From assembly GCA_015064095.1 (NCBI GenBank), contig SVSW01000002.1:27002-91001 (forward strand): a stretch of DNA of 64,000 nucleotides. The letters are read 5' to 3'. Numbering within the stretch: the first letter of the stretch is position 1; each line of letters starts with the position of its first letter. Source of the DNA: Oscillospiraceae bacterium. Lineage in GTDB: Bacteria; Bacillota; Clostridia; Oscillospirales; CAG-272. The translations under genes were made by a program, and so were the position numbers. The notes beneath the pieces were generated by a model. The model was not told the DNA's origin. It saw only the letters and a program-made list of their open reading frames with translations, and made no database searches. This document shows, in pieces, positions 1-64,000 of the stretch.

Positions 1-485
1 TCTTTTTTCTTGAAAATGCAAGCGAAGATATAGCCAAATCCCGCCTTTACGGTGCGGACAAAGCCCATGCTTTTGAGCGTTTCGGGCGTTAATGTGATCG
101 GGTATGCAAAGAATTTTTTGAGGAAGTATATCCTCGAAACGCGGCGGCGAATGAGCATGACCTCGTCCTCGGTCTCGGGGTCGGGTCCGCCCTTCGCAAG
201 CTCCTTTTCGGTGTTATTCAGTATAATGTCGTCGCGTGACGGCGCGCCCTGCGTGGGCATGATCTCCTGCCAAAGCGCGTTGACCTCTGCGTTCTTTGTG
301 AAAAAGCGGTGGCCGCCGATGTCCATGCGGTTGCCGTTATGCTCAGCGGTTCTCGAAATACCGCCGACAAAGTCCTCCTCCTCAAGAATTATGGGCTTTA
401 TGTCGGTCTCCTTCAAAAGACAAAGCGCGGCAGTCAGACCCGCGGGGCCTGCTCCGATGATTATTGCGGTTCTCTTTTTTTCCAT
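1..485 (-). CDS. NAD(P)/FAD-dependent oxidoreductase, N-terminal part (gene runs off the left edge)
   Basis: The minus-strand translation from the ATG (complement of 483-485) reads [24 protein letters not shown]...[19 protein letters not shown]. This is a GxGxxG dinucleotide-binding fold of the amine-oxidase/UDP-galactopyranose-mutase type. It is not in the ORF track because no stop lies inside the window. The + strand ORF 52..576 is its antisense shadow. Confidence 0.75.
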
Positions 486-572
486 AATCTGTTTCCCCTA
501 TTATAGTTATACGTTTAGATTATACCATAATTTATTTAACATTGCAATCGTTTTTGCAAAAAAAGCCGCCTG

Positions 573-601
573 TTGACAGCTTTCGAGCAAAATGGTATAA
601 T
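573..601 (+). promoter_or_regulatory. sigma-A type promoter, TTGACA-17-TATAAT
   Basis: TTGACA at 573-578 and TATAAT at 596-601 with a 17-nt spacer, about 30 nt upstream of the AGGAG RBS/ATG at 630. Confidence 0.6.
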
Positions 602-629
602 TATCTTATAAAAATCTAAGGAGATCGCA

Positions 630-1919
630 ATGCTTTCCGAAAACACCGTCAAAGCCTACACGGATATACTGAGATCGGAGCTTGTGCCCGCCATGGGCTG
701 CACCGAGCCGATCGCGATCGCTTATGCCGCGGCTATCCTGCGAGATGCCCTCGGCGAGCGCCCGACCGAGCTTCACCTCGCCCTTTCGGGCAATATTATA
801 AAGAATGTCAAAAGCGTGATAGTGCCTGCCACGGGCGGAATGCACGGTATTGCCGCGGCTGTTGCCGCAGGCATCGTTTCGGCACGCCCCGACCGCCGTC
901 TTGAAGTGCTTTGCGCGCTAACCGACGCCGATATCCCCGATATTGCCGACGTCGTCAAAACCACGCCGCTTGATATCTCCGAGCTTGACACCGAGCTCGC
1001 CTTTGAGCTTGACCTTATCGGCTGCACGGATAAAAAAACCGCGCGCGTGCGCGTTATGGAACGCCACACGAACATCGTTTCGGTGACCGCAGACGACAAA
1101 GATCTCACCGAAAAATACCGCGACGGCGAGACGGACACCCCGACATATGACGCCGAGCGCGAAGCGCTCACGGTTGAAAGCATAGTTGAGTTTGCCGACA
1201 CGGTTGACCTCTCGGAGCTGAAGCCCTATATAAAACGCCAGCTCGAGCTTAATCTCGCTATTGCAAAGGAAGGCCTGACAGGAAAGTACGGAGCAGCGAT
1301 TGGTGCAACGATACTCTCCTCCGAAGCCACGCTGCGCGACCGCGCAAAGGCTTACGCCGCCGCAGGCTCGGACGCGCGAATGAGTGGCTGCGAGCTGCCC
1401 GTTTGCATAATTTCAGGCAGCGGAAACCAGGGCATGACAGCCTCTTTGCCCGTTGCGATCTATGCCGACGCTTGGGGAGTTCCCGAAGAAAAGCTGATCC
1501 GCGCGATGATCGTTTCCGATCTCATTACGGTACATCAAAAAACGGGTATTGGCTGTCTGTCGGCATACTGCGGAGCTATTTCCGCAGGCTGCGGCTGCGG
1601 CTGCGGTATAGCCTACCTCGCGGGCGGCGGATTTTACGAGATCGCCCACACGCTCGTCAACTCGATCGCGATCCTTTCCGGCACGATATGCGACGGTGCG
1701 AAGCCCTCTTGCGCCGCAAAGATCGCAATGGCGGTCGAGGCGGGAATTCTCGGATACGAGATGATGCGCTCGGGTCACCAGTTCTACGGCGGCGACGGTA
1801 TCGTTACAAAGGGCGTTGAAAACACGATAAAAAACATCGGCAAGCTCGCGCGCGACGGCATGAGCGAGACCGACAAACAAATTATAAAAATAATGCTTGA
1901 AGATAAAACGGGCGGCTGA
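630..1919 (+). CDS. UPF0597 / L-cysteine desulfidase family protein (YhaM/CyuA-like, serine dehydratase alpha-like fold)
   Basis: 429-aa ORF with the hallmark N-terminus ELVPAMGCTEPIAIAYAAA and a Cys/Gly-rich core (SGSGNQG, CGAISAGCGCGCG, CDGAKPSCA). Confidence 0.8.
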   Translation: MLSENTVKAYTDILRSELVPAMGCTEPIAIAYAAAILRDALGERPTELHLALSGNIIKNVKSVIVPATGGMHGIAAAVAAGIVSARPDRRLEVLCALTDADIPDIADVVKTTPLDISELDTELAFELDLIGCTDKKTARVRVMERHTNIVSVTADDKDLTEKYRDGETDTPTYDAEREALTVESIVEFADTVDLSELKPYIKRQLELNLAIAKEGLTGKYGAAIGATILSSEATLRDRAKAYAAAGSDARMSGCELPVCIISGSGNQGMTASLPVAIYADAWGVPEEKLIRAMIVSDLITVHQKTGIGCLSAYCGAISAGCGCGCGIAYLAGGGFYEIAHTLVNSIAILSGTICDGAKPSCAAKIAMAVEAGILGYEMMRSGHQFYGGDGIVTKGVENTIKNIGKLARDGMSETDKQIIKIMLEDKTGG

Positions 1920-1931
1920 AAGCCGCCCGTT

Positions 1932-3182
1932 TTATCTTATTTCTCCGTTTCCGTCGATGAGATATTTCTCCGTCGTCAGCGCGCGCAGTCCCATCGGACC
2001 TCTTGCGTGGAGCTTTTGCGTTGAAATGCCTATCTCCGCGCCGAAGCCGAATTCGCCGCCGTCCGTAAAACGCGTCGATGCGTTGACATACACCGCCGCC
2101 GAGTCGATACGGCTCTGAAATTTCTTCGCGTTCTCGTACGAGCGAGTGACTATCGCCTCGCTGTGCTTCGTGCTGTATTTATTTATATGCTCGATCGCCT
2201 CGTCAACGCCCGACACAACTCCGACCGCGAGAATATAATCGTCATATTCCGTGGAGAAATCCTCCTCCTCTGCTTCGTGCGCGCCGTCAACGTACGGCTT
2301 TGACCTTTCATCGCAGCGGAACTCGACGCCGTACCATTTCATCGCGTCGGCGATCAAGGGCAGCACCTTATCTGCGATCTTTTCGTGAACCAAAAGCGTT
2401 TCTATCGCGTTGCACACCGCAGGACGGCTGCATTTTGCATTGACGGCAATTTTGACCGCCATATCAAGGTCTGCCGACTCGTCTATATAAAGATGGCAAT
2501 TTCCGGCGCCCGTTTCGATAACGGGAATTTTGGATTTTGCCTTGACTGCGCCGATCAGGCGCCGAGATCCGCGAGGGATCAGGACGTCGACGTATTCCGT
2601 CATCTGCATAAGAATATTTGCGCCCTCGTGCGAGGTGTCTTCTATAAGACCGACGCAATTCGGATCAAGGCCTGCTGCCGACAGTGCGTTTTTCATGAGC
2701 GAAACGAGCGCGATATTCGTGTTTATCGCCTCTTTTCCGCCGCGAAGGACGGTGGCGTTGCCCGTTTTGATGCAAAGCGCGGCGGCATCGACCGTGACGT
2801 TCGGGCGAGCCTCAAATATTATCCCTATGACGCCGAGCGGCACGCGCACGGCGCGGATCGTGATCCCCGACGGGCGAGTCCACGTTTCGCCCGCGCCGAT
2901 CGGGTCGGTCTGTGCGACGAGCTCCGTGAGCGCGTCTGCGATTCCCTTTATCCTCTTTTCGTCAAGCGCAAGACGGTCGATCATGTGGGGCGCGACCCCG
3001 TTTTTCTCTGCCGATGCAAGATCGGCCTTATTTGCCTCGATTATTTTATCCGAGTTCGCAACGAGCGCCTCGGCTATATTCAAAAGTGCGGTGTTTTTCT
3101 CCTTCGTTCCCGCCTCGGCAAGCGACGGCGCCGCCTTTGCGACCCCTGCGCAAAGTGCCCTTATTTCTTCGAAAAGCTCCAT
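1932..3182 (-). CDS. proA: gamma-glutamyl phosphate reductase
   Basis: 416-aa ORF of the aldehyde-dehydrogenase superfamily. It has the typical ProA N-terminus (..AKAAPSLAEAGTKEKNTALLNIAEAL..IIEANKADL) and C-terminus (STRFTDGGEFGFGAEIGISTQKLHARGPMGL). Confidence 0.93.
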   Translation of the reverse strand: MELFEEIRALCAGVAKAAPSLAEAGTKEKNTALLNIAEALVANSDKIIEANKADLASAEKNGVAPHMIDRLALDEKRIKGIADALTELVAQTDPIGAGETWTRPSGITIRAVRVPLGVIGIIFEARPNVTVDAAALCIKTGNATVLRGGKEAINTNIALVSLMKNALSAAGLDPNCVGLIEDTSHEGANILMQMTEYVDVLIPRGSRRLIGAVKAKSKIPVIETGAGNCHLYIDESADLDMAVKIAVNAKCSRPAVCNAIETLLVHEKIADKVLPLIADAMKWYGVEFRCDERSKPYVDGAHEAEEEDFSTEYDDYILAVGVVSGVDEAIEHINKYSTKHSEAIVTRSYENAKKFQSRIDSAAVYVNASTRFTDGGEFGFGAEIGISTQKLHARGPMGLRALTTEKYLIDGNGEIR

Positions 3183-3248
3183 CTTTATCTCCTTTTGCTG
3201 AATTTTTCGTGATCTTCTCCGTTTTGCCGCATCGGCGACAAATTTTGC

Positions 3249-3277
3249 TTGACAATTTTATAAAACGGATATATAAT
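3249..3277 (+). promoter_or_regulatory. consensus sigma-A promoter for tRNA-Gly
   Basis: TTGACA 3249-3254, 17-nt spacer, TATAAT 3272-3277. The tRNA 5' end lies 10 nt downstream. Confidence 0.65.
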
Positions 3278-3286
3278 GTCATTTAC

Positions 3287-3360
3287 GCGGGTATAGTCTA
3301 ATGGTAAAACTTCGGCTTCCCAAGCCGACCACGCGGGTTCGATTCCCGTTACCCGCTCCA
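3287..3360 (+). tRNA. tRNA-Gly (anticodon CCC), CCA encoded
   Basis: Cloverleaf read by eye. The acceptor GCGGGTA pairs with TACCCGC. The anticodon arm is TCGGC-TTCCCAA-GCCGA. The T-arm is GGTTCGATTCC and the 3' end is TCCA. Confidence 0.95.
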
Positions 3361-3363
3361 TCG

Positions 3364-3406
3364 GCAGTGCAGCCCCAAATCCGAGGGCGGGCACTGCTGA
3401 TTTTTT
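3364..3406 (+). terminator. rho-independent terminator after tRNA-Gly
   Basis: GCAGTGC...GCACTGC stem followed by TGATTTTTT. Confidence 0.6.
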
Positions 3407-3469
3407 ATTTATATATTAGAATTATATCACAAAAAGCCCCCGTGTCAAGCAAAAAAGTGCGCGAATTGC

Positions 3470-3498
3470 TTGAAAATCGTTTGTTTATATGATATAAT
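3470..3498 (+). promoter_or_regulatory. sigma-A promoter upstream of hisS (TTGAAA-17-TATAAT)
   Basis: TTGAAA 3470-3475 and TATAAT 3493-3498. There is no room for a T-box leader before the hisS ATG. Confidence 0.55.
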
Positions 3499-3540
3499 AA
3501 GTTGATTATAATGCAAAAGTTTTTCTTTAAGGAGTTTAAC

Positions 3541-4839
3541 ATGAGCGAAATCAGGCTTTCAACAAATCCATACAAGGGCACGCGCGATTTTTACCCCACC
3601 GATATGCGTCTTCGCAACTGGTTTTTTGGCAAGATAAGATCGACACTTCTGGCCTCGTGCTTTGACGAGTACGGCGGCCCGATGCTCGAATCCCTTGATC
3701 TCTATATCGCAAAAAGCGGCGAGGAGCTTGCAGGCGAGCAAACATATAATTTTGAGGATCGCGGACATCGCAGAATGGCGATCCGCCCCGAAATGACCCC
3801 CACCGTTGCACGCATGGTCGCAGGCAAGATCGGCGAGCTGAATTTCCCCCTGCGCTGGTTCTCGATACCAAATATGTATCGCTGTGAAAATCCTCAGCGC
3901 GGCCGTTTGCGCGAGTTTTGGCAGGTCAACGTCGATATCTTCGGCTGCGACACCTACGAGGCGGATCTTGAAACTATCGTCAGCGCCGTTCGTCTTCTTA
4001 CGGCCTTCGGGGCTGATTCTTCGATGTTCACCGTTCACATAAGCAACCGCCGTTTCTTCAACGACGTTGTTTCCTCGATCGCCGACACCGACATTGAGGG
4101 CTGCCGCAAAATTTCAAAGATAATAGATAAAAGAAAGAAGATCCCGCGCGAGGTCTATGAAAACGAGCTCAAGGCTCTCTCTATGACCGACGAGCAGATC
4201 GCAACCCTCGATTCGCTCTACACGGCGACAGTTGAGCAGGCGACGGCTCTTTGCCCCGACTCCGTCGGCTCTGCCGAGCTTCTGCATCTTTTTGAAATGC
4301 TCAAAAAGATCGGTCTTTCGGATTACTGCTGCTTCGATTTCGGCATAATCCGCGGTCTTGATTACTACACGGGCACCGTCTTCGAGGTCTTTGACAACGC
4401 GCCCGAAAACAATCGCGCCATGTTCGGCGGCGGCAGATACGACAATCTTGTCGGCCTTTTCGTCAAGAACGCAAAGGTATCGGGCGTCGGATACGGCATG
4501 GGCGACGTTACGCTTGAAAACTTCCTCTTTACACATAATCTCGTGCCGGCCGAGCTCTGCGAAAAAAAGGTGCTCATCACGCGCTTTGCCGACGTGCCCT
4601 ACGAGGCTTATATGTCGGTTTCGGACAAGCTCTATGCCCTCGGCGTGACCGCCTCGGTCTACCTCGGCGTAAAGAAATTCGGCAAGCAGATCGACTACGC
4701 CGCAAAAGAAAATTACAGCCACGTGATCATAATGGGCGGTGACGAGCTCGCCGCAAATTCGGTCAAGATCAAAAACCTTGCAACGCGCGAGGAAAAGACC
4801 GTTGCCCTTGACACCCTGACGGCTGACGATTTTAACTGA
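3541..4839 (+). CDS. hisS: histidine--tRNA ligase
   Basis: Class II aaRS motifs are present (RPEMTP, FWQVNVDIFG, RGLDYYTG, GGGRYDNL). I chose the start at the ATG 3541 behind AAGGAG rather than the track start at 3502. Confidence 0.93.
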   Translation: MSEIRLSTNPYKGTRDFYPTDMRLRNWFFGKIRSTLLASCFDEYGGPMLESLDLYIAKSGEELAGEQTYNFEDRGHRRMAIRPEMTPTVARMVAGKIGELNFPLRWFSIPNMYRCENPQRGRLREFWQVNVDIFGCDTYEADLETIVSAVRLLTAFGADSSMFTVHISNRRFFNDVVSSIADTDIEGCRKISKIIDKRKKIPREVYENELKALSMTDEQIATLDSLYTATVEQATALCPDSVGSAELLHLFEMLKKIGLSDYCCFDFGIIRGLDYYTGTVFEVFDNAPENNRAMFGGGRYDNLVGLFVKNAKVSGVGYGMGDVTLENFLFTHNLVPAELCEKKVLITRFADVPYEAYMSVSDKLYALGVTASVYLGVKKFGKQIDYAAKENYSHVIIMGGDELAANSVKIKNLATREEKTVALDTLTADDFN

Positions 4840-4840
4840 T

Positions 4841-5377
4841 ATGAAGATAATCATGTTTTTGGCCGACGGCTTTGAAGAAGTCGAGGCACTCGCGCCGCTT
4901 GATATTTTGCGACGCGCGGGGCTCTGCGTTAAAACTGTCGGTATCGGCAAAAAAGAGATCGTCGGCGCACACGGAATAAAGGTCGTATCCGACCTTTGCG
5001 AGTGCGAATTCGACGGCGAGGCAGACTGCGTTTTTCTGCCCGGCGGTATGCCCGGAACGCTCAATCTCGATGCATCACGCATTGTTGAAGACACGGTCTT
5101 GCGCGTTGCCCAAAGCGGATATCTCGTTGCCATATGCGCCGCACCGCGTGTTCTCGGTCGCCTCGGTCTGCTTGACGGCCGCCGCTTCACCTGCTATCCC
5201 GGCACGGAGGCGCTGATAAAAAACGGCATTTTTACGCCCGATCGGGTGGTCACGGACGGAAAAGTTATAACCGCGCGCGGCATGGGCTGCGCCGTTGAGC
5301 TCGGTTTGACCCTCGTTTCGATCTTCTGCGGCAAGGAAAAAGCCGACGCGCTTCGCGCCGCGACCATCTCCGAATGA
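4841..5377 (+). CDS. DJ-1/PfpI family protein
   Basis: 178 aa with MKIIMFLADGFEEVEALAPLDILRRAG and the nucleophile-elbow context AICAAP. Confidence 0.85.
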   Translation: MKIIMFLADGFEEVEALAPLDILRRAGLCVKTVGIGKKEIVGAHGIKVVSDLCECEFDGEADCVFLPGGMPGTLNLDASRIVEDTVLRVAQSGYLVAICAAPRVLGRLGLLDGRRFTCYPGTEALIKNGIFTPDRVVTDGKVITARGMGCAVELGLTLVSIFCGKEKADALRAATISE

Positions 5378-5931
5378 AGCTCGCAAAATCCCTTTTGCGC
5401 CGCGAGCTGCTCGAAAAAAGACGCGCTTTGGCTGAAAAACGGTCGATAGATCTGAAAATTTTTGAAAATCTTATCTCCCTGCCCGAATACAAGACGGCCG
5501 ACCTTATCCTGCTTTATTGCTCCTACGGTGACGAGGTCGATACGCAAGAGCTCGCGCAGCGCGCCGCTTTCGACAGAAAGCGCATCGCGTTTCCGCGATG
5601 CTTGATCGGCGGCGGTGAGAAAAGCATGGATTTTTACGAGTGCTCGCCGGGCGAGCTGGTCGCGGGCTACCGCGGTATCCCCGAGCCGCCGATCGGCGCG
5701 CCGCGCGCACACTGTGACAAAAATACGCTTTGCATCGTGCCGGCGCTCGCATATGACGAAAAAAAGAACCGCCTCGGCTACGGCGGCGGTTTTTATGACC
5801 GATATCTTGAAGATTTCGAGGGCACAACGGTCGGTCTTTGCCGCGCGGACTTTCTTTTCAAGAGCCTTCCGCGCGAAGAATTCGATCTGCCCGTCGATAT
5901 AGTAATTACGGAGAAAGGACTGATAAAATGA
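5374..5931 (+). CDS. 5-formyltetrahydrofolate cyclo-ligase
   Basis: 185 aa with GIPEP and RLGYGGGFYDRYL motifs. ATGA overlap with the upstream gene. Confidence 0.85.
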   Translation: MKLAKSLLRRELLEKRRALAEKRSIDLKIFENLISLPEYKTADLILLYCSYGDEVDTQELAQRAAFDRKRIAFPRCLIGGGEKSMDFYECSPGELVAGYRGIPEPPIGAPRAHCDKNTLCIVPALAYDEKKNRLGYGGGFYDRYLEDFEGTTVGLCRADFLFKSLPREEFDLPVDIVITEKGLIK

Positions 5932-6890
5932 AGAAACGGCTCGAAAAATTTGAGCTTCGCCCGTCGCTTTTGGTGCTTTTCGTATATATCATGCTCCTTT
6001 TTTCACGCTTTTTGGTCGGCGGTCTTGAAGCGGGCACGAGCCAATATCTTGCGGCGGTCATTTTGCAGCTTTTGACATTTTTGATCCCCGCTGTGCTCTT
6101 TTATCGCCTGCGCACAACGGGGCGGTTTCCTCTTGAACCGCAAAAGCGCATACGCTATATAAAACGCCTGCGCATGACCCCTCCGAGCGCGCGCCACGCG
6201 CTGATAATTGCGGCGGCGGTGCTTGCGCTTATCGCAGGCTGCTTGCTTTTCAGCATAAGCTTTGACGGGGGCAGCTCCTTTGAGGGCAATTTCACGCTCT
6301 ACGACACCTTCGCGGCAAAAAAGGACGGCACGGCGCTCGGCGCGCTCGGACTTGTTCTCGCTTACGCCGTTTTGCCCGCGGTATGCGAGGAGCTCGTTTT
6401 CAGGGGCATTATTTGCGCGGAATACGAGGGGCGCGGCGTTATCTTCTCATTTACGATGTCGACCTTCTTTTTCGCCCTGCTCCATTTCAATCCCGAAAAG
6501 CTCCTCTCGCACGTTTTTGCGGGTCTTGTGCTCGCGGCACTGCTATATGCCACGCGCTCCGTTTTCTCCTGCATGATCGCGCATTTTCTTTATAATATTT
6601 TCGGAATTTTCGGTCAACAGTACATAACGGAGTTTTATATCACCTCCGGCTCACTCGGTGTTTTCATTTTTATTATGATAACGGTGCTGATACTCGCCGC
6701 CGCGGTCTTTTGCGGTCAGGCGGCTCGGCTTTACCGCCGTTATTCCGTCAAGGACGCCCCGTCCGATTACCGGGAGCCGCACACAAGAGCGGAGCTTTCG
6801 GCGGCGTTTGCCGAGGTTATCAAAACACCTTCCGTCATAGCCTGTGTCGCTCTTTACGTCGTTTTCGTTATTATCAACCTGATAATCTAA
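5928..6890 (+). CDS. CPBP family intramembrane glutamic endopeptidase (CAAX protease-like)
   Basis: Multi-TM protein with EELVFRG, FFALLHF and HFLYN motifs. The start is taken at ATG 5928 (ATGA overlap) rather than the track start 5838. Confidence 0.75.
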   Translation: MKKRLEKFELRPSLLVLFVYIMLLFSRFLVGGLEAGTSQYLAAVILQLLTFLIPAVLFYRLRTTGRFPLEPQKRIRYIKRLRMTPPSARHALIIAAAVLALIAGCLLFSISFDGGSSFEGNFTLYDTFAAKKDGTALGALGLVLAYAVLPAVCEELVFRGIICAEYEGRGVIFSFTMSTFFFALLHFNPEKLLSHVFAGLVLAALLYATRSVFSCMIAHFLYNIFGIFGQQYITEFYITSGSLGVFIFIMITVLILAAAVFCGQAARLYRRYSVKDAPSDYREPHTRAELSAAFAEVIKTPSVIACVALYVVFVIINLII

Positions 6891-6909
6891 AATAAAAAGG
6901 AATAAAATT

Positions 6910-7977
6910 ATGTCACATCTTTCAAATATTCAAAAAAATCTGAAAACGGACGCCTTGCTCGTAACATCTGAGGTGAATCTCCGTTATCTCACAGGCTTCC
7001 ATTATTCCGACGGCTGCACCGTGGTTACGCGCGACCGCGCTTATCTCATCACGGATTTTCGCTACAAGGAGGCGGCAGAGGCTACCGTTTCCGATGAATT
7101 TACCGTTCTCTGCCCGCAAAGCATAAAGAACACGCTTTGCGAGCTTTTGAGCTCTGACGGAGCTTTCACCGTAGCTGTTGAGGAGGCGACCCTTTCGGCA
7201 CAGGATCTCGAGCGTCTGCGCGCCCTCTTGCCGAAAACCGAATTTTCCTTCGGCGGCTCGGCTCTGCTCGACGGCGCGCGCCGTATAAAGGACGCCGGCG
7301 AGATCGAAAAAATGAAGCGCGCGCAGGCAATAACCGACGCCGCTTTTGAGCATATCCTAAACTTTATAGACCCCTCTCGCACCGAGGTCGAGATCGCCTT
7401 GGAGCTTGAATTTTTCATGCGCTCGCACGGCGCTGAGTCCGTCGCGTTCCAGACGATAACCGTTTCCGGCTCCGCCTCGTCCTTGCCCCACGGCGTGCCG
7501 CGCCCCGTCAAGCTTGAGCGCGGTTTTCTCACAATGGATTTCGGCGCGTGCGTTGACGGCTACTGCTCCGATATGACGCGGACCGTCGTTATCGGAAATG
7601 CCGACGGAGAAATAAAAAGACTTTATAACACCGTGCTTGCCGCCCAGCTTGCCGCCCTTGATGCGGCAGAAAAAGGCGAGCGCTCGGGATTTATGCTCGA
7701 CAAAATCGCGCGCGACGTCATTGATGACGCAGGCTACCGCGGCGCTTTCGGCCACTCGCTCGGACACGGCGTCGGAATGTATATTCACGAAGCGCCGCGC
7801 CTTGCTCCGCGCACACCGAAGGACGAGCTGCTCTGCCCCGGAAACGTTGTAACCTTTGAGCCCGGAATTTATCTTGAAGGCAAATACGGCTGCCGTATTG
7901 AAGATATGGCGGTGATCACCGAGGACGGCATCTACAATTTCACCAAGAGCACAAAAGAGCTTATTGAGATAAAATAA
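6910..7977 (+). CDS. M24 family Xaa-Pro aminopeptidase/dipeptidase
   Basis: 355 aa with a creatinase-like N-domain and pita-bread metal ligands (DFGA..DGYCSDMTRT, HSLGHGVGMYIHE, EPGIY, RIED). Confidence 0.88.
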   Translation: MSHLSNIQKNLKTDALLVTSEVNLRYLTGFHYSDGCTVVTRDRAYLITDFRYKEAAEATVSDEFTVLCPQSIKNTLCELLSSDGAFTVAVEEATLSAQDLERLRALLPKTEFSFGGSALLDGARRIKDAGEIEKMKRAQAITDAAFEHILNFIDPSRTEVEIALELEFFMRSHGAESVAFQTITVSGSASSLPHGVPRPVKLERGFLTMDFGACVDGYCSDMTRTVVIGNADGEIKRLYNTVLAAQLAALDAAEKGERSGFMLDKIARDVIDDAGYRGAFGHSLGHGVGMYIHEAPRLAPRTPKDELLCPGNVVTFEPGIYLEGKYGCRIEDMAVITEDGIYNFTKSTKELIEIK

Positions 7978-7985
7978 CCCGAAAA

Positions 7986-8013
7986 GGACCGCGCAAATGC
8001 GCGGTTCTTTTTT
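7986..8013 (+). terminator. rho-independent terminator
   Basis: GACCGCGC-AAAT-GCGCGGTTC stem followed by TTTTTT. Confidence 0.7.
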
Positions 8014-8154
8014 GCTCATCGGTTCATATAATTAATGTAGGCAAAAGCCGTGAATATGTACAATTTTATGCGAAACTATTGACGAAAAAAGAATTTGATG
8101 GTAAAATGAAAGCGGGTAAAACCAAAATTTATTATTTTAAAAAGGAGTTCTATT

Positions 8155-9153
8155 ATGGTTTCCGAAAAAACTCAGAACAACGCCATGGCAAAGAGCTTTA
8201 AATCACCCCTCTTTTTGGTGATCGCCATTCTCTTCTCCGTGGTTACCGCCGCTTCTCTTATTGGATTGTTTACATCGGGATTTGAGTTCATGCTTCTCCT
8301 CCCCCTTGCATTCTCGATCGTTTCGACGGTTTTTGCATGGCTTCTCTATGCAACAGATTTCAGCGAAAAAAAGCTTAAAAATCTTCGTCTTCACTTCGCT
8401 TACCAGAAGATCATGACGACTATTTTGACTGTTCTTGTTTGCATTCTTGCAGCCGTCCTCATTATAGGTTGCATTTTCCTTACAACGCTTGCTGATGCGC
8501 TCAAGACCGAGCTCCTCCCCGTTCTTAAAGAGGAAATAAAGCCCATGCTCGAGGATATCGTTGAAAACGCAGACGCGTTCGAGAACGGTGAGGTCGATAT
8601 GGACGAAATGATGGCACAGCTTCCCCCCGAGATCTCGGAAATGCTCGGCGGCATGGGCGATTTTGACATGGTCGAAATGGCTCAGACCGCACTTGACGCA
8701 ATGGACGTCGTTATCGGAGTTATCGAGGCAGGATTCATTATCCTCACGATCATCGTTACCGTCGTTTGCGCTCTCGTGATCACCGCGTTCGTGCTTGTCG
8801 GCAAGGCTCTCAAAAAGACCTCTAAGTACATAAAAGCTCTTGCAGACGGCACCGATGCCGGCAAGAAGCCTCCGTTCGTCATTCTCTTTATCGGCGGCGG
8901 ACTTATTGCCATTGGCGGACTTCTCACCATCGGCTCCGACTTCATCGGCGCGCTCTCAATACTTGCCACGGCGGCACTTCTCATTCTCTTCGCTGTCTTC
9001 TTCAAGCAGCTCAATGCAGACCGCGACAGCTTCGTCGCCGAGGCTGCTGCTCCCGCAGTTGAGGAAGCTCCCGCAGTTGAGGAAGCTCCCGCAGTTGAGG
9101 AAGCTCCCGCAGTTGAGGAAGCTCCCGCAGTCGAGGAGACCCCTGCTGAATAA
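8155..9153 (+). CDS. hypothetical multi-pass membrane protein with acidic Pro/Ala/Glu repeat tail
   Basis: 332-aa ORF with several hydrophobic helices, an acidic loop, and a C-terminal (APAVEE)n tail. I recognised no family. Confidence 0.7.
   Translation: MVSEKTQNNAMAKSFKSPLFLVIAILFSVVTAASLIGLFTSGFEFMLLLPLAFSIVSTVFAWLLYATDFSEKKLKNLRLHFAYQKIMTTILTVLVCILAAVLIIGCIFLTTLADALKTELLPVLKEEIKPMLEDIVENADAFENGEVDMDEMMAQLPPEISEMLGGMGDFDMVEMAQTALDAMDVVIGVIEAGFIILTIIVTVVCALVITAFVLVGKALKKTSKYIKALADGTDAGKKPPFVILFIGGGLIAIGGLLTIGSDFIGALSILATAALLILFAVFFKQLNADRDSFVAEAAAPAVEEAPAVEEAPAVEEAPAVEEAPAVEETPAE
9049..9138 (+). repeat. 5 tandem copies of an 18-bp unit GCTCCCGCAGTTGAGGAA (in-frame, encodes APAVEE)
   Basis: Four identical units at 9049-9120 and a fifth, slightly diverged unit at 9121-9138. 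Confidence 0.9.
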
Positions 9154-9685
9154 CAGCACAAAAAGACCGGCACCACGTGCCGTTCTCTGAAATAAAAAAA
9201 CGCCTCCCGCCTCGGCGGAAAGCTCCAAAAATCAGAAATGACCCTTGACCGTGGTTTCTTTACACCGCAGCCAAGGGTCACTTCTGTTCACTCTTGATAT
9301 CTAACATCTTTTTATCCTCTCTTTCTTCGGTCTGTTTTTTACTTTCTCCTCGCGACTCCCTGACACTCCCAAAAAAACTTCTCTAGCGAGAATACCCTCT
9401 GTGTTTCTGACGCTCCGATCTGTAAAAAACGATCCTTCCGCTACCGACAAATTTCTCTCCTTGATTTATATAATGCGTATCACCGCCGTGTTTTTTCTCC
9501 CGTTTTGTCGGCTCGGAAGACAAGGGCTTTTGGTCTTTTTCTTATGTTTCCATTGGACCGTCCTCCTCTTTCTGTGTCTATATTATATCACGAAAATATG
9601 GAAAAAACAATTGGCAATATGTAAAAACTTTCAATTCCGTTTTTGTATAAGAGGCAGAAATTTACGTTATCTTACATTTTCCCTC

Positions 9686-9714
9686 TTGACGTACGCTAAA
9701 ATCTATGATATAAT
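9686..9714 (+). promoter_or_regulatory. near-consensus sigma-A promoter (TTGACG-17-TATAAT) with no ORF behind it
   Basis: TTGACG 9686-9691, TATAAT 9709-9714. Confidence 0.55.
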
Positions 9715-9720
9715 GATCTT

Positions 9721-9842
9721 GTTGTGGTGCTGCGGTCGGCTTTCGCAGGACCCGCAAACAAAGAACGCAAAAAACGGCGTATACCGCCGAAAATATAAGC
9801 CCGACAAAGCGCCGTACGCGCATTCAAGTACGGCGCTTTTTT
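9721..9842 (+). ncRNA. candidate orphan small RNA (about 120 nt), class unknown
   Basis: It is bounded by the promoter above and a strong terminator (AGCGCCGTAC..GTACGGCGCT + TTTTTT, 9808-9842). Internal hairpins are CTGCG/CGCAG and CGGCG/CGCCG. There is no RBS or credible ORF. Confidence 0.4.
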
Positions 9843-9956
9843 CATTGATCAAAAGCAAGGATTTTCGCCCCGAAAGGTCTTTTTTGCGCTCGGTTTTATC
9901 GAATTTTTGTGAAAATTGACGAAAGCCCTGTTTTTTGCCCCGTTTTGCCCCTTGCC

Positions 9957-10031
9957 TGTGGAAAACCCTGTGGAAAGTGTGGAAAACCTTGCAAATCAAG
10001 CCTCATTTCGTATATTTTTGCCTGTTGAAAA
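9957..10031 (+). promoter_or_regulatory. array of DnaA-box-like 9-mers
   Basis: TGTGGAAAA 9957-9965, TGTGGAAAG 9969-9977, TGTGGAAAA 9978-9986 and TGTTGAAAA 10023-10031. Each is 1-2 mismatches from TGTGGATAA, the complement of TTATCCACA. Confidence 0.5.
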
Positions 10032-10247
10032 CCCCGCTTTTTTCATCAAGGTAATTTTTTCCAAAAGATAAAATCTGTTTTTTTGCACAAATTTTACAAA
10101 CGAAGAAAAAAGCCTCACTTTCGAAGGGAGGTGGCGCGGCTTACCGTAACGCACTCTCCCTCAGTCACCTGCGGTGACAGCTCCCTCCCGGAGGGAGCCT
10201 TTTTTAGCTCACGCAAAACAAAAAGGAGCCGCTTTTTTGTCGGTGGG

Positions 10248-10721
10248 TCAATTCTCCCAAAGGTTGATGATCGTGATCCCCTTTTCCCTTTTCCTTTTTG
10301 CGTATTTATAAGCCTTATAAGCTCCGCTGCCCTCTTTGCTCTCCGCATAGAAGATAACAAGATCGCTTTGGTCTATCATTGCGCAGTTTCGAAAATAAAT
10401 ACTTTTATACCAGCCCTCAAAAGAAGGCGTAAGATATACGATTTCGTCATAGTCCTCGCGATTGAAATAACGCACGCTTTTTCGCAAATACCGTTCCTGC
10501 GAGGCGCAGTATATTCGTCTGATTTTCAGCTCGGAGTTTTCGTTTTTTATTTTTGTTACGATTTGCAAGCAAAGATCGTCAAAAGCGCCGTACCCTCCAA
10601 AATAAAAAGTACGGCAACCGCGCTCCACCGCTTTTGTGATCTCAGCGGTAGTCTTGGCACACAATCTGTCTGTTATATCAACATCACGGTGCCCAAAAAA
10701 AGAGCAAATCTTTTCTTCCAT
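10248..10721 (-). CDS. DUF1273 / SLOG family protein (YoqJ-like)
   Basis: The ORF starts MEEKICSFFGHRD (the C-x-F-x-GHR signature of the family). GGYGAFD is followed by a Rossmann-like alternation. The start is taken at ATG 10721 rather than the track start 10802. Confidence 0.7.
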   Translation of the reverse strand: MEEKICSFFGHRDVDITDRLCAKTTAEITKAVERGCRTFYFGGYGAFDDLCLQIVTKIKNENSELKIRRIYCASQERYLRKSVRYFNREDYDEIVYLTPSFEGWYKSIYFRNCAMIDQSDLVIFYAESKEGSGAYKAYKYAKRKREKGITIINLWEN

Positions 10722-10944
10722 ACAAAAAAATAAGGTGTCACCTCTTGCGAGATGACACCGTAGAATACCTCTCGCATAGTTGTCACACCATCTATAACCC
10801 ACTTCCCAGCCGATTATTGCGATACCGTATTTCTACCGAAATATAGTATGGTTGGGAAAAGGGTATAGTACCCCCTTGTAGGTTATTTTGATTATTAAGA
10901 TGATGTGACGTACATATTATATCACATTATTTTTCGTTTTTCAA
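10722..10944 (-). promoter_or_regulatory. promoter plus about 190-nt structured leader with intrinsic terminator (candidate riboswitch/attenuator)
   Basis: On the minus strand, -35 TTGAAA is the complement of 10939-10944 and TGaTATAAT is the complement of 10916-10921. A long imperfect helix pairs CUAUACCCUUUUCCCAACC with GGCUGGGAAGUGGGUUAUAG around an apical hairpin. The terminator GGTGTCATCTCGCAAGAGGTGACACC + T7 ends 3 nt before the ATG. An upstream GCGAGAGG segment can pair alternatively. Confidence 0.4.
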
Positions 10945-11033
10945 TACGGAGCAAAGATTTATTTGTAAAGTTTTGATATGTCTTTTATCTGAGCGGCAGC
11001 TGCCAAGAAAAACAACGAATCAAAGATACGCTT

Positions 11034-11067
11034 AAAAAAGCCCCCCTTTCAAGAGGGGGGCTTTTTT
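11034..11067 (-). terminator. rho-independent terminator
   Basis: GCCCCCCT..AGGGGGGC stem flanked by A6/T6. Confidence 0.75.
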
Positions 11068-13693
11068 ATATATGTATCGCTTCTCCGCCCGCCGAAATTA
11101 TTGATCTTTCGGCGGTTTCGGAAAAGTCCTGCGCCATGACCGTCAGCGGCTTTTCAAGCTCGCCCCGTCCGAGCACCTTGACGGCGTCCGCACGCCTCGG
11201 GATCAGTCCTTTCTCCCTTAATCCTTCAAGCGTGACCGTTTCGCCCCAATCAAAATTTTTTTCGATAACGTCAAGATTTATCTCCGCTTTTCTTTTGCCG
11301 CACGTTCTCTCGGCGCAAAAAATCTCCTCGTCCGGCGGTTCTTCTTCCGTTACTTCTTCTATTTCTTCTATTTCTTCTGTTTGTTCGGTTTCTTCGGCTT
11401 CTTCTTCGATCTCGGTCAGGGGTTCGTCGGGCGCGTCCGTTTTTCGAACAAACTTCAACGCAAGATATATAATGCACGCTATTGCCGCCGCGTTCATGAG
11501 CGTCAGCGCGCCGACCGTCAATCCTGCCGAGACGGGCGTGAAGAACGAAAACACTGCGAGCTTCTTTTTTCGCTTCAAGAGGAAAACAAGCACCGCGATC
11601 GCGCAAAGCTCGGCAAAAAGCGTTGCCGACAGCACAATAATTATCGGCGTGAGCTCGGCGACCGTTTTGGCGTCCTTTTCCTCTTTTCTTGTATCGCTCG
11701 CCGAGAACGACGCTTCAATATCGAGAACTGCCGCGTCCGCGATCGCCTTTATCGCCGACGGATCGCGACTTGCTTCTATCTTCCCTTTTGCCGCCTTGAC
11801 CGTTTCTTCGATCTCCCCTTTCGCCGTTTCGTCTATATCCTCGCGGCGGTGACGCGCGGCGTTTATCCTTGCCGACGCCTCGCCTCTGTCAAGCGCCGTC
11901 AGCGCCTCGTCAAGCTTTGATGCATCGGCCGAGATATGCTCCGCCGACGCTTCCGTTATCGCTTTGAGTGAATTTTTATCGCCGTTCAGAAAGCTCGGAT
12001 AAAAGCTCGCCGCCACTATCGCTTCATAGCGGCAAAAAAGCTTGTCCGATGCCTCGGCGATTGCGACCAGCCCGTCGGCTAACGCGATAAATTCCGCAAA
12101 ATTATCGGGGTCGTCCGACACCGAAAGCTCCTCGAGCCGAGCCGCAAGCAGCCCTTTTTGCCCCGCGCGCATATCGGTGCGCGAGCCGAGCGTTTGCCCG
12201 AGCCTTTCGAGTATTGCCGTGCGGTATTTTTTTGCAAGTCCGTCAAATTTCCCTTCGAGCGCGTCCCTCGCGTTCCCCGAAAGCCCGACGGCGTCCGCCA
12301 TTGCGGCAAGTATCAACGGCCGATCGGCAGAGCTTATGCCGCCTTTTTCCAATATTTCCTTATGGTCAAGCCGAAATCTTTTCGCCTCGGCGAGGTCAAC
12401 GGTTCGCAAAAGCTCCTCTCTTGCCTTTTCGTATTTTTCCTCTGCCGCAGCGGTCGATGCGGCTCTTATCGCAATATCAGCCGCCGAAAAAACGGCGTCC
12501 GCTTCGGACAAAAGCGGCGTCACTGTCAAATATTCCGAAATTTTCCGCTTTGCGGAGAGCAGATCTTCATAAAGCTCTATGCGCAGGCTCGCTTTCTTCC
12601 TTTCCCCCGAAAGCTCCTCGCGCGTGTCACAGCCGTCGAGCGTACCGCCGTCGCCATTGTACTCCGCTTCAAGCTCTGCCATTTTTTCGTCGTTTTTAAA
12701 TCCGCGGCGGCTTATTTCGTCCGCGATCCTATCCTTTGTCTCGGCGCGCTCAAGATCTGTCCCGTGGGTCAAAAACAGCCCCGACACCTCGGCTATCCCC
12801 TCGCTTGCCGTAAGCGCATCAAGCTCTGCGAGCTTTTTTGCCACGTACGAGGAATTGTATTTTTTCCCGTTGCCGAGATCCCCGACGAGCACCGTGAGCG
12901 CCTCTTTCATATGCGCGTTTATTTTTTCTTCGCTGTCCGATTCGCCCGTACCGAGATCTATTACCGCGAGCGCGTTCGCGATACACTCGTGCTCCGCGAT
13001 ATCTCCGTTCGGATAAATAAGATCAAACGCCGCCCGAAGCTCCCTCTTCGCCACGTCCTGCATTTTCCTTATTTTTACTGCCGACCGAGCTCCGTTTAAT
13101 ATCAGCTCGTATTCCGTTATTTCATACGGCCTCTTATCTGCGGGGACGTTATTTACGCGCGTTTTTGCTTCCTCGACGATCGCACACACGGCATCGGACG
13201 CCTCGCCGTCGGCAAGCTCGCAAAGCTTGCCTTCATATATCGCCGCTAGCAGGCGCGCGATAATTCCGCCGCCCGTTTTTTTCGCGGTCGCCGCGGCGTA
13301 AAGCTCCTGCCAATCCCCGTATGTTCCGCTATCAAGCTCTTCTTTGATGCTCGAATAAAGCTCGCTTACCGCCTCGTTTCCGTTATATAAAAACGCAAGG
13401 TACGCCGCGACAACGCCCCGATAGTATAGGAGCTTCGCCTGCTCGATCGGCAGGCTCAGATCAAGCGCATCGCGGTACGGGCTGATCGCAAGGCTCGCCC
13501 CGCCGCCCGACGGATATGCAAAATACTGCGTTTGCAGCTCTCCGAGCTTTGAATAAAGGCTCACTGTGCCGTCCGAATCCTCGGGTAAATGATCCAAAGA
13601 CGGCGAAAAGCTCTCCGCCGACGCGCCAAACGCCGCCGACGGTATCAAAAGAGCTACTAAAAAAATTATTATAAACTTCCTTGCTTTTTTCAT
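11066..13693 (-). CDS. large envelope protein: signal peptide, about 640-aa helical ectodomain, 2 TM helices, acidic linker, C-terminal uL15-like domain
   Basis: The N-terminus MKKARKFIIIFLVALLIPSAAFGASA is a signal peptide. TM segments lie near aa 690-760, followed by the linker EIEEEAEETEQTEEIEEIEEVTEEEPPDEE. The last approx 75 aa (INLDVIEKNF..GETVTLEGLREKGLIP..VKVLGRGELEKPLTVMAQDFSETAERSIISAGGEAIHI) match the C-terminal half of bacterial ribosomal protein uL15. Confidence 0.8.
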   Translation of the reverse strand: MKKARKFIIIFLVALLIPSAAFGASAESFSPSLDHLPEDSDGTVSLYSKLGELQTQYFAYPSGGGASLAISPYRDALDLSLPIEQAKLLYYRGVVAAYLAFLYNGNEAVSELYSSIKEELDSGTYGDWQELYAAATAKKTGGGIIARLLAAIYEGKLCELADGEASDAVCAIVEEAKTRVNNVPADKRPYEITEYELILNGARSAVKIRKMQDVAKRELRAAFDLIYPNGDIAEHECIANALAVIDLGTGESDSEEKINAHMKEALTVLVGDLGNGKKYNSSYVAKKLAELDALTASEGIAEVSGLFLTHGTDLERAETKDRIADEISRRGFKNDEKMAELEAEYNGDGGTLDGCDTREELSGERKKASLRIELYEDLLSAKRKISEYLTVTPLLSEADAVFSAADIAIRAASTAAAEEKYEKAREELLRTVDLAEAKRFRLDHKEILEKGGISSADRPLILAAMADAVGLSGNARDALEGKFDGLAKKYRTAILERLGQTLGSRTDMRAGQKGLLAARLEELSVSDDPDNFAEFIALADGLVAIAEASDKLFCRYEAIVAASFYPSFLNGDKNSLKAITEASAEHISADASKLDEALTALDRGEASARINAARHRREDIDETAKGEIEETVKAAKGKIEASRDPSAIKAIADAAVLDIEASFSASDTRKEEKDAKTVAELTPIIIVLSATLFAELCAIAVLVFLLKRKKKLAVFSFFTPVSAGLTVGALTLMNAAAIACIIYLALKFVRKTDAPDEPLTEIEEEAEETEQTEEIEEIEEVTEEEPPDEEIFCAERTCGKRKAEINLDVIEKNFDWGETVTLEGLREKGLIPRRADAVKVLGRGELEKPLTVMAQDFSETAERSIISAGGEAIHI

Positions 13694-13838
13694 TTTTTAC
13701 CTCCGTTTCTATTTCTATATTTTACCATATTTAGAAATAACAGTCAACAAACGGCAAAAAATTGTTCCCTAAAACTTATTGACCTTTTTCGACTTTTTTG
13801 TGACCGCGCGAAAAATGCTAAATATATTAATAAAGTTA

Positions 13839-13867
13839 TTGAAAATATTCGCCGAATGTGTTATAAT
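13839..13867 (+). promoter_or_regulatory. sigma-A promoter TTGAAA-17-TATAAT
   Basis: TTGAAA 13839-13844, TATAAT 13862-13867. Confidence 0.55.
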
Positions 13868-13903
13868 AGATAGGAATATTGAAAAAATGACTTTTTACAA
13901 TTT

Positions 13904-14989
13904 TTGGAGGAAGAATTGAAGGCTTCTGTTAAAACTCGCTCTAATGTCTCCATTCCGTGCCTTACAAAAAAAGAGGCGGCGGCGCGCGACCTTCTCACGC
14001 GCGAGGAGCTTTACGCCATACATCTTCTGCCCGGCTCCGAGCCCGTGGCTTACGGATATATCGACGAAAACACCGTTATCTACTATTTTAACCCCGATTC
14101 CGTCATTGAAGCGCCGCCCGAGCTTTGGTTCGGCGCAAAGGACGAGCCTTTGACCCTACCCAGCGGAACAGTTATCCCCCGCATGAGCACAAAGCGTGCC
14201 GCAGCTTACGGATATTACACTCGCGAGCGCCTCTCACAGATGAATTGCGAAACGCTTGAGGAGCCCGTGGCTTACAATATCCGTTCGGACAAGTCCACCG
14301 TCTTTTTCTTTGACAAAAAGACCTCGACCAAGCTGCCGCTTATGTGCGTTCGGTGCGGTCAGGCGGTAAGATTCAAGAAAAAGCTCTGCGCCGCCTGCTA
14401 TGAGCAAGACCTCGCCGAGCGCCGCGAGGAGGGCGACCGCAAAAGAAACGCATTTTACGGTATGGACCGCGAGCGCGTTCTCTTTTTCGACCTTGAGCTG
14501 ACGGGATTTTATGACCGCGATGAGATAATTTCGATCAGCATCGTCAACGCAAAGGGCGAGATCATAATGAACACCCTCGTCAAGCCCGACCACACGAAAA
14601 AATGGAAGCGCACCGAGAAGATCCACGGTATCACTCCCGAAATGACCGAGGACGCACCGACTCTTATCGAGCTGACGCCGAAGATCAAGGAAATTTTTGC
14701 GGACGCCGACAACATAATAGCCTACGGCGTTTCGACCGACTATTCGCATATAAAGTACATCTACCCCGAAAACGAAAGAGAGGCTCTGCACGACAAGGTG
14801 CGCTGCTGCGCAAACGAGTTCGTACGCTACGCGCACGAGCACCGTCCCGACGTTGAGCACGCCTCGCTTATCGACGCGATGGCTGCCTTCGGTATCGACT
14901 GGGACGGTATCCCGCACAGCTCGATCGCCGACACGGTCGCCTGCATGAAGGTCTGGGAAAAGCTTTTCCCGAATTATTATAAGGATTAA
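13904..14989 (+). CDS. DEDDh 3'-5' exonuclease (DnaQ/epsilon-like) with duplicated N-terminal module and Cys4 ribbon
   Basis: The C-terminal domain carries Exo motifs FFDLELTG, AYGVSTDYSHI and HSSIADTVA. The N-terminus has two approx 50-aa repeats and CVRCG..CAAC. The true start is more likely the in-frame TTG at 13916, 5 nt after GGAGG. Confidence 0.8.
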   Translation: MEEELKASVKTRSNVSIPCLTKKEAAARDLLTREELYAIHLLPGSEPVAYGYIDENTVIYYFNPDSVIEAPPELWFGAKDEPLTLPSGTVIPRMSTKRAAAYGYYTRERLSQMNCETLEEPVAYNIRSDKSTVFFFDKKTSTKLPLMCVRCGQAVRFKKKLCAACYEQDLAERREEGDRKRNAFYGMDRERVLFFDLELTGFYDRDEIISISIVNAKGEIIMNTLVKPDHTKKWKRTEKIHGITPEMTEDAPTLIELTPKIKEIFADADNIIAYGVSTDYSHIKYIYPENEREALHDKVRCCANEFVRYAHEHRPDVEHASLIDAMAAFGIDWDGIPHSSIADTVACMKVWEKLFPNYYKD

Positions 14990-15002
14990 AGGAATCTATA
15001 CT

Positions 15003-15290
15003 ATGTCAATTTTCGGAATAGGAAAATCTCACAAGCCGATGGAGAACGTCGAGCTGCTCGTCACGTTCTTCGATTTCGGCACGCGCTCCGTTATCGAGAG
15101 CATTTTGCGCGACGCGGATATCCCCTATATCATCAAGGAGCGCGGCGGCTCTCTGCCCATTATCACAGGCTCGCCGATGCTCGGGGCGGACATTTTCGTT
15201 CGAGCCGAGGATCTTGATGCCGCGACCAAGCTTATAGCCCCCATCTTCGAGGCTGACGAAGCCGGCGAAGAAGAATCCGAAGAAGAATGA
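15003..15290 (+). CDS. small acidic-tailed protein, DUF2007-like (putative signal-transducing fold)
   Basis: 95-aa ORF, ATGA-coupled to thiI. The family assignment is weak and rests on pattern only. Confidence 0.5.
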   Translation: MSIFGIGKSHKPMENVELLVTFFDFGTRSVIESILRDADIPYIIKERGGSLPIITGSPMLGADIFVRAEDLDAATKLIAPIFEADEAGEEESEEE

Positions 15291-16471
15291 AAGAATTTAT
15301 ACTTTGCAAATACGGAGAGATCATCTTAAAGGGCGCAAATCGGGCGACCTTTGAGGCTCAGCTCGTAAAGGAGCTGCGCTTCCGCCTCTCCTTCTGCGGT
15401 AATTTTTCCGTCACACGCTCTCAAAGCGTGATATATATCGAGCCGCTGGACGGCGATGCCGATATCGACGCGGCCGACGAAGCCGTTTCGCGCGTTTTCG
15501 GAATCATCGCATACAACCGCGCAGCTCAAGCGGAAAGCTGCACCGTTGAGGGCATTTGCAAGACTGCCGCGGAATACCTGCCCGAAAAGCTTGCGGGCGC
15601 TCGGACCTTTAAGGTCGAATCAAAGCGCGCCGACAAGAGCTTTCCGCTCGGCTCGATCGAGCTGTCGCGAGAGGTCGGCGGTGCTATTCTCTCCGCTTGC
15701 CCGAAGCTCCGTGTTGATGTCCACTCACCCGATGTAACGGTGCGCGCCGAGGTGCGCGAGGGCGCGGCCTTCGTTCACGCAGGTCAGAAAAAGGGCGCGG
15801 GCGGTATGCCCGTCGGCTCGTCCGACCGCGCAATGCTGCTCCTTTCGGGCGGCATTGATTCTCCCGTTGCAGGCTACATGATGGCAAAGCGCGGTGTCAG
15901 GCTCGAGGCGGTTCATTTCGAATCCTTCCCCTACACCAGCGAACGCGCGCGTGAAAAAGTGCTTGAGCTGGCGTCGCTTATGACGAAATACACGGGCGGC
16001 ATAAACGTCCACGTCGTTTCGCTGACGCATATCCAAGAGGAGCTTGCAAAGCACTGCAACGAGGATTATTTCACTTTGCTTTTACGCCGTTATATGATGA
16101 CGATAGCCGACAGGATCGCAAAGGAGAACGGCTGCGGTGCGCTGATCACGGGCGAGAGCCTGGGTCAGGTCGCGTCACAGACGATGTCGGCACTCGGCGT
16201 GACGGACGCGGCGGCAACCATGCCCGTTTTCCGTCCCTGCATCGGCATGGACAAAGCGGAGATCGTGAAGATCGCGGAGCATATCGGCACGTTTGAGACC
16301 TCGATACAGCCCTACGAGGACTGCTGCACGGTATTTACACCGCGCCACCCGAGAACGAAGCCCGAGCTTTCAAAGGTGCTCGCCGAGGAACAAAAGCTCG
16401 ATTTTGAGGCGCTTGTCGCCGAGGCTATCGCAGGGGCGACCGTCGAACGCATTAAGTACAGACCAAATTAA
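15287..16471 (+). CDS. thiI: tRNA 4-thiouridine(8) synthase
   Basis: The N-terminus KYGEIILKG begins a ferredoxin-like/THUMP region, followed by the PP-loop LLLSGGIDSPVA. Confidence 0.92.
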   Translation: MKEFILCKYGEIILKGANRATFEAQLVKELRFRLSFCGNFSVTRSQSVIYIEPLDGDADIDAADEAVSRVFGIIAYNRAAQAESCTVEGICKTAAEYLPEKLAGARTFKVESKRADKSFPLGSIELSREVGGAILSACPKLRVDVHSPDVTVRAEVREGAAFVHAGQKKGAGGMPVGSSDRAMLLLSGGIDSPVAGYMMAKRGVRLEAVHFESFPYTSERAREKVLELASLMTKYTGGINVHVVSLTHIQEELAKHCNEDYFTLLLRRYMMTIADRIAKENGCGALITGESLGQVASQTMSALGVTDAAATMPVFRPCIGMDKAEIVKIAEHIGTFETSIQPYEDCCTVFTPRHPRTKPELSKVLAEEQKLDFEALVAEAIAGATVERIKYRPN

Positions 16472-16502
16472 AGCGAAAAAATCCGTGAAAGGAAGTTTCA
16501 AT

Positions 16503-18290
16503 ATGTCAGAATTTTTGACCGCTGCCGACAAGCGCAGCTTCTATTGCGGCGAAGTTCCCGAATCCGCCGTCGGCTCAGACGTTTGCGTCATGGGCTGGGT
16601 CCAGCGCCAGCGCGACCTCGGCGCTCTCATATTTATCGACCTGCGCGACCGCACGGGCATCGTTCAGCTCGCTTTTGACGACAAGACCGATCGTGAGGTC
16701 TTCGACAAGGCTTTCTCCTGCCGCGCGGAATACGTCGTCTGCGCCCACGGCACAGTCCGCGAGCGTGACGCCAAAAACCCCAATATCTCCACCGGTAATA
16801 TTGAGATCTACGTCAGATCCATGAAGATCCTCTCCGCCGCACAGACACCTCCCTTTGAGGTCAGCGACGCAAAGAAGGTCAAGGACGAAACAGCCTTAAA
16901 ATACCGCTACGTCGACCTGCGACGCCCCGAGCTCCAGCGCAACATCAAAATGCGCCACGATATTGCTCGCGTCGCACGTCAGTATTACTACGAAAACGGC
17001 TTCTACGAGATCGAAACGCCCATGATGATCAAGGCGACCCCCGAGGGCGCGCGCGATTATCTCGTTCCCTCCCGTATCCATAAGGGCAGCTTTTATGCCT
17101 TGCCGCAATCGCCCCAGATCTACAAGCAGCTGCTCATGCTCTCGGGCTTCGATCGCTATATCCAGCTCGCTCGCTGCTTCCGCGACGAGGACCTGCGCGC
17201 CGACCGCCAGCCCGAATTCACTCAGATCGACCTTGAAATGTCCTTTGCAACACAAGAGGATATCATGTCAATGAACGAGGGCTTTATCAAACGCGTTTTC
17301 CGTGAAGTTATGAATATAGATATAAAGACCCCCATGCCCCGCCTCACCTTTGCCGAGGCTATGGAGCGCTACGGCTCGGATAAGCCCGATACGCGCTACG
17401 GTATGGAGATAAACGATATTTCGGACTGCGTTCGCTCCTCCGAGTTCGTCGTTTTCAAATCTGCTCTTGCGACCGGCGGATCCGTTCGCGCGATCGTTGC
17501 CAAGGGCGGTGCCGCTACGCTGACGCGTAAGGAGATCGACAAGCTGACCGAGCACGCAAAGGGCATCGGCGCGAAGGGCTTGGCTTACGTTCGCTGGGTC
17601 GACGACGAGCCAAACTGCTCGTTCGCAAAATTCATGACCCCCGACGAGCTTGCCGCAATATACGAAAAAGTCGGACTTGAACGCGGCGACGTTATGCTCA
17701 TCTGTGCCGACCGCGATAAGGTCGTGCTCCCCACCCTCGGCGCCTTGCGCCAGATCGTTGCAAGAAAGCTCGACATGATCCCCGAGGGCAAATTCAATTT
17801 CCTTTGGATCACCGAGTTCCCCTTCTTTGAATGGAACGAGGAGACCGAGCACTGGGACGCAATGCACCACCCCTTCACAATGCCCCTTGAAGAATGCCTG
17901 CCCTACCTTGAAAGCGACCCCGGTCAGGTTCGCGCAAAGTGCTACGACATGGTGCTCAACGGCACAGAGCTCCTTTCCGGCTCGATCCGTATCACCGACT
18001 GGCAGCTCCAAGAAAAGATGTTCGCCGCCCTCGGACTGACACCCGATGAGATCGAGGCAAAATTCGGCTTCCTTGTTGAAGCTTACAAATACGGCGCTCC
18101 GCCTCACGGCGGCTCAGGTATGGGTCTTGACCGTCTTGCAATGGTCATGTCCGGTGCTGACAGTCTTCGTGACGTTCTCGCCTTCCCGAAGGTACAGAAT
18201 GCAAGCGAGCTGATGTCGGGCTGCCCCGCACCTGCCGATGCAAAGGCTCTTGCCGATCTTTCGATCGCCGTTATTGAAGAAAGCAAATAA
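16503..18290 (+). CDS. aspS: aspartate--tRNA ligase
   Basis: Bacterial-type AspRS motifs are present (QSPQIYKQLLM, FRDEDLRADRQPEFTQIDLEMSF, GGSGMGLDRL). The start is at ATG 16503. The track ORF start 16293 is an upstream extension overlapping thiI. Confidence 0.93.
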   Translation: MSEFLTAADKRSFYCGEVPESAVGSDVCVMGWVQRQRDLGALIFIDLRDRTGIVQLAFDDKTDREVFDKAFSCRAEYVVCAHGTVRERDAKNPNISTGNIEIYVRSMKILSAAQTPPFEVSDAKKVKDETALKYRYVDLRRPELQRNIKMRHDIARVARQYYYENGFYEIETPMMIKATPEGARDYLVPSRIHKGSFYALPQSPQIYKQLLMLSGFDRYIQLARCFRDEDLRADRQPEFTQIDLEMSFATQEDIMSMNEGFIKRVFREVMNIDIKTPMPRLTFAEAMERYGSDKPDTRYGMEINDISDCVRSSEFVVFKSALATGGSVRAIVAKGGAATLTRKEIDKLTEHAKGIGAKGLAYVRWVDDEPNCSFAKFMTPDELAAIYEKVGLERGDVMLICADRDKVVLPTLGALRQIVARKLDMIPEGKFNFLWITEFPFFEWNEETEHWDAMHHPFTMPLEECLPYLESDPGQVRAKCYDMVLNGTELLSGSIRITDWQLQEKMFAALGLTPDEIEAKFGFLVEAYKYGAPPHGGSGMGLDRLAMVMSGADSLRDVLAFPKVQNASELMSGCPAPADAKALADLSIAVIEESK

Positions 18291-18385
18291 AAAACAAAGG
18301 GTACGCAGAGCAAAAAAGCTCGGCGTACTCTTTTTCTCTTTGCTGCAAAGTTTATTAAAAATCTTATTTAATTTTTATCTTGCCC

Positions 18386-18414
18386 TTGACTTGTTGCGCA
18401 AAACATGATATAAT
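18386..18414 (+). promoter_or_regulatory. sigma-A promoter TTGACT-17-TATAAT for the SCIFF operon
   Basis: TTGACT 18386-18391, TATAAT 18409-18414, then the GGAGGA RBS. Confidence 0.6.
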
Positions 18415-18444
18415 CGTTATATAATTCATTCGGAGGATACTGTA

Positions 18445-18597
18445 ATGGAACATATCAAGACTATCGAGACCCGCAATCTTTGCGACAGTGCTAAAAACGG
18501 CGGCTGCGGCGAGTGCCAGACCTCTTGCCAGTCCGCTTGCAAGACCAGCTGCGGCATCGCTAATCAGCAGTGCGAGAGCGCTAAGGAAAGCGAGTAA
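18445..18597 (+). CDS. scfA: six-cysteine ranthipeptide precursor SCIFF
   Basis: This 50-aa ORF is missing from the track. It reads MEHIKTIETRNLCDSAKNGGCGECQTSCQSACKTSCGIANQQCESAKESE and contains the canonical GGCGECQTSCQSACKTSC core. Confidence 0.9.
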   Translation: MEHIKTIETRNLCDSAKNGGCGECQTSCQSACKTSCGIANQQCESAKESE

Positions 18598-18610
18598 TCA
18601 AAAAAGTTGA

Positions 18611-18636
18611 AAGCCGCCAAAATGGCGGCTTTTTTA
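18611..18636 (+). terminator. hairpin/partial terminator between scfA and scfB
   Basis: AAGCCGCC-AAAAT-GGCGGCTT followed by TTTT. Confidence 0.6.
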
Positions 18637-18662
18637 ACGTAAAATACATTTCGGAGATTTTT

Positions 18663-20048
18663 ATGATACATCAATATAAGCTCGGCGGATATAATATCGT
18701 GCTTGACGTATGCTCGGGTTCCGTTCACGCGGTGGACGAGGTTGCATACGATATAATTTCAATTTTCGAAGCCTGCCCGAAGGACGAGGTAATTGCAAAA
18801 ATAAGCGAAAAATATTCCGGCAGAGAGGATATTTCTCGCGCCGATATCGAAGAATGCTACGAACAGGTAAATGAGCTTAAAATCAAAGGAAAGCTCTTTG
18901 CCCCCGATACGTTTGAGCGCATGGCGGGCAAATTGAAGGAAAAGACCTCGGGCGTGGTCAAGGCGCTTTGCCTGCATATTGCGCACACCTGCAACCTTAA
19001 TTGCTCATACTGCTTTGCAAGTCAGGGCAAGTATCACGGCGAGCGCGCCGTGATGAGCTTCGAGGTCGGAAAACGGGCTCTTGACTTTCTCGTTGAGAAT
19101 TCGGGGGCGAGGCACAACCTCGAAGTCGATTTCTTCGGCGGCGAGCCTCTTATGAATTTTGACGTTGTAAAGAGGCTTGTGGCATACGCGCGAAGCATAG
19201 AAAAAGAAAAAAACAAGAATTTCCGCTTCACTCTTACCACCAACGGCGTTCTTATCGACGATGACGTGATAGATTTTGCAAACCGCGAGATGAGCAACGT
19301 TGTGCTCAGTCTTGACGGAAGAAAAGAGATACACGACCGCTTTCGCGTGGACTATGCGGGCAACGGAAGCTTTGATAAAATAGTTCCGAAATTTCAGCGG
19401 CTCGTCAAGGCACGCGGCGGCAAAAATTATTATATGCGCGGTACTTTTACTCACGCAAATCCCGATTTTCTTGAGGATATAAAAACTATGCTTGACCTCG
19501 GCTTTACCGAGCTCAGCATGGAGCCCGTGGTATGCGCCCCCGGCGACCCCGCCGAGCTTACGGCGAGCGACCGCGCCATCGTTGCCGAGCAGTACGAAAA
19601 GCTCGCCGAGCTTATGCTTGAACGCGAGCGTCAGGGCAAACCGTTTACTTTCTACCACTACATGATAGACCTCACGGGCGGACCTTGCATATATAAGCGC
19701 ATCTCGGGCTGCGGATCGGGCACAGAATACATGGCGGTAACGCCTTGGGGCGATCTTTACCCCTGCCACCAGTTCGTCGGCGACGAAAAATTCCGCCTCG
19801 GTGACGTATGGGGCGGCGTTGATAACCCCGAATGTCAAAAGAGCTTCTTTGACTGCAACGTATACGCGCGCAAAGAATGCAAGGACTGCTGGGCGCGCCT
19901 TTACTGCTCGGGCGGCTGTGCGGCAAACGCATATCACGCAACGGGCTCCGTTCGGGGTATATACGAGCCGGGCTGCGAGCTTTTCCGCAAAAGAATGGAA
20001 TGTGCTATCATGATAGCGATAGCACGCGCGCTTGGAGATAACAAATAA
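18663..20048 (+). CDS. scfB: SCIFF radical SAM maturase (SPASM domain)
   Basis: 461 aa with the CxxxCxxC motif CNLNCSYC and a C-terminal SPASM Cys cluster (CKDCWARLYCSGGCAANAY). It lies immediately downstream of scfA. Confidence 0.9.
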   Translation: MIHQYKLGGYNIVLDVCSGSVHAVDEVAYDIISIFEACPKDEVIAKISEKYSGREDISRADIEECYEQVNELKIKGKLFAPDTFERMAGKLKEKTSGVVKALCLHIAHTCNLNCSYCFASQGKYHGERAVMSFEVGKRALDFLVENSGARHNLEVDFFGGEPLMNFDVVKRLVAYARSIEKEKNKNFRFTLTTNGVLIDDDVIDFANREMSNVVLSLDGRKEIHDRFRVDYAGNGSFDKIVPKFQRLVKARGGKNYYMRGTFTHANPDFLEDIKTMLDLGFTELSMEPVVCAPGDPAELTASDRAIVAEQYEKLAELMLERERQGKPFTFYHYMIDLTGGPCIYKRISGCGSGTEYMAVTPWGDLYPCHQFVGDEKFRLGDVWGGVDNPECQKSFFDCNVYARKECKDCWARLYCSGGCAANAYHATGSVRGIYEPGCELFRKRMECAIMIAIARALGDNK

Positions 20049-20050
20049 TT

Positions 20051-21385
20051 ATGAAAACACCGATATTCGATTTTGCAAACGAATACGCAAAAGGCGGCGC
20101 CGTTCGCGCCCATATGCCCGGGCATAAGGGCAAGGGGGCTCTGTGCGAGGAGCTCGACATAACGGAAATTGTCGGAGCAGACAGCCTTTTTGAGGCTGAC
20201 GGTATAATAAAACAGAGCGAAGAAAACGCCTCCGAGCTTTTCGGGGCGCACACCTTTTATTCGACAGAAGGGTCCTCTCTTTCTATCCGCGCCGCAGTAT
20301 ATCTTCTCTCGCTTTACGCAAAGGAGAAGGGGCGCGCGCCGCTGATCGCCGCTGCGAGAAACGCGCACAAGGCCTTTCTTTCGGCAATAGCGCTCACCGA
20401 TGCCGATACCGTTTGGCTTGCGCCAAAGGAAGATGCGTCGTATCTCTCTTGCCCCGTCACAGCAGAGGATATAAGAGCTTTTTTGGCAAACGCAAAAGAG
20501 CTTCCGATCGCGGTGTATCTCACGAGCCCCGATTATCTTGGGAACGTGCTCGATATCGCGGCTATTGGGGAGGTCTGCCACAGCTTCGGCGTTCTGCTTT
20601 GCGTGGATAACGCTCACGGAGCATATCTGAAATTTCTTTCTCCCTCGCGCCACCCGATCGATCTTGGCGCTGACATATGCCTTGATTCCGCACACAAAAC
20701 GCTCCCCGTTCTCACGGGCGGTGCATATCTGCATATTTCAAAAAATGCCCCCTCTCTTTTCGAAAAGGAAGCAAAGGACGCGCTCTGCCTTTTCGGCTCA
20801 ACGAGCCCGTCGTATCTTATCCTGCAATCCCTTGACAGGGCAAACGCATATCTTGAAGCTCACAGGGAGCGCTTGGCAGAATTTACCCCTTTGGTCGAAG
20901 CTTTGCGATCTGCCCTCAAAGAACGCGGCTTTACCCTTATCGGTGACGAACCGTTAAAGCTCACGCTCGCGCCGAGAGCTTTCGGATACACGGGAAAAGA
21001 GATAGCATACATACTTGAACGCAAAAACATAGTCTGCGAATTTTCGGACAGCGACTATACGGTGCTTATGCTCACTCCCGAAAACGGCGTGCAGGCTCTC
21101 AAAAAAATAAAAAAAGCGCTTCTTTCGATAGACAGAAAAGAGCCTGTTCCCAACACGCAGCCGCGCTTTTCTCTGCCCGAGCGAGTTATGCCGATAAGAG
21201 AAGCCATGCTTTCACCAAGAGAGACCGTTCCGCTCGCGAACAGCATCGGGCGCGTGCTTGCCTCTCCCTCAGTTTCCTGTCCCCCCGCCGTGCCGATAGC
21301 CGTTTCGGGCGAGAGGATAGACGAAAATACGGCAAGGGTAATGGAATATTACGGCGTTACCGAATGTCTTGCTGTGAAGCTGTAA
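20051..21385 (+). CDS. PLP-dependent Orn/Lys/Arg decarboxylase family protein (YaaO-like)
   Basis: 444 aa with HMPGHKG and DSAHKTLPVLTGGA (the PLP lysine context). Confidence 0.8.
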   Translation: MKTPIFDFANEYAKGGAVRAHMPGHKGKGALCEELDITEIVGADSLFEADGIIKQSEENASELFGAHTFYSTEGSSLSIRAAVYLLSLYAKEKGRAPLIAAARNAHKAFLSAIALTDADTVWLAPKEDASYLSCPVTAEDIRAFLANAKELPIAVYLTSPDYLGNVLDIAAIGEVCHSFGVLLCVDNAHGAYLKFLSPSRHPIDLGADICLDSAHKTLPVLTGGAYLHISKNAPSLFEKEAKDALCLFGSTSPSYLILQSLDRANAYLEAHRERLAEFTPLVEALRSALKERGFTLIGDEPLKLTLAPRAFGYTGKEIAYILERKNIVCEFSDSDYTVLMLTPENGVQALKKIKKALLSIDRKEPVPNTQPRFSLPERVMPIREAMLSPRETVPLANSIGRVLASPSVSCPPAVPIAVSGERIDENTARVMEYYGVTECLAVKL

Positions 21386-21389
21386 GCAA

Positions 21390-21432
21390 AAAAAATCTAC
21401 GGTATACCTTTTTCAAGATATACCGTATTTTT
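21390..21432. terminator. bidirectional terminator between convergent genes
   Basis: TACGGTATA..TATACCGTA stem flanked by an A-run and a T-run. Confidence 0.7.
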
Positions 21433-21437
21433 GAAAA

Positions 21438-22046
21438 TTACGCCTCTTTTACCGCACGGAATACATCTTCGGCGATCGTTTTGACGTCACGCGCCGCGTC
21501 TATGACTTTTATATTGTCCGACAGGCGCTCGAACGTGTAAAAATATTTTTCGCGCACCTCGCGCAGCTTTTCCGCCTTTTCGTAGATCTCCGTAAATCCG
21601 CGATCGCTCCGATTTATGCGCGACATGCTGACAGCGGGATCTATATCAAGGAAGATGCACACGTCGGGCCGCCTGATCTCCGGGCAATCGACGTTCATTT
21701 TTCTCACCCATTCAAAATCCGTTTCGCTGCCCTGATACGCAAGCGTTGAATAATAATATCTGTCACAAATGACATCAAAATCCGCGTCGAGCAGCTTTTT
21801 TATGCCCGTGACGGGATTGACGTTGTGATTTATGCGGTCAAGAAGAAAAAGTGACGCAAGCTCGCACGCACTACGCTTCGTAACACCGCTTAGCGCATCG
21901 CGCAGCATGCCGCCGGAAACCGATTCCGTCGGCTCGGCGGTGACGTATACCCGTCTGCCCTCGGCGCGAAGCCTCTCGGCAAGCGCGCGGATCTGCGTGC
22001 TTTTTCCGGACCCGTCTATCCCCTCGAATACAATGAATTTTGCCAT
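21438..22046 (-). CDS. tmk: dTMP kinase
   Basis: MAKFIVFEGIDGSGKSTQ P-loop. Length 202 aa. Confidence 0.93.
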   Translation of the reverse strand: MAKFIVFEGIDGSGKSTQIRALAERLRAEGRRVYVTAEPTESVSGGMLRDALSGVTKRSACELASLFLLDRINHNVNPVTGIKKLLDADFDVICDRYYYSTLAYQGSETDFEWVRKMNVDCPEIRRPDVCIFLDIDPAVSMSRINRSDRGFTEIYEKAEKLREVREKYFYTFERLSDNIKVIDAARDVKTIAEDVFRAVKEA

Positions 22047-22123
22047 ATCTTTCTCCGAAAATTACATATTACATATATTATAACACCGCAACCTGAGATT
22101 GTCAATAAAATAAGGAGTTGTTC

Positions 22124-23308
22124 ATGAAAATGCAATACCGCCGCGACGCGCGCGGCAATCCCCTCTCCGTGCTCGGCTTCGGCTGTATGCGCTTTCCGCG
22201 CAAGCTCGGCGCCATCGACATGAAAAAAACCGAAAAGCTCATCGTCAAAGCCGTTCGAAACGGCGTCAATTATTTCGACACCGCCTATATCTATCCCGGC
22301 AGCGAGGACGCCCTCGGCACGGTGCTCGAAAAGCACGGCCTGCGCGACCGCGTCAACATTACGACAAAGCTCCCCCACTACCTGATCAAAAGCGTTGATT
22401 CGCTTGACAAAATATTCAACGAGGAGCTGCGCCGCCTGCGCACCGATCACATTGATTATTATCTTATGCACATGCTGACCGATACCGCCACCTGGGATCG
22501 CCTGATCGCCCTCGGCGTTGGCGAATGGCTTGAAAAGAAAAAGGCTTCGGGACAGATCCGTCAGGTCGGATTTTCATATCACGGCGGCTCGGATACCTTC
22601 ATAAAGCTCGTTGACGCATACCCCTGGGATATTTGCATGATACAGTATAATTACATGGACGAGCACAGCCAGGCAGGCCGTCGCGGGCTTGACTACGCAC
22701 ACGGGGCGGGCTTGCCCGTGGTCATTATGGAGCCGCTTCGCGGCGGCCGCCTCGTTTCCCGCTTGCCCGACGGCGCAAAGCGCATTTTTGCCTCGCACCC
22801 CGTTTCGCGCACGCCTGCCGAATGGGCTTTTTCGTGGCTTTACGATCAAAAAAAGGTCACAGTCGTGCTTTCGGGTATGAGCGACGACCGCATGCTTACC
22901 GAAAATCTCATCACCGCCGCGCGCTCGCGCGCAGGTATGCTGACAGACGCCGACCGCGCTATGCTTGCCGACGTTGTCAGCGAGATAAACGCTAAAATGC
23001 AGGTGGGCTGCACGGGCTGCGGATACTGCATGCCATGCCCTCGCGGCGTTGATATTCCCGGCACCTTTGCGGCATATAACCGCCGTTTCTCCGAGGGAAA
23101 ATTCTGGGCGCTGCGCGAATATTTTATGTGCACTGCCCTGCGGCAGAACGCCTCGTCCGCATCGGAATGTATCGGCTGCGGCAAATGCGAGCGCCACTGT
23201 CCGCAAGGAATTGAGATCCGCCGGGAGCTCAAACGCGCCGAGCGCGAGCTTGAGGGCGCGCTTTACAGAACCGCAAAAAAGGTCGCCCGAAAATTCGTAA
23301 AGTTTTAA
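22124..23308 (+). CDS. aldo/keto reductase fused to a C-terminal 4Fe-4S ferredoxin-type domain
   Basis: The AKR N-terminal part (LGFGCMRFP, NYFDTAYIY) is followed by CTGCGYCMPCP and CIGCGKCERHCP clusters. I prefer ATG 22124 (6 nt after AAGGAG) over the TTG 22118 used by the track. Confidence 0.85.
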   Translation: MKMQYRRDARGNPLSVLGFGCMRFPRKLGAIDMKKTEKLIVKAVRNGVNYFDTAYIYPGSEDALGTVLEKHGLRDRVNITTKLPHYLIKSVDSLDKIFNEELRRLRTDHIDYYLMHMLTDTATWDRLIALGVGEWLEKKKASGQIRQVGFSYHGGSDTFIKLVDAYPWDICMIQYNYMDEHSQAGRRGLDYAHGAGLPVVIMEPLRGGRLVSRLPDGAKRIFASHPVSRTPAEWAFSWLYDQKKVTVVLSGMSDDRMLTENLITAARSRAGMLTDADRAMLADVVSEINAKMQVGCTGCGYCMPCPRGVDIPGTFAAYNRRFSEGKFWALREYFMCTALRQNASSASECIGCGKCERHCPQGIEIRRELKRAERELEGALYRTAKKVARKFVKF

Positions 23309-23341
23309 AACTGTTTTTATAAAAAACAAAATAGCCTCGTT

Positions 23342-23671
23342 TTATATTTGGACGAGGGTTACCTGTTTGTTGCTTTTTTTCGAATATTTCAAAGTATATT
23401 GTGCGCCCTTCGAGATGCCGTCCCATATGATGAGCACGGCATCAGCCATATCAACCATTTGTTGATTGCGTTTTAACGGTGCGGCTCGGCCGTAAAGGTC
23501 GTAGCGCGGGCGCAATATATATTTGGAAAGACGGTGCTTATCAGCATACCTCTCCGCCAAACTGTCAATTCCGTCTGCGCCACCGCTGATAACCGTATCA
23601 ACGTCCGCCGGAATATGCGGAGATAAGTCAAAGTCGGTAATACTCCTTGAACCGACGATCAGCAATTTCAT
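23342..23671 (-). CDS. DUF2493 / SLOG (YspA-DprA-like Rossmann) family protein
   Basis: MKLLIVGSRS...VISGGADGIDSLAERYA...GRAAPLKRNQQMVDMADAVLIIWDG. The start is at ATG 23671. The track ORF extends spuriously to 23866. Confidence 0.65.
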   Translation of the reverse strand: MKLLIVGSRSITDFDLSPHIPADVDTVISGGADGIDSLAERYADKHRLSKYILRPRYDLYGRAAPLKRNQQMVDMADAVLIIWDGISKGAQYTLKYSKKSNKQVTLVQI

Positions 23672-23779
23672 AGAATAAAATCCCCCTTTATTATATATAC
23701 CTATATAAGTATATACCAAAATGGAGAAATTGTCAATCGGGTATATATTCGATAGAATATATATCAAAGGAGGGGTTTC

Positions 23780-24001
23780 ATGGTAAGGTTGACTATTGAT
23801 CGGTATCTTGACGAGCGCGGCATTACTCGATACGAGCTTGCCAAGCGCACCGAAGTTAAATTTCAAACGATAGACCGCTATTATAAAAATCGCGTCGTTC
23901 GTTACGACAGTTACATTTTAGACCGCATATGCGCGGCATTGGACTGTTCCCTCTGCGACATTATTGAGTACGTCAAGGAAGAAAGAACGCCCTCGCCGTA
24001 A
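23780..24001 (+). CDS. XRE/Cro-type helix-turn-helix transcriptional regulator
   Basis: 73 aa with the HTH ITRYELAKRTEVKFQTIDRYYKN. It is divergent from the SLOG gene, and the intergenic region has the inverted repeat GTATATACC..GGTATATA. Confidence 0.8.
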   Translation: MVRLTIDRYLDERGITRYELAKRTEVKFQTIDRYYKNRVVRYDSYILDRICAALDCSLCDIIEYVKEERTPSP

Positions 24002-24019
24002 CGCTCCGCAAAAATAGTG

Positions 24020-24052
24020 AAAAAAGCCGACACGAACCGTGTCGGCTTTTTT
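24020..24052. terminator. bidirectional terminator
   Basis: AAAAAAGCCGACAC-GAACC-GTGTCGGCTTTTTT. Confidence 0.8.
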
Positions 24053-24054
24053 AT

Positions 24055-24444
24055 TTATTCCTCTGTCTGCTCTGCGGCTTCCTCGGCTTCTTCCTCGCCT
24101 GCCTTTTTTGCCTCGCGCGCGGCGCGGCGTTCCGCCTTTTCGGCTTCGGCGGCTCGCTTTATCTCGCGAAGCTCTGCCTTTATCGCGTTCATCTGCTTAT
24201 TAAGGTCGCTTATGTATCTTATCTCAACAGCAATCGCTTCGCGGTTGTCTATCTTGCCGACCTCTTGCAGATAATAGATGCGTCCGAGGGTGTCGTATTC
24301 CTCCGCCGCCTCTATCTCAAGCTTATTGAGCTTTGCTCGCAGAGTGGCAACATTTTTGATGTTCTTTGTTTTATCGGCAGTCTTTTTTGCCGTGGCTTTT
24401 GCGGTTTCCTTTACGTTTCCGTAAATTTCATTGATTTTCGACAT
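24055..24444 (-). CDS. hypothetical coiled-coil protein with Glu/Ala/Lys-rich tail
   Basis: 129-aa ORF with a heptad-like composition. I recognised no family. Confidence 0.6.
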   Translation of the reverse strand: MSKINEIYGNVKETAKATAKKTADKTKNIKNVATLRAKLNKLEIEAAEEYDTLGRIYYLQEVGKIDNREAIAVEIRYISDLNKQMNAIKAELREIKRAAEAEKAERRAAREAKKAGEEEAEEAAEQTEE

Positions 24445-24597
24445 GATTTTTCTCCTTTACAGCTTTCATCAATTTAATTATACTCTTTTTCCCCGCTTTT
24501 GTAAACAGGATCGGCGAAAGTTTTTATTTTTATGGGTTTGTACACGAAATCTTCACAAATTGAGTTTATAATTATTTACGAAAAACGGAGGTAAAAA

Positions 24598-27500
24598 ATG
24601 TTACGTCTTAAAAACATAGTAAAAAATTACACATCGGGAGGAAGTGTCGTCCCTGCGCTGCGCGATGTGAGCATTGACTTTCGCGACAGCGATTTTTGCG
24701 CGGTGCTCGGTCATTCGGGCTGCGGAAAAACGACCCTGCTCAATATAATCGGAGGTCTTGACAAGTATACTTCGGGAGATCTTACAATAAACGGCCGTTC
24801 CACCAAGGGCTTCGGCGACCGCGATTGGGACGCATACCGCAATCACTCGATAGGATTTGTGTTCCAGAGCTATAATCTTATACCTCACCAAACGGTGCTC
24901 TCTAACGTTGAGCTTGCACTCACGCTTTCGGGCGTTTCGAAATCGGAGCGCAAAAGGCGCGCAAAGGAGGCGCTTGAACGCGTCGGTCTGCACGACCAGA
25001 TACACAAGCGCCCGAATCAGCTTTCGGGCGGACAGATGCAGCGCGTTGCCATCGCGCGTGCGCTCGTAAACGATCCTGCGATAATCCTTGCCGACGAGCC
25101 GACGGGTGCGCTTGACACCGAGACCTCCGTTCAGGTCATGGACATCTTAAAGACCGTGGCTGAGGATCGCCTTGTCATAATGGTCACGCACAACCCCGAG
25201 CTTGCCGAGAAATACGCCACCCGCACGATCAAGATGGTTGACGGAAAAATAATTTCCGACTCCCGCCCTCTTACAGATGAGGAATACGCGGCAGGGCAGG
25301 CGCGCGAGGCGCGTCTTTTAGCCGAGAGGAAGGCTAAAAAGAAAAAGGAAAAGAAGCCGTCGATGTCGTTCGGCACATCTTTTATGCTCTCGCTTCGCAA
25401 TCTTTTCACCAAGCGCGGCAGAACTGTGCTGACATCGTTTGCCGGCTCGATCGGTATTATCGGTATCGCTTTGATCATTGCCGTTTCGCAGGGAATGACG
25501 AACTATATAAACGCAGTTCAGGAAAGCACGCTTTCGACTTATCCTTTGACCATTATGTCCGAAACCGTTGACATGACCTCGCTTATCGAGAGCTTTATGG
25601 GCGGAAAGGACGCGCCGACGCACGAAAACGACGCGGTCTATAAAGATCAGGTGATCGCGCAGCTCGTCAACGCGCTCTCCGAGGTCGAAGCGAACAAAAA
25701 CGATCTAAAAGCATTCCGCGAATTTATCGAAGCGGAGCTGGCAGACGAAAATTCGGATCTTTTTGCGGCCGTTAACGGAATTTCTTACACATACGATCTC
25801 GATATCCCGATATACACGGAAAACGTGGACGGCGAGATCATAAAATCGGATACGGGCGAGCTCGTTTCCGAGATGCTCGTTGACTTTATGGCACAGCTCG
25901 CTCAAAGCGATTCTCCGCTTAGCCAAATGGGCAGCTCATCGGGCAGCATCAGCACCGAGATGATGGGAAGCATGATGGGACTTCAAATGTGGGAGGAGCT
26001 GCTTCCGGGTCTTGACGGCGCACCCGTGAACGATCTGATACTCGATCAGTACGAGGTGGTCCACGGCGATTGGCCCAAGGAAAAGAACGAGATAATCCTC
26101 GTGCTCGACAAAAACAACGAGCTTGACGATCTTACGCTGTATGCCCTCGGCCTTTTGCCTCGCGAGGAGATAGAGGCTATAATCAAATCGGCGGCAAACG
26201 GTGAGGCTCTCCCCGAATCCGAAAAAACGAGCTGGAGCTACGAGGAGATCTGCGATATGACCTTCCGCACGATCATGCCTTACGATGCATATAAGGAGAT
26301 CGGCGACAGCGGCGTTTATATGAATGTGCTCGACTACGATGCCGGAACGGTCATTTCAAATCCCGTCGAGCTGCTTTACGAGGACGCGTTTGAGCTGAAG
26401 GTCGTCGGAATCGTTCGCCCGAACGAGAACGCAGATGTTGCTATGCTCACGGGTACTATCGGATACACTCGCGCCTTTACCGAATACGTCATTGAGAGCG
26501 CAAAGGAATCGGACGTTGTCAAAGCGCAGCTTGCCGATCCGTCGATCGACGTGCTGACGGGTCTGCCCTTCAAGTCTAACACTGACACGATGAACGACGC
26601 GGATAAGAGCGAGGCGTTCGGCGAATATGTCGAAAAGCTCACGCAAAAGAGCAAGGCCGAGGCGTTTTTCAAGATCGCGTGCCTTGCGGCGTATGACGAG
26701 GGGCTTGAAGCCGCCACCGATCAGATGATAGGCTTCATGGTCATGGATAGGGACAAAAACGGCGACGGCGGAAAGGGAGAGCTTATGCAAACTATAAGCT
26801 CTATGATCTCGGCGGAGGCCGACATGGACGCCTCTATGGTCTTGTCGTATCTTGATAAGCTGACGGTAGACGAGCTCAAAGAGCTTATCCGCCCAACGAT
26901 CGAGGAGCAGGCAAAAAAGCAGATAGATGCAAAGGTCGAAGCGGGTCTTGCTATGATGAGCGAGGAGATGCGCGCCGCGGCACTTGACACCGCAATGGAA
27001 GATTATACCGAGGCAGAGCGCGCAAGATATTATGACGAAATAACGGAATTTTCCGAGAACACCTACGAAAAGACGCTGGCGACCATCGGCTGCGTTGATC
27101 TTGAAACTCCGTACACGATAAATATTTTCGCATCGACCTTTGAAAACCGCGATGCTATTATTGCGGCGATCGACGAATATAACGAAACCGTGCCCGAGGC
27201 AAAAAAGATCTCAAACACAGACTATCTTGGGATCATGATGGATTCGGTCACGATCATCATAAACGCAATATCCTATGTGCTTATCGCGTTCGTTTCGATC
27301 TCGCTCGTCGTTTCGTCCATTATGATCGGCGTTATCACTCTGATCTCGGTTCAGGAGAGAACTAAGGAGATCGGTATTTTGCGCGCGATCGGTGCATCGA
27401 AGCGCAACGTTTCGAGCATGTTCAACGCAGAAACGATAATCGTCGGCGCGGCGGCGGGTCTGCTCGGCGTGCTTATAACTTATCTTCTCTGCATACCGAT

Positions 27501-27672
27501 CAACGCGATCCTTTACAGCCTCACGGGAATCGCCAACCTGCGTGCGGTGCTGCCCGTAGGTTACGCCGCAATACTCGTTGCTATCAGCATAGTGCTGACG
27601 ATGTTTGCAGGCCTTATCCCCTCAAAGAGCGCGGCAAAGAAGGACCCTGTGGTCGCTCTCAGAACAGAATAA
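24598..27672 (+). CDS. fused ABC transporter ATP-binding protein/permease (MacB/FtsX-type)
   Basis: Walker [10 protein letters not shown], signature [15 protein letters not shown] and Walker [12 protein letters not shown] are present. These are followed by a TM helix, a roughly 600-aa extracytoplasmic region and a C-terminal FtsX-like 3-TM bundle. Confidence 0.88.
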
Positions 27673-27680
27673 TCAAAAGC

Positions 27681-27710
27681 AAAAAAGGTGCTGAATCTTC
27701 AGCACCTTTT
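27681..27710. terminator. bidirectional terminator
   Basis: AAAAAAGGTGCTGA-ATCT-TCAGCACCTTTT. Confidence 0.75.
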
Positions 27711-28087
27711 CATTTTCCGATAAGAGTGAATTTTAATATCTTGCCCCGTTCGGGGTTCAAGATCTCCTTTTGGAGCCGAAATCCGAGCTTTTTTGCTATT
27801 TTGACAGAGGCTTCGTTCTCTGCCTTGCAGCAAAGCGAGATCTCTACCATGCCGAGCGTTTTTGCAACGTCGAGCAGCGCGCGCGCCGCCGCCGTCGCGT
27901 AGCCGCGGCGGCGGTACGGCTCGTCGATCTCGAAGCCGAGATCGCCGAGCCTCTCGGGCACGCTCCGCGTGCCCGCCGCGCGCAGCCGCGCCTCGCCCAC
28001 GACCGATACTTCGTTGTGAACGGCGTAAATATATGTAAGAAAGCCCTCACGGCTTTCTTTTATTTGCAAAAATTCAAGCTTTACCAT
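27710..28087 (-). CDS. GNAT family N-acetyltransferase
   Basis: 125 aa with the acetyl-CoA motif RRRGYATAAARALLD. The start is at ATG 28087, 1 nt after the MBOAT stop. The 266-aa track ORF is an out-of-context extension. Confidence 0.75.
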   Translation of the reverse strand: MVKLEFLQIKESREGFLTYIYAVHNEVSVVGEARLRAAGTRSVPERLGDLGFEIDEPYRRRGYATAAARALLDVAKTLGMVEISLCCKAENEASVKIAKKLGFRLQKEILNPERGKILKFTLIGK

Positions 28088-28088
28088 A

Positions 28089-29447
28089 TCAAAATCTAAA
28101 ATACAGAAATGGGTTGTAGGACGAACTGACAAGATAGACAACGGAGAGAGCAAAAGCTCCGACCGAAAGGGCGGAAGCCAAGAGCTTTTTGCGAGAGAAT
28201 CGGTAAAAAAGCTTTTTCGGCAAGGGTGTGGCGGCAAAAAAAGCCACGCAGAGAAAGGGCAGGTGGCGCAAGATCTCGTAGAGATCGCCGAGGGCAAAGG
28301 TGTTGAAGGAAAACATGGTTTTAAGATAGGCAAGCCCCGATGCGGGCTCGTCAAAGGCGAAGATGAGCCAGCCGAGCGAGATAAAAAACAGTGCATATCC
28401 GTGGGAAACAAAGCGCGGCAATTTTTCAAGAAATTTTGAAAGGAACGTCTTTTCCGCAACGAGCAAAACGAAATAATAAAGCCCCCAGATCGCGAAATTG
28501 ACGGTTGCACCGTGCCAAAGCCCCGTAAAGAGCCAAACGCAAAAGAGATTGAAATACGTGCGCGCGCGGCCGCGGCGATTGCCGCCGAGGGGTATATAAA
28601 GATACTCGCGAAACCAAGACGAAAGTGTGATGTGCCAGCGCCGCCAAAACTCCGTCAGGCTATGTGATATATAGGGGTAATTGAAATTTTCGGGAAAATC
28701 AAAGCCAAGAATTTTTCCAAGACCGATCGCCATGTCGGAATAGCCGGAAAAATCAAAATAAATGAAAAGCGAGTAGAAAATAAGGCCAAGGCGGGCAAGA
28801 ATAACGGTGCGGTCATCGGGTGAAAGGGCAGATATAGTATCCCACATAGCCGAGGCGGTGTTCGCTATAAGCACCTTTTTTGCAAGGCCGCAAACAAACC
28901 TCCGAATACCCGATGCTATCGCATCGGCAGACGGGCGCGCGGGCGCGGCAAGCTCCCTCGAAACATCTTGGTATTTGACGATAGGGCCTGCTATAAGCTG
29001 GGGAAAAAGGGTGACATATGCAAAGAATGTGACGGGGTTTTTCTCGGGTGGAAGATCGCCGCGCCAGACGTCAATGACATAGGAAAGGGCTTGAAAAATA
29101 TAGAACGAGATCCCGATGGGGAGCGCAAGCCCGAGCCGCGACATGCCGAGGAAGGCAAGAAGGGTATCAAAATATTTAAAGAAGAAAAGGGTCAGAATAT
29201 TCGCCGCGACGGCGAAGGCGAGCAGTACTTTTCTGCACTTTTTTGCCCTTGCGATCAATATGGCGAAGAAATAATCGAAAAGGATAACGCCGAGCATAAG
29301 CGGCAGGTGAAAAAGACCGCCGAATGCATAGAAAACGATGCTCGCGAAAAGAATTGCGAGATTTTTTGCGCGCAGCGGCACGCACAGAGTGAAAAAAAGC
29401 GCAACGGGCAAAAAGAGAAATAAAAATTCAACAGAAGAAAATACCAT
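28089..29447 (-). CDS. MBOAT family O-acyltransferase (AlgI/DltB-like)
   Basis: 452-aa polytopic protein with the RRWHITLSSWFREYLYIPLGG motif including the conserved His. Confidence 0.88.
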   Translation of the reverse strand: MVFSSVEFLFLFLPVALFFTLCVPLRAKNLAILFASIVFYAFGGLFHLPLMLGVILFDYFFAILIARAKKCRKVLLAFAVAANILTLFFFKYFDTLLAFLGMSRLGLALPIGISFYIFQALSYVIDVWRGDLPPEKNPVTFFAYVTLFPQLIAGPIVKYQDVSRELAAPARPSADAIASGIRRFVCGLAKKVLIANTASAMWDTISALSPDDRTVILARLGLIFYSLFIYFDFSGYSDMAIGLGKILGFDFPENFNYPYISHSLTEFWRRWHITLSSWFREYLYIPLGGNRRGRARTYFNLFCVWLFTGLWHGATVNFAIWGLYYFVLLVAEKTFLSKFLEKLPRFVSHGYALFFISLGWLIFAFDEPASGLAYLKTMFSFNTFALGDLYEILRHLPFLCVAFFAATPLPKKLFYRFSRKKLLASALSVGAFALSVVYLVSSSYNPFLYFRF

Positions 29448-29499
29448 TTTTTATCCTTAAAAATTTATGTAGTATTTTCTTTTGAAAGACCTCCCTGCC

Positions 29500-31041
29500 C
29501 TAATGCCAGTATTTTCTGTCAAGCGAGCGAAGCTGGATCGCCTCGGCGATATGAGCCGCGCCTATATTTTCGCTGCGGTCAAGATCGGCAATAGTTCGCG
29601 CCACACGCACCGTACGGTCGTATCCGCGCGCCGAGAGCCCGAGGCTTTCGTACGCGCTCCTCAAAAGCTCGTATGCCTCGCCCTCGATCTTGCAGTACCG
29701 ACGCAAGGACGCCGAATCAAGCTGTGCGTTGCAAAAGATCTTCTTCTCGCCTGCCATGCGGCGGCGCGCCGCCGCCCTCGCCTCAATGACCCTTTCGCGG
29801 ATCACGGCCGAAGGCTCGCCGTCGGGCGCCGAGCCCGAAAGCTCTTCGTACGAGATCGACGGCAGCTCGATCTGAATATCGATACGGTCAAGCAGAGGTC
29901 CGCTTATTCGGGAAACGTATTTTCTAACGTCGTTTTGCGAGCAGGTGCACTCGTGCGTCGGATCTCCGAAATATCCGCAACGGCAAGGGTTCATTGCCGC
30001 AACGAGCATAAAATCGCAAGGATAGGTCACACGTCCCGCCGCGCGAGTGATGGTCACGCGCTTATCTTCAAGCGGCTGGCGCAAGGAATCCGTGACGGTT
30101 TTCGGAAATTCGGGCAGCTCGTCAAGAAACAGGACCCCGTTATGCGCAAGCGAGATCTCGCCCGGGCGCGGATTGACACCGCCGCCAACCAAGCTGACCG
30201 AGCTCATCGTGTGGTGAGGCGAACGGAAAGGACGGGTCGAAAGCAAGGACGTGCCGTCGTGTAAAATGCCCGAAACGGAATGGATCTTAGTCGTTTCGAC
30301 TGCCTCGTCGAAATTCAGCGGCGGCAATATCGAGGGCAGGCGCTTTGCAAGCATGGATTTTCCCGTTCCGGGTGGGCCTATCAAGAGAATATTGTGTCCG
30401 CCCGCCGCTGCGATCTCCATTGCCCGCTTCGCGAGAAGCTGACCGCGAACGTCGGCAAAATCGAGCGAAAATGAGGATTTTGACGAAAAGAAGCCTTCCT
30501 CGTCAAAGACCTGCGGCGAGATCGGAGAAATACCGTTCAGATGATTGACAAGCGATACTACATCGGAAACTCCGTAAACGCGTATACCCGAAACGGCACA
30601 CGCCTCGGTGGCATTTTCGGCGGGAAGATAGAATTCCTCAAAGCCCGCGTCGCGCGCGGCAGAGCACATGGAGAGCGCACCGCGCACAGGCCGAAGCTGA
30701 CCCGAAAGGGAAAGCTCGCCGACAAAGCATTTTTTCGAAAGATCGACCTCGGGGCGCAAATATCCGCCGCTGCGGATAATTCCGAGGAGTATTGCAACGT
30801 CAAATGCCGAGCCTTCCTTTTTTCGGTCGGCAGGGGCAAGATTTATCATAATATCGAGCGCGGGAAAGCGGAAGCCGCTGTTTTCGCAAGCGGTGCGAAC
30901 GCGGTCGCGCGCCTCCTTAACGGCAAGGTCCGGCAAGCCGACGAGTGTAAATTCGGGGATCTTGCGCATTGCGTTACATTCGGCGGTGACGATGAAGCCG
31001 TCGATGCCGAAAAGCCCCGCGCTGTAAATTTCGGAAAGCAT
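29500..31041 (-). CDS. YifB/ComM family Mg-chelatase-like AAA+ ATPase
   Basis: 513 aa with a Lon-protease-like N-domain, Walker A GPPGTGKSM and a C-terminal ChlI-like region. Confidence 0.9.
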   Translation of the reverse strand: MLSEIYSAGLFGIDGFIVTAECNAMRKIPEFTLVGLPDLAVKEARDRVRTACENSGFRFPALDIMINLAPADRKKEGSAFDVAILLGIIRSGGYLRPEVDLSKKCFVGELSLSGQLRPVRGALSMCSAARDAGFEEFYLPAENATEACAVSGIRVYGVSDVVSLVNHLNGISPISPQVFDEEGFFSSKSSFSLDFADVRGQLLAKRAMEIAAAGGHNILLIGPPGTGKSMLAKRLPSILPPLNFDEAVETTKIHSVSGILHDGTSLLSTRPFRSPHHTMSSVSLVGGGVNPRPGEISLAHNGVLFLDELPEFPKTVTDSLRQPLEDKRVTITRAAGRVTYPCDFMLVAAMNPCRCGYFGDPTHECTCSQNDVRKYVSRISGPLLDRIDIQIELPSISYEELSGSAPDGEPSAVIRERVIEARAAARRRMAGEKKIFCNAQLDSASLRRYCKIEGEAYELLRSAYESLGLSARGYDRTVRVARTIADLDRSENIGAAHIAEAIQLRSLDRKYWH

Positions 31042-31059
31042 ATTTTTCCTCCGCTTATA

Positions 31060-31851
31060 TTAATGGTTAGTTTTGTCTTTATTTATTCGTGGGCAAGTGG
31101 GCAAGTGGGCAAAATTTGATATTTCGCCCGAGGCGATACGCCTTTCCTCGCCGTCATCGGTGAGGATCCGCAAAAAGCAGTTTTCGTCAACCCCGAGCAC
31201 CGTTCCGATAACCTTTTTTTGCCCGTTTGCGTAATCCGTGACCTCGGCGCGCTCGCCCTGCCCGAAAAGATCGCGTGAATAAAGCTTTCGTATCTCGCTT
31301 TTATTAAGCGAGATCAGCTCTCCGAGCCGCGCTGCTATCGCCGCCGCAAGAGAGAGCTTGTCGCCCTCAAAGCCGATAGCCGCCGCGCGTGCGCGTATAT
31401 CCTCGGGAAATCCGCCGAGCGGTTCTCTAAGATTTATTCCGATACCGACGCAAACACGGGCGATCGCTCCGTTTTCCGTTTGCGCCTCGGTCAGTATGCC
31501 GCAGACCTTTTTGCCGTTCATCAAAATATCGTTGACCCATTTGATGCAAAGCCCCGAAACCCCCCATGATGCAAGGGTGTCGCGAACCGCAACGGCTGCC
31601 GATGCTGTTAAAAAGGAAACACTGCAAGCGATCCTTTCGGGATCGAGTGACACCGACATATAAAGACCGCCGTCGGGCGAGAAAAAGCTCCGCCCAAGCC
31701 GACCGCGTCCGCCGCTTTGCCTGTCCGCCAAAACGACCGAAAGATGCTCACCGCCCGTCATAAGCGCCGTTTTATTGGTCGAATCAAGCTCGTCAAAATG
31801 CAAAATTTCAATTCCGTTTATATGTTTTTTCATCAATTCTCTCACATACAT
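31060..31851 (-). CDS. birA: biotin--[acetyl-CoA-carboxylase] ligase (no N-terminal HTH)
   Basis: GRGRLGRSF motif, KWVNDI and a C-terminal SH3-like domain. Confidence 0.85.
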   Translation of the reverse strand: MYVRELMKKHINGIEILHFDELDSTNKTALMTGGEHLSVVLADRQSGGRGRLGRSFFSPDGGLYMSVSLDPERIACSVSFLTASAAVAVRDTLASWGVSGLCIKWVNDILMNGKKVCGILTEAQTENGAIARVCVGIGINLREPLGGFPEDIRARAAAIGFEGDKLSLAAAIAARLGELISLNKSEIRKLYSRDLFGQGERAEVTDYANGQKKVIGTVLGVDENCFLRILTDDGEERRIASGEISNFAHLPTCPRINKDKTNH

Positions 31852-31977
31852 TTATTACTATTTATTATAATGTAATTTTCAATATCTGTCAATGAGTTTC
31901 AAAATGTCGAAATAAATTCGGTTTACAACCCGAGAAGTTTATGTTATAATATAGAAAATAAATCTTTCGGAGCAAAA

Positions 31978-32568
31978 ATGAACGTATACGATTTTGACGG
32001 AACGGTATATCGCGGCGACAGCTCGGTGGATTTTTATCTTTTCTGCCTGCGCCGTCACCCTTCGGTGCTTCGGCACTTCCCCGCGCAAGCGGCGGCGTTT
32101 TTTCGCTATCGCCGCAAAAAATGCAATAAGACTGCGATGAAACAGGTCTTTTTCTCGTATCTTGCAAAGATTTCCGATCTTGATGCCGAGCTCTGCGCAT
32201 TTTGGAGATCGCACGAAAAAAAGATCTTTCCATACTATATTGCGCAAAAGCGCGACGATGACGTTATAATTTCCGCATCGCCCGAGTTTTTGCTCGCGCC
32301 GATCTGCCAAAAGCTGGGCGTACCTGCCCCCATCGGCTCGCGCGTTGACCGCAAAACGGGCGAATTTTCCTCAAAAAACTGCCACGACACCGAAAAAGTC
32401 GCGCGCTTTCGCGAAATATACGGCGACAGCGAGATCGAACGCTTTTATTCCGATTCGCGCTCCGATTCACCGCTTGCCGAGCTTGCAAAAGAGGCGTTTT
32501 TCGTCAAAAAAGGGGCGCCTGAGCCCTGGGGCGATATCGACCCCGCCGAGCTTGTGGGCGAGATGTGA
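31978..32568 (+). CDS. HAD-superfamily (IB-like) phosphatase
   Basis: The N-terminus VYDFDGTV carries the DxDG nucleophile motif. The C-terminus has YSDSRSD. Confidence 0.65.
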   Translation: MNVYDFDGTVYRGDSSVDFYLFCLRRHPSVLRHFPAQAAAFFRYRRKKCNKTAMKQVFFSYLAKISDLDAELCAFWRSHEKKIFPYYIAQKRDDDVIISASPEFLLAPICQKLGVPAPIGSRVDRKTGEFSSKNCHDTEKVARFREIYGDSEIERFYSDSRSDSPLAELAKEAFFVKKGAPEPWGDIDPAELVGEM

Positions 32569-32640
32569 GCGCGTTTTGTTCCTTGACTTTTCTTTCGCTT
32601 GTGATATAATAATTATAATGAAATTTTTTCGGAGGGCAAG

Positions 32641-33501
32641 ATGAGCGATCGCGAGAAAAATGAAATAGTGGGCGGTATGCTCTATCTTGTTGCAACGCCG
32701 ATCGGCAATCTTGCCGATCTTTCGGAGAGGGCTGTAAAGGTGCTCTCGGAGGTTGATTTCATCGCCGCCGAGGACACACGAAACAGCCGCCGACTGCTCT
32801 CGGCACTTGGGATCGGCAAGGAGATGCTTTCGTATCACGATCATAATCGCCGTGAGCGCGGAGAGGAGATCGCGCGCCGCTTAAAAACGGGCGAATCCTG
32901 CGCGCTGATCACCGATGCGGGCACTCCCGGTATAAGCGACCCCGGCGAGGATATGGTGGCGCTTTGCGCCGCCGAGGATATCCCCGTGACCTTGATCCCC
33001 GGACCCTGCGCCGCTATAAACGCGCTCGTGCTTTCGGGCTTGCCGACCGAAAGGTTCGTTTTCGAGGGATTTCTTTCGGCAAAGGCATCGGAAAGGCGCG
33101 CGGCGCTCGATGAGCTTAAAGGCGAAAAAAGGACCGTCATTTTCCACGAAGCACCGCACAAGCTGCGCGCGGCGCTTGCAGATATGTGCGAGGCTTTCGG
33201 CGAGGACCGAAGGATCGCCCTTTGCCGCGAGCTGACAAAGCTCAACGAGGAGATAATCAGAACAACGCTCGGCGGAGCTTGCGAGCTTTATGCGGAGCGC
33301 GAGCCGAGGGGCGAGTTCGTGCTCGTCGTTGAGGGGGCGAAAGATGCAAAGGAAGAAAAGTTCTTTGTCTGTATGACGGAGCGCGAGCACGTCGGACATT
33401 ATATATCGCTCGGTATGAGCAAAAACGATGCAATAAAGGCCGCGGCGCGCGACCGCGGAGTGCATAAAAGCGAGATCTATAAATTTATGATAGAGGAGTG
33501 A
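32641..33501 (+). CDS. rsmI: 16S rRNA (cytidine1402-2'-O)-methyltransferase
   Basis: LYLVATPIGNLADLS, AAEDTR and TDAGTPGISDPG motifs. Confidence 0.92.
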   Translation: MSDREKNEIVGGMLYLVATPIGNLADLSERAVKVLSEVDFIAAEDTRNSRRLLSALGIGKEMLSYHDHNRRERGEEIARRLKTGESCALITDAGTPGISDPGEDMVALCAAEDIPVTLIPGPCAAINALVLSGLPTERFVFEGFLSAKASERRAALDELKGEKRTVIFHEAPHKLRAALADMCEAFGEDRRIALCRELTKLNEEIIRTTLGGACELYAEREPRGEFVLVVEGAKDAKEEKFFVCMTEREHVGHYISLGMSKNDAIKAAARDRGVHKSEIYKFMIEE

Positions 33502-34544
33502 GCGCGTTGGAGATAATAACCGAGGCTGATTTTCGGCGAAGCCTGAAATCGGAGCTTCGAGGCATGTATTTTTTCTTCGGAGCCGAGGACTATTTGAAAA
33601 AGAACGCCGTCCGCGCGGCTCGGCAAAACGTTTGCCCCGACCCTTCCCTCGAATTTTTCAACGATATAAAAATAAGCGGCAGCGAATTTGACCCTGCCGC
33701 CTTTCTCGCCGCTTTGCCCACCCTCCCCGTTATGGCAGACAAAAAGCTGATCGAGATCACGGGCCTTGATATGGCTATACTCAAAAGAGAGTATAAAACG
33801 GAGGCGTTTTTCGCCTGCCTTGCCGAGGCAAAGGAATACGATTTTAACGTGATAATAATAAGCGTTGTTGCCGAAGGGATTGAGGAAGGGCGTTTGCCGA
33901 AATCCCCGTCGGCGGCACTCAAAACGGTCGGCGAATACGCAACGCTCGTCAATTTTGAAAGATCAACGCCCGAGCAGCTTTCCCGCTGGGTCGGCGCGCA
34001 TTTTGCGCACAACGGAATCGAGGCGGCACCCGCTATGTGCGCGGAGCTTATCGAATTTTGCGGCAAGGATATGTTCGTCCTTTCAAACGAAACGGACAAG
34101 CTTTCTTGGTTCTTGCACTCGAAAAACAGAACGAGGCTTGAGCGCGCGGATATAGGAGATATATCGATCGCCGATACGGGATACGATACTTATGCTTTTG
34201 CAAACGCGCTGACATCGCGCCGCCGCGCCGATGCTTTGCTCATTCTTGCGGAGATGAAAAGAAAGCGCATAAGACCCGAGATGATCTTGGGCGAGATCTC
34301 AGCCACGTTTTGCAATATGCTGATGATCCGCCTGCTCGCCGCCGACGGTCTTTCGCCGAAGGATATAGGTCAAAAAATGGGAAAAATGCACGAATATAAG
34401 GTCAAGCTGCTGCTCGCGGCAGCCCCTCCCGCAGATCGCATACGCGAGCTTATCGAGCTTTGCGAGCGCGCCGACGCAGGCGTGAAGCGATCGGTGGTTG
34501 ACGCCTATATGCCGATAGAGCAGCTGATCTGCTCTTTGACGTGA
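33498..34544 (+). CDS. holA: DNA polymerase III subunit delta
   Basis: 348 aa with YFFFGAEDYL near the N-terminus and typical HolA length and architecture. The GTG start overlaps the rsmI stop. Confidence 0.8.
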   Translation: MSALEIITEADFRRSLKSELRGMYFFFGAEDYLKKNAVRAARQNVCPDPSLEFFNDIKISGSEFDPAAFLAALPTLPVMADKKLIEITGLDMAILKREYKTEAFFACLAEAKEYDFNVIIISVVAEGIEEGRLPKSPSAALKTVGEYATLVNFERSTPEQLSRWVGAHFAHNGIEAAPAMCAELIEFCGKDMFVLSNETDKLSWFLHSKNRTRLERADIGDISIADTGYDTYAFANALTSRRRADALLILAEMKRKRIRPEMILGEISATFCNMLMIRLLAADGLSPKDIGQKMGKMHEYKVKLLLAAAPPADRIRELIELCERADAGVKRSVVDAYMPIEQLICSLT

Positions 34545-35056
34545 TGGGCGCGCTTTATATAATTTTCGCGGCGATACCCGTGCTTGCCGCGATCGCTTCC
34601 TTCTTTCCTCAGCTCACGGGACGCGGCGAGCCGATACCTGTCGGCGTGGTCGAATATACGGTGTTTGCACCGAAAAAATATCTTGTTGGCGGCGCGCTCG
34701 GCATCGGCGGCTTCGGAATACTTTTTCTTCTTTTGACGGACGGTGCTTTGGGTATTGCCGACGAACGCCTTGCGCTTTTGCTGCTTGCCGCCCTTCTTGT
34801 CGGCGAGGTCATATCGGTATATTTCGTTATATATTATTTTTCGTACAGGCTTACGGTGCGCGGCGGTGTGATATTTTACAAATTGCCCGCGCGGCGCGAG
34901 CTTTGCGTGCCTATCCGAGAGCTCGAAGGATATCTGACAAAAGGCAGCTCTGCCGTTTTGTTTTGGAAAGGAAAAAAGATATACGCCGAGGGCGCGGGAA
35001 CGGAAATTTTGCTCTCCGAGCTTGAATCAAGAAACATAAAAAAAGGAAAACCGTAA
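34541..35056 (+). CDS. hypothetical membrane protein
   Basis: 171-aa ORF with 3 hydrophobic helices, translationally coupled to holA. Confidence 0.55.
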   Translation: MMGALYIIFAAIPVLAAIASFFPQLTGRGEPIPVGVVEYTVFAPKKYLVGGALGIGGFGILFLLLTDGALGIADERLALLLLAALLVGEVISVYFVIYYFSYRLTVRGGVIFYKLPARRELCVPIRELEGYLTKGSSAVLFWKGKKIYAEGAGTEILLSELESRNIKKGKP

Positions 35057-35058
35057 AT

Positions 35059-35098
35059 GGCGGAGAATCGTGAAAATTCTCCGCCGCTTTTTTGTTTT
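35059..35098 (+). terminator. rho-independent terminator
   Basis: GGCGGAGAAT..ATTCTCCGCC followed by GCTTTTTTGTTTTTT. Confidence 0.75.
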
Positions 35099-35150
35099 TT
35101 ATTTACAGATAATGATCTCGCACGGCTTGCCCGTTTTTTCGGCGTATTTT

Positions 35151-35519
35151 ATGACCGACGCCGATCACGCGATGCTTGCCGCCGTTGTCGGCGAGATAAA
35201 CGCGAAAATGAAGGTCGGCTGCACGGGCTGCGGATACTGCATGCCCTGCCCCCGCGGCGTTGACATTCCCGGCACCTTTGCGGCGTACAACCGCCGCTTC
35301 TCCGAAGGCAAATTCTGGGCGCTGCGAGAATATTTTATGTGCACTGCCCTTCGGCAAAACGCTTCCTCTGCCTCCGAATGTATCGGTTGCGGCAAATGCG
35401 AGCGCCATTGCCCACAGGGCATAGAGATCCGCCGGGAGCTGAAACGCGCCGAACGTGAGCTTGAGGGCGCGCTTTATAAGACCGCGAAAAAGGTCGCCCG
35501 AAAATTCGTTAAGTTTTAA
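35151..35519 (+). pseudogene. truncated, diverged second copy of the 3' third (ferredoxin domain) of the aldo/keto reductase gene at 22124-23308
   Basis: The translation MTDADHAMLAAVVGEINAKMKVGCTGCGYCMPCP...KKVARKFVKF is nearly identical to aa approx 272-396 of the 22118 ORF. There is no AKR N-domain, no RBS and no promoter. The track ORF's first approx 27 codons (35070-35150) are unrelated read-in. Confidence 0.8.
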
Positions 35520-35561
35520 AAAACGAGGGTTTTATTAAAAATATAAACAAAGCCGCACGAA

Positions 35562-35600
35562 GGGAGACACTTCGCAAGGAAGTTGTCTCCCTTTATTTTA
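35562..35600 (+). terminator. hairpin/terminator at left edge of AT-rich island
   Basis: GGGAGACA..TGTCTCCC followed by TTTATTTTATTT. Confidence 0.6.
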
Positions 35601-35632
35601 TTTGCTAAGAATCAAATTTCACAGAAAATCCA

Positions 35633-35661
35633 TTGAAAAACCTTGAGTTATATGATATAAT
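35633..35661 (+). promoter_or_regulatory. sigma-A promoter TTGAAA-17-TATAAT for the R-M operon
   Basis: TTGAAA 35633-35638, TATAAT 35656-35661. Confidence 0.55.
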
Positions 35662-35703
35662 GTTTTTGTATAACTATGTTTAGATGAAAGCGAGGTTGAA
35701 CCT

Positions 35704-36552
35704 ATGAATCCAGTTTTAAAATATCGTGGCGGAAAATCTCGTGAAATTCCCCGTTTTCTTCAATACATACCGGATGACTTTAACAGATATATTGAGCCTT
35801 TTTTTGGCGGAGGTGCAGTTTATTTCCATCTTGAACCTGAAAATGCTATTATCAATGATGCTAACGAGCGGTTGATGACCTTTTATTCTCAATTGCGAGA
35901 TCAGTATCCACTTATGCGACAGCAGTTGGACGACATTCAGCGGGTGTATGAGTTGAATCAGGCAGAATATAAGAGAATGAAAGCCTTAACACCCAATGAT
36001 AGAGTTCCTAATGCAAATGAGGAACTTTATTATCGTATGAGAGAACTATTTAATCATCCAGACGATACATATTTAGATGGGGTTTTGTATTTCTTTATCA
36101 ATAAAACCGCCTACTCGGGAATGATTAGATACAATAATAACGGTGATTATAATGTTCCGTTCGGTAGATACCCAAATCTTAACACTCGACTTGTAACACA
36201 ACAACACAGCGAGCTTTTGCAAAACGCAGAATTATTCAATCTTGATTATAGTCATATTTTTGATATGGCGCAAGAAGATGATTTTATCTTTTTAGACCCT
36301 CCATACGATTGTGTTTTTAATGACTATGGAAACATCGATATGATGAATGGTTTTGATGAAGCGGAGCATATACGTTTAGCGGATGATTTTAGAAATCTTC
36401 CATGTAGAGCGTTGATGATTATTGGGAAAACTCCTCTCACCGAAGAATTATATGGTGATTTCATTTTTGATGAGTATTACAAAAACTATGCGGTAAACAT
36501 TAGAAATCGTTTCAAGAACGATAAAATGCATATCGTAGTAAAAAATTATTGA
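35704..36552 (+). CDS. Dam-family (D12 class) site-specific DNA adenine N6-methyltransferase
   Basis: KYRGGKS, EPFFGGGAV (SAM binding) and the catalytic DPPY are present. Codon usage is AT-rich and unlike the flanks. Confidence 0.9.
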   Translation: MNPVLKYRGGKSREIPRFLQYIPDDFNRYIEPFFGGGAVYFHLEPENAIINDANERLMTFYSQLRDQYPLMRQQLDDIQRVYELNQAEYKRMKALTPNDRVPNANEELYYRMRELFNHPDDTYLDGVLYFFINKTAYSGMIRYNNNGDYNVPFGRYPNLNTRLVTQQHSELLQNAELFNLDYSHIFDMAQEDDFIFLDPPYDCVFNDYGNIDMMNGFDEAEHIRLADDFRNLPCRALMIIGKTPLTEELYGDFIFDEYYKNYAVNIRNRFKNDKMHIVVKNY

Positions 36553-36562
36553 GGTAATAGGC

Positions 36563-38251
36563 ATGGCAAGACTGGACAATAAAGTTTTGTTTTTTACAAC
36601 TTCACCACGAACTCCGGCAAAGATGATCCCTGAAATTGGATTGCTTTGTGATAAATTCGAAGGAAAACCATGGAATAGAATTACACAAGAACAATATATT
36701 GATGAACTTGCGGAAAGTAACTTTTTCGAGGGAACAGGCTCCCCATCTGATAAAGCATTTAGTGCGCGTGATAGAATAAATCGTGCTCCTAAAGCATTAG
36801 GTTTTGTCGACTTGAAACCAAATATTGCACTAACCGATGCTGGTCGTGCTTTAATTTCGGGAAAAAGACCGCAAGAGATTTTTCTGCGTCAATTACTCAA
36901 ATTTCAATTACCTTCACCGTATCACACAGAAAACACCAAAATAAGCGGTACATTTTTTGTGCGTCCATATTTGGAAGTATTGCGATTAATCTATGACCTT
37001 GAATATTTAACCTTTGATGAGTTAAAAATCTTTGCTGTTCAAATCACAGACTATCATAGGTATGAAGAAGTTAAAGATAAAATCTTGAATTTCAGAAAAG
37101 ATAAAGAGTTACATCGTGGACAGTATAAACGATTTATAAATGATGTATGGACAAATGCCGTCTTAGAAATTCATAATGACAGAATTGCCGAAGGTAGAAC
37201 AAGGACAAGAGAAACAAGAGATGCCAGCATAAATACCTTTGTGAAAACTCAAAAAGGGAATATGCGGGATTATGCTGATGCTTGTTTTAGATATTTGAGA
37301 TTTACCGGACTTGTATCCATCGCACACAAAAGCAGGACGATTTCAATTTTCGATGACAAAAAGAGAGATGTTGAATTTATCCTTGTTAATGTCAATCGTA
37401 ACCCTGTTTTCGTGGATGATGAGGATAATTATAAAGCACATTTATTCGATGCTACCACTCCCGAACTATATACAGACAATGTTGAGAATATTATAGATGT
37501 TATTCTTCGCATGAGTAAGTTGACAAGACGTGATTTGGCGGGCTACGATATTGAATCACTAAAAAATTTGCGAGATGACATTGTAGCTCAACACAAAGAA
37601 AATGTTATTCACGAACAAATTGCTGAAATTAAGTCATATGCACTATATTCAGAAATAATCGATACGTTTAACGAAATCGTTTCGGATGAATATTATGATG
37701 CTCCGCTTATGTTTGAGTATAATACTTGGCGGGCCATGACTATGCTTGATGGTGGTAATATTAAAGGCAACTTCAAATTTGATGATATTGGTCAGCCTTT
37801 GTCTACCGCATCTGGGAATATGCCGGATATTGAGTGCGATTATGATGATTTTTCTTTGGCTGTAGAAGTTACGCTACAGTCTGGACAGCGACAGTACGAA
37901 GCCGAAGGAGAACCTGTCGCACGTCATTATGGTCAGTTAAAGAAAAAGTCCGGTAAAGATACTTATTGCTTATTCATTGCGCCGACAATCAATGCAGCAA
38001 CATTGGCTCACTTCTACGGACTGAATCATTTATCAATCGCTCTTTATGGTGGAAAATCTAAGATAATACCGCTTGAATTAGATCAGTTTATGAAGCTTGT
38101 TGAAAATTCATATAGTTATAAAACTCAACCTACACCGACTGACATTCGTCATTTTCTCGATGGCGCTTTGAAATTATGTGAAAAAGCAGTTGATGAAAAT
38201 AATTGGCGCTGTGGCATTCAAGCCTGTGTTGATATGTGGTTAGCATCATAG
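36563..38251 (+). CDS. AlwI/BstNBI/PleI-family type II(S) restriction endonuclease
   Basis: The translation shares block patterns I recall from this family: TSPRTPAKMIPE..FEGKPW, FSARDRINRAPKALGFV, FLRQLLKFQLPSP, MRDYADACFRYLRFTGL, ASGNMPDIE..VEVT..GQRQYEAEGEPVARHY and LFIAP. Confidence 0.75.
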   Translation: MARLDNKVLFFTTSPRTPAKMIPEIGLLCDKFEGKPWNRITQEQYIDELAESNFFEGTGSPSDKAFSARDRINRAPKALGFVDLKPNIALTDAGRALISGKRPQEIFLRQLLKFQLPSPYHTENTKISGTFFVRPYLEVLRLIYDLEYLTFDELKIFAVQITDYHRYEEVKDKILNFRKDKELHRGQYKRFINDVWTNAVLEIHNDRIAEGRTRTRETRDASINTFVKTQKGNMRDYADACFRYLRFTGLVSIAHKSRTISIFDDKKRDVEFILVNVNRNPVFVDDEDNYKAHLFDATTPELYTDNVENIIDVILRMSKLTRRDLAGYDIESLKNLRDDIVAQHKENVIHEQIAEIKSYALYSEIIDTFNEIVSDEYYDAPLMFEYNTWRAMTMLDGGNIKGNFKFDDIGQPLSTASGNMPDIECDYDDFSLAVEVTLQSGQRQYEAEGEPVARHYGQLKKKSGKDTYCLFIAPTINAATLAHFYGLNHLSIALYGGKSKIIPLELDQFMKLVENSYSYKTQPTPTDIRHFLDGALKLCEKAVDENNWRCGIQACVDMWLAS

Positions 38252-38285
38252 CGTTTATATTCAAACGGTTTAACGCAAACCATTC

Positions 38286-38316
38286 AAAGCTCGTCGTTTT
38301 TCGACGAGCTTTCTTT
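38286..38316 (+). terminator. rho-independent terminator of the R-M operon
   Basis: AAAGCTCGTCG-TTTT-TCGACGAGCTTT followed by CTTT. Confidence 0.7.
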
Positions 38317-38540
38317 AAATTAATGCGAAATCTCATGCAAAACCCTCGGTCACCTTTACACGAAACATACATGAAAGTGTCATAGTAGGTTACACACTTT
38401 CAAAAGGGGTGTAACAATAAAAAGCGGAACAGCCAATAACTATACCGCATAACGAAATCAATTATTCAGTTTAGATACAAGAGCCACCCATTTGGTCCCC
38501 CTCTCTCCGAAAGGAAGGCTTTTTGGCTTTCCGTAGAACA

Positions 38541-38577
38541 AAAAAGAGCCCCCCTTTTTAAGAGAGGCTCTTTTTTT
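38541..38577 (-). terminator. terminator downstream of the aro operon
   Basis: AGAGCC..GGCTCT stem flanked by an A-run and a T-run. Confidence 0.65.
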
Positions 38578-38582
38578 CGTTT

Positions 38583-39608
38583 TTATAATTTATCCGCGAT
38601 GTCGTAGATAAGTCTTTCCGTCTTTTCCCAGCCGAGGCACGGGTCGGTGATCGACTTGCCGTATACGTCGTTTTCATCGATCTTCTGGCAGCCGTCCTCG
38701 ATATAGCTCTCGATCATAAGTCCCTTGACGAGCGAACGGATATCGTTCGAGTGCGTCAGGCTGTAAAGAACGTCCTTCGATATTCTTATCTGCTCCTCGT
38801 ACTTCTTGCCCGAATTTGCGTGGTTCGTATCGATCACGACACCCGGATTTTTAAGACCCGACGCGGCATAAAGACCGTGAAGCGAAATAAGATCCTCATA
38901 GTGATAGTTCGGCATTGATTTGCCGTGCTTATCGACGTATCCGCGCAAGATCGCGTGAGCGTACTCGTTTCCCGACGAGTTGACCTCCCAGCCGCGATAA
39001 ATGAACGTGTGCGCGTGCTGTGCCGCCGTGATCGCGTTCATCATGACCGAAAGATCGCCGCCCGTTGGATTTTTCATGCCGACGGGGATATCAAGTCCGC
39101 TTGCCGTCAGGCGGTGGTCCTGATTTTCCACCGAGCGCGCACCGATCGCAACGTACGACAGAAGATCCGAAAGATAACGGTAGTTCGCAGGGTAAAGCAT
39201 CTCATCGGCACAGCAGAGCCCCGTTTCCGTCAGAGCGCGGATATGCAGGTGGCGGATCGACACGATCCCCTTCAGCATATCGGGCTTTTCCATCGGATCG
39301 GGCTGGTGGAGCATTCCCTTATAGCCGTCACCCGTCGTTCTCGGCTTATTCGTGTAGATACGCGGGATTATAACTATTTTATCCTCGACCTTCTCCTGAA
39401 CGCGCGCTAAGCGGTGGATATAATCCATAACTGCGTCCTCTCGGTCTGCCGAGCACGGCCCGATGACGAGCGCGAATTTATTTGATTCGCCCGTAAATAT
39501 CTTCTTTATCTCCTCGTCGCGCGCGGCTTTTTTCTCTGCCGCCTCGGCTGAAAGGGGGTACATTTCTTTTATTTCCTTCGGTATCGGGAGTTTTCTTACG
39601 AATTCCAT
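38583..39608 (-). CDS. 3-deoxy-7-phosphoheptulonate (DAHP) synthase, class I (AroF/G/H-like)
   Basis: 341 aa with VIGPCSADRED, IIPRIYTNKPRTT..GYKGMLHQPDP and IESYIEDG. Confidence 0.9.
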   Translation of the reverse strand: MEFVRKLPIPKEIKEMYPLSAEAAEKKAARDEEIKKIFTGESNKFALVIGPCSADREDAVMDYIHRLARVQEKVEDKIVIIPRIYTNKPRTTGDGYKGMLHQPDPMEKPDMLKGIVSIRHLHIRALTETGLCCADEMLYPANYRYLSDLLSYVAIGARSVENQDHRLTASGLDIPVGMKNPTGGDLSVMMNAITAAQHAHTFIYRGWEVNSSGNEYAHAILRGYVDKHGKSMPNYHYEDLISLHGLYAASGLKNPGVVIDTNHANSGKKYEEQIRISKDVLYSLTHSNDIRSLVKGLMIESYIEDGCQKIDENDVYGKSITDPCLGWEKTERLIYDIADKL

Positions 39609-39635
39609 TTTTATTATTCTCCTATGCTTTAATTT

Positions 39636-40493
39636 TTATTTTTTATCGAAAAGCGTGCGGCGTGCGCCGGCTTTTCTCATCGTTTCCTGCATTTTTTCGC
39701 GTTCTCCGACGGCGAGCGCTGCGCGAAATCTCTCAAATTCCGCGGAAAACGCGTCCATCTGTTCGAGCAGCTTTTCGCGGTTCAAAAGGAAAAGCTCGCT
39801 CCACATGACGTCGTTTATCTTCGAGATCCTCGTGAGATCTCGGAACGAGTCGCCCGTGTATTTCTCAAGTCCCTCTTTTTCGTTGCATGTCATAAGAGTG
39901 ACTGCTATGACGTGCGTGAGCTGTGAAAGAAACGCGATCATTTCATCGTGCTCTGCCGGCGTAAGCTCGCTGATCCTCGAAAAGCCGAGCTCCTCGCCGA
40001 GCTTCTTTGCAAGCTCGACTGCCTCTTTCGTGTTCTTCTTTGTTGGGGTGACAATAAAGTTCGCGCCCTCGAAGACCCGATCGTCGGCGTACTCCACTCC
40101 GCTTCGCTCGCGGCCTGCCATCGGGTGCGCGGCGATAAACTCAACGTCGGGACGCAAAATGCTTTGCACCCGCCCGACGATCTCCCCCTTTACGCCCGTG
40201 ACGTCCGTGATAACGGTGTTCGGCGAGAGCAGCTGCTGGTTTTTCTCGATCCACTCGACGAACGCGCCGGGATACAGCGCGAAGATAACGAGCTCTGCCT
40301 CGGCTATCATTTTTTCGTCGATGCCCACTTCTCCTTTGTTTATTATTCCTTTTTCCTTTGCGAACTCAATATCCTCTTGTCGCAAGGTCAAGGCGTTGAC
40401 GGTATATCCTCAGCGCGACAGCGCCATGGCGTAGCTTCCGCCCATCAGTCCGAGTCCGACTATTAAAATATTCGTATTTTTATCAAGCTTCAT
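39636..40493 (-). pseudogene. tyrA: prephenate dehydrogenase interrupted by a single in-frame TGA at codon 28
   Basis: ATG (complement of 40491-40493) gives MKLDKNTNILIVGLGLMGGSYAMALSR, then TGA (complement of 40410-40412). The same frame continues GYTVNALTLRQEDIEFAKEKG... for 257 codons to the stop at 39636. The track shows only the 251-aa ORF restarting at TTG 40391. Confidence 0.75.
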
Positions 40494-41697
40494 ATGTCTT
40501 TATCTCTATTCCAAGTGATGCAAGTTTCGCAAAAAAGTCGGGAAAGCTCTTTGCAACGGCCTCCGCGCCGTTTATAACTCCGCCCGTTTTGGTGCAAAGC
40601 ACCGAAAGCGCCATCACTATCCTATGATCGTTATGGCCGCACAGCTCCTCCTTCGGCGCGTGCAGGCTCGCAGGATATACGACCACCGAATCTCCCTTTA
40701 CCTTAACCGCAGTGCCGAATTTTCGAAGCTCCGCCGCCATTGCCTCGGCGCGATCGCTCTCCTTTATTTTAAGACGTGCCGTGCCTGTGAAGATTCCGCC
40801 GTGCTTTGCCGCTGCCGCCGCGAACAAAACGGGTCCGAGGTCGGGGCAATCGCCGATATGCACCGTCGGTATCCCCAGATCAAGCATTTTTAAATAATCG
40901 CCGCACACGCTGTCGCCCTGAAGGCTGCCCCGGCGCAAGCCGTCGATCTCGACCTCGCCGCCGAGCGTATTCAGCGCCGAAAAGAACGAAGCTCCCGAAT
41001 AGTCGCCCTCGACCTCGGTGACGCGCGGCATATATTTTTGACCGCCTGCGATCTTTATTTTATGGTCGCCCTCGAATTTTACGCTCACGCCGAACTCGGC
41101 AAGCGATGCGACCGTCATATCTATATACGGACGGCTCACAACGGGCGGCGTAAGCTCGATCTCACTGTCACCGTCAAGCAGCGGCAACGAGAAAAGAAGG
41201 CCGCTGACGAACTGGCTGCTTATGTCGCCTGCTATAATATACTTTCCCGATCTCAGCGGTCCGCGAAGGACGACCGAGGTTTTATCCTGGGAAAAAACGA
41301 GATCTTTCTCCTTTGCCAGCTTTGAATAGACGCTCATGGGCCGCGCAAGCAACGACGGTGCACCCGTCATTATCACGTTCTTGCCCGAAAGCCACGCAAG
41401 CGGCGTTAAAAATCTGAACGTGCTTCCGCTTTCGCGGCAGGAAAGCGCCTCCCGCGGCGCGGCGGTCATTATATCAGTCCCGTGAACGCGGACGTTTCCG
41501 TTTTCGTATTCAAATCGCGCGCCGAGTGCCGTCAGGCAGTCTATCGTTGCTCTGACGTCGTCGCAATCCGAAACGCCGCGCACGACACTCTCTCCCTGTG
41601 CCAGCGCGGCGCAGATGAGCAGGCGGTGCGCCATGCTCTTTGACGGGGGTGCTGAGATCCTCCCGACCGCGCGCGAGGGGTTTATTTTTACTTTCAT
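40483..41697 (-). CDS. aroA: 3-phosphoshikimate 1-carboxyvinyltransferase (EPSP synthase)
   Basis: PSKSMAHRLLICAAL, then the LFAAAAA..GG region and DHRIVMAL. The start is at ATG 41697. Confidence 0.92.
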   Translation of the reverse strand: MKVKINPSRAVGRISAPPSKSMAHRLLICAALAQGESVVRGVSDCDDVRATIDCLTALGARFEYENGNVRVHGTDIMTAAPREALSCRESGSTFRFLTPLAWLSGKNVIMTGAPSLLARPMSVYSKLAKEKDLVFSQDKTSVVLRGPLRSGKYIIAGDISSQFVSGLLFSLPLLDGDSEIELTPPVVSRPYIDMTVASLAEFGVSVKFEGDHKIKIAGGQKYMPRVTEVEGDYSGASFFSALNTLGGEVEIDGLRRGSLQGDSVCGDYLKMLDLGIPTVHIGDCPDLGPVLFAAAAAKHGGIFTGTARLKIKESDRAEAMAAELRKFGTAVKVKGDSVVVYPASLHAPKEELCGHNDHRIVMALSVLCTKTGGVINGAEAVAKSFPDFFAKLASLGIEIKTYEA

Positions 41698-41701
41698 TTC
41701 C

Positions 41702-42130
41702 TTACCTGCCCAAAAGAATGTCCAAAGCCTCAAGATATCCGTCTGTTCCCTTGCCCTTTACGGTGGCGATACATTCGTCGCGTACGTAGCTCACCTGACG
41801 GAAGTCTTCCCTGTCTTCCACCTTCGAGATATGCACCTCGACTGTCGGTATCTTCACGGCGGCGAGCGCATCACGCAGAGCAACTGACGTGTGAGTATAA
41901 GCGCCGGGGTTTATGACTATCCCGTCGGTCTTTTCAAAATACGCCGCCTGTATCCTATCGACGAGCGCGCCCTCGTGGTTCGACTGATATATCTCGACCG
42001 TGACGCCTCGCTCCGCGGCGTGAAATTCCACCTTTCGGCAAAGCTCGGCATAGGTCTCTTTTCCGTAAATATCAGGCTCGCGTATCCCGAGCATATTTAT
42101 ATTAGGTCCGTTTATGACTAATATCTTCAT
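41702..42130 (-). CDS. aroQ: type II 3-dehydroquinate dehydratase
   Basis: MKILVINGPNINMLGIREPDIYG and NPGAYTHTSVALRDA motifs. Confidence 0.92.
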   Translation of the reverse strand: MKILVINGPNINMLGIREPDIYGKETYAELCRKVEFHAAERGVTVEIYQSNHEGALVDRIQAAYFEKTDGIVINPGAYTHTSVALRDALAAVKIPTVEVHISKVEDREDFRQVSYVRDECIATVKGKGTDGYLEALDILLGR

Positions 42131-43365
42131 TTTAAAAAATCCTCTTCTATTTTATTTACCGTGTGCTCTACCGACTCGTCGGTGACTACTCTTACGTCGG
42201 ACGTCGACACGTATATTCCGTATCTTTCCGCGTAGCGCTTTCTTATCGCCTCGGCGCTCGATGCCGTCGGTCTGTTTTCTGTCGGAACGAGCTTTTCGAT
42301 CGCGCGGTCAAGAAAATATATCCTTCCGCTTCTTTTCAGCGCGCGTACGTTTTCCTGCCTCAATATCGCGCCACCGCCCGTGGCTATGACAGCTCCCGTG
42401 ACCGTGTTCGCCGTTTGTCGTACGACATCGCTCTCGATTTCGCGAAAGCCCGCCTCGCCGCACTCGGCGAAGATATCACTGATCTTTTTGCCCGTTTTTT
42501 TCTCTATCAGCACGTCGGTATCGTAAAATTCGCGCCCGAGTTTTATCGCAAGCGCCCGTCCGACCGTCGTTTTTCCCGATGCGGGCATTCCCGTCAAAAC
42601 TATATTTTCTTTATCCGATCTTATTTTTGCATAGATCTTCTCGGTCGGCGCGTCCGCCTCATTGCCGACGAACAGACGCGACGCACGAACTCCCTGCGAA
42701 ACGAGCATATAAAGTCCGCCCTCCGCCGCTATTCCTCTTTCCTTTGCGTTCAGGACAAGATCCGTGCGAAGCGGATTATAGACCGCGTCCAAAACTCCCG
42801 AAAGGCGCTCAAAATGCGATATATCTATCGCGCAGCCGTCGGGGTTCGGGAACATTCCGCACGGGGTGGTATTTATTATCACCTCGGCGTCCGAGTGGTT
42901 CTTCACCGCCTCGCCGTACGTTATCACGCCTTCGCCCGCGCTTCGGCTGACTGTCAATATCTCCCTTGCGCCAAGCTCTGAGCAGACGGCTCTTGCGGTC
43001 CTTGACGTGCCGCCCGTGCCGAGTATCAACACTTTTTTGCCGTAAAGCTCGATGCCTGCGTGGGCGATCAGCTCCGAAAGGCCGTAAAAATCGGTATTAT
43101 ATCCGTAAAGCTTGCCGCCGCGATTGACAACGGTATTGACCGCGCCGATATTTTTTGCGCGTGCGTCGATCTCGTGAAGGAACGGTATGACCGCCTGCTT
43201 ATACGGGATCGTGACGTTCACGGCGCAAAAATCCGCAGCTCTCATAAAGCCTTCAAGCTCGCTCGGTGCAAGCTCGCAAAGCTCGTATTCATAATCGGCG
43301 CACGCCGCGTGAATCTCGCGCGAAAAGCTGTGACCCAGCCTCTCGCCGATAAGTCCGTATTTCAT
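42127..43365 (-). CDS. bifunctional shikimate dehydrogenase / shikimate kinase fusion
   Basis: The N-terminal AroE part has GERLGHSFS, NVTIPYK and NTD. The C-terminal AroK part has the P-loop GMPASGKTTVGRALA and DTD. The start is at ATG 43365. Confidence 0.88.
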   Translation of the reverse strand: MKYGLIGERLGHSFSREIHAACADYEYELCELAPSELEGFMRAADFCAVNVTIPYKQAVIPFLHEIDARAKNIGAVNTVVNRGGKLYGYNTDFYGLSELIAHAGIELYGKKVLILGTGGTSRTARAVCSELGAREILTVSRSAGEGVITYGEAVKNHSDAEVIINTTPCGMFPNPDGCAIDISHFERLSGVLDAVYNPLRTDLVLNAKERGIAAEGGLYMLVSQGVRASRLFVGNEADAPTEKIYAKIRSDKENIVLTGMPASGKTTVGRALAIKLGREFYDTDVLIEKKTGKKISDIFAECGEAGFREIESDVVRQTANTVTGAVIATGGGAILRQENVRALKRSGRIYFLDRAIEKLVPTENRPTASSAEAIRKRYAERYGIYVSTSDVRVVTDESVEHTVNKIEEDFLK

Positions 43366-43367
43366 CT

Positions 43368-44435
43368 TTACTCCTTTTTGCCGCCTGCGAGAAGATCGTA
43401 TATAACGATCGCCGTGAGGCAATCGACGACTGCACGCGCGCGATGGATTATCGCAGGATCGTGCCGACCCTTAAGATCCAAGACCGCGTTTTCGCCCGTC
43501 TTTATATCGACCGTTCTCTGGCTTTTGAATATCGAGGGCGTTGGGCGCACCGCGCACCGAAAAACGATCGGCATTCCGTTCGTTATTCCCCCGTTTATGC
43601 CGCCTGCGTTGTTCGTTTCGGTCCTGATCTCTGCGCCCTCGGAATATATCGGATCGTTTGCCTCGCTGCCGCGCATCTTTGAGATCCCGAAGCCCGCGCC
43701 GAACTCAACTCCCTTGATCCCCGGGATCGAGAACATCGCGTGCGAGATCAGGCTCTCGACGCTGTCAAACCACGGCTCTCCGAGCCCCGTCGGCACGCCG
43801 TAAACGTAAGTTTCAAGCACGCCGCCGACAGAATCGCCCTCACTTGCCGCCGCTTCGATCTGCGACTTCATTTTCTCACCGATATTTGCGTCAAGCGTCG
43901 GAAAATCCGTTGTGTCAAGGTATTTTATATCGGAAACGACATCAGAAAATCCTCTGTCCTCAATCTCTGCGAGCGAAGCGATATGCGTGCCGATATAAAT
44001 TCCCTTTTTATTCAGCTCCGAGAGCATTATCGCGCCCGCCGCAACGATCGGTGCCGTCAGACGTCCCGAAAAATGTCCGCCGCCGCGACGGTCCTGATAT
44101 CCGCCGTATTTATACTCTGCCGTAAGATCGGCGTGACCCGGACGCGCAAGTGTTCCGTAATCGGAGCTTCTTTTATTTTCGTTCGGTATCAAAATGCAAA
44201 GCGGAGCTCCCGTGGCGCGTCCCTCGTACTCGCCGCTGACGATCGAATACGCGTCACGCTCGACGCGTGCGGTCGATATCTTGCCCGACGGGCGGCGCTG
44301 AGTGAGCTTTTTTTCGATCAGCTCGCGGTCAATGGCCGTGCCGGGCGCAAGCCCGTCGATGACGGCGCCTATCATCTCACCGTGGCTCTCGCCGAAAAGC
44401 GTGATGCTCACGTTATTTCCGAAAGTATTTTTCAT
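43368..44435 (-). CDS. aroC: chorismate synthase
   Basis: FGESHG, RPGHAD and GRHDP motifs. Length 355 aa. Confidence 0.93.
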   Translation of the reverse strand: MKNTFGNNVSITLFGESHGEMIGAVIDGLAPGTAIDRELIEKKLTQRRPSGKISTARVERDAYSIVSGEYEGRATGAPLCILIPNENKRSSDYGTLARPGHADLTAEYKYGGYQDRRGGGHFSGRLTAPIVAAGAIMLSELNKKGIYIGTHIASLAEIEDRGFSDVVSDIKYLDTTDFPTLDANIGEKMKSQIEAAASEGDSVGGVLETYVYGVPTGLGEPWFDSVESLISHAMFSIPGIKGVEFGAGFGISKMRGSEANDPIYSEGAEIRTETNNAGGINGGITNGMPIVFRCAVRPTPSIFKSQRTVDIKTGENAVLDLKGRHDPAIIHRARAVVDCLTAIVIYDLLAGGKKE

Positions 44436-45418
44436 TTTAAAAATCCTTTTATCTCGTTTTTAAATCTCTCGATCGGCATCTTCCGTATCTCGCACGAGCC
44501 GATCTTTTCTACGTACACGACCGAGATCTCGTCACCGTCGAGCTTTTTATCGTGCCCGATCGCCGCGATCACCTTATCTGCATCGACTTCGATCTTTGTC
44601 GGCAGGCCGAGCGTTTTGAGGACCTTTTTGAGCCTTTCCTTTTCCGCACACACGGGTATCATTCCGAGCGCCACGCACTCGCCGTGATAAAGCCCCGTGA
44701 CGCTCTCTATCCCGTGCCCGACCGTGTGGCCGAAATTGAGGATCCTTCGCTGTCCCTTTTCCTTCTCGTCCGCCTCGACGACCGCCTTTTTTATCATAAG
44801 CGAACGGTATATAACGGTGTCGATATCAGCTCCGTTCTCTATCAGCTCGAAAAGCTCGCGGTCCGAGGTCGCCGCCATTTTTACGGCTTCGGCAAGCCCT
44901 GCCGAGATCTGGCGTTTATCTAAGGTCACAAGCGTGTCGGGGTCTATTACGACCGCCTTCGGCTGATAAAATGCGCCGACGATATTCTTTATTCCGCCGA
45001 GATTTATCGCGGTCTTGCCGCCGATCGACGAATCGACCTGCGAAAGAAGCGTCGTCGGTACTCCGTAAAAATCAATTCCGCGCATATACGACGCGGCGCA
45101 AAAGCCCGCAAGGTCGCCGCAAACACCGCCGCCGACTGCGACGACGCAATCCGTGCGCGTAAATCCGAGCGAAAGGAGAGTTTTTTGGACCTTTTCAAAC
45201 ACCTCAATGCTCTTTGATCCCTCACCCGTCGGCACGGTCAGAATATGTGCGTCCTTTGCCTGACGGGCGACCGCCTCGGCGTACTCCTTCGGCACTCCGT
45301 CGTCCGTGAGCACGAGCGTTTTGCGGTCAAGATCAAATATCTTGCCCGCGCGCAAAAGCGCGCCGCGCTCTATTATTATATTGTAAGAATTTTTCCCGAG
45401 TTCAACGGTTAATTTCAT
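44432..45418 (-). CDS. aroB: 3-dehydroquinate synthase
   Basis: GGGVCGDLAGF, NFGHTVGH and the metal-ligand context are present. The start is assumed at the internal Met (MKLTVELG) of the track ORF, whose TTG start is at 45436. Confidence 0.9.
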   Translation of the reverse strand: MKLTVELGKNSYNIIIERGALLRAGKIFDLDRKTLVLTDDGVPKEYAEAVARQAKDAHILTVPTGEGSKSIEVFEKVQKTLLSLGFTRTDCVVAVGGGVCGDLAGFCAASYMRGIDFYGVPTTLLSQVDSSIGGKTAINLGGIKNIVGAFYQPKAVVIDPDTLVTLDKRQISAGLAEAVKMAATSDRELFELIENGADIDTVIYRSLMIKKAVVEADEKEKGQRRILNFGHTVGHGIESVTGLYHGECVALGMIPVCAEKERLKKVLKTLGLPTKIEVDADKVIAAIGHDKKLDGDEISVVYVEKIGSCEIRKMPIERFKNEIKGFLK

Positions 45419-45432
45419 TTTTCGTCCTCTTT

Positions 45433-46530
45433 TCAATCTCTGTGGCGGTACGACCCGATAAGCTTTAGCTTTTCGCAGCAGCTCCCAAGCTCCGCGAGCA
45501 TCTTTTCGCCCTCGTCACTGTCTATATTTCCCTCTGCCTCAACGTAGAAATAATACTGCCAAAGCAGCCTTTTGTCAGGCCTGCTTCGAAGCGACTGCAT
45601 ATTAAAGCCGTGCTTTCCTATTATATCTATCGCCTGCGCGAGCGAGCCCGCCTCGTTTTTGACGGTGAACATAAGTATAAATCTCATATCCATTCCGCGT
45701 GCCCCGAAATATCGGTTCCGCGCCGCCGAGAGGATAGCAAAGCGCGTTGTATTGTTCGACGATGCATTTATCGCGCGCGCCGCGACCGTAAGACCGTATT
45801 TTTTGCCCGCCTGCTCGGACGCGATCGCCGCAACCGTCGGATCTCCGAGCGCCCTCACTCTCTCCGCTGCGAGCGCGGTGTTCGCAAACTCAAGCGTATC
45901 GTATCCGTGCGCTCTTATATATTCCTCGCACTGATGCAGCGCCTGCGGGTGGCTGACGACCGTTTTTATCTCCCTCGGATCAGCTCCCGGCAATGTCAGA
46001 AGATCCTGCACGATCGCAAGATCGTACGTTCCGTTTATATAAAGCGTTCCCGAATAAAGCAGGTCCGCGACCGTGCCGACCTCGCCTGCCGAGCTGTTCT
46101 CGATCGGAAGCACGACAGCGTCGCACTCGCCGCGCTCAACGGCTTCGTACGCTTCGGGGAAATCGGCGTACCCGATCTTCTCGGCTGACGGAAATATCTT
46201 CTCCGCCGCGATATGCGCAAACGCGCCCTCAGTGCCGCTGTACGCGATCTTCATGCCCTCGATCAATCGGCTCTGATAGTGCCGCGACACTTCCATGGTC
46301 TTTCTGAGAAACTGCACGTAGCATTCGCGGATCTCAGGATCGGCATCGGAAATAAATTCGGAGTTTTTCGCGATCAGTGCGTCCTCACGCGCGCCGTCGT
46401 ATACCGGCAGAGCGTTCTCCTTTTTGTATTCCGCGGCAAGCCTTGCAGCTTCCATTCGGCGCAGAAAAAGACGCGCCATCTCGCGATCGACTTCGTCTAT
46501 TATCTTTCTCGCTTTTTCCAGTTTGTTCAT
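45433..46530 (-). CDS. pheA: bifunctional chorismate mutase / prephenate dehydratase (P-protein)
   Basis: The N-terminal AroQ-type CM helix is IDEVDREMARLFLRRMEAA. It is followed by a PDT domain (IENSSAGEV, TRF) and a C-terminal ACT domain. The start is at ATG 46530. Confidence 0.88.
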   Translation of the reverse strand: MNKLEKARKIIDEVDREMARLFLRRMEAARLAAEYKKENALPVYDGAREDALIAKNSEFISDADPEIRECYVQFLRKTMEVSRHYQSRLIEGMKIAYSGTEGAFAHIAAEKIFPSAEKIGYADFPEAYEAVERGECDAVVLPIENSSAGEVGTVADLLYSGTLYINGTYDLAIVQDLLTLPGADPREIKTVVSHPQALHQCEEYIRAHGYDTLEFANTALAAERVRALGDPTVAAIASEQAGKKYGLTVAARAINASSNNTTRFAILSAARNRYFGARGMDMRFILMFTVKNEAGSLAQAIDIIGKHGFNMQSLRSRPDKRLLWQYYFYVEAEGNIDSDEGEKMLAELGSCCEKLKLIGSYRHRD

Positions 46531-46544
46531 ATCGATCTCCTTTG

Positions 46545-46558
46545 TTAACATTGTTAAC
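46545..46558. promoter_or_regulatory. palindromic operator TTAACATTGTTAAC, copy 1 (in the pheA operon leader)
   Basis: Perfect 6-1-6 palindrome TTAACA-T-TGTTAA. It lies between the predicted +1 and the RBS of pheA. Confidence 0.55.
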
Positions 46559-46567
46559 TTGGTGTTT

Positions 46568-46596
46568 ATTATACTACGCACTTTCCCCCTTGTCAA
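46568..46596 (-). promoter_or_regulatory. consensus sigma-A promoter of the aro super-operon
   Basis: On the minus strand, TTGACA is the complement of 46591-46596 and TATAAT is the complement of 46568-46573, with a 17-nt spacer. Confidence 0.65.
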
Positions 46597-46617
46597 GAGA
46601 AAAAGTCAATAAAACCC

Positions 46618-46645
46618 TTGATTTTTTTAATTTTTGTGGTATAAT
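46618..46645 (+). promoter_or_regulatory. promoter of the TetR gene (TTGATT-16-TATAAT)
   Basis: TTGATT 46618-46623, TATAAT 46640-46645. Confidence 0.5.
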
Positions 46646-46658
46646 TAACATTGTTAAC
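46645..46658. promoter_or_regulatory. palindromic operator TTAACATTGTTAAC, copy 2 (overlaps -10/+1 of the TetR promoter)
   Basis: An identical 14-mer exactly 100 bp from copy 1. Confidence 0.55.
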
Positions 46659-46676
46659 AAGCTTTGGAGGTCAATA

Positions 46677-47246
46677 ATGCACGATAACGAAGAATATCTC
46701 GTTCCCGACGAGCTGCAAAAGGCTCTCATCATTGCCGGAATGCGCGAGATCGAACGCCACGGGCTTGCGGACTTTTCCTTGCGCCGCGTTGCCGCGGATT
46801 GCTCGGTCTCATGTGCCGCGCCGTACCGTCACTTCAAAAATAAAAGCGAGCTTATACTCGCCATAATCTTCTATGTAAATCAGCGCCGTGAGCTGCTTGA
46901 AAATCAGATAATTGAGTGCTTTGAGGGCGATATTCGCCGTACCGTGACTGAGCTTTGCGTTGCAAACGTCAGATTTTTCGCGGCAAATCCGAATTTTCGG
47001 CATATTATGCTGCTTGACGCCGCCTCGCTCGACGAAGATCAGCGCGCAGCACAAAGCCGTATGTTTTCAAGGCTTTCGGAGCTTATCTCCTCTCTTACGG
47101 GCGATAAGGACGAGGGTGAACGCCGCGCCGTTGCCGCGCGGGCGATGATCCTCGGCTTCACTCATATGCTCGGCTCGGGCGAGCTTCAAAATAACGATAA
47201 GATCTTCGACGATATAAGAAGATCCTTTGAGAAGATCTTTGAGTGA
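46677..47246 (+). CDS. TetR/AcrR family transcriptional regulator
   Basis: The N-terminal HTH is FSLRRVAADCSVSCAAPYRHFKNKSEL. The start is at ATG 46677 behind GGAGG. The track ORF start 46377 is an antisense read-through extension. Confidence 0.88.
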   Translation: MHDNEEYLVPDELQKALIIAGMREIERHGLADFSLRRVAADCSVSCAAPYRHFKNKSELILAIIFYVNQRRELLENQIIECFEGDIRRTVTELCVANVRFFAANPNFRHIMLLDAASLDEDQRAAQSRMFSRLSELISSLTGDKDEGERRAVAARAMILGFTHMLGSGELQNNDKIFDDIRRSFEKIFE

Positions 47247-47280
47247 GAGCTTGCCGCATAAAAATTAAATAAAAAAGCAA

Positions 47281-47325
47281 AGAACAGGCATACAGGAGTT
47301 TTTCCTGTATGCCTGTTCTTTTATT
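47281..47325. terminator. bidirectional terminator (TetR gene / upp)
   Basis: A 16-bp stem, AGAACAGGCATACAGG..CCTGTATGCCTGTTCT, with flanking A and T runs. Confidence 0.8.
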
Positions 47326-47965
47326 ATTTAGTTCCGAACAAACGGTCGCCCGCGTCGCCAAGACCCGGAAGAATATAGCCGTTTTCGTTAAGGCAACGGT
47401 CAAGAGTTGAAACGTATATGTTTACATCGGGGTGAGTCTCCGCAACCTTGGAAACTCCCTCGGGTGCTCCGATTATTGCCATAAACTTGATATGCTTGCA
47501 GCCCTTGTCTTTAAGAAGCTGAATAGCGTCGCACGCGCTTCCGCCCGTTGCCAGCATCGGGTCTACCAGCATTACAAGCTTGTTTTCAATGCCCTGGGGC
47601 AGCTTGCAGTAGTAGGTTTCGGGTATCAGGGTCGCCTCGTCACGGTACATACCGATATGTCCTACCTTTGCCAAGGGGAAAAGCACGTGTATTCCGTTGA
47701 CCATTCCAAGACCTGCGCGGAGGATCGGTACTATTACTATCGAATTGTCCGCAACCACGGTCTGCGTGCAGGTTTCAAGGGGGGTCTTGACCTCAATTTC
47801 GGTCGTCGGAACGCCGTCTTTGAGGCTTTCATACGTCATAAGCGTTGTGATCTCCTCAACCAGCTCACGAAATTCCTTCATGCTCGTCTTTTCGTCGCGC
47901 AAAATTGCGATCTTATGACGGATCAGCGGGTGATTGAAGATAACAACATTTTCATAGTTCTTCAT
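47324..47965 (-). CDS. upp: uracil phosphoribosyltransferase
   Basis: 213 aa with HPLIRHKIAILRD and the PRPP loop VDPMLATGGS. Confidence 0.93.
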   Translation of the reverse strand: MKNYENVVIFNHPLIRHKIAILRDEKTSMKEFRELVEEITTLMTYESLKDGVPTTEIEVKTPLETCTQTVVADNSIVIVPILRAGLGMVNGIHVLFPLAKVGHIGMYRDEATLIPETYYCKLPQGIENKLVMLVDPMLATGGSACDAIQLLKDKGCKHIKFMAIIGAPEGVSKVAETHPDVNIYVSTLDRCLNENGYILPGLGDAGDRLFGTK

Positions 47966-47981
47966 ATTTGCGTTTTCTCTC

Positions 47982-49376
47982 TTACTCTGCTTTTTCTTTG
48001 TTTCTGTTAAGAAGAATGTTAGTCACGATACCGAGGATAAGAGCGCACGCGATTGTGGTGATGGTGACCTCACCAAAGGAAACGGTCAGACCGCCGATGC
48101 CGGGGATAAGTATAGCGGAAACAACAAACAGATTTTTGCTGTCGCCAAGGTCTACCTTCTGGATCATTTTAAGACCCGAAACCGCGATAAATCCGTAAAG
48201 TGCTACGCAAACACCGCCCATTACGCAGTTCGGAATAGAGGAAAGAAGCGTGACGAAGGGACCGAAGAAGGAGATGACCATGCACATGATCGCCGCGGTG
48301 GTGATAGTTACGACAGATGCGTTTTTGGTTATTGCAACGCAACCGACGGATTCGCCGTATGTGGTGTTGGGGCAGCCGCCGAAGAATGCGCCCGCGACAG
48401 AGCCGACACCGTCACCGAGCAGGGTTCTGTGAAGACCCGGATTCTCAAGAAGATCCTTATCAATGATGGAAGAAAGATTCTTATGGTCTGCTATATGCTC
48501 TGCAAATACAACGAATGCAACGGGAATGTATGCAACCGCGATAGTAGCAATAAAGGAACCGTCTATTTCCTTAACTCCCTTGAATGCCTCAAAGAAGGTA
48601 AACTCGGGGATCGCAAATATCTGCATATTCGCGAATGCCGAGAAGTTGATGACCTGGAGAGCTACGTTATTCGTTGCAATACCGATAACGGTGAAAACAG
48701 AAGCAACAACGTAACCGACGCCTATACCGAGAACGAAGGGGATAAGCTTTGCCATCTTCTTGCCGTAAACGGAGAACAGGAATATAGAAAACACGGTTAC
48801 AAGACCGCAGATCAGTGCTACGTAGGGGCTGCAGCCCGAAACCATAGTAACTTCTTCTACGATAGCGCCATCTTTTATAACCTGACTCGTGGATTCTACC
48901 AAGACCTTACCGACTGTGAGATCGTTGACCGCGTTGACCGCGAGAGAAAGACCGATAAGCGCAACGGTCGGGCCTATAACTACGGTGGGCATGAGCTTGT
49001 TTATCCAAGCAACGCCCGCAAATTTAACGATTATTGCGATAACAACGTAAACAAGTCCCGCAAATATCGCGCCAAGGATAATTCCCGCGTATCCTGCGGA
49101 AGCGGAAACGGCTCCGCCGAAGGCTGCAAGCATTGAGCCTATAAATGCGAAGGAGGATCCAAGGAAAACGGGGCTGCGGAATTTAGTGAAGAGCTGGTAC
49201 ACAATAGTACCGACGCCTGCACCGAAAAGCGCTGCGGCTTGGCTCATTCCGTGTCCGATGATCGCGGGAACGAGAATGGTTGCCGCTAAGATTGCCAGAA
49301 CCTGCTGGAATGCGAAGATAAGCATTTGCCCAAACTTCGGCTTGTCGTGAATGTCATAGATAAGATTTTTGCCCAT
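47982..49376 (-). CDS. uraA: uracil/xanthine permease (NCS2 family)
   Basis: A roughly 12-14-TM protein with the NCS2 pattern (QHVLAM-like FQQVLAILAATILVP, ESVGC..TK). It lies directly upstream of upp. The start is at ATG 49376 behind AGGAGAG. Confidence 0.85.
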   Translation of the reverse strand: MGKNLIYDIHDKPKFGQMLIFAFQQVLAILAATILVPAIIGHGMSQAAALFGAGVGTIVYQLFTKFRSPVFLGSSFAFIGSMLAAFGGAVSASAGYAGIILGAIFAGLVYVVIAIIVKFAGVAWINKLMPTVVIGPTVALIGLSLAVNAVNDLTVGKVLVESTSQVIKDGAIVEEVTMVSGCSPYVALICGLVTVFSIFLFSVYGKKMAKLIPFVLGIGVGYVVASVFTVIGIATNNVALQVINFSAFANMQIFAIPEFTFFEAFKGVKEIDGSFIATIAVAYIPVAFVVFAEHIADHKNLSSIIDKDLLENPGLHRTLLGDGVGSVAGAFFGGCPNTTYGESVGCVAITKNASVVTITTAAIMCMVISFFGPFVTLLSSIPNCVMGGVCVALYGFIAVSGLKMIQKVDLGDSKNLFVVSAILIPGIGGLTVSFGEVTITTIACALILGIVTNILLNRNKEKAE

Positions 49377-49642
49377 TTTTACTCTCCTGTTCTTTTTTTC
49401 TTTCACGCCTTATTTTATTTTTTGGCCGTGTTCATTTCATTTTAACACCGTTGTCGTAAAAAGTCAAGGTTTGTAAAAAAATTATAAAAATTTTGTCTGC
49501 GGCTTTTCAACCGTAAAACAAAAAATGCTTTTTGCCACAGCAAAAAGCTACCTTACCTCTTCACTTTTCACTATTACCTTTTACCTCTGAAAAATATTCT
49601 CATCGGAGGGAGAGAAAAGTGAAGAGTGAAGAGTGAAAAAGT

Positions 49643-49676
49643 AAAAACAGACAAGCTTCGAAAGAAGCTTGTCTGT
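49643..49676 (-). terminator. terminator after tRNA-Ser
   Basis: ACAGACAAGCTTC-GAAA-GAAGCTTGTCTGT with a T-run on the minus strand. Confidence 0.75.
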
Positions 49677-49679
49677 TTT

Positions 49680-49771
49680 TGGCGGAGAGAAAGGGATTCG
49701 AACCCTTGTTGGGGTATAAGCCCAAACACGATTTCCAGTCGTGCGCCTTAGACCAGCTCAGCCATCTCTCC
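49680..49771 (-). tRNA. tRNA-Ser (anticodon GGA), long variable arm, CCA encoded
   Basis: The reverse complement is GGAGAGATGGCTGAGCTGGTCTAAGGCGCACGACTGGAAATCGTG...GGTTCGAATCCCTTTCTCTCCGCCA. The anticodon loop is CTGGAAA. Confidence 0.95.
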
Positions 49772-50009
49772 ATTCGGCTTTGTGCCGTACTTTGGTATTA
49801 TATCACACTGTTTTTTGTTTGTCAAGTTCATTTTTGCGTTTTTTTGACCCTAAATTGTAAAAGTTATGTAAAAAATACGGCAAAGTCATTGTAAAACTAA
49901 CTAAATTATGTTATAATATATTATATATTACGCGCGCGGGCACGCGCGGATAAAATATGATATCTTACCTACATATAGAACAACAAAAGAAAGGAAAAAA
50001 TAACGAACA

Positions 50010-51467
50010 ATGTCTTATATTGACGAAGTTAAAGTCATTTGGGAAATGGCTAAAAAATCGCTCGCGGAAACTATGACGGAATCTGCCGTTAAGCTCTGGC
50101 TCGGCGATCTTTCGCTCGTTTCCTTTGAAAACAACACGGTCGGCTTTACGATCGAATCCGAATTCAAATACAACACAATACATAAACAGCTCTACAACGT
50201 CAAGATCGCGGACGCTTTCTCGAAGATCATGGGCTTCCCCGTTTCCGTTAACATTGAATTTACCGGAAAGGCGGCTTCGACAGAGGAGCTTATCCGCCGC
50301 ATACGCAGCGAAAACGCAGAGGCTATCGAGCGCGGTGCTTACGCAGGCGAGATCAAAAACAAGCCCACCGAGGAAATGGTTGGCGGCACGATACCTCCCT
50401 ACAACTTTGAATATACCTTTGATAACTTCATCGTCGGCGAATCAAATAAATTTGCTCACGCCGCCTGCCTTGCGGTTGCAAACAATCCGGCAAAGGACTA
50501 TAATCCCCTTTTTATATACGGACCCTCCGGTCTTGGCAAGACGCATCTGCTCTACGCAATAACGAACAAAATAAAAAAAGACAAGCCCGACACGCGCATT
50601 ATATATATAAAAGGTGAGGATTTCACAAATCAGCTGATAGAATGTCTTTCCCGACAGGCAATGCCGGAGTTCCGCCAGAAATACCGCGGCTGTGACGTTT
50701 TGCTTATCGACGATATTCAGTTCATCGCCGGCAAGGATTCAACTCAGCAGGAATTTTTCCACACCTTTAACGCCCTTTACGAAGACCATAAGCAGATAAT
50801 TCTGACCTCCGACCGTCCGCCGCGCGAGATCAAAACTCTTGAGGACCGCTTAAAGAGCCGCTTTGAATGGGGTCTTATTGCCGATATAGACAAGCCCGAC
50901 GACGAGCTTCGTATCGCAATAATCAAGAAAAAAGCGGAGCAGGTCAAAATAGATCTTTCCTCCGAGGTGCTCTCTTATCTTGCTCTCAATCTTCGCTCAA
51001 ACGTGCGCCAGATCGAGGGTGCTATCAAAAAGCTCGCGGCGCTCAGCTTCCTTTCAGGCAAGGAGATAACGCTTGAAAACACAAAATCCTGCATCGGAGA
51101 TCTGCTTGACGGCGCTGAGCCGACGACTGTCACGGTCGACAAGATATTCGGTGCTATGTACAAGCATTACGGAGTTTCAAAGGAGGATATCCTGAGCAAA
51201 AAGCGCAACAAGGAGATCGCAATGCCAAGACATATTGCGATATATCTTATGCGCAGGCTGACGGATATGTCCTTACCCAATATCGGAAAGCTTATAGGAC
51301 GCGACCATTCGACCGTCAAGGCCTCCGAGGATCTTATACAGAAAAAATACCGAGAGGACCCGAATTTCAGCCACGAGATCGAGGATATAAAAAGCGAGAT
51401 CGTTGGCAGCGGCAAGCCGATGCTCGAAAATCTCGATAAAACGGCAGGCAACGCAGAGTTCTTATAA
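50010..51467 (+). CDS. dnaA: chromosomal replication initiator protein DnaA
   Basis: 485 aa with the AAA+ Walker A GPSGLGKTHL, the box VII region and the C-terminal DNA-binding helix (HSTV). Confidence 0.97.
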   Translation: MSYIDEVKVIWEMAKKSLAETMTESAVKLWLGDLSLVSFENNTVGFTIESEFKYNTIHKQLYNVKIADAFSKIMGFPVSVNIEFTGKAASTEELIRRIRSENAEAIERGAYAGEIKNKPTEEMVGGTIPPYNFEYTFDNFIVGESNKFAHAACLAVANNPAKDYNPLFIYGPSGLGKTHLLYAITNKIKKDKPDTRIIYIKGEDFTNQLIECLSRQAMPEFRQKYRGCDVLLIDDIQFIAGKDSTQQEFFHTFNALYEDHKQIILTSDRPPREIKTLEDRLKSRFEWGLIADIDKPDDELRIAIIKKKAEQVKIDLSSEVLSYLALNLRSNVRQIEGAIKKLAALSFLSGKEITLENTKSCIGDLLDGAEPTTVTVDKIFGAMYKHYGVSKEDILSKKRNKEIAMPRHIAIYLMRRLTDMSLPNIGKLIGRDHSTVKASEDLIQKKYREDPNFSHEIEDIKSEIVGSGKPMLENLDKTAGNAEFL

Positions 51468-51801
51468 ACCTGTTGAAAAGCTGTTAGTTCCCTGTTTAAA
51501 ACTTTTGACGGACACTGACAAAGCATGACGGCTAAAAAATTTATCCACATTTTGTCAACACTCAATCAAAAGCATTTCAACATGACAGACACTGCCAAAA
51601 AAATCCCGAAGATCAGCGCCTTCAAGGCTCTCTTGATTTTCCACATTTTCCAAAGCCCCTAATAATACGAAGACTGCTCTTTCATTCTTCCATTCATTCT
51701 TTCTTTCTTTCTTTTTTCGCGCACGCGCGTAGAGAAAAAAATAAAAAGTGTGGAAAACTTTGTAATTTAATCTATTAATAAAAACCGAAAGGAAAAATAA
51801 A
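51468..51801. other. candidate oriC segment (dnaA-dnaN intergenic) with DnaA boxes and AT-rich right end
   Basis: The boxes are a perfect TTATCCACA (51541-51549), TTTTCCACA (51637-51645), TGTGGAAAA (51748-51756) and TGTTGAAAA (51471-51479). The AT-rich stretch TTTGTAATTTAATCTATTAATAAAAA lies next to the last box. Confidence 0.6.
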
Positions 51802-52950
51802 ATGAAGATCATATTTAAAAGACAAACGGCTATTGCCTCAGCGTCCCCTCTTATGTGCGCGACCGCATCAAGATCCGTTCTCCCGATAGGCGACGGTATG
51901 CTCATTGAGGCTAAAAATCCAGATATATGCATCTTTACGACCTACGATCTCGAAAAGGGTATGCGTACCGCAGTCGAGGCAAAGGTCATAGAGGAAGGCT
52001 CTTATATCATAAGCGCTCAGAAGTTTATCCAGACTTTAAAGGTCATGGAAGGTGATGAGGTAACACTCACCGTTGACGATAAGCTCTCCGCTTGCATCTC
52101 ATCGGGCACATCAACTCACCGTATGTCGGCACTTCCGAGCTCCGATTTTCCGAAGCTGCCCGATCTTAAAAGTCCTCTCGGCTACGAGCTCCCTGCCGAC
52201 ACTCTCAAAAAAATGCTCGCAAAAACCATGTATGCGATCGGTGTAAACGATCAGCGACCCGTTCTCAACGGCTGCTTCTTCCGCGTGACGGACGACCGTT
52301 TGCTTCTCGTTTCCTGTGACAGCTTCCGCCTCGCTCGCTGCGCAACTCATATGACGGTTGATAACCGCAACGACGACGGCGAATATCTCCATTATTCGTT
52401 TATTATGCCCGTAAGAACGGTTAATGAGCTTTATAAGCTGCTCCCCGACAGCGACGAGAATATACGCATCTATATGATGAGAAAGCATATGGTCATAATG
52501 CTCGGCGAAATTACATTCTTCTCAAGCCTTATTGAGGGTGAGTACATCGATTACGACCGAATTATAATAAAGACCCACAGAATTTCGATAGAGACAGACC
52601 GCGCCGCTTTAATTTCCGCGCTTGAGCGCGCTGCCCTCGTTACAGAGGAGCGCGTTGCCGGATCCGTACGTTCTCACGTTAAGCTTGAGATCGCCGGAAA
52701 TTCTCTTAAAATTTCCGCAAATTCTTCGACAGGCAGCACCTTTGACGAGATCTTCGTCAAGCACGAGGGTGAGGATATAATCATCGCCTTCAATAACAGA
52801 TATCTTCTCGAAAGCCTGCGCGCCTGCACCGGCGAAAAAATAAAGATATCGCTCTCAACCCCGCTTTCAAGCATCAATATCGAGCCCGTTGACGGCGAGG
52901 AGAACGAAGAAGACATCTTCATGCTCCTGCCCGTTAAAATGAAGGATTAA
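51802..52950 (+). CDS. dnaN: DNA polymerase III subunit beta
   Basis: 382 aa at the conserved position after dnaA with a sliding-clamp three-domain pattern. Confidence 0.95.
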   Translation: MKIIFKRQTAIASASPLMCATASRSVLPIGDGMLIEAKNPDICIFTTYDLEKGMRTAVEAKVIEEGSYIISAQKFIQTLKVMEGDEVTLTVDDKLSACISSGTSTHRMSALPSSDFPKLPDLKSPLGYELPADTLKKMLAKTMYAIGVNDQRPVLNGCFFRVTDDRLLLVSCDSFRLARCATHMTVDNRNDDGEYLHYSFIMPVRTVNELYKLLPDSDENIRIYMMRKHMVIMLGEITFFSSLIEGEYIDYDRIIIKTHRISIETDRAALISALERAALVTEERVAGSVRSHVKLEIAGNSLKISANSSTGSTFDEIFVKHEGEDIIIAFNNRYLLESLRACTGEKIKISLSTPLSSINIEPVDGEENEEDIFMLLPVKMKD

Positions 52951-54080
52951 TGATATGTAATAAAATAGAAGTTTCCGGTTTTCGAAATATTGACTGCGCG
53001 ACGGTCGAGTTTTCTCCGTCCGTCAATATTCTTATCGGAAACAACGCGCAGGGAAAGACTAATTTGCTCGAGGCTATCTATTTTATAACTCTCGGCAAGA
53101 GCTTTCGCTCGGCGACCGAAACGGAGATGATCGGCTTTGAGCGCGAATTTGCATCTGTTTCGCTCGATTTTTCCGACGCTGTGAGAGATCAGAATATATC
53201 CGTTTCCATCTTTCGCGACAAAAGAAAAAAATTCGAGCAGAACGGCGTTAAGATATTCAAAATGTCCGATGTTGTCGGCGAGCTGCGCGCGGTGCTTTTT
53301 TGCCCCGAGCATCTTTCGATAATCAAGGACGGTCCGTCCCTTCGGCGCGGATTTCTTGACGTGGCGATAAGCCAGCTTCGCCCCTCTTATCTTCATTCGC
53401 TTCAAAAATACAATAAGTTTTTAAAGCAGAGAAACAAGCTTTTAAAGGACGCACAGGAAGACCGCACCTCGTTTGATCAGACCGTTGAATTTTGGTCGGC
53501 GGGGCTTGCCGCCGAGGGTGCAAGGCTTGCCCGAATGAGAAAAAAATATACCGAGATCGCCGACGGATACGTTAAAAAATATTTTTCGGAGATGACGGGC
53601 GGTGCGGAGCTGCCGCAGCTCAAATACGCAGGCTCGGCAAAGCAGGATATTGAGCTTTACGAGGACGAAAAAGCGACCGAGGCGAGATTTTACGAGCTTT
53701 TGACCTCAAATCTTGAGCGCGAGATCGCAGTTGGCTCAACGCTTTGGGGAGCGCACAAGGACGATATAGATATTTCGATAAACGGCCGTGAGGCAAGGGT
53801 TTATTGCTCTCAGGGTCAGCAAAGATCGCTCGCGCTTTCAATGAAGCTCGCCGAGGGCGAGATCTGCAAGAACGACTGCGGAGAATATCCCGTTTTCCTG
53901 TTTGACGACGTTTTCTCCGAGCTTGATTCTTTGCGACGCGCGTATCTTATCAATGAAATAAAGGGAAAGCAGGTCATAATGACCGGCTGCGAAACGGGAA
54001 TTTTCGAGCAGGCTCAAAATGCGAATATAATTTCCGTTGAAAACGGTAAATATTTTCAAAATCGATCGAAAGATGAATAA
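52950..54080 (+). CDS. recF: DNA replication/repair protein RecF
   Basis: Walker A GNNAQGKTNLLEA, SMC-like signature SQGQQRSLALSMKLAE and Walker B FLFDDVFSELD. Confidence 0.95.
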   Translation: MICNKIEVSGFRNIDCATVEFSPSVNILIGNNAQGKTNLLEAIYFITLGKSFRSATETEMIGFEREFASVSLDFSDAVRDQNISVSIFRDKRKKFEQNGVKIFKMSDVVGELRAVLFCPEHLSIIKDGPSLRRGFLDVAISQLRPSYLHSLQKYNKFLKQRNKLLKDAQEDRTSFDQTVEFWSAGLAAEGARLARMRKKYTEIADGYVKKYFSEMTGGAELPQLKYAGSAKQDIELYEDEKATEARFYELLTSNLEREIAVGSTLWGAHKDDIDISINGREARVYCSQGQQRSLALSMKLAEGEICKNDCGEYPVFLFDDVFSELDSLRRAYLINEIKGKQVIMTGCETGIFEQAQNANIISVENGKYFQNRSKDE

Positions 54081-54085
54081 AAACT

Positions 54086-56330
<2,245 letters not shown>

Positions 56331-56342
56331 GTTTTCAACACC

Positions 56343-56460
56343 TGTTGATAACTCTGTGGAAAAACAGACAAGATCAAAATTAAAAATTTCGTAAATATAC
56401 AGTATTTGCACGCTTTTCCGTAATTATTCACATTTGTGGAAAATTTTTCGGTTTTCCACA
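56343..56460. promoter_or_regulatory. four DnaA-box-like 9-mers in the gyrB-gyrA spacer
   Basis: TGTTGATAA 56343-56351, TGTGGAAAA 56355-56363, TGTGGAAAA 56435-56443 and the inverted TTTTCCACA 56452-56460. Confidence 0.5.
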
Positions 56461-56508
56461 GGTGAATGATAGGCGGAAACAAATCACTAAAGCGAAAGGT
56501 GAAAAAAA

Positions 56509-59046
56509 TTGGACAACAAGAACATAGATCTGAAATTTGAAAATCAGAAAATTACCGACATCGGCATGGAAAAGGAAGTCAAAAAGTCCTTTATCGAATA
56601 CGCGATGTCCGTCATCATCTCGCGCGCTCTGCCCGATGTCCGTGACGGAATGAAGCCCGGTCAGCGCCGCGTTATATACGCTATGTACGAGGATCACCTC
56701 ACTCACGACAAGCCGTTCCGTAAGTCTGCAACGACCGTCGGTAACGTGCTCGGCCGCTATCACCCGCACGGCGACTCCTCAGTCTACGGCACGATGGTCC
56801 GTATGGCTCAGGACTTCTCCTTGCGCTATCCTCTCGTTGAGGGTCACGGAAACTTCGGCTCGGTCGACGGCGACGGCGCGGCGGCATACCGTTACACCGA
56901 GGCGCGACTTGATAAGATCGCCGACGAAATGACCCGCGACATCGAAAAGGACGTCGTTGAGTTCATGCCGAACTTCGATAACCGCTTAAAAGAGCCGACG
57001 GTTTTGCCGTCGCGCTTCCCGAACCTGCTCGTTAACGGCTCGGTCGGTATCGCCGTCGGTATGGCGACGAACATACCCCCGCACAATCTCGGTGAGGTCA
57101 TCGACGCGACCATTTTCCGTATGGACAATCCCGAATGCTCGGTTGCCGACCTTATGGAATACGTCAAGGGCCCCGATTTCCCCACTTATGCGACGATCTA
57201 CGGTCAAAACGGCATAATCGAGGCTTATACTACGGGCCGCGGCCGCGTTATGGTGCGCGCTCGCGCGACCGTTGAGGAAGATAAACACAGAATCATTTTC
57301 ACCGAGATACCCTACGGCGTCAACAAGGCAATGCTTTGCGAGAATATCGCTCACCTCGTTAAGGACAAGCGCATTGACGGTATTACCGACATTCGCGACG
57401 AGTCGGGACGCGACGGTATGCGTATCGTCGTTGAGCACCGCCGCGACGCAAACGGACAAGTCATTCTCAATCAGCTCTATAAATATACCCAGTTGCAGGA
57501 TACCTGCGCTATGAACATGATCGCGATCGTGGGCGGCGAGCCGAAGCTGCTCTCCTTGCCCGAAATACTCGATCACTACATCAAATTCCAGGAAAGCGTT
57601 ATCGAGCGCCGCGTGAAATTCGATCTCGAAAAGGCTCTGGCTCGCGCTCATATCTACGAGGGCTATAAGATCGCGCTCGACAATATCGACGAGATCGTTG
57701 CGATCATGAAGAGCTCAAAGTCTATCCCCGAATCGAAGCTGACCTTAATGGACCGCTTCGGCCTTTCGGACGCACAGGCCCAGGCTATAGTTGAGATGAC
57801 GCTCGGCAAGCTCACGGGTATGGAGCGCCAGAAGATCGAGGACGAGCTGGCAAGACTTTACGCCCTTATCGCCGACTTGCGCGATATTCTCTCAAACGAG
57901 GGCCGTATAAAGCAGATAATAAAGGACGAAATGACAGAGATCAAGAACCGCTACGGCGACAAACGCCGCACCGAGATCGTTGCCGCAGAGGACGATATCA
58001 TTCTTGAAGATCTGATCGAAAAGCACAACTGCATCATAACGCTCACGCACGCAGGCTACATCAAGCGCCTCCCTGCCGACACCTACGAGGCACAGCACCG
58101 CGGCGGCAAGGGTATTATCGGTATGACGACGAAGGAGGAGGACTTTATCGAAAAGGTCATCTCCGTTCACAGCCACGCCTACCTTATGATGTTCACGAAC
58201 ATCGGCAAGGTCTATATGCGCCGCGCATTTATGATCCCCGAGGCATCGCGCACAGCAAAGGGCACGAATATCGTCAATATTCTCGAGCTTGCGCCCGGCG
58301 AAAAGATCACTGCCGTTATAGGTCTTGGCGGCTTTTCGGAGAACGAGTATCTCACGATGGTCACAAGAAACGGCGTTATCAAGCGCACGCCCATCAAGGA
58401 ATACGAGTACCAAAGAAAGGGCGGAAAGATCGCCATTAATCTTGATGAGGACGATCAGCTCGTGTTCGTTCGCCGCACGCTCGGCGACGCGAGCATAGTT
58501 ATTGCGACCCACGACGGCAACGCGATCCGATTCGACGAATCGAACGTTCGCTCGATGGGACGCACCGCGCGCGGTGTGCGCGGTATCACTCTGCGCGACG
58601 GCGACTACGTTGTCGGCGTGACGAGCGTTGATAACGAAAGAAAGCTCATCACCGTCACCGAAAACGGCTTCGGTAAGCGCACCGAGTTTGAGGACTTCCG
58701 CGAGATGAAGAACCGCGGCGGTATGGGCGTCAAGTGCCACAATATCACCGAAAAGACGGGCGAGCTCGTCAGCATCGCCACGGTATCCGAGGACGATGAC
58801 CTCGTGCTCATCACCGATCAGGGTCAGATGATCCGCATGCGCGTGACGGATATTCCCGTTTACTCGCGCTCCGCCGGCGGCGTTATCGTAATGCGCCTTG
58901 GCGAGGGTCAGAAGATCGTGAACTTCACGAAGGTCGCGCGCGAGGAAAAGCCCGATGCCGAAAACTCTGACAATGCCGAGCCCGATATCGAGAGCGTGCA
59001 GAAAGAGGACGCAAAGATCGAAGCCCCGCAGGATATGGACAGCTAA
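56509..59046 (+). CDS. gyrA: DNA gyrase subunit A
   Basis: TTG start. It has [16 protein letters not shown], the active-site region [10 protein letters not shown] and a C-terminal beta-pinwheel with an acidic tail. Confidence 0.97.
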
Positions 59047-59101
59047 TAAATAAAGGATATGCCAAGCGGACGCTCGCGTTCGCTTGGCAAATTGATAAGA
59101 C

Positions 59102-59806
59102 ATGAAAAAAGTATTACTTTCTTTAATAATTTGCGCGATGCTGCTCGTGTTTTTTCCCTCCTGCTCCCCTCCGCCGCAGCTTTCCGAGGTTTATGACCGC
59201 TTGGTCTATCTTCTTGACGGCTCGCGCGGTGTAAACGAGATATTTTTCGGAGAGGGGCTCGTGTCGTATAACGATCAGGGCGGTATCTACGATGACGACG
59301 AGTACAATTCGACCCTCGAGGGCACGAATATCTATATGTACTATTCCGAGGTGCTGAAATCGTATAAGACAGACGACGGAAAGGAGATCTCACAGTACGG
59401 AAGCGTTGACGAGATCAAGGCAGAGGCGGAGAAATATTATTCCTCCTCTTATCTTAGAAAGGTCTACCCAAAGCTTTTCGTTGACGATTATTACGGCGAA
59501 AACGGGCTTGGATCGCGCGCAAAATACCTTGTTATCAAGGACGAGGATACGGGAGTGAGCACTTTTTGCGAGTATATTTACCACGATCCCGTCATCACTG
59601 CGGAAAATCCCGCAACCGTATACGATTATACGACGATGAAGATCGTTGAACCGTCAAGCGGCGATACTCTTATCGTTGAGATCCGAGGCTATAACGCAAA
59701 ATTCTACGACCCCGAAACGGGCAAGCTCGGCTCGGGCTGGCACACCGTCACCCTGCAATTTATACTTGAGGACGGACAGTGGTTCCTTGACGGACCGTCA
59801 TACTGA
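59102..59806 (+). CDS. hypothetical lipoprotein
   Basis: The signal peptide MKKVLLSLIICAMLLVFFPSC has a lipobox Cys. I recognised no family. Confidence 0.7.
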   Translation: MKKVLLSLIICAMLLVFFPSCSPPPQLSEVYDRLVYLLDGSRGVNEIFFGEGLVSYNDQGGIYDDDEYNSTLEGTNIYMYYSEVLKSYKTDDGKEISQYGSVDEIKAEAEKYYSSSYLRKVYPKLFVDDYYGENGLGSRAKYLVIKDEDTGVSTFCEYIYHDPVITAENPATVYDYTTMKIVEPSSGDTLIVEIRGYNAKFYDPETGKLGSGWHTVTLQFILEDGQWFLDGPSY

Positions 59807-59807
59807 T

Positions 59808-60353
59808 ATGAACGAATTTTTAACTTACGAATACGCAGTTGCGCCCGATAAAAGATCGGGCGCACAAAGAAAAAAGAAAACGGTATTTTTGCTGATCTAC
59901 ATATTTTTCACCGCGGCACTGCTTGCTTTGGTGCTCGGCGTCGGCATGCTCTTTTTGCCGCTTTTCGCGCTTGCGCCGATCGCCGTTTGGCTGCTCGTCT
60001 TTTTGACCTGGCGCTTCACCGACCCCGAATACGAGTACTCTATCACCTCGGGTGAGATGACCTTTTCGATCATTTACGGCGGAAAAACGCGCAAAAAGGT
60101 TTTTGAGCAGGCGGTCAGATCAATGGAGGCGGTCGCACCGCTGACGGATATGTACCGCGACAAGATACTTGATTATAAGCCCCAAAGGGTCTTTGAGGGT
60201 GCGTCGTCGCACGAATCCCCCGATGCGTATTTTGCGCTTTTTGAGAACGGGGACGGCGAGCGCTGCGTCTATTATTTTGAGGCGACCGCGCGAGCGCTCA
60301 AAATACTTCGGCATTATAACGTTAAGACTGTAATAAAGGAAGTCAGATATTAA
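59808..60353 (+). CDS. hypothetical membrane protein (2 TM)
   Basis: The start is at ATG 59808 (MNEFLTYEY...), 1 nt after the preceding stop. The track ORF start 59646 overlaps the lipoprotein gene. Confidence 0.6.
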   Translation: MNEFLTYEYAVAPDKRSGAQRKKKTVFLLIYIFFTAALLALVLGVGMLFLPLFALAPIAVWLLVFLTWRFTDPEYEYSITSGEMTFSIIYGGKTRKKVFEQAVRSMEAVAPLTDMYRDKILDYKPQRVFEGASSHESPDAYFALFENGDGERCVYYFEATARALKILRHYNVKTVIKEVRY

Positions 60354-60354
60354 G

Positions 60355-62214
60355 ATGATAAATAAAACCACCGTTGCGGTCATCGGCGCGGGACACGCAG
60401 GGGTCGAGGCGGCGCTCGCCGCGGCTCGGCTCGGGCTTGACACCGTACTCTTTTCGCTTTCGCTTGACGCCGTCGCAAATCTTCCCTGCAATCCGTCGAT
60501 CGGAGGAACGGGCAAGGGGCATCTCGTTTTCGAGATCGACGCGCTGGGCGGCGAGATGGGACGCGCCGCCGATCTTGCCATGCTTCAATCGAGAACGCTT
60601 AATCTCGGCAAGGGCGCGGCAGTTCATTCAAAGCGCATACAGGTCGACAGAAAAAAATATCAGGCTATAATAAAGCACACGCTGGAGAGCGAGAGGAATC
60701 TGCGCCTCGTCCAGGCTGAGATCGTTTCGGTCGAGGTCGAGGACGGGCGCATCTGCTCCGTGACCACCTCGCTCGGCGAGGTCTGGGAGTGCCGCGCCGC
60801 GATCGTTTCCACCGGAACTTATCTTGAAGGCGAGATCTTCGTCGGCGATAAGAATTATCCCGCAGGGCCTGACGGTTCTCTGCCCTCGCGAGGGCTCTCC
60901 GCCTGCCTTTCGGCACTCGGTGTGCGGATCGTGCGCTTTAAAACGGGCACGCCTGCGCGGGTAAACCGTCGTTCGATCGATTTTTCCGCGCTTGAGGAGC
61001 AAAAGGGTGAGCGCCCCGTCGTTCCCTACTCCGTTCTGACAGAAAAGGATCTTGACGAAATCGAGCAAATTCCGTGCCACATAGTTTACACGAACGAAGA
61101 TACACATAAAATAATTCGCGACAATATCGGTCGCTCAGCGATGTATTCGGGCAAGATCCACGGCACAGGCCCGCGCTATTGCCCCTCGATCGAGGACAAG
61201 ATCACGCGCTTTGCAGATAAGGGGCGCCATCAGCTTTTTATCGAGCCCATGGGCGAGGATACCGAGGAGATGTACATTCAGGGCTTTTCGACCTCGCTGC
61301 CGACCGATGTGCAAAGAAAGATGCTCCACAGCCTTCGGGGCTTCAAGGACGCCGAGATAATGCGCTACGCGTACGCGATCGAATACGATTGCTGTGACCC
61401 GACCGAGCTTTACCCGACGCTCGAATTCAAAAAGATCTCGGGCCTTTACGGCGCAGGACAGTTCAACGGCACGTCGGGCTACGAGGAAGCCGCCGCGCAG
61501 GGGCTCGTTGCAGGTGTGAACGCCGCGCGAAAGCTGCTCGGCAAGAGCGAGCTCGTTTTAAGGCGCGATAACAGCTATATCGGAACGCTCATTGACGATC
61601 TGACGACAAAGGGCACGAATGAGCCCTACCGAATGATGACCTCGCGCGCCGAGTACCGTATGCTTTTGCGTCAGGACAATGCGGATCAGCGCTTGACGCC
61701 AATCGGACACGAAATGGGGCTTATCCCCGATGAACGGTACGAAAAATTCCTCGAAAAGAAGGCAAATATCGAGCGCGAGACCGAAAGACTTGAAAAAACT
61801 CATCTTTCACCCGACGCCGTAAACCCATTTCTTTTAAAATATGAGCAAACGCCCGTTTCTTCGGGAGTTTCGCTTGCCGACCTTTTGCGTCGTCCCGGTA
61901 TTTCCTATGAAATGCTCGGAGAGCTTGATACGGCTCGCCCCGAGCTTGATCTGCGGATAAAAATGACCGTTGAGATCGGGGTGAAATACGAAGGGTATAT
62001 AAAAAAGGAGATAGCGGAGGTCGCGCGACACGCAAAGCTCGAGGAAAAGCTCTTGCCCGCCGATATCGACTATGAAAACGTACGCGGACTTCGCATTGAG
62101 GCCAGGCAAAAGCTCGCGAAGCTGCGTCCGAGGACGGTCGGGCAGGCTTCGCGCATCAGCGGCGTAAATCCCGCCGATATTTCGGTGCTTTTAATATATC
62201 TCGGACTTGCATGA
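60355..62214 (+). CDS. mnmG: tRNA uridine-5-carboxymethylaminomethyl(34) synthesis enzyme MnmG (GidA)
   Basis: FAD-binding VIGAGHAGVEAA, GPRYCPSIEDK and the C-terminal GQASRISGV. Confidence 0.96.
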   Translation: MINKTTVAVIGAGHAGVEAALAAARLGLDTVLFSLSLDAVANLPCNPSIGGTGKGHLVFEIDALGGEMGRAADLAMLQSRTLNLGKGAAVHSKRIQVDRKKYQAIIKHTLESERNLRLVQAEIVSVEVEDGRICSVTTSLGEVWECRAAIVSTGTYLEGEIFVGDKNYPAGPDGSLPSRGLSACLSALGVRIVRFKTGTPARVNRRSIDFSALEEQKGERPVVPYSVLTEKDLDEIEQIPCHIVYTNEDTHKIIRDNIGRSAMYSGKIHGTGPRYCPSIEDKITRFADKGRHQLFIEPMGEDTEEMYIQGFSTSLPTDVQRKMLHSLRGFKDAEIMRYAYAIEYDCCDPTELYPTLEFKKISGLYGAGQFNGTSGYEEAAAQGLVAGVNAARKLLGKSELVLRRDNSYIGTLIDDLTTKGTNEPYRMMTSRAEYRMLLRQDNADQRLTPIGHEMGLIPDERYEKFLEKKANIERETERLEKTHLSPDAVNPFLLKYEQTPVSSGVSLADLLRRPGISYEMLGELDTARPELDLRIKMTVEIGVKYEGYIKKEIAEVARHAKLEEKLLPADIDYENVRGLRIEARQKLAKLRPRTVGQASRISGVNPADISVLLIYLGLA

Positions 62215-62227
62215 AAGAGGAAAAATT

Positions 62228-62671
62228 ATGAAAATCAACGTCAAAATAAAGCTCACACGCGGGGCTGCTTGCCCCGAATACGCGACCGACGGCTCGGCGG
62301 CGGTCGATCTGCGCGCAATGATCGATGAGCCCTGCACTCTCGCGCCCGGCGAGCGCAGGACATTTACGACCGGTATTGCGATCTCGCCCGAGACCGAGGG
62401 CGTCGTTGCGATCGTCGCCGCGCGATCGGGGCTTGGCATCAAGCACGGGATCTCGCTTTCAAACGGCATCGGCGTCATTGATTCCGATTATCGCGGTGAG
62501 ATCTGCGTTGGGCTTATAAACACATCGAGCGTTCCCTACACCGTCGCGCCGGGCGACAGAATAGCACAGCTTATGTTCGTGCCCGTTCTCGCGGCGAGCT
62601 TTGTTGTATCCGACGAGCTCGACAATACCGCGCGCGGCTCGGGCGGCTTCGGTTCAACGGGTAAAAACTGA
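62228..62671 (+). CDS. dut: dUTP diphosphatase
   Basis: GSAAVDL, RSGLG, GVIDSDYRGE and the C-terminal RGSGGFGSTG. The start is at ATG 62228 behind AGAGGA. Confidence 0.92.
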   Translation: MKINVKIKLTRGAACPEYATDGSAAVDLRAMIDEPCTLAPGERRTFTTGIAISPETEGVVAIVAARSGLGIKHGISLSNGIGVIDSDYRGEICVGLINTSSVPYTVAPGDRIAQLMFVPVLAASFVVSDELDNTARGSGGFGSTGKN

Positions 62672-63240
62672 TGAAGATATACCTTGCCTCAGCCTCGCCG
62701 CGCCGCCGCGAGATACTCTCGGCGCTCGGAGTTCGCTTCGAGGTCGTAAGATCGGACGCCGACGAGAGCTCGGACGAAAAGGATCCGGGCAGGCTTACCG
62801 AGCTGCTCGCAAAAAGAAAAGCCGAGGGCGCATTGATCGAAAACGGCGAGGACGCGCTCGTAATAGCGTGCGACACCGTCGTTTTCGCCGAGGGCGAGAT
62901 ACTCGGAAAGCCGCAAAACGCAAAAGACGCCGAACGCATGCTCCGATTGCTTTCGGGAAAGACCCATTCGGTAGTCAGCGGTATCTGCCTCAAATACGGC
63001 GGCCGCACCGTGACCGCGCACGAAGCGACCTACGTTAAATTCTGCGAGATGAGCGATAGCGATATCGCGCTCTGTATGCGCGACGGCGAGCCGATGGATA
63101 AGGCGGGCGCGTACGCGATCCAGGGTACGGCTTCCCTTTTCATCGAGGGGATCGAGGGCGATTATTTCAACGTCGTCGGTCTTCCGACCCATCTGCTTTT
63201 TAAGACCGCAAAAAACGAGCTTTCGCTCGATCTTTTATAA
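62671..63240 (+). CDS. maf: Maf family nucleoside triphosphate pyrophosphatase
   Basis: LASASPRRREIL, DTVV and GAYAIQG motifs. Confidence 0.9.
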   Translation: MKIYLASASPRRREILSALGVRFEVVRSDADESSDEKDPGRLTELLAKRKAEGALIENGEDALVIACDTVVFAEGEILGKPQNAKDAERMLRLLSGKTHSVVSGICLKYGGRTVTAHEATYVKFCEMSDSDIALCMRDGEPMDKAGAYAIQGTASLFIEGIEGDYFNVVGLPTHLLFKTAKNELSLDLL

Positions 63241-63262
63241 ATTTTAAGAAAAAGGAGACGCC

Positions 63263-64000
63263 ATGACGGAAATTATTCCGAAAAGCGAAGCGAAAAATTA
63301 CTTTTTTCGTATAGGCGCGGCCCTTATATTGCTCCGAGCTTTGACGACGGGCATTCAAAAGGGCGTGAATTTGATAATTGCCGGCGTGTCGGCGGAGCTT
63401 TATACGGAGCTCGTAGACGGCCCTTGGTATCTTTGGGCGCTCTCCATTTTGCCCTTGTATCTTGTCGCCCTGCCGGTTTTTTTGCGCGTTTTGCCCACTC
63501 CGCCCGAAAAGACGGAAATGAAAAAATTTGCCGTCGGCAAGACCGTGGCGGGCGCGATCTCTGCCGTTCCCGTTATGTATATCGGCAATATTATAGGAAT
63601 TATCACCGTCGCGATCCTTTCCTTTGCCACGGGGAACGATATTTCGAACGGGCTGGTTTCAATGGTCGACCAATCGCCCGTGTGGCTCACCTTTCTCTGC
63701 ATGGTCATAATTGCGCCGCTCGGTGAGGAGCTGATCTTCCGAAAGCTGCTCTGCGATCGCCTGTCGCCCTTCGGCGAATGCTCCGCCGTGATATTTTCGG
63801 GGCTTGCTTTCGGGCTTTTCCACGGCAATTTCAGTCAGTTTTTCTATGCCGCGGGCGTCGGCTTGATACTTGCTTATATTTATGTCAGGACCAAAAATAT
63901 TTTTTGCTCCGTTGCGATCCATATGTTCATAAATCTTTTCGGCGGCGTTATCGCTCCGTCCGTTTTGACGGGACGCGCGATCGAGATCCTTGAAAAAATG
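63263..64000 (+). CDS. CPBP family intramembrane glutamic endopeptidase, 5' part (runs off the right edge)
   Basis: ATG 63263 lies behind AAAGGAG. The protein is multi-TM with motifs GEELIFRKLL, FGLFHGN and HMFINLFG. It is not in the ORF track because no stop lies in the window. Confidence 0.75.
   Translation, partial: MTEIIPKSEAKNYFFRIGAALILLRALTTGIQKGVNLIIAGVSAELYTELVDGPWYLWALSILPLYLVALPVFLRVLPTPPEKTEMKKFAVGKTVAGAISAVPVMYIGNIIGIITVAILSFATGNDISNGLVSMVDQSPVWLTFLCMVIIAPLGEELIFRKLLCDRLSPFGECSAVIFSGLAFGLFHGNFSQFFYAAGVGLILAYIYVRTKNIFCSVAIHMFINLFGGVIAPSVLTGRAIEILEKM

Follow-up and report, generated by a model that had tools for sequence, protein, structure and literature searches.

In a window of 64,000 nt from a contig of an Oscillospiraceae bacterium, a minus-strand leader of 185 nt separates a near-consensus promoter (10944-10916) from a gene for a protein of the YpsA-like SLOG fold. 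The locus raises the question of what such a leader does before the gene is reached. A preliminary description had proposed a conditional attenuator, in which a terminator and an antiterminator exclude one another. In this report, we propose that the leader is a cis-acting transcription attenuator, belonging to a family outside Rfam 15 and operating through a relay of mutually exclusive helices. We place the probability of this reading, which is drawn from sequence comparison and predicted folds, at about 70%. The exclusive folds of the earlier proposal are backed by conservation, covariation and recurring pairings; its simple two-way choice gives way to the relay.

Promoter, transcript and regulated protein

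The -35 hexamer TTGAAA (10939-10944; this and all features that follow lie on the minus strand) has a position common to about 45 homologous loci, and the extended -10 element TGaTATAAT (10916-10924) is also found across these loci. The promoter identified in the preliminary description, TTGAAA-17-TATAAT with its TG extension, agrees with the consensus at 11 of 12 positions. Transcription presumably starts 6-7 nt past the -10 element, which is the foot of helix P1. The untranslated leader, first put at roughly 190 nt and considered to be structured, measures about 185 nt and has a fold far outside chance (minimum free energy, MFE, -78.1 kcal/mol; shuffles -44.3 +/- 4.4; z = -7.7). At the window locus, the gap between U-tract and AUG is 2 nt, not the 3 nt initially counted.

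Alignment A1 confirms the AUG at 10721 as the genuine start of the gene. Attenuation by a leader peptide was considered and rejected. Neither an in-frame upstream ORF (GTG at 10802) nor the AUG within CUAUGCG is conserved: ACG variants occur, changes in U-tract length shift the frame, and conservation is spread over all three codon positions. The AUG in the P4 loop of type C leaders is ACG in locus L172.

The gene (10248-10721) encodes 157 amino acids and has no Shine-Dalgarno sequence at normal spacing. Indeed, genes behind leaders of types A and B have none past the terminator, which is odd for genes expressed upon read-through. The protein scores 22.7 bits against the Pfam YpsA/DUF1273 family (PF06908), below the curated cut-off of 27.7, and NCBIfam and PDB sequence searches returned no match for it. 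The best solved-structure match (Foldseek) to its AF2 model (pLDDT 88.5) is B. subtilis YpsA (2nx2; E 1.1e-7, TM 0.68), followed by ShosA, LOG, the SLOG domains of TRPM8, and DprA. Judged by this model, the protein is a member of the YpsA clade of the SLOG fold; the original label of DUF1273 (SLOG) is sound as to fold, and the family score falls short. The protein shares the fold and the GHR and GGxGxD-like motifs of B. subtilis YpsA, but only 15% sequence identity. It differs further as a distinct subfamily with the motifs GWYKSIYFRNCAMID and SGAYKAYKYA, and in the lack of gpsB synteny within the window. In B. subtilis, cell division is blocked when YpsA is overproduced threefold (PMC6459960), and tight control is therefore plausible.

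Architecture of the upstream domain

The upstream part of the leader is predicted to be a three-way junction composed of P2, P2a and a P3-P4 arm, not one long helix. In a covariance-model alignment of 47 leaders, which was fitted to the same structure that it tested, paired cells make up 95.3%, and compensatory changes occur at 36 of 53 pairs; the covariation score of 0.411 compares with 0.04-0.07 in slid controls and was reached by none of 500 shuffles. The covariation check suggested in the preliminary description thus comes out in favor of P1, P2, the P2a hairpin, P3 and P4.

The domain is closed by P1, a 12-bp helix that had been overlooked, in which GUCACAUCAUCU (10898-10909) pairs with AGAUGGUGUGAC (10782-10793); compensatory changes occur at 7 of the 12 pairs, and about 98% of cells are paired. 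The asymmetric internal loop J1/2, UAAUAAUCAAA (10887-10897), contains a conserved AAUAR core that is kept in types A and B and in most of type C, and that lies within P1 in L136. In P2, AUAACCUAC (10878-10886) pairs with GUGGGUUAU (10794-10802), with all nine pairs compensated and 96% of cells paired. The P2a hairpin, GGGUA-CUA-UACCC (10861-10873), covaries (e.g., GGCGU/GCGCC and GGCAU/AUGCC), and its sequence is common to chromosomal and viral members. Both P2a and the three-way junction are missing from the rod-type members L063, L075, L082, L030b and L290. P3 joins UUCCCAACC (10850-10858) to GGCUGGGAA (10803-10811), again with compensation at nine of nine pairs (95% of cells paired). The single long imperfect helix described earlier therefore survives only in its inner half, UUCCCAACC:GGCUGGGAA, which is P3. 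For the outer half, CUAUACCC:GGGUUAUAG, the share of paired cells is 72%, and P2 and the P2a hairpin take its place.

The apical hairpin of the preliminary description (AUACU/GGUAU with UAUUUC-GGUA-GAAAUA) corresponds to P4, for which three of four outer pairs covary; by itself, this hairpin has an energy of -7.6 kcal/mol. Its 5' strand, termed segment 1 (AUACUAUAUUUC, 10838-10849), is AU-rich in its distal part. Segment 2, GGUAGAAAUACGGUAUCGCA (10818-10837), comprises the apical loop, the 3' strand and J4/3; its invariant nucleotides are GGUAG, UAC and AUCGC, and segment 3, described below, forms its best duplex here. In many of the sequences, the P4 apex could also fold by itself into a small GGUA-GNNA-UACC hairpin. 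This was rejected, since its pairing in 84% of cells does not exceed that of shuffles, and since L016 and L027 disrupt it at positions for which the pseudoknot shows compensation. It may represent an alternative conformer. Past P1 lies the conserved linker AACUAU (10776-10781); most lineages have a CAAC-like linker here, the exceptions being CAGCAG in L082 and AGCAAA in L030b.

Competing pairings of segment 3

Segment 3, GCGAGAGGUAUUCUAC (16 nt; 10760-10775), is complementary to segment 2 and to the terminator 5' strand. Pairing backward, it joins the P4 tip in a pseudoknot, the anti-antiterminator; pairing forward, it joins the terminator 5' strand in the antiterminator. The earlier account had not noticed that the P4 tip is complementary, at long range, to the 5' strand of the antiterminator. 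The pseudoknot's 13 pairs are formed in 97.6% of cells with three compensatory changes, a level reached by just 1-2 of 500 shuffles, and the duplex of segments 3 and 2 has an energy of -14.8 kcal/mol at the window locus. Across diverged lineages, the best duplex of segment 3 with the whole upstream domain is formed with the P4 loop and 3' strand in 14 of 14 representatives. These duplexes differ in their letters (AAUAC:GUAUU, GACAC:GUGUU, UAUAUACC:GGUGUAUA, AUGUGUA:UACGCAU), and another has 14-15 contiguous base pairs (AAAAAUGCAAAUUCC:GGRGUUUGCGUUUUU). Composition-matched shuffles of segment 3 reach the P4 tip in 14-72% of trials, and the energy z-scores per lineage are modest (-0.8 to -4.2); therefore, the location of the duplex alone is weak evidence in any one lineage. 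A kissing loop (GUAG:CUAC) and a UCGC:GCGA contact were also considered as distinct interactions, but they proved to be opposite ends of a single long helix with interruptions.

For each homologue, the nascent transcript has its MFE fold in the antiterminator hairpin, GCGAGAGGUAUU-CUAC-GGUGUCAUCUCGC (10747-10775; -11.0 kcal/mol, 97% of cells paired), whose sequence is nearly invariant. The antiterminator pairing noted earlier, GCGAGA:UCUCGC, is predicted in every homologue. GGUGUCAUCUCGC is common to antiterminator and terminator, which makes the two folds mutually exclusive. Scored column by column, the antiterminator has no compensatory pairs. Types A and B scarcely vary over this hairpin and over most of the pseudoknot, so that such covariation is thin there, and the support for exclusivity is complementarity. 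The hairpin recurs with changed sequences in L063, L033, L038, L044 and type C. L063 shows coordinated change in the 5' strand of the antiterminator and in both strands of the terminator (GCGGA, UCCGC and GGAGCG). Indeed, both options of segment 3 recur, in other sequences, in every diverged lineage examined. The P1 3' strand was discarded as a candidate antiterminator strand: its pairing with the terminator 5' strand exists in type A only, being lost in type B, and P1 remains intact in the MFE folds of the nascent transcript.

The terminator hairpin has 11 bp and a GCAA loop (10734-10759; -18.4 kcal/mol), with three compensatory pairs and 99.8% of cells paired. The U-tract UUAUUUUUUU (10724-10733) follows directly, so that GGUGUCAUCUC-GCAA-GAGGUGACACC and U-tract together span 10759-10724. 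With six GC pairs in a stem that covaries and precedes a U-tract, this element has the features of an intrinsic (Rho-independent) terminator, as the first reading of the sequence had recognized. In type C, segment 3 carries a run of U5-6 shortly before the terminator.

Distribution of the leader and the genes behind it

Of 64 genome loci, about 45 carry the same leader directly upstream of the SLOG gene, as does a single metagenome match. Identity over the 3' 64 nt of the leader is 93-100%, and that of the encoded proteins 56-80%. The leader thus combines a conserved, structured domain with covariation, as a regulatory leader should; it is shared by dozens of gut Clostridia and occurs on a few phage contigs as well. 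Tandem leaders occur at four loci, each copy with its own promoter, and some genomes possess two leader types with two paralogous genes (L002 and L004; L006 and L040). SLOG homologues without the leader either have an ordinary promoter and Shine-Dalgarno sequence or are served by a repressor of the Xre type and its operators. Therefore, the gene family is regulated in several ways. A scan of viral contigs found no type A/B leader, and one of JGI metagenomes found one match; there is thus no unbiased census of the genes associated with these types.

Diverged members were sought with a Python descriptor search. Matches of loose patterns on viral contigs were mostly due to chance, and only L136, L172 and L290 are real. 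On viral contigs, diverged leaders precede genes for small Cys-rich membrane proteins or lipoproteins; elsewhere, they precede a gene for a zinc-ribbon membrane protein, behind which, in L082, lies a TIR gene. These unrelated genes carry normal Shine-Dalgarno sequences, and at several of the non-SLOG loci no SLOG gene is present within the surrounding few kilobases. Therefore, the leader RNA is not SLOG-specific, and a tie between it and SLOG nucleotide chemistry is weakened. No clear theme emerges from the downstream genes overall, which encode YpsA-like SLOG proteins, the zinc-ribbon membrane protein, and Cys-rich membrane proteins and lipoproteins of phages. PADLOC 2.0, a set of HMMs for anti-phage defence, assigned no family to the window protein, the zinc-ribbon protein of L030, or the proteins P0260, P0124 and P0137.

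Searches for known RNA families

At the gathering thresholds of Rfam 15 (4227 models), only two tRNAs were found in the window. At the permissive threshold of E <= 10, the region 10600-11100 gave only junk for the leader (IsrM, 17.8 bits; BSR0602, 10.4 bits). Eight homologous loci, covering all leader types, yielded rRNA and tRNA only, and the L082 leader gave nothing meaningful. The preliminary description, which had proposed this search, had likewise failed to match the leader to riboswitch or T-box consensus sequences. There was no match to the T-box model (RF00230) at E <= 10, and no AGGGUGGNACCGCG-like sequence is present in the alignment. The sole match to the PyrR site (RF00515; 22.7 bits) lies on the plus strand at 10977-11069 and is the upstream gene's terminator. 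Because Rfam is negative at both gathering and permissive thresholds, T-box, PyrR and riboswitch models were rejected. Literature searches found nothing relevant that links DUF1273/YpsA to a riboswitch or RNA motif, and nothing on the core sequence strings. The leader thus apparently represents a new, uncatalogued family of terminator-controlling RNAs.

Discussion

The proposed mechanism would proceed as follows. A constitutive promoter of the sigma-A type would start the transcript at the foot of P1, and the first ~128 nt would fold into a very stable domain: P1, the AAUAR loop, P2, and the three-way junction with P2a and the P3-P4 arm. Segment 3 would emerge next and pair either with the P4 tip (the GGUAG loop, the 3' strand and the UCGCA of J4/3) or with the terminator 5' strand. 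The segments would thus form a relay, in which P4 (1:2), the pseudoknot (2:3), the antiterminator (3:4) and the terminator (4:5) compete in series. Were segment 3 captured by the P4 tip, the terminator would form and polymerase would stop 2 nt before the AUG; were it free, the antiterminator would form first, and polymerase would enter the SLOG gene. Read-through would be induced by an effector acting in trans, be it a small molecule or a protein that binds RNA, which stabilizes P4 or hides the toeholds. We infer that switching occurs and that such an effector exists. The terminator is thermodynamically favored in every state; regulation must thus be kinetic. At -13 to -21 kcal/mol, the pseudoknot surpasses the AU-rich P4 tip in intrinsic strength, and its GCGA toehold is transcribed ahead of the antiterminator's partner. 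For these two reasons, we lean slightly toward termination, i.e., the off state, as the default of the leader.

An important question is whether the junction domain binds a ligand that sets the terminator choice directly, as an aptamer for a SLOG-linked nucleotide derivative such as NAD+, ADP-ribose or a cyclic nucleotide would. The multi-stem junction with its strong covariation, the conserved AAUAR, GGUAG and AUCGC, the expression platform of exclusive folds and the tandem leaders would all suit a metabolite riboswitch, as would the position before SLOG genes and a TIR-containing operon, both domain families being linked to NAD/ADPR. However, GGUAG, AUCGC and GCGAGAGG, as conserved in types A and B, are each other's pairing partners, and type C substitutes different, mutually complementary sequences. 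The conserved nucleotides of types A and B thus seem mostly explained by their multiple pairing partners instead of an obvious ligand pocket. Those conserved in the window's leader type are not kept in the diverged type, and no pocket-like set is conserved across all leader types. Further, the rod-type members dispense with P2a and the junction, the other downstream genes encode uncharacterised membrane and zinc-ribbon proteins with no metabolic link, and known riboswitch models do not match. We therefore regard a metabolite riboswitch as possible but doubtful. The same want of a universal pocket would be expected if there were no effector at all. The race between pseudoknot and antiterminator would then set a fixed or globally modulated level of read-through, with the leader serving as a constitutive damper or as a sensor of polymerase speed or NTPs, temperature, NusA, NusG, or RNase III acting on the long stem. 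What all types share is confined to a stem that is long and stable, the AU-rich tip of P4, segment 3, and the pair of antiterminator and terminator. These features, the U-run in type C segment 3 and the presence of the class in host and phage contexts are all compatible with this notion. We consider it unlikely, given that a four-helix relay and an upstream conservation and covariation so extreme that P2a is alike in chromosomal and viral members seem elaborate for a passive damper, and that other members of the gene families have dedicated Xre repressors, which suggests signal-specific control.

Two further explanations concern the gene product more closely. The leader could be a stand-alone small RNA, possibly a type III-like antitoxin or partner of a toxic SLOG protein, with the terminator setting the ratio of RNA to mRNA. 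The order of promoter, RNA, terminator and gene resembles toxIN; promoter and terminator are strong, each tandem copy has a promoter of its own, and no Shine-Dalgarno sequence intervenes between terminator and AUG. Yet Tandem Repeats Finder returned 0 rows for 10650-11000, SLOG is not an endoribonuclease fold, the conserved antiterminator, recurring in other sequences, implies regulated read-through, and the same class of RNA precedes unrelated genes with normal Shine-Dalgarno sequences. These points make the small-RNA explanation highly unlikely, even though overproduced YpsA is toxic (PMC6459960). Autoregulation, by binding of the SLOG protein to its own leader, is scarcely credible. Leader and gene are strictly adjacent at about 50 loci, and the two leader types match two paralogous genes in the same genomes, but a clearly homologous 3' domain precedes the zinc-ribbon and phage membrane protein genes, several of these loci having no SLOG gene within a few kilobases. 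The attenuator relay with a trans-acting effector thus remains our preferred reading. As to what it might respond to, it seems quite unlikely, if intriguing, that the family senses a nucleotide-derived or infection-linked signal (an NAD+/ADP-ribose derivative or phage-altered polymerase) and thereby activates silent, potentially toxic effectors. The effectors under such a scheme would be YpsA-like SLOG proteins, TIR-linked membrane proteins and phage "moron" membrane proteins.

If the attenuator relay is correct, a well-supported and apparently uncatalogued family joins the terminator-controlling leaders. Its design would be unusual, in that the tip of an internal hairpin serves as a toehold-armed anti-antiterminator and four exclusive helices act in series; it would amount to a compact natural strand-displacement RNA switch. 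The gene set is unusual as well, comprising SLOG proteins of the YpsA clade (toxic inhibitors of cell division if over-made in Bacillus), a TIR-linked membrane protein and phage membrane proteins. The leader would make it possible to study by experiment when such orphan genes are expressed in uncultured gut Clostridia and in their phages, and its effector, once found, would reveal the signal behind the poorly understood YpsA family. Were the sensing of a nucleotide-derived or infection-linked signal also real, this would be the first riboswitch-like control of conflict-system genes, achieved via a toehold-pseudoknot relay.

Among known systems, type III toxin-antitoxin loci (toxIN) share with this locus the order of promoter, non-coding RNA, terminator and potentially toxic gene, but here the RNA lacks repeats, the protein has the SLOG rather than an endoribonuclease fold, and an antiterminator is conserved. 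T-box leaders are alike in size, Firmicute host, terminator/antiterminator platform and tandem occurrence; the T-box sequence, specifier-loop architecture and Stem I motifs are absent here. In the ZTP and guanidine-IV/mepA riboswitches, a long-range loop or pseudoknot contact controls the terminator, stabilizing the read-through state with a ligand pocket at the contact. The leader resembles them in that a distal hairpin loop pairs at the expression platform (GUAG:CUAC and UCGCA:UGCGA here, 14-15 bp in type C). There is no similarity in sequence or model, and here the contact would remove the antiterminator strand, has the length to form without a ligand and would compete with P4. The closest parallel in logic lies in the Gram-positive "off" riboswitches and the PyrR-controlled pyr attenuators, which employ an anti-antiterminator, an antiterminator and a terminator. 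Like them, the leader follows a constitutive promoter at the 5' end of the transcript and places its terminator immediately before the gene; its antiterminator shares the terminator 5' strand, and an upstream element sequesters the antiterminator 5' strand. It differs from them in matching no Rfam model, including PyrR, SAM and T-box, and in possessing a fourth competing helix, P4. Further, the sequestering partner is a P1 strand in SAM-I and a local protein-bound hairpin in pyr, whereas here it would be the tip of an internal hairpin, engaged through a pseudoknot.

Promoter, leader and regulated protein

The SLOG gene is preceded by a promoter (TTGAAA-17-TATAAT with a TG extension; 10944-10916, minus strand) that matches 11 of 12 consensus positions and is followed by approximately 185 nt of untranslated RNA. 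A terminator closes this leader (10759-10724, minus strand); it consists of an 11-bp hairpin, GGUGUCAUCUC-GCAA-GAGGUGACACC, and then UUAUUUUUUU. The AUG, at 10721, lies 2 nt after the end of the U-tract. The fold energy of the 201-nt stretch is -78.1 kcal/mol, versus -44.3 +/- 4.4 kcal/mol for dinucleotide shuffles (z = -7.7), and 0 of 200 shuffles matched it; the structure of the leader is real, not a product of chance. The preliminary description, which had placed a promoter, a leader of about 190 nt and a terminator ahead of the AUG, is largely confirmed, although its secondary structure has been redrawn. The true N-terminus is MEEKICSFFGHR, as shown by aligning 23 homologous proteins, and a longer open reading frame with a GTG start at 10802 is thus an artefact.

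Other first-in-operon genes of the window have an AGGAG-type Shine-Dalgarno sequence 6-9 nt upstream, whereas none is found at normal spacing before the SLOG gene (10722-10745, minus strand). Its sole candidate, GAGGUGA, is 16 nt 5' of the AUG, within the 3' strand of the terminator. In the diverged leaders that we term type C, a normal Shine-Dalgarno sequence follows the terminator.

The SLOG protein scores 22.7 bits against Pfam YpsA, under the cut-off of 27.7, and it has no match in NCBIfam or in a sequence search of the PDB. The best structural match of its AlphaFold model (pLDDT 88.5) is B. subtilis YpsA (PDB 2nx2; E 1e-7, TM 0.68), followed by ShosA, LOG proteins, the TRPM8 SLOG domains, and DprA. 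Given 2nx2 as the best match, the modeled fold places the regulated protein in the YpsA clade of SLOG proteins, as a distinct subfamily.

Distribution of the leader

A large protein collection holds 469 relatives of the downstream protein, and 64 loci for the gene emerged when one genome per species was scanned. By BLAST, the leader and promoter stand directly upstream in about 45 of these 64, all from uncultured Clostridia (gut or rumen MAGs) of the groups 'Eubacteriales', Candidatus Scatosoma, Christensenellaceae and Acutalibacteraceae. The 3' 64 nt of the leader, GUGUGACAACUAYGCGAGAGGUAUUCUACGGUGUCAUCUCGCAAGGGGUGGCACCUUAUUUUUU, are 93-100% identical, versus 56-80% among the encoded proteins.

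Two sequence types occur among these leaders, A (like that of the window) and B (like that of locus L002), and they coexist in single genomes ahead of paralogous genes (L002 with L004; L006 with L040). Three loci carry tandem leaders, each copy with its own promoter (L019, 2486-2980; L021, 2442-2991; L043, 1045-1484). In L043, type A precedes type B; in L021, a type B leader and a 5' gene fragment of about 120 nt precede a type A leader and the intact gene. Another tandem, L079 (1-388), begins with the terminator of an upstream leader copy.

SLOG relatives that lack the leader are of two kinds: some have a plain promoter and a strong Shine-Dalgarno sequence (L014, L015, L029, L055), and others have a divergent Xre-type HTH gene and inverted-repeat operators. 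A divergent gene of this type (78-85 aa; HTH_26/HTH_3) accompanies leaderless SLOG and leaderless zinc-ribbon membrane homologues alike, and the operators flank the promoter (L056-L061, L067-L074, L077, L078, L080). This arrangement looks like a protein-based alternative answer to the same regulatory problem.

Secondary structure and covariation

RNAalifold, applied to a MAFFT alignment, recovered helix P1 as well as the terminator, and each of the two shows compensatory changes. A hand-drawn structure and 12 window-type sequences then served to build a covariance model, to which 47 leaders were realigned. In this alignment, which is fitted to the very structure under test, pairing holds in 95.3% of cells and both sides change in 36 of 53 pairs. 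The covariation score is 0.411 and falls to 0.04-0.07 when partners are shifted by 1-3 columns; the result is matched in 0 of 500 shuffles. Covariation supports P1 (12 bp), the P2a hairpin and the outer part of P4, and every pair of P2 and of P3 (9 bp each) has compensatory changes. The comparison thereby supports a domain with a three-way junction closed by P1-P2 and an asymmetric internal loop bearing a conserved AAUAR. The single long helix originally drawn survives in its inner half, now P3; its outer half does not (72% of cells paired, versus 96% for P2).

Predicted antiterminator and pseudoknot

Each homologue's transcript was folded up to the terminator loop. In every case the hairpin GCGAGAGGUAUU-CUAC-GGUGUCAUCUCGC results, an antiterminator sharing 13 nt with the terminator; it bears out and extends the GCGAGA:UCUCGC pairing proposed earlier. 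Its columns in types A and B are 97% paired with 0 compensatory pairs, since the hairpin is nearly invariant there. The antiterminator is kept with different sequences in L063, L033, L038, L041, L044 and all type C members; in L063 it is GCGGA:UCCGC, and the 3' strand of the terminator shifts in step to GGAGCG. The antiterminator energies range from about -8 to -14 kcal/mol, those of the terminator from -11.5 to -18 kcal/mol.

The 5' arm of the antiterminator (segment 3) is complementary to the tip of P4 as well, and it looks like a copy of the P4 5' strand. In the window, GUAG of the apical loop pairs with CUAC, AAUAC with GUAUU, and UCGCA of J4/3 with UGCGA, forming a single interrupted 14-bp helix (-14.8 kcal/mol). 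The distal part of P4 is a weak, AU-rich helix, the whole hairpin having -3 to -11 kcal/mol. The 13 pseudoknot pairs counted in the 47-sequence alignment are 97.6% paired, 3 with compensatory change; 1-2 of 500 shuffles equal these columns, and slid controls are 19-61% paired. Diverged lineages offer a more persuasive argument than these columns: the middle of the helix is GACAC:GUGUU in L027, UAUAUACC:GGUGUAUA in L034 and AUGUGUA:UACGCAU in L063, and type C has 14-15 contiguous bp (AAAAAUGCAAAUUCC:GGRGUUUGCGUUUUU). The best duplex of segment 3 with the whole upstream domain falls on the P4-tip site in 14 of 14 representatives. Composition-matched shuffles of segment 3 reach this site in 14-72% of trials, and per-lineage duplex energy z-scores are just -0.8 to -4.2; the case for the pseudoknot therefore rests on recurrence and compensatory changes, and on no single lineage.

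Type C leaders and other associated genes

Weak covariance-model matches and a descriptor search revealed the type C leaders. They precede distant SLOG homologues (L062, L066, L075/76, L079) that are 25-32% identical to the window protein; the L063 protein is 43-49% identical to the rest. Two others (L030, 4271-4438; L082, 632-786) precede membrane proteins of about 200 aa with a C-terminal zinc ribbon. Behind the L082 leader, at 801-2188, lie a 195-aa zinc-ribbon protein (P0260, which occurs on more than 24 contigs) and then, on the same strand, a 279-aa TIR-domain protein. In three IMG/VR viral contigs the element stands ahead of small Cys-rich membrane proteins or a CxxC lipoprotein (L136, 5760-6371; L172, 6436-7493; L290, about 9700-9880 in plus-strand coordinates, element on the minus strand). 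In L136 and L172 it is convergent with an adjoining protein of 2,400-2,700 aa, which in L172 matches large-polyvalent-protein domains (LPD1, LPD38, ART-PolyVal). Several members are simple rods without P2a. The 3' domains of type C leaders show plain homology, whether the leader precedes a SLOG, a zinc-ribbon or a viral gene.

This distribution bears on how the RNA might act. Were the SLOG protein to autoregulate through its own leader, the RNA would not be expected before unrelated zinc-ribbon membrane and viral genes; the same finding argues against a type III toxin-antitoxin RNA, as does the lack of repeats in it. A strict metabolite aptamer is a weakened proposal, because no pocket-like set of nucleotides is common to all types. 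One shared trans effector (a small molecule, a protein or a polymerase state) may act on them all.

Around the window's leader, an odd fusion lies directly upstream of the promoter (11066-13693, minus strand): a membrane protein of 875 aa in which the final ~70 residues match Pfam Ribosomal_L27A/uL15 (60 bits), ending in a terminator of its own at about 11041-11060. The SLOG stop codon is followed (10100-10245, minus strand) by a pile of GC-rich hairpins, GGCUCCCUCCGGGAGGGAGCU and GUCACCGCAGGUGAC, and then by a terminator-like hairpin and U-tract; a comparable pile lies upstream of the L082 leader. DnaA-box-like 9-mers (TTWTCCACA, at most 1 mismatch) number 45 in the window versus 21 expected, with clusters at 9957-10089, 51471-52033 and 56309-56460. 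The first cluster, of 6 boxes, falls in an ORF-poor stretch of about 1 kb (9300-10247) that closely follows the SLOG gene; it may represent a DnaA-box cluster or belong to an origin region. On the plus strand (8155-9153), a multi-pass membrane protein of 332 aa ends in five tandem APAVEE-like repeats and has no homology to the leader-associated zinc-ribbon family (BLASTP E = 7).

A proposed switching mechanism

Conservation, covariation and recurring alternative pairings support the original suggestion that the leader is a transcription attenuator. We propose that five segments can pair into a series of four mutually exclusive helices: P4 (1:2), the pseudoknot (2:3), the antiterminator (3:4) and the terminator (4:5). 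These complementarities, with their conservation and covariation, are documented by the sequence comparison. The pseudoknot would act as an anti-antiterminator: if the P4 tip captures segment 3, the terminator would be able to form, and free segment 3 would form the antiterminator, giving read-through. That segments 2, 3 and 4 have two pairing partners each would explain the extreme sequence conservation.

Three features favor termination as the proposed default: the pseudoknot has greater intrinsic strength than the P4 tip, the folded domain leaves both toeholds (loop GUAG and J4/3 UCGCA) unpaired, and GCGA is transcribed about 20 nt ahead of its antiterminator partner. Expression would then be induced by an effector that stabilizes P4 or hides the toeholds; we put the odds of this sign against the opposite one at about 60:40. 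In B. subtilis, FtsZ-ring assembly is blocked when YpsA is overproduced threefold (PMC6459960), and tight default-off control would fit the SLOG gene.

Relation to known RNAs

The leader had earlier resisted assignment to known riboswitch classes, and in Rfam 15 no family matches any leader type. The literature search found no report linking DUF1273 or YpsA to a riboswitch or RNA motif, nor any of the core sequences. We regard the leader as an orphan regulatory RNA that is well supported and notable for its unusual relay and intriguing gene set, and file it as a new RNA family within a known kind of system. Functionally closest are the anti-antiterminator leaders of Gram-positive bacteria (SAM-I-type riboswitches and PyrR attenuators) and riboswitches with long-range loop or pseudoknot contacts (ZTP, guanidine-IV). 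The leader differs from all of these in that the tip of an internal hairpin serves as a toehold-armed anti-antiterminator, and in having a fourth competing helix.

Follow-up and report, generated by a model that had tools for sequence, protein, structure and literature searches.

Homology-facilitated illegitimate recombination and short-patch illegitimate joins with filler DNA have been described for naturally transformable bacteria. The locus analysed here lies in a 64,000-nucleotide stretch of an Oscillospiraceae chromosome (the window) and resembles such integration in containing DNA of a close relative, a 3–8-nt microhomology junction between unrelated genes and truncated pieces, with no integrase. 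It differs in that the tract concerned is permuted, no homologous anchor is demonstrated and at least two junctions are found within 500 bp. The term illegitimate recombination is that used in PMC6382021.

In a second class of described systems, a restriction-modification (R-M) system inserts with a long target duplication, such that the repeats directly flank the R-M genes and both align to one empty-site target (Furuta, Abe & Kobayashi 2010, PMC2853133). The window likewise contains a type II R-M system without mobility genes beside a direct repeat of host sequence, tens to hundreds of bp in size. Unlike that class, the window repeats flank 12 kb of housekeeping DNA with the R-M genes (35610–38250) outside them, and the two copies are 11–12% apart since one of them comes from another lineage.

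Three further systems share individual features with the locus. As with integrative elements that target a gene's 3' end and generate attL/attR sites, the window contains one intact and one orphan gene 3' end in direct orientation; unlike them, it lacks an integrase, native housekeeping genes occupy the space between the copies and the intact copy carries the native 3' end. Homeologous-recombination mosaics are similar in their adjoining blocks of sharply different divergence (pS of 0.11 versus 0.30 in the window), but in the window the blocks meet at an illegitimate scar containing pieces of genes instead of at a clean crossover inside homologous DNA. The R-M genes themselves match the minimal mobile type II R-M cassettes (promoter-M-R order, 2.64 kb, low GC, unrelated intergenic sites and many genera), and nothing about the window cassette is unusual against that background. 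The comparisons described below suggest that the orphan 3' end is probably a non-functional scar of DNA from a sister lineage that was built in by illegitimate (microhomology) joining without an integrase.

Two copies of the reductase 3' end

The repeat pair consists of the end of an intact gene and a second, orphan copy to its right.

22124–23308, + strand: resident intact aldo/keto reductase (AKR) and 4Fe-4S dicluster gene, 394 aa from the ATG at 22124 (Pfam Aldo_ket_red and Fer4_9/17; exact protein on record)
22943–23308, + strand: first repeat copy, the resident 3' end, comprising the last 121 codons and the stop (88–89% identical to the orphan)
23342–23671, − strand: resident SLOG/DUF2493 (YAcAr) gene, convergent on the AKR gene (Pfam YAcAr/DNA_processg_A; NCBI name DUF2493)
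35152–35526, + strand: orphan, a sister-type AKR 3' fragment of 121 codons, the stop and 7 nt (96.27% over 375 nt to positions 2206–2580 of contig L098)

A preliminary description of the window had reported a repeated reductase 3' end in the same orientation, with most differences at third codon positions and only a handful of peptide changes, and the alignment bears out each of these observations. Window positions 35152–35519 match 22943–23308, the last 121 codons of the AKR/ferredoxin gene, at 88–89% identity. The exact alignment that had been proposed as a check, ungapped and anchored at both TAA stops, contains 329 identical bases out of 372 (88.4%), and the accompanying dS between the two copies is 0.616. 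The 43 differences are split 4/3/36 over codon positions 1/2/3, and 5 of the 121 aligned residues differ (R/H, D/A, S/G, Q/K and R/K). Upstream of ∼35150, identity is at background (∼6/30). Downstream, the similarity stops at the stop codon, as had been described, save for a shared 9-mer (ACGAGGGTT) that occurs only twice in the 64 kb, at 23352 and 35523, once past each stop. The copy of the 9-mer at 23352 falls within the terminal codons of the resident SLOG gene (..NKQVTLVQI*), whose stop codon is 33 nt from that of the resident AKR gene. The window itself matches a JGI metagenome contig and an NCBI Ruminococcaceae/Oscillospiraceae MAG. The region around the orphan (34900–35720) is 100% identical among contigs from three samples (two JGI and one ENA/MEGAHIT); because three samples and two assemblers yield the same junction, it is neither an assembly artefact nor a chimeric assembly.

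The origin of the orphan is evident from comparison with a sister lineage. The 90%-identity protein cluster of the reductase has one other full-length member (P0256), which is encoded on contig L098 of ENA sample ERZ28593489. The sister sequences used here are unbinned metagenome contigs (L089/L090, L098 and L179/L180), placed in one lineage by their co-occurrence in the same two samples and by the lack of other close variants in the 90% clusters. The orphan peptide has no amino acid difference from P0256, and the C-terminus of P0256 contains all five residues that distinguish the orphan from the resident protein. The orphan DNA matches the sister AKR 3' end at 96.3% identity and the resident one at 88–89%, with a dS of 0.175 to the sister, and the sister's other genes are only 86–94% identical to those of the window. 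Three-way site patterns contain 33 resident-unique, 4 orphan-unique and 6 sister-unique sites. Over the first 197 nt, the orphan and sister differ at 2 positions and the resident and sister at 17. Outgroup rooting of the three AKR 3' ends yielded 6 versus 4 resolvable sites, with outgroups that are 57–68% identical and saturated. The identities and site patterns show that the orphan is sister-type and not a duplicate of the resident gene, in agreement with the earlier proposal that it is foreign and comes from a related organism. All four orphan-unique changes are synonymous and located at third codon positions, which indicates that the piece evolved within a working gene until very recently.

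The resident copy occupies its native position. The gene order aspS-tmk-AKR is common to the window and L098 (90.8% nt identity). Between the resident and sister AKR genes, 8.1% of nucleotides differ ahead of the repeat and 8.6% in its first 197 nt, and the best breakpoint is found at codon 338, with no step at codon 272, where the repeat begins; only the final 57 codons show excess divergence. That no change in divergence coincides with the start of the repeat marks the resident copy as native.

The 12-kb interval separating the two copies had been described as housekeeping DNA without an integrase, and Pfam analysis of its major ORFs agrees. The interval contains SLOG/DUF2493, HTH regulator, ABC/FtsX, GNAT, MBOAT, comM-like, birA, HAD, rsmI, holA and hyp170 genes. 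The label hyp170 denotes the 170-aa membrane protein gene to the left of the scar. The comM-birA-HAD-rsmI-holA-hyp170 segment is colinear with the sister at ∼88% nt identity, and a GNAT-MBOAT-comM-birA block is also found in the more distant contig L094. No integrase or transposase is observed in 22.9–47.3 kb, as covered by Pfam analysis of the major ORFs in 23.3–35.1 kb and precomputed Pfam hits in 35–47 kb.

These features bear on a local origin of the repeat, either by duplication within the genome or by an att-type element whose replacement 3' end displaced the native one. The direct orientation, the involvement of a gene 3' end and the pairing of one intact with one orphan copy are what such an origin would leave, and the whole-segment dS between the resident 3' end and the sister is high (0.68). 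Nevertheless, a local origin is extremely improbable: the orphan is far nearer the sister than the genome's other genes are, the resident excess divergence is confined to the final 57 codons rather than starting where the repeat starts, and the intervening DNA is housekeeping, syntenic with the sister and free of integrases.

A reversed assignment, with the orphan as the original 3' end pushed aside and the resident one acquired by import, was also considered on account of the dS values (0.68 versus 0.18). It is ruled out by the smooth divergence at the boundary and by the near identity of the orphan to the sister over the first 197 nt.

Junctions of the scar and limits of the R-M cassette

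The orphan is located in a stretch of 553 bp (35057–35609) that belongs neither to the native left flank nor to the R-M cassette on the right. The elements of this stretch and of the cassette are as follows.

35058–35092, + strand: terminator T1 past hyp170, with a hairpin (35058–35086) and T-run; the window-type left flank ends here (terminator scan)
35093–35159, − strand: SLOG remnant, the last ∼19 codons and stop, sister-type (blastn to L179 898–961, 89.6% over 67 nt, reverse)
35151–35159: illegitimate junction ATGACCGAC (base-level comparison of the window, sister SLOG and sister AKR)
35523–35545, − strand: putative C-terminus trace of a resident-type SLOG gene convergent on the donor AKR (9-mer ACGAGGGTT; reads ..NKTLVF* versus ..NKQVTLVQI* in the resident gene)
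35546–35609, + strand: spacer with hairpin T2 (GGGAGACA..TGTCTCCC, 35562–35592, followed by a T-rich run; sequence read)
35610–38250, + strand: mobile type II R-M cassette of 2.64 kb, promoter-M-R (Pfam; span matched in L096 and L097)
35633–35661, + strand: cassette promoter, TTGAAA-17-TATAAT (promoter scan)
35704–36552, + strand: D12/Dam-family methyltransferase (Pfam)
36563–38251, + strand: AlwI-family endonuclease (Pfam)
38251–38582: spacer between the stop codons of the endonuclease and DAHP synthase genes (matched by same-strain contigs only; no Rfam family)

On the left side, the window is homologous to sister contigs L089–L093 (∼87% nt) up to the hyp170 stop codon (35056) and no further. 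Past hyp170, the sister has an mreB gene in convergent orientation 13 bp away, and the orphan, the R-M genes and the aro operon are all absent from that site; the single AKR 3' end of the sister is found at the tmk locus. The right-hand neighbour of hyp170 changes among genomes, with mreB there in the sister and TIM/PGK in L094, where the window has the scar. An RsmI-anchored genome scan for an empty site found none; the closest species representative is 83% identical and does not keep the rsmI gene order.

Next to terminator T1, the scar begins with a SLOG remnant that the preliminary description did not mention, identified by blastn at 35093–35159 and fused to the orphan. Its minus strand encodes SVIKYAEKTGKPCEIIICK, compared with SVIKYAEKTGKPCKIIYK in the sister SLOG protein; over the 67 nt, the DNA sequences are set apart by 4 substitutions and a single 3-nt indel. 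The resident SLOG protein shares ∼38% amino acid identity with its sister counterpart. The divergence of the remnant fits either of the two divergence classes described below, and the remnant could be native, in which case no circular intermediate would be needed to explain it. A native full-length SLOG gene of the sister type, or its upstream region, is not found in the 64 kb.

The SLOG remnant and the AKR fragment are fused head to head at ATGACCGAC, with both genes truncated. This sequence is common to the SLOG remnant, where it is the reverse complement of GTCGGTCAT, and to AKR codon 272 (cTGACnGAC). The microhomology (TGACnGAC) matches at 7 of 8 positions, and position 35156 differs in all three AKR sequences. 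Two unrelated sequences meet in this microhomology join, which creates the ATG of the orphan reading frame.

A further junction may follow the orphan. The 9-mer at 35523 may be the trace of a resident-type SLOG gene that was convergent on the AKR gene in the donor; the estimated probability that two ∼90-nt flanks share a 9-mer by chance is ∼3%. If the trace is real, at least one additional joint would exist, near 35545, the reductase piece would be filler DNA and the history of the scar would involve several steps. The spacer at 35546–35609 is matched solely by same-strain contigs among the fetched loci.

To the right of the spacer, low-GC (∼36%) R-M genes are present as had been reported. They do not begin immediately beside the orphan, however: the cassette starts at 35610, 90 nt right of the orphan stop and past the second hairpin, with ∼83 nt of unrelated sequence in between. 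The same cassette, over exactly 35610–38250, is found in its two closest relatives, L096 (92.8% nt identity) and L097 (85.3%), where it adjoins a membrane-protein gene and a pckA-like gene, respectively, with flanks unrelated to those of the window. Neither relative contains an AKR fragment or terminal repeats beside the cassette. Endonuclease homologs with 76–97% identity occur in many genera, and the 90% cluster of the methyltransferase has 2757 members. Direct or inverted repeats bounding the cassette amount to short, chance-level matches, no repeat of the orphan is found to its right, and the plasmid and phage collections contain no match to 35093–38585. The R-M cassette is a separate, independently mobile unit with fixed ends.

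The orphan had been interpreted as donor flank that was co-imported with the R-M island from an organism in which the R-M genes sit directly downstream of the reductase. This explanation is improbable, although the orphan is indeed foreign and sister-type, lies 90 nt from the cassette within the same tract and derives from a gene whose downstream side varies, with SLOG there in the window but a different gene in the sister. The limits of the cassette are the same in three genomes, the closest relatives lack the fragment, and unrelated DNA with its own hairpin intervenes. In addition, the sister AKR gene is followed by a terminator and then a different gene, with no R-M genes within the 164 nt available past it. 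The co-import explanation also leaves the SLOG–orphan fusion and the sister-type aro operon unexplained.

A circularly permuted sister-type tract

The aro operon and the right flank of the tract lie past the cassette.

38583–40391, − strand: DAHP synthase and prephenate dehydrogenase genes (Pfam)
40478–47278, − strand: sister-type tract with EPSPS, DHQase, SDH/SK, chorismate synthase, DHQ synthase and PDT genes, and tetR on the + strand (46677–47246) (L179/L180)
47279–47323: terminator hairpin T3, followed by upp (47324–47965, − strand), the right flank of the tract (sequence read; UPRTase Pfam hit)

The 6.8-kb aro-tetR segment (40478–47278), which went unmentioned in the preliminary description, is as sister-type as the orphan, with 96.03% nt identity to L179/L180 over 6801 nt. 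Both sister aro contigs end 5 nt past the EPSP synthase stop (window 40478), and the 90% cluster of the DAHP synthase contains the window's protein only; the sister-type comparison right of the orphan covers 40478–47278, and continuity of the tract across 35527–40477 is assumed. Homology between the window and the sister stops at 47278, where the sister's own 23-nt hairpin starts. Rfam matches in 34–50 kb are limited to one tRNA, and none are found in L179 or L098.

Divergence from the sister falls into two classes, which rest on only three regions. Nei-Gojobori dS values are 0.07–0.21 for the seven aro and tetR genes (pooled pS of 0.113) and 0.25–0.68 for aspS, tmk, AKR, comM, birA, HAD, rsmI, holA and hyp170, with a pooled pS of 0.298 over the eleven left-hand gene segments. 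At a pS of 0.156, the orphan is compatible with the aro-tetR class (p = 0.22) and not with the left class (p = 0.004), and it therefore belongs with the DNA to its right.

The outer ends of this DNA are neighbours in the sister, a relationship that was also absent from the earlier account. The sister order is aro operon, tetR, one 23-nt terminator hairpin and SLOG. The right end of the window tract (47278) corresponds to L179 position 996 and its left end (35093) to position 961, and these positions are 34 nt apart across that single hairpin. Inside the tract, the SLOG–AKR joint (35151–35159) is novel. Since its outer ends are adjacent in the sister, the 12.2-kb tract (35093–47278) is a circular permutation of the sister arrangement. 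Its place in the window is between two different hairpins, T1 past hyp170 and T3 before upp, which are flanked by the same GC-T-run and A-run-GC sequences as the sister's hairpin.

A topology of adjacent outer ends and a novel inner joint matches a circular, tandem or concatemeric intermediate that was opened at the hairpin. A history of this kind is tentatively preferred for the scar. It would have begun with a sister-type segment reaching from the aro operon to the SLOG 3' end that was circularized, or became a tandem or a concatemer, and whose closure junction trapped the AKR 3' piece as filler; the piece itself would be a ∼375–395-bp AKR/ferredoxin fragment from a sister-like lineage. The circle would then have opened at the tetR/SLOG terminator hairpin and been inserted between T1 and T3 by way of the A-runs and T-runs beside these hairpins. 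The R-M cassette could have entered the tract before or after the tract was inserted. The transfer would have run from the sister to the window lineage, because the window contains truncated pieces and the sister contains intact SLOG and AKR genes of that type. The broader proposal that the aro operon and the R-M cassette moved together between sister species as an integrase-free circle inserted at terminator hairpins is considerably more doubtful.

The same segment could have arrived without a circle. A sister-type segment would have entered through homologous recombination in conserved genes and been trimmed later through microhomology, with the SLOG remnant native and the permutation reflecting an older rearrangement at the terminator hairpin. 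This history is rather unlikely. The changing neighbours of hyp170 (mreB, TIM/PGK and the scar) indicate a clade that rearranges often at this point, the divergence of the SLOG remnant fits no single class, and the scar contains at least two and perhaps three junctions, all of which would accord with such a course. However, more independent events would be required, the position of both tract ends on either side of one 23-nt sister hairpin would be a coincidence, and the sister-type SLOG gene from which a native remnant would derive is missing, with its upstream region, from the 64 kb.

The orphan reading frame

The orphan ORF comprises 122 codons from the ATG at 35151–35153, and JGI and ENA call a product of 149 aa. 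The preliminary description was correct that the orphan lacks an RBS and promoter and follows a terminator, which lies 60 nt upstream; its statement that the orphan has no start does not hold, since an ATG is present at the junction. The NCBI (MBE6599758.1), JGI and ENA pipelines all annotate the orphan as a gene.

A working, stand-alone 4Fe-4S ferredoxin-like gene of 122–149 aa under selection would agree with the intact frame, the presence of both Cys clusters (Pfam Fer4_9/17) and an ATG, the exclusively synonymous orphan-specific changes and the unanimous annotation. Such a gene is nonetheless very improbable. The frame has no signals for expression, its ATG is a by-product of the junction, and the sister has no ORF at the site. 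Database entries for short AKR C-terminal proteins, where traced to their contigs, are full-length genes split by frameshifts and do not form a stand-alone family, and the synonymous pattern is equally expected if the fragment was cut very recently from a working gene. The orphan ORF is most likely non-functional and not expressed, as judged from these sequence features.

A stand-alone family of C-terminal proteins, or recurrent orphans, had been suggested by the many homologs of the orphan peptide with lengths of 138–206 aa. This suggestion was rejected: the N-termini of these homologs correspond to a conserved internal Met, and the two that were traced, both on longer contigs, are pieces of contiguous, frameshift-split AKR genes. 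In a metagenome scan with the orphan peptide, the matches listed include distant AKRs (≤72%) and do not include the window's own contig.

The scar exemplifies a known process and is nothing out of the ordinary, apart from being unusually easy to read, and no new mechanism is required: illegitimate joining and an ordinary R-M cassette produced a mosaic chromosome. It provides a base-resolution view of sister DNA built into a gut Oscillospiraceae chromosome without a mobility gene. For annotation, it illustrates that an intact-looking Fe-S ORF with purely synonymous divergence can be a dead scar and still be annotated as a gene. Caution also applies to interpretation, in that the orphan adjoins an R-M island but its arrival as the flank of that island is not demonstrated. 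If the aro operon is xenologous, aromatic amino-acid biosynthesis was replaced or regained from a close relative, ∼3 kb from the replication origin. If the aro operon and the cassette did move together as a circle, this would point to terminator hairpins as recombination hot spots, and possibly to breakage by restriction from the cassette as the trigger.

Gene content around the AKR and SLOG genes

The sister, a related lineage known from unbinned metagenome contigs, has aspS immediately beside tmk and lacks the following window genes.

18295-21427: SCIFF peptide gene, its radical-SAM maturase gene and an Orn/Lys/Arg decarboxylase gene

Positions 1-669 of the sister contig L098 match window 17626-18294, and the match resumes from L098 position 688 at window position 21428. 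Window 18295-21427 is a further indel that separates the window lineage and the sister.

A small SLOG/DUF2493 (YAcAr) gene accompanies both the resident AKR (aldo/keto reductase and 4Fe-4S) gene and the orphan, a sister-type 3′ fragment of the AKR gene. These SLOG genes are of two types, which are only ∼38% identical.

Window 23342-23671: resident-type SLOG gene, convergent on the AKR gene at a distance of 33 nt
L179 626-955: sister-type SLOG gene on a sister aro contig

Upstream of the sister SLOG gene, L179 (positions 1-625) contains two direct repeat units of ∼280-300 nt each. Each unit carries a TATAAT promoter-like region and a 43-nt hairpin-terminator, near-identical between the units (CGTTTTTCGGTGCGTGGCTTCGGCTGCGCACTTTTTT). 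The repeat units match no Rfam family and may be duplicated small RNA genes.

L179 and a second aro contig, L180, derive from two independent samples, and both stop 5 nt past the EPSP synthase stop codon (window 40478), the point at which the PDH and DAHP synthase genes come next in the window. Because the contigs of both samples break at the same point, a structural polymorphism or repeat is suggested in the sister population exactly at the EPSP synthase end.

Replication origin and restriction-site words

Four sequence features within window 49400-53000 place the replication origin ∼3 kb beyond the right end of the sister-type tract: AT-rich DNA at 49.4-50.0 kb, a cumulative GC-skew minimum at ∼52-53 kb and two genes.

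49683-49771, minus strand: tRNA
50010-51467: dnaA

In a maximal-order Markov model of the whole window, GAGTC/GACTC is strongly under-represented (15 observed, 52 expected), a depletion that suggests GAGTC-specific restriction, past or ongoing, in the window lineage. Over the same 64,000 nt, GATC is over-represented (456 versus 349 expected) and GGATC is close to expectation (120 versus 140). The GATC density is 1.1 per kb in the R-M cassette, compared with 6-9 per kb in host DNA.

Annotation of AKR fragments

The orphan region (window 35070-35519) is entered in public annotations as a protein-coding gene; the annotated N-termini come from reading across both the terminator and the remnant of the SLOG gene.

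NCBI: MBE6599758.1, hypothetical protein, 135 aa
JGI/ENA: 149 aa, Fer4 Pfam hits

AKR/Fer4 homologs in other Clostridia are broken into two to three ORFs (e.g. 121 + 107 + 148 aa).

L085/L086 5243-6447: split AKR/Fer4 gene
L088 5211-6432: split AKR/Fer4 gene

The split genes are pseudogenes or else the product of frameshift errors that recur, and they raise the apparent count of short 'ferredoxin' proteins in databases.

Follow-up and report, generated by a model that had tools for sequence, protein, structure and literature searches.

In-frame stop codons are reported to be widespread in bacteria, and most of them to be short-lived polymorphisms (Belinky et al. 2021, PMC7918605). Like the cases described in that study, for which a large drop in protein is expected, the tyrA gene described here has a single in-frame stop and is otherwise conserved; it lies in a 64-kb stretch of DNA (hereafter the window, meaning the whole stretch analyzed). 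The stronger cases in the study, however, have a stop in two or more species under purifying selection, whereas the stop in the window is found in one near-clonal lineage. Reporter experiments in E. coli identified UGA as the leakiest stop codon, decoded mainly as Trp and with more leak when a G is at position +4; readthrough as reported does not exceed a few percent of the normal expression level (PMC11126739). The stop in the window resembles this near-cognate readthrough in being a UGA with G at +4, and Trp would be predicted at a tolerant site. By contrast, the published values are measurements in E. coli, and the window gave no evidence that readthrough is selected for.

Among described enzymes, the PDH of Aquifex aeolicus (2G5C/3GGG) shares with the window TyrA the PDH_N and PDH_C domains, the GxGxxG loop, and the catalytic-His motif HP[MI]AG. 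A phmmer comparison of the two gave an E value of about 1e-42 over residues 7-279, in which GLGLMGG of the window protein was aligned to the GVGFMGG loop, and AAHPMAG was aligned to the catalytic His motif GGHPIAG. Unlike the A. aeolicus enzyme, the window TyrA has its frame broken at codon 28. A second broken tyrA was found in MAG RGIG4028 from roe deer caecum (L008:4001-4849). This ortholog has two in-frame stops, the first being TAG at the residue aligned to query residue 40, where relatives have Lys, and the second being at aligned residue 168. It belongs to the same family, occupies the same operon position, and likewise has an early in-frame stop, but the position and codon of the stop are different and a second stop is present. 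It is therefore an older or more decayed pseudogene that arose by an independent event, and tyrA loss thus recurs in this group.

In this study, we characterize the interrupted tyrA of the window, which comes from an uncultured Clostridia/Eubacteriales gut bacterium. The gene very probably carries a genuine and evolutionarily recent Arg-to-opal nonsense substitution in a near-clonal population, amounting to a knock-out or a knock-down. It is a further case of the transient in-frame stops already known from bacterial genes, and the finding is an ordinary one: strain-level gene loss or knock-down in a gut anaerobe, involving no new coding mechanism or system.

Reading frame of tyrA

The tyrA gene is the seventh of eight genes in a minus-strand operon for aromatic amino acid biosynthesis, ordered pheA-aroB-aroC-aroE/K-aroQ-aroA-tyrA-DAHP synthase (Table 1). 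Translation of the window from the minus-strand ATG at 40493 gave 27 codons, MKLDKNTNILIVGLGLMGGSYAMALSR, followed by TGA as codon 28 (40412-40410) and, without a change of frame, by 257 further codons ending in TAA at 39638-39636. This translation reproduced all of the tyrA coordinates in an initial annotation of the window, which had described an in-frame TGA separating the GxGxxG loop from the rest of the gene. The same annotation had noted an 11-nt overlap between the ATG and the aroA stop; aroA indeed ends at 40483, and the overlap has exactly this length in two relatives (L083 and L084) as well, so ATG 40493 is the orthologous tyrA start. The first 27 codons share 26 of 27 residues with the closest intact ortholog, P0001, indicating that the upstream fragment is homologous and is not a chance ORF.

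The conceptual readthrough protein matched Pfam PF02153 PDH_N with 90 bits (cut-off 26.5), the match spanning the stop, and PF20463 PDH_C with 71.3 bits (cut-off 22); all NCBIfam equivalog models were below their cut-offs. With both Pfam domains above the gathering scores, the gene is predicted to be a member of the TyrA family, a prephenate/arogenate dehydrogenase. The GxGxxG loop, which forms the core of the Rossmann dinucleotide site, is present as GLGLMGG and is cut off from the catalytic domain by the TGA. The ORF list for this region contains, as had been observed, only a 251-aa ORF initiated at TTG (P0002), which is devoid of the cofactor loop. The seven other operon genes had been described as intact, and all seven gave full-length Pfam matches.

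Table 1. Positions of the interrupted tyrA, the other operon genes, and neighboring features in the window
Feature	Position	Strand	Basis
tyrA codons 1-27: first strand and GLGLMGG dinucleotide-binding loop	40413..40493	-	translation, alignment
In-frame opal (TGA), tyrA codon 28	40410..40412	-	also in L081/L165 and L082/L166
tyrA codons 29-285 and TAA: rest of PDH_N (with HPMAG catalytic-His motif) and PDH_C dimerization domain	39636..40409	-	
251-aa TTG-initiated ORF (P0002) without cofactor loop, reported by gene callers	39636..40391	-	
pheA (chorismate mutase - prephenate dehydratase - ACT fusion), intact, first gene of the operon	45433..46530	-	Pfam
aroB (dehydroquinate synthase), intact	44432..45418	-	Pfam
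aroC (chorismate synthase), intact	43368..44435	-	Pfam
aroE-aroK fusion (shikimate dehydrogenase and shikimate kinase), intact	42127..43365	-	Pfam
aroQ (type II dehydroquinase), intact	41702..42130	-	Pfam
aroA (EPSP synthase), intact, stop codon TGA	40483..41697	-	Pfam
DAHP synthase, last gene of the operon, own AGGAG ribosome-binding site	38583..39608	-	Pfam
Promoter-like site upstream of pheA, 12/12 match to TTGACA-17-TATAAT	46568..46596	-	consensus scan only
Terminator-like hairpin and T-run directly 3' of the DAHP synthase gene	38549..38566	-	consensus scan only
D12-class N6-adenine methyltransferase	35704-36552	+	
AlwI-family endonuclease	36563-38251	+	

Codon 28 in orthologs

Orthologs were recovered from 80 species-representative genomes, at 58-69% identity, and from 80 metagenome contigs, at up to 71%; 161 intact orthologs, L083 and L084 included, entered the count. 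The residue aligned to codon 28 was Lys in 56 of them, Leu in 22, Gln in 21, Arg in 20, Ala in 12, Asn in 11, Phe in 6, Tyr in 5, His in 4, Val in 2, and Ser and Glu in 1 each; a stop, Trp, Cys, or Gly was found at this position in none of the 161. The N-terminal GxGxxG loop was contiguous with the rest of the protein in 161/161, and no ortholog started downstream of the loop; a genuine downstream start in orthologs had been named in the initial annotation as grounds for rejecting an interruption. In the alignment with the A. aeolicus enzyme, codon 28 corresponds to the Ser of LRRSGF, where the first helix ends and the second strand is about to begin. This location fits the variability of the site, and codon 28 is a variable, tolerant surface position.

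The two closest proteins, P0001 (89%) and P0004 (82%), both read MALSRRGY around the site and have Arg encoded by CGC at codon 28. It had been expected that relatives would carry a codon one step from TGA, but the change from CGC to TGA takes two steps. Judging from these codons, the likely path from Arg to opal had CGA (or TGC) as an intermediate that is not observed; the window tyrA does use CGA ten codons downstream of the stop. Protein-guided scans gave nothing closer than 71% among metagenome contigs or 69% among genome contigs, and there are therefore no intermediate strains by which to date the mutation. An exact-pattern DNA scan with NNN at the stop gave no match in the metagenome contig collection without the carrier JGI samples (see below).

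Age of the stop and selection on tyrA

To describe the state of the remaining coding sequence, we used the 104 columns that were at least 95% conserved among 199 homologs. The window TyrA deviates at one of these (Y44F), which equals the median for intact orthologs. With L084 as an outgroup, codon changes on the window lineage comprised 27 synonymous and 6 nonsynonymous ones, compared with 24 and 8, respectively, on the lineage of the intact sister L083. The window tyrA shows no sign of relaxed constraint. Its nucleotide identity to the nearest known relative is 83%, and the stop is recent relative to the split from that relative. Of the explanations offered in the initial annotation, a very recent nonsense mutation is well supported, as relatives have a sense codon (CGC in both of the closest) and tyrA is otherwise undecayed.

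We propose the following sequence of events for such a mutation. Codon 28 was most likely Arg in the ancestor and is now opal. Translation coupled to aroA would start at ATG 40493 and halt after 27 residues, and re-initiation at the downstream TTG would give a protein that has lost the GxGxxG dinucleotide-binding loop and should be inactive. The strain would then have lost most or all of its prephenate/arogenate dehydrogenase activity, and dependence on external tyrosine would therefore be expected, while the common pathway and the Phe branch would remain intact. Residual activity, if any, would come from near-cognate tRNAs that read UGA without programming, in most cases as Trp, giving trace amounts of enzyme; Trp at codon 28 would fall where aromatic and hydrophobic residues are already tolerated. 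Tyrosine auxotrophy of the strain is thus probable as far as can be predicted from 64 kb. The window contains no second tyrA, and a second dehydrogenase may be encoded elsewhere in the genome. For metabolic reconstruction, likely tyrosine auxotrophy is the state to assign to this population despite its complete-looking aro operon. Caution is also needed in annotation, since the product named by gene callers is a 251-aa "prephenate dehydrogenase" without a cofactor loop.

The undecayed state of tyrA fits a very young mutation and continued selection on a readthrough product equally, and the two cases are inseparable here because there are no diverged carriers. We therefore weighed a maintained leaky stop, in which the UGA is kept and its low-level decoding as Trp gives a down-tuned, full-length TyrA as an expression valve for the Tyr branch. 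The leakiness of UGA, its decoding mostly as Trp, and the raised E. coli readthrough of UGA-G, the context found here (PMC11126739), are compatible with such a valve, as are the Phe, Tyr, His, Leu, and Val residues tolerated at codon 28 in orthologs, the undecayed coding sequence downstream of the TGA, and the argument by Belinky et al. that many in-frame stops do not mark pseudogenes (PMC7918605). However, the TGA is confined to a near-clonal set and has no evolutionary depth, neither a stop nor Trp occurs at the site in any of the 161 orthologs, and the search for a stimulatory RNA structure was negative (fold z = -1.4); in addition, the absence of decay is expected equally of a young mutation, and the readthrough figures come from E. 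coli, another lineage. A maintained stop would be recognized by its presence in diverged genomes together with purifying selection downstream, but the next relatives (at most 89% amino acid identity) have sense codons. We consider a maintained leaky stop improbable, and still less probable is its stricter form, in which a few percent of UGA-to-Trp readthrough supplies just enough TyrA for the opal codon to be retained as a heritable down-regulator rather than a knock-out. Low-level readthrough had also been suggested in the initial annotation; it may occur as generic UGA leakiness, but the sequence has no sign of programming.

Carriers of the same TGA

If the TGA were a sequencing or assembly artefact, the true genome would have a sense codon such as CGA at codon 28. 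The exact 251-aa JGI gene call, P0002, was found on three JGI contigs, and DNA was recovered for two of them. The TGA is present in both. An 82.9-kb contig from sample 3300031555 (L081/L165) shows a single SNP relative to the window in 20,756 bp, and a 23.2-kb contig from sample 3300032167 (L082/L166) shows none in 11,271 bp of identical sequence. The TGA was found only in contigs that match the window with an identity of 99.995% or more. Its recurrence in two other samples makes a random base-call error very unlikely. The sole SNP lies at position 34117, inside a holB-like gene (33498-34544), where the window has A (+ strand) and the contig has C.

The independence of the samples is limited, as the carriers are near-clonal and the two samples may share a study or an inoculum. 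An artefact would be in keeping with the metagenome assembly as source, with the comparison of contigs rather than reads, with the origin of every carrier, all of them almost identical, from one data provider, and with the Arg at codon 28 in the nearest relatives. Against this, the same base occurs in contigs of two sample accessions, one of which has a SNP elsewhere relative to the window; the change is a substitution and not a homopolymer indel; and no other gene across the 64 kb has a broken frame. We consider an artefact highly improbable, and the base-call or assembly error that had been listed among the options is largely excluded by the shared TGA.

TGA as a stop codon and the possibility of recoding

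Approximately 20 selected genes of the window are terminated by TGA, including hisS, the DJ-1 gene, and dut, which had already been cited as evidence that TGA is a genuine stop, and the four operon genes aroA, aroE/K, aroB, and pheA. Genome-wide reassignment of UGA is excluded because TGA is normally used as a terminator; under codes of the table 4/25 type, genes do not end in UGA and conserved genes often contain it, neither of which is seen in the window. A codon-usage scan for in-frame stops was not discriminating, as antisense frames were scored as coding, and it was replaced by Pfam coverage of approximately 50 ORFs together with a check for adjacent ORFs in the same frame, which revealed no other stop-split gene in the window. 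An apparent frameshift between ThiI and AspRS, whose ORFs overlap at 16269-16471, was dismissed, as each protein gives a full-length match to its family; the ORFs overlap because the first possible start codon was taken. The tRNA genes in the window are tRNA-Gly(CCC) and tRNA-Ser(GGA) only; the 64-kb window contains no tRNA-Sec or suppressor tRNA, and its Rfam matches comprise no others besides these two.

Specific recoding, either of this UGA as selenocysteine or, more broadly, of UGA as an amino acid in this organism through a code 4/25-like table or a UGA-reading tRNA, is extremely unlikely. The frame is kept perfectly across the UGA, and a weak hairpin can be drawn approximately 17 nt downstream of it, as recoding would have it. 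The 86 nt around and after the UGA, however, fold at -21.5 kcal/mol (z = -1.38), no better than shuffled sequences, 18 of 200 of which fold as well; no SECIS-like fold was found downstream of the UGA by this comparison, and Rfam gave no match. Cys, Trp, and Gly are absent from the site in all 161 orthologs, and the site is a variable surface position; tRNA-Sec and suppressor tRNA are absent from the window, where UGA is the normal terminator of many genes and no further in-frame UGA occurs within genes. The initial view that selenocysteine is unlikely was borne out by the lack of Cys in the 161 orthologs, the missing SECIS-like fold, and the variability of the site.

A functional split or truncated enzyme, with the 251-aa product from TTG 40391 working alone or with the 27-aa peptide, is hardly credible: this ORF is annotated by gene callers and still matches PDH_N and PDH_C, and GAGGA within and after the stop codon could be a weak ribosome-binding site, but its spacing of 15 nt to the TTG is longer than usual, and the product is implausible as an enzyme because it lacks the first strand of the Rossmann fold and the GxGxxG loop, which are contiguous with the rest in 161/161 intact orthologs. 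A recent nonsense substitution in an otherwise intact tyrA thus remains our preferred explanation.

Operon context and neighboring genes

The tyrA stop is separated from the DAHP synthase gene by 27 nt. The aroE-aroK product is 412 aa long and consists of Shikimate_dh_N and SKI domains, and this fusion is also found in the relative L083. The promoter-like site upstream of pheA faces the promoter-like sites of a divergent gene for a TetR-family regulator (46568-46678; regulator 46677-47246, +), which is a candidate for control of the aro operon. An Rfam search of the window gave neither a T-box nor any other leader for this operon. A dnaA-dnaN-recF-(small ORF)-gyrB-gyrA cluster occupies 50010-59046 (+), and the aro operon is therefore approximately 3.5 kb from the likely replication origin region.

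A restriction-modification pair (35704-38251, +) lies between the 3' end of the aro operon and a fragment of an aldo/keto-reductase-4Fe4S gene. Since the pair is absent from that position in L084, it is probably a recent insertion. The fragment contains a 370-bp copy (35152-35521, +) of 22941-23310 (+), with 89% DNA and 94% amino acid identity; the copy corresponds to the 3' third of the gene, whose full copy is at 22118-23308, and is located within a 149-aa ORF fragment at 35070-35519. In the relative L084, the DAHP synthase gene is followed immediately by a full AKR-Fer4 gene and tmk. The fragment and the arrangement in L084 point to rearrangement at this locus or, alternatively, to a foreign flank that arrived together with the neighboring restriction-modification genes.

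Two further loci in the window were noted. An 875-aa ORF at 11066-13693 (-) has a C-terminal ribosomal L15/L27A-like segment (residues about 800-872) as its sole recognizable domain; this segment scored 60 bits with Pfam and was below the NCBIfam rplO cut-off, and the architecture, with the first 800 residues unannotated, is unusual. Three consecutive ORFs of 332, 172, and 216 aa at 8155-10733 (+) had no Pfam or NCBIfam match. Those of 172 and 216 aa occupy different frames, the sequence between them has open stretches, and a frameshift is possible.

Follow-up and report, generated by a model that had tools for sequence, protein, structure and literature searches.

In Tn10 the gene for the repressor TetR(B) is divergent from its target, and the shared region between them holds two operators that lie on both promoters and serve autoregulation as well. 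Each tetO is a 15-bp odd-centred palindrome of the form ...TATCA-N-TGATA.... Other TetR-family proteins repress biosynthetic pathways, among them the actinobacterial McbR (methionine and cysteine), BioQ (biotin) and AmtR. The aromatic amino-acid genes of Firmicutes are usually under T-box, TRAP or attenuation control. In Burkholderia pseudomallei, ChIP-seq placed the TetR-like protein BP1026B_II1561 directly upstream of shikimate-pathway genes; it is reported to up-regulate a shikimate dehydrogenase/dehydroquinase/permease cluster, and a porin gene has a binding site upstream of it too (PMC11358695).

The locus described here lies in a 64-kb stretch of Oscillospiraceae DNA, all of which was analysed and which we call the window. 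Its paired sites resemble the tetO of Tn10: they are 15 bp long and odd-centred, share the CA-N-TG core (...TAACA-N-TGTTA...), and sit on both of two divergent promoters. The differences are that eight genes of primary biosynthesis, rather than an efflux pump, form the presumed target, that the operators are ~100 bp apart rather than adjacent, and that the C-terminal domain of the regulator is unrelated to that of Tn10 TetR beyond the fold. With McbR, BioQ and AmtR the system has in common the TetR fold, primary anabolic genes as the predicted target, and AAC...GTT-type palindromes at or just downstream of promoters. It differs from them in phylum, pathway and operator sequence, with no specific sequence relationship; AmtR was among the Foldseek matches of the window protein. 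McbR and AmtR also command large dispersed regulons, whereas one operon plus tetR itself is what is evident here. Compared by description, BP1026B_II1561 is a proteobacterial, non-adjacent, up-regulating protein, whereas the window TetR adjoins an operon for the whole pathway. T-boxes, TRAP and attenuators do the same physiological job as the switch proposed below, but the pheA leader here is ~31 nt long and carries no such element.

No published description of the regulator or its motif, operator sequence included, was found in the literature; a "TetR" hit in PMC9026213 proved to be a fragment of the word "tetrahydrodipicolinate", and BP1026B_II1561 was the one TetR-like protein that the papers found connect with shikimate genes. 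The locus very probably holds a repressor switch for aromatic amino-acid synthesis that is ordinary in mechanism but new to the literature. Sequence comparisons support a TetR regulon, not assigned before, that would govern the making of aromatic amino acids in Oscillospirales-type Clostridia; its regulator falls in no named equivalog group. If true, this would put a name to the transcriptional regulator of aromatic amino-acid synthesis in a large set of Clostridia from gut and rumen, most of them uncultured, with relatives of the protein encoded in at least 394 species-level genomes. The principle is that of any TetR switch, and the finding is of value for the regulon it assigns and for the question of the ligand. 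Made up of a single protein, a 15-bp operator and a promoter of consensus strength, the switch would also be a compact part, possibly a biosensor for an aromatic-pathway metabolite once the ligand is known.

The aro operon

An earlier note on this DNA, made from the sequence alone, had described an aromatic super-operon. Its eight genes were recovered, tightly packed with overlaps or gaps of a few bases, and are followed by a terminator:

45433-46530, minus strand: pheA, first gene, with CM_2 (chorismate mutase), PDT (prephenate dehydratase) and ACT domains; 365-aa gene call
44432-45436, minus strand: aroB, 3-dehydroquinate synthase, likely ATG at 45418; domain search and gene call
43368-44435, minus strand: aroC, chorismate synthase; domain search
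42127-43365, minus strand: aroE-aroK fusion, shikimate dehydrogenase plus shikimate kinase; domain search
41702-42130, minus strand: aroQ, type II 3-dehydroquinate dehydratase, a 142-aa ORF assigned by eye and by operon position
40483-41697, minus strand: aroA, EPSP synthase; domain search
39636-40493, minus strand: tyrA, prephenate dehydrogenase, with an in-frame TGA at 40412-40410
38583-39608, minus strand: aroF/G-type DAHP synthase, last gene of the operon
38539-38570, minus strand: intrinsic terminator closing the operon, GAGCC...GGCTC followed by a T run

For aroQ, tblastn gave matches of 61-70% identity at the same operon position in orthologous loci. The TGA in tyrA is codon 28 (MALSR*GYTV), where orthologues in loci L093 and L167 have K (ALTKKGYQV); the remaining frame is intact. 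It could be a nonsense mutation or mark a pseudogene (tyrosine auxotrophy), or else be a sequencing error or a site of read-through.

Two features of the neighbourhood were noted. A restriction-modification pair adjoins the aro terminator on the plus strand (35704-38251), where a gene for a D12-class N6-adenine DNA methyltransferase (35704-36552) is followed by one for a restriction endonuclease of the AlwI family (36563-38251). On the other side, the tetR/aro switch is ~3 kb from the chromosomal replication-origin neighbourhood (49400-53000) with a tRNA on the minus strand (49683-49771), dnaA (50010-51467) and dnaN (51802-52950).

Two predicted operators on divergent promoters

The pheA start codon (ATG at 46530-46528) and that of tetR (ATG at 46677) enclose a divergent intergenic region of 146 bp, 46531-46676, which holds the following features:

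46568-46596, minus strand: aro operon promoter, TTGACA at 46596-46591, 17 nt, TATAAT at 46573-46568; 12/12 match to consensus
46544-46558: O_aro, predicted operator, GTTAACATTGTTAAC, a perfect 15-bp 7-1-7 palindrome, GTTAACA-T-TGTTAAC
46618-46645, plus strand: tetR promoter, TTGATT at 46618-46623, 16 nt, extended -10 TGgTATAAT at 46637-46645; 10/12 plus TG
46644-46658: O_tetR, second predicted operator, ATTAACATTGTTAAC, 13 of 14 specified positions

The earlier note had described much of this layout, and most of its description held. Start codons and an independent gene call agree on the 146-bp region, and a re-scan of the whole window located the two exact copies of TTAACATTGTTAAC at 46545-46558 and 46645-46658. 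A promoter scan returned the perfect TTGACA-17-TATAAT promoter that had been assigned to the operon; together with the sequence, it puts copy 1 between the predicted aro start and the pheA ribosome-binding site (RBS). Copy 2 had been placed on the -10 of the tetR promoter, and there the 14-mer does start at 46645, the base at which TGgTATAAT ends. The note was right about the core of the palindrome and wrong about its length, which is 15 bp (7-1-7) rather than 13 or 14 bp.

With up to two mismatches allowed, the only TTAACATTGTTAAC matches in the whole 64 kb are these two sites, each on both strands. Dinucleotide-preserving shuffles gave a mean of 0.19 matches, and none of 100 reached the four strand-wise matches observed. 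O_aro also tops the ranking in a PWM scan of the window, with 24.7 bits to 17.8 bits for O_tetR, and the scan found no further operator sites in the 64 kb. The one mismatch of O_tetR, an A in place of the outer G, arises because that base is part of the TATAAT hexamer.

Placing transcription starts 7 nt past each -10 hexamer gives a predicted +1 near 46561 for the operon and near 46652 for tetR. In the operon's transcript O_aro would then occupy roughly +4 to +18, past the -10 hexamer and ahead of the pheA RBS (AAAGGAG, 46543-46537). O_tetR would span about -8 to +7; it takes in the final two bases of the tetR -10 hexamer as well as the predicted start, and lies upstream of the tetR RBS (GGAGG, 46666-46670).

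The TetR-family regulator

The plus-strand side of the region leads into the regulator gene and its terminator:

46677-47246, plus strand: TetR-family regulator gene, 189 aa, assigned by PF00440, AlphaFold2, Foldseek and family alignment
47279-47321, both strands: bidirectional intrinsic terminator between tetR and convergent upp, 20-bp stem then T run

Because this terminator separates it from upp, tetR is monocistronic. The 189-aa product named in the earlier note was obtained again by an independent gene call, made on an identical contig from a metagenome, and its family assignment is secured by Pfam, where PF00440 (TetR_N) matches residues 20-63 with 35.0 bits against a cut-off of 24. The C-terminal part has a weak match to TetR_C_33 (25.4 bits, under the cut-off of 26.8). 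NCBIfam matches were all to TetR-family models and every one was under its equivalog cut-off; among named equivalogs (AcrR, BetI, SlmA, FabR, MtrR and others) the highest score was 31 bits, where the cut-offs are 118-300.

From an alignment of 42 sequences, AlphaFold2 gave a confident model with a mean pLDDT of 92.6 and the nine helices of the TetR architecture. Every one of the top 50 Foldseek matches listed against PDB belongs to the TetR family, at probability 1.00, with TM-scores of 0.6-0.76 and 12-21% identity; they are generic TetR structures, and none among them is specifically close or gives a hint of the ligand. Sequence matches to PDB entries are weak as well (best E = 3e-6) and mostly confined to the helix-turn-helix.

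The recognition helix of the window protein reads VSCAAPYRHF. Across the alignment of the homologue family the helix-turn-helix, FSLRRVA...SCAAPY[RK]HF, is invariant, in keeping with an invariant operator. The alignment also has conserved C-terminal residues (Y66, W71, D85, E92, F100, N104 and Y159), which are candidate pocket or hinge residues. A comparison of conserved residues turned up no positions that separate aro-linked from unlinked homologues.

The window lineage, which includes the homologues P0001 and P0002, has R71 and L159 where at least 92% of the family has W and Y; residue 101 is F here but W in close relatives. Compared with close homologues, the lineage has also lost a short stretch of some 4-5 residues from its C-terminal half. 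These lineage-specific residues and the deletion may alter the ligand response of the window TetR.

Co-conservation of regulator, operator and operon

A protein search for homologues of the window TetR returned 245 clusters at E<=1e-10, nearly all from Clostridia metagenome-assembled genomes. With one genome per species, a pattern scan gave 394 stretches that encode a relative, of which the best 80 (36-58% identity) were analysed. By tblastn, tetR is divergent from pheA-aroB-aroC(-aroEK-aroQ) in 59 of these best 80 loci and away from any aro operon in 14; the complete operon is present in L093, L167 and L190.

TTAACANTGTTAA, with at most one mismatch, was found in ~65 of the best 80 loci, including nearly all syntenic ones. 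It lies mostly 104-193 bp upstream of the tetR start (-349 in L004). A matrix from 60 sites reads GTTAACA-N-TGTTAAC with the centre base free, and the outer G and C, which were not used in selecting the sites, are 98% conserved. Across 589 kb of locus DNA, two sites of at least 17 bits fell outside tetR/aro intergenic regions, one at DegV genes (L069) and one in L077; no site stood beside trp or transporter genes in the 589 kb of flanks.

Position is conserved along with sequence. On the operon strand the order in every locus is TTGAC[AT], 16-17 nt, TATAAT, 9-19 nt, operator, RBS and ATG, with GTTAACANTGTTAAC found 9-19 nt past the operon TATAAT in almost all of the 59 tetR/aro-syntenic loci. 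The tetR-side promoter recurs in orthologues as TTGATT-17-TA(A/T)AAT, and among 61 strong-site loci, counting the window and L201, a second site at that promoter was detected in 26. Operators and promoter hexamers are kept on a diverged background, as a footprint over relatives with 89% and 58% protein identity shows; O_tetR is conserved in both (L201 and L001).

The operator follows the start of the operon rather than any one gene. In ~30 loci (among L002-L063) a gene for a 400-aa class I/II aminotransferase, absent from the window operon, lies between pheA and tetR (for example L042, 2611-3813), and promoter and operator precede whichever gene leads, pheA or the aminotransferase. With the aminotransferase as first gene, the operon also covers the final step in making Phe and Tyr. 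The operator likewise stays at the aro promoter where tetR is 0.7-2.8 kb off (L065, L072, L078 and L080), and in L190 it is at the aro promoter with tetR not in the flank.

The earlier note had suggested checking whether regulator, operator and operon are conserved together. They are, in ~60 species-level genomes with diverged intergenic background. The sites, their placement on the promoters, the protein family and this co-conservation across roughly 60 species are direct observations.

Among relatives whose genomes are public, L201 (GCA_965322945.1; TetR 89% identical) is the closest. It keeps both promoters and both operators (3000-4001), the latter at a spacing of 101 bp. Downstream of O_aro there is no aro operon; instead ~600 bp of repeat-containing non-coding DNA leads to a gene for 1604 aa. 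The tetR leader has an insertion of ~215 bp with an internal direct repeat. This arrangement could be a rearrangement or a mis-assembly.

The palindrome in other contexts

We also approached the association from the motif side, scanning metagenomes for TATAAT-N7-20-GTTAACANTGTTAAC, which gave at least 120 loci. Among the 120 matches listed, 23 have the site flanked by a match to the aro operon, to the aminotransferase or to a TetR homologue, and 18 have a TetR with the exact SCAAPY[RK]HF helix within a few hundred bases of it. Three or four of those 18 adjoin no aro genes. Such a TetR occurs with the site in non-aro context in L100, L149, L157 and the genome locus L069. By these associations the palindrome is a predicted TetR-type operator, which the SCAAPY[RK]HF helix accompanies outside the aro context too.

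At DegV-family (fatty-acid-binding) genes, GTTAACANTGTTAAC was seen behind TATAAT in L069 (3940-5520), L100 (880-1600), L085 and L127. TetRs with the same recognition helix in DegV context are 39% and 32% identical to the window protein. It appears from these sequences that one DNA-reading head has been re-used for another target, the DegV genes.

A second, unrelated TetR subfamily, with the helix GITATALYRHY, stands beside the palindrome in eight further loci among the matches listed (L118, L126, L128, L144, L174, L180, L183 and L196). The palindrome was also noted just behind TATAAT at MarR-family genes (L137, L139, L159) and at long-form leuA-like genes (L094, L109). Because the GITATALYRHY subfamily and the DegV genes also adjoin it, the palindrome alone does not identify its regulator, a caveat that applies to genomes with TetR paralogues.

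The proposed switch and its effector

We consider it highly likely that the TetR repressor, acting at O_aro and O_tetR, gates the aro operon and autoregulates. The earlier note's central proposal, TetR control of the operon, gains support from synteny, the fixed position of the operator, its tracking of the operon start, and recovery of the recognition helix when starting from the motif. It is favoured as well by the uniqueness of the two copies in the 64 kb, the scarcity of strong sites elsewhere in the 589 kb, the invariant recognition helix, the footprint in relatives and the lack of a competing RNA element. Weighing against it are the 14 homologue loci with tetR away from aro genes, the missing aro operon behind the operators of L201, the detection of a second site in no more than 26 of 61 strong-site loci, and the occurrence of the palindrome beside another TetR subfamily and DegV genes. 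Physical binding, repression and dimer stoichiometry we infer, and they would combine as follows. A homodimer of the 189-aa TetR would bind the 15-bp GTTAACA-N-TGTTAAC. On O_aro, just behind a sigma-70-type promoter of consensus strength, the dimer would act as a classical steric repressor, keeping RNA polymerase from binding, from forming the open complex or from leaving the promoter, and occupancy of that site would silence the whole eight-gene pheA-aroB-aroC-aroEK-aroQ-aroA-tyrA-aroF transcript. On O_tetR, a slightly weaker copy, it would limit the synthesis of TetR itself, giving negative autoregulation. A small molecule of the aromatic pathway would change affinity for DNA, either by release (the classic TetR logic) or by tighter binding (end-product co-repression).

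The direction of that change divides the repressor reading into two variants. Most characterised TetR proteins are released from DNA by their ligand, although FabR and DesT are natural family members with ligand-enhanced DNA binding. Release by a ligand, which the earlier note had in view, suits a biosynthetic operon badly, save where a precursor or some sign of starvation is the signal, and for such an operon an end-product co-repressor is as plausible as ligand release. The variant with reversed allostery, in which Phe, Tyr, prephenate or chorismate is a co-repressor that raises DNA binding, would be a logical design for an operon that makes chorismate, Phe and Tyr, and no RNA-level device was found that would provide end-product control in its place. 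Against it are the usual release of TetR proteins by ligand and the generic structural matches, which are uninformative about the ligand. Since Trp synthesis needs the chorismate made by this operon, a cell that shut the operon down in response to Phe or Tyr alone would run a risk. We regard this variant as a tentative possibility that falls somewhat short of probable.

A wider proposal can be framed, in which a reverse TetR with an aromatic co-repressor is the missing shikimate/Phe/Tyr end-product sensor of Oscillospirales-type gut Clostridia, and in which the SCAAPY[RK]HF/GTTAACANTGTTAAC head has been re-used with different sensor domains (DegV targets, for example). In its entirety we take it to be speculative and rather unlikely.

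Operator spacing

The two TTAACATTGTTAAC copies are exactly 100 bp apart, start to start. The earlier note had drawn attention to this exact spacing; the distance is correct for the window, but a special meaning for it is not borne out, as the spacing in relatives ranges over 98-161 bp. The relatives fall into classes of 98-103, 110-112 and 138-161 bp (few loci in the last). At 98-103 bp the second site overlaps the tetR -10 by 2-3 bases, and at 110-112 bp it starts 6 nt after; the classes are therefore explained by promoter geometry, that is, by the position of the second site relative to the tetR -10 hexamer. The 100 bp of the window is the commonest class, reflecting a conserved back-to-back promoter core.

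An exact 100-bp spacing would be required if a TetR tetramer bridged both operators in a DNA loop. The recurrence of 98-103 bp in several sub-clades would agree with a loop, as would the 101 bp kept by the relative of 89% identity despite an indel in the spacer. Yet the spacing varies by class, following the second site's position relative to the tetR -10; 35 of the 61 strong-site loci have no detectable second site; and the operator stands alone where tetR is displaced. A 15-bp TetR operator, moreover, normally takes a single dimer. Looping therefore seems to us very unlikely.

RNA structure and restriction sites

The palindrome might instead be a 5'-UTR RNA hairpin, or belong to another transcription factor or to a GTTAAC-specific restriction-modification system, all of which we judge extremely improbable on the following evidence. 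O_aro is transcribed within the pheA leader, but the predicted hairpin is weak (-3.9 kcal/mol, z = -0.85, with 39 of 200 shuffles folding as well) and leaves the RBS free. The single-base variation among sites is uncompensated and the centre base is free, which is how a site bound by protein varies and not how a paired RNA stem does. As to another factor, the same DNA word does occur beside other regulators in metagenomes, but away from aro genes, too, the site is accompanied by a TetR with the SCAAPY[RK]HF helix. GTTAAC is a palindrome of the restriction type and a restriction-modification system lies 8 kb away; that neighbour, with its D12 methyltransferase and AlwI-type endonuclease, does not have GTTAAC as its site and is unrelated. 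GTTAAC is rare in the window (6 observed, ~15 expected), and three of the six are in the divergent region.

A search of Rfam gave no match at E<=1 to any family over 46300-46900, and no T-box or riboswitch in the whole window or in 15 orthologous loci; nor was a terminator-like hairpin found between the aro promoter and pheA. The earlier remark that the pheA leader has no T-box, attenuator or terminator hairpin is thus upheld by Rfam and by the hairpin scan. Elsewhere, in L001, a Gut-1 RNA (Rfam RF01706, 71.9 bits) was matched at 527-602 on the minus strand, downstream of aroC.
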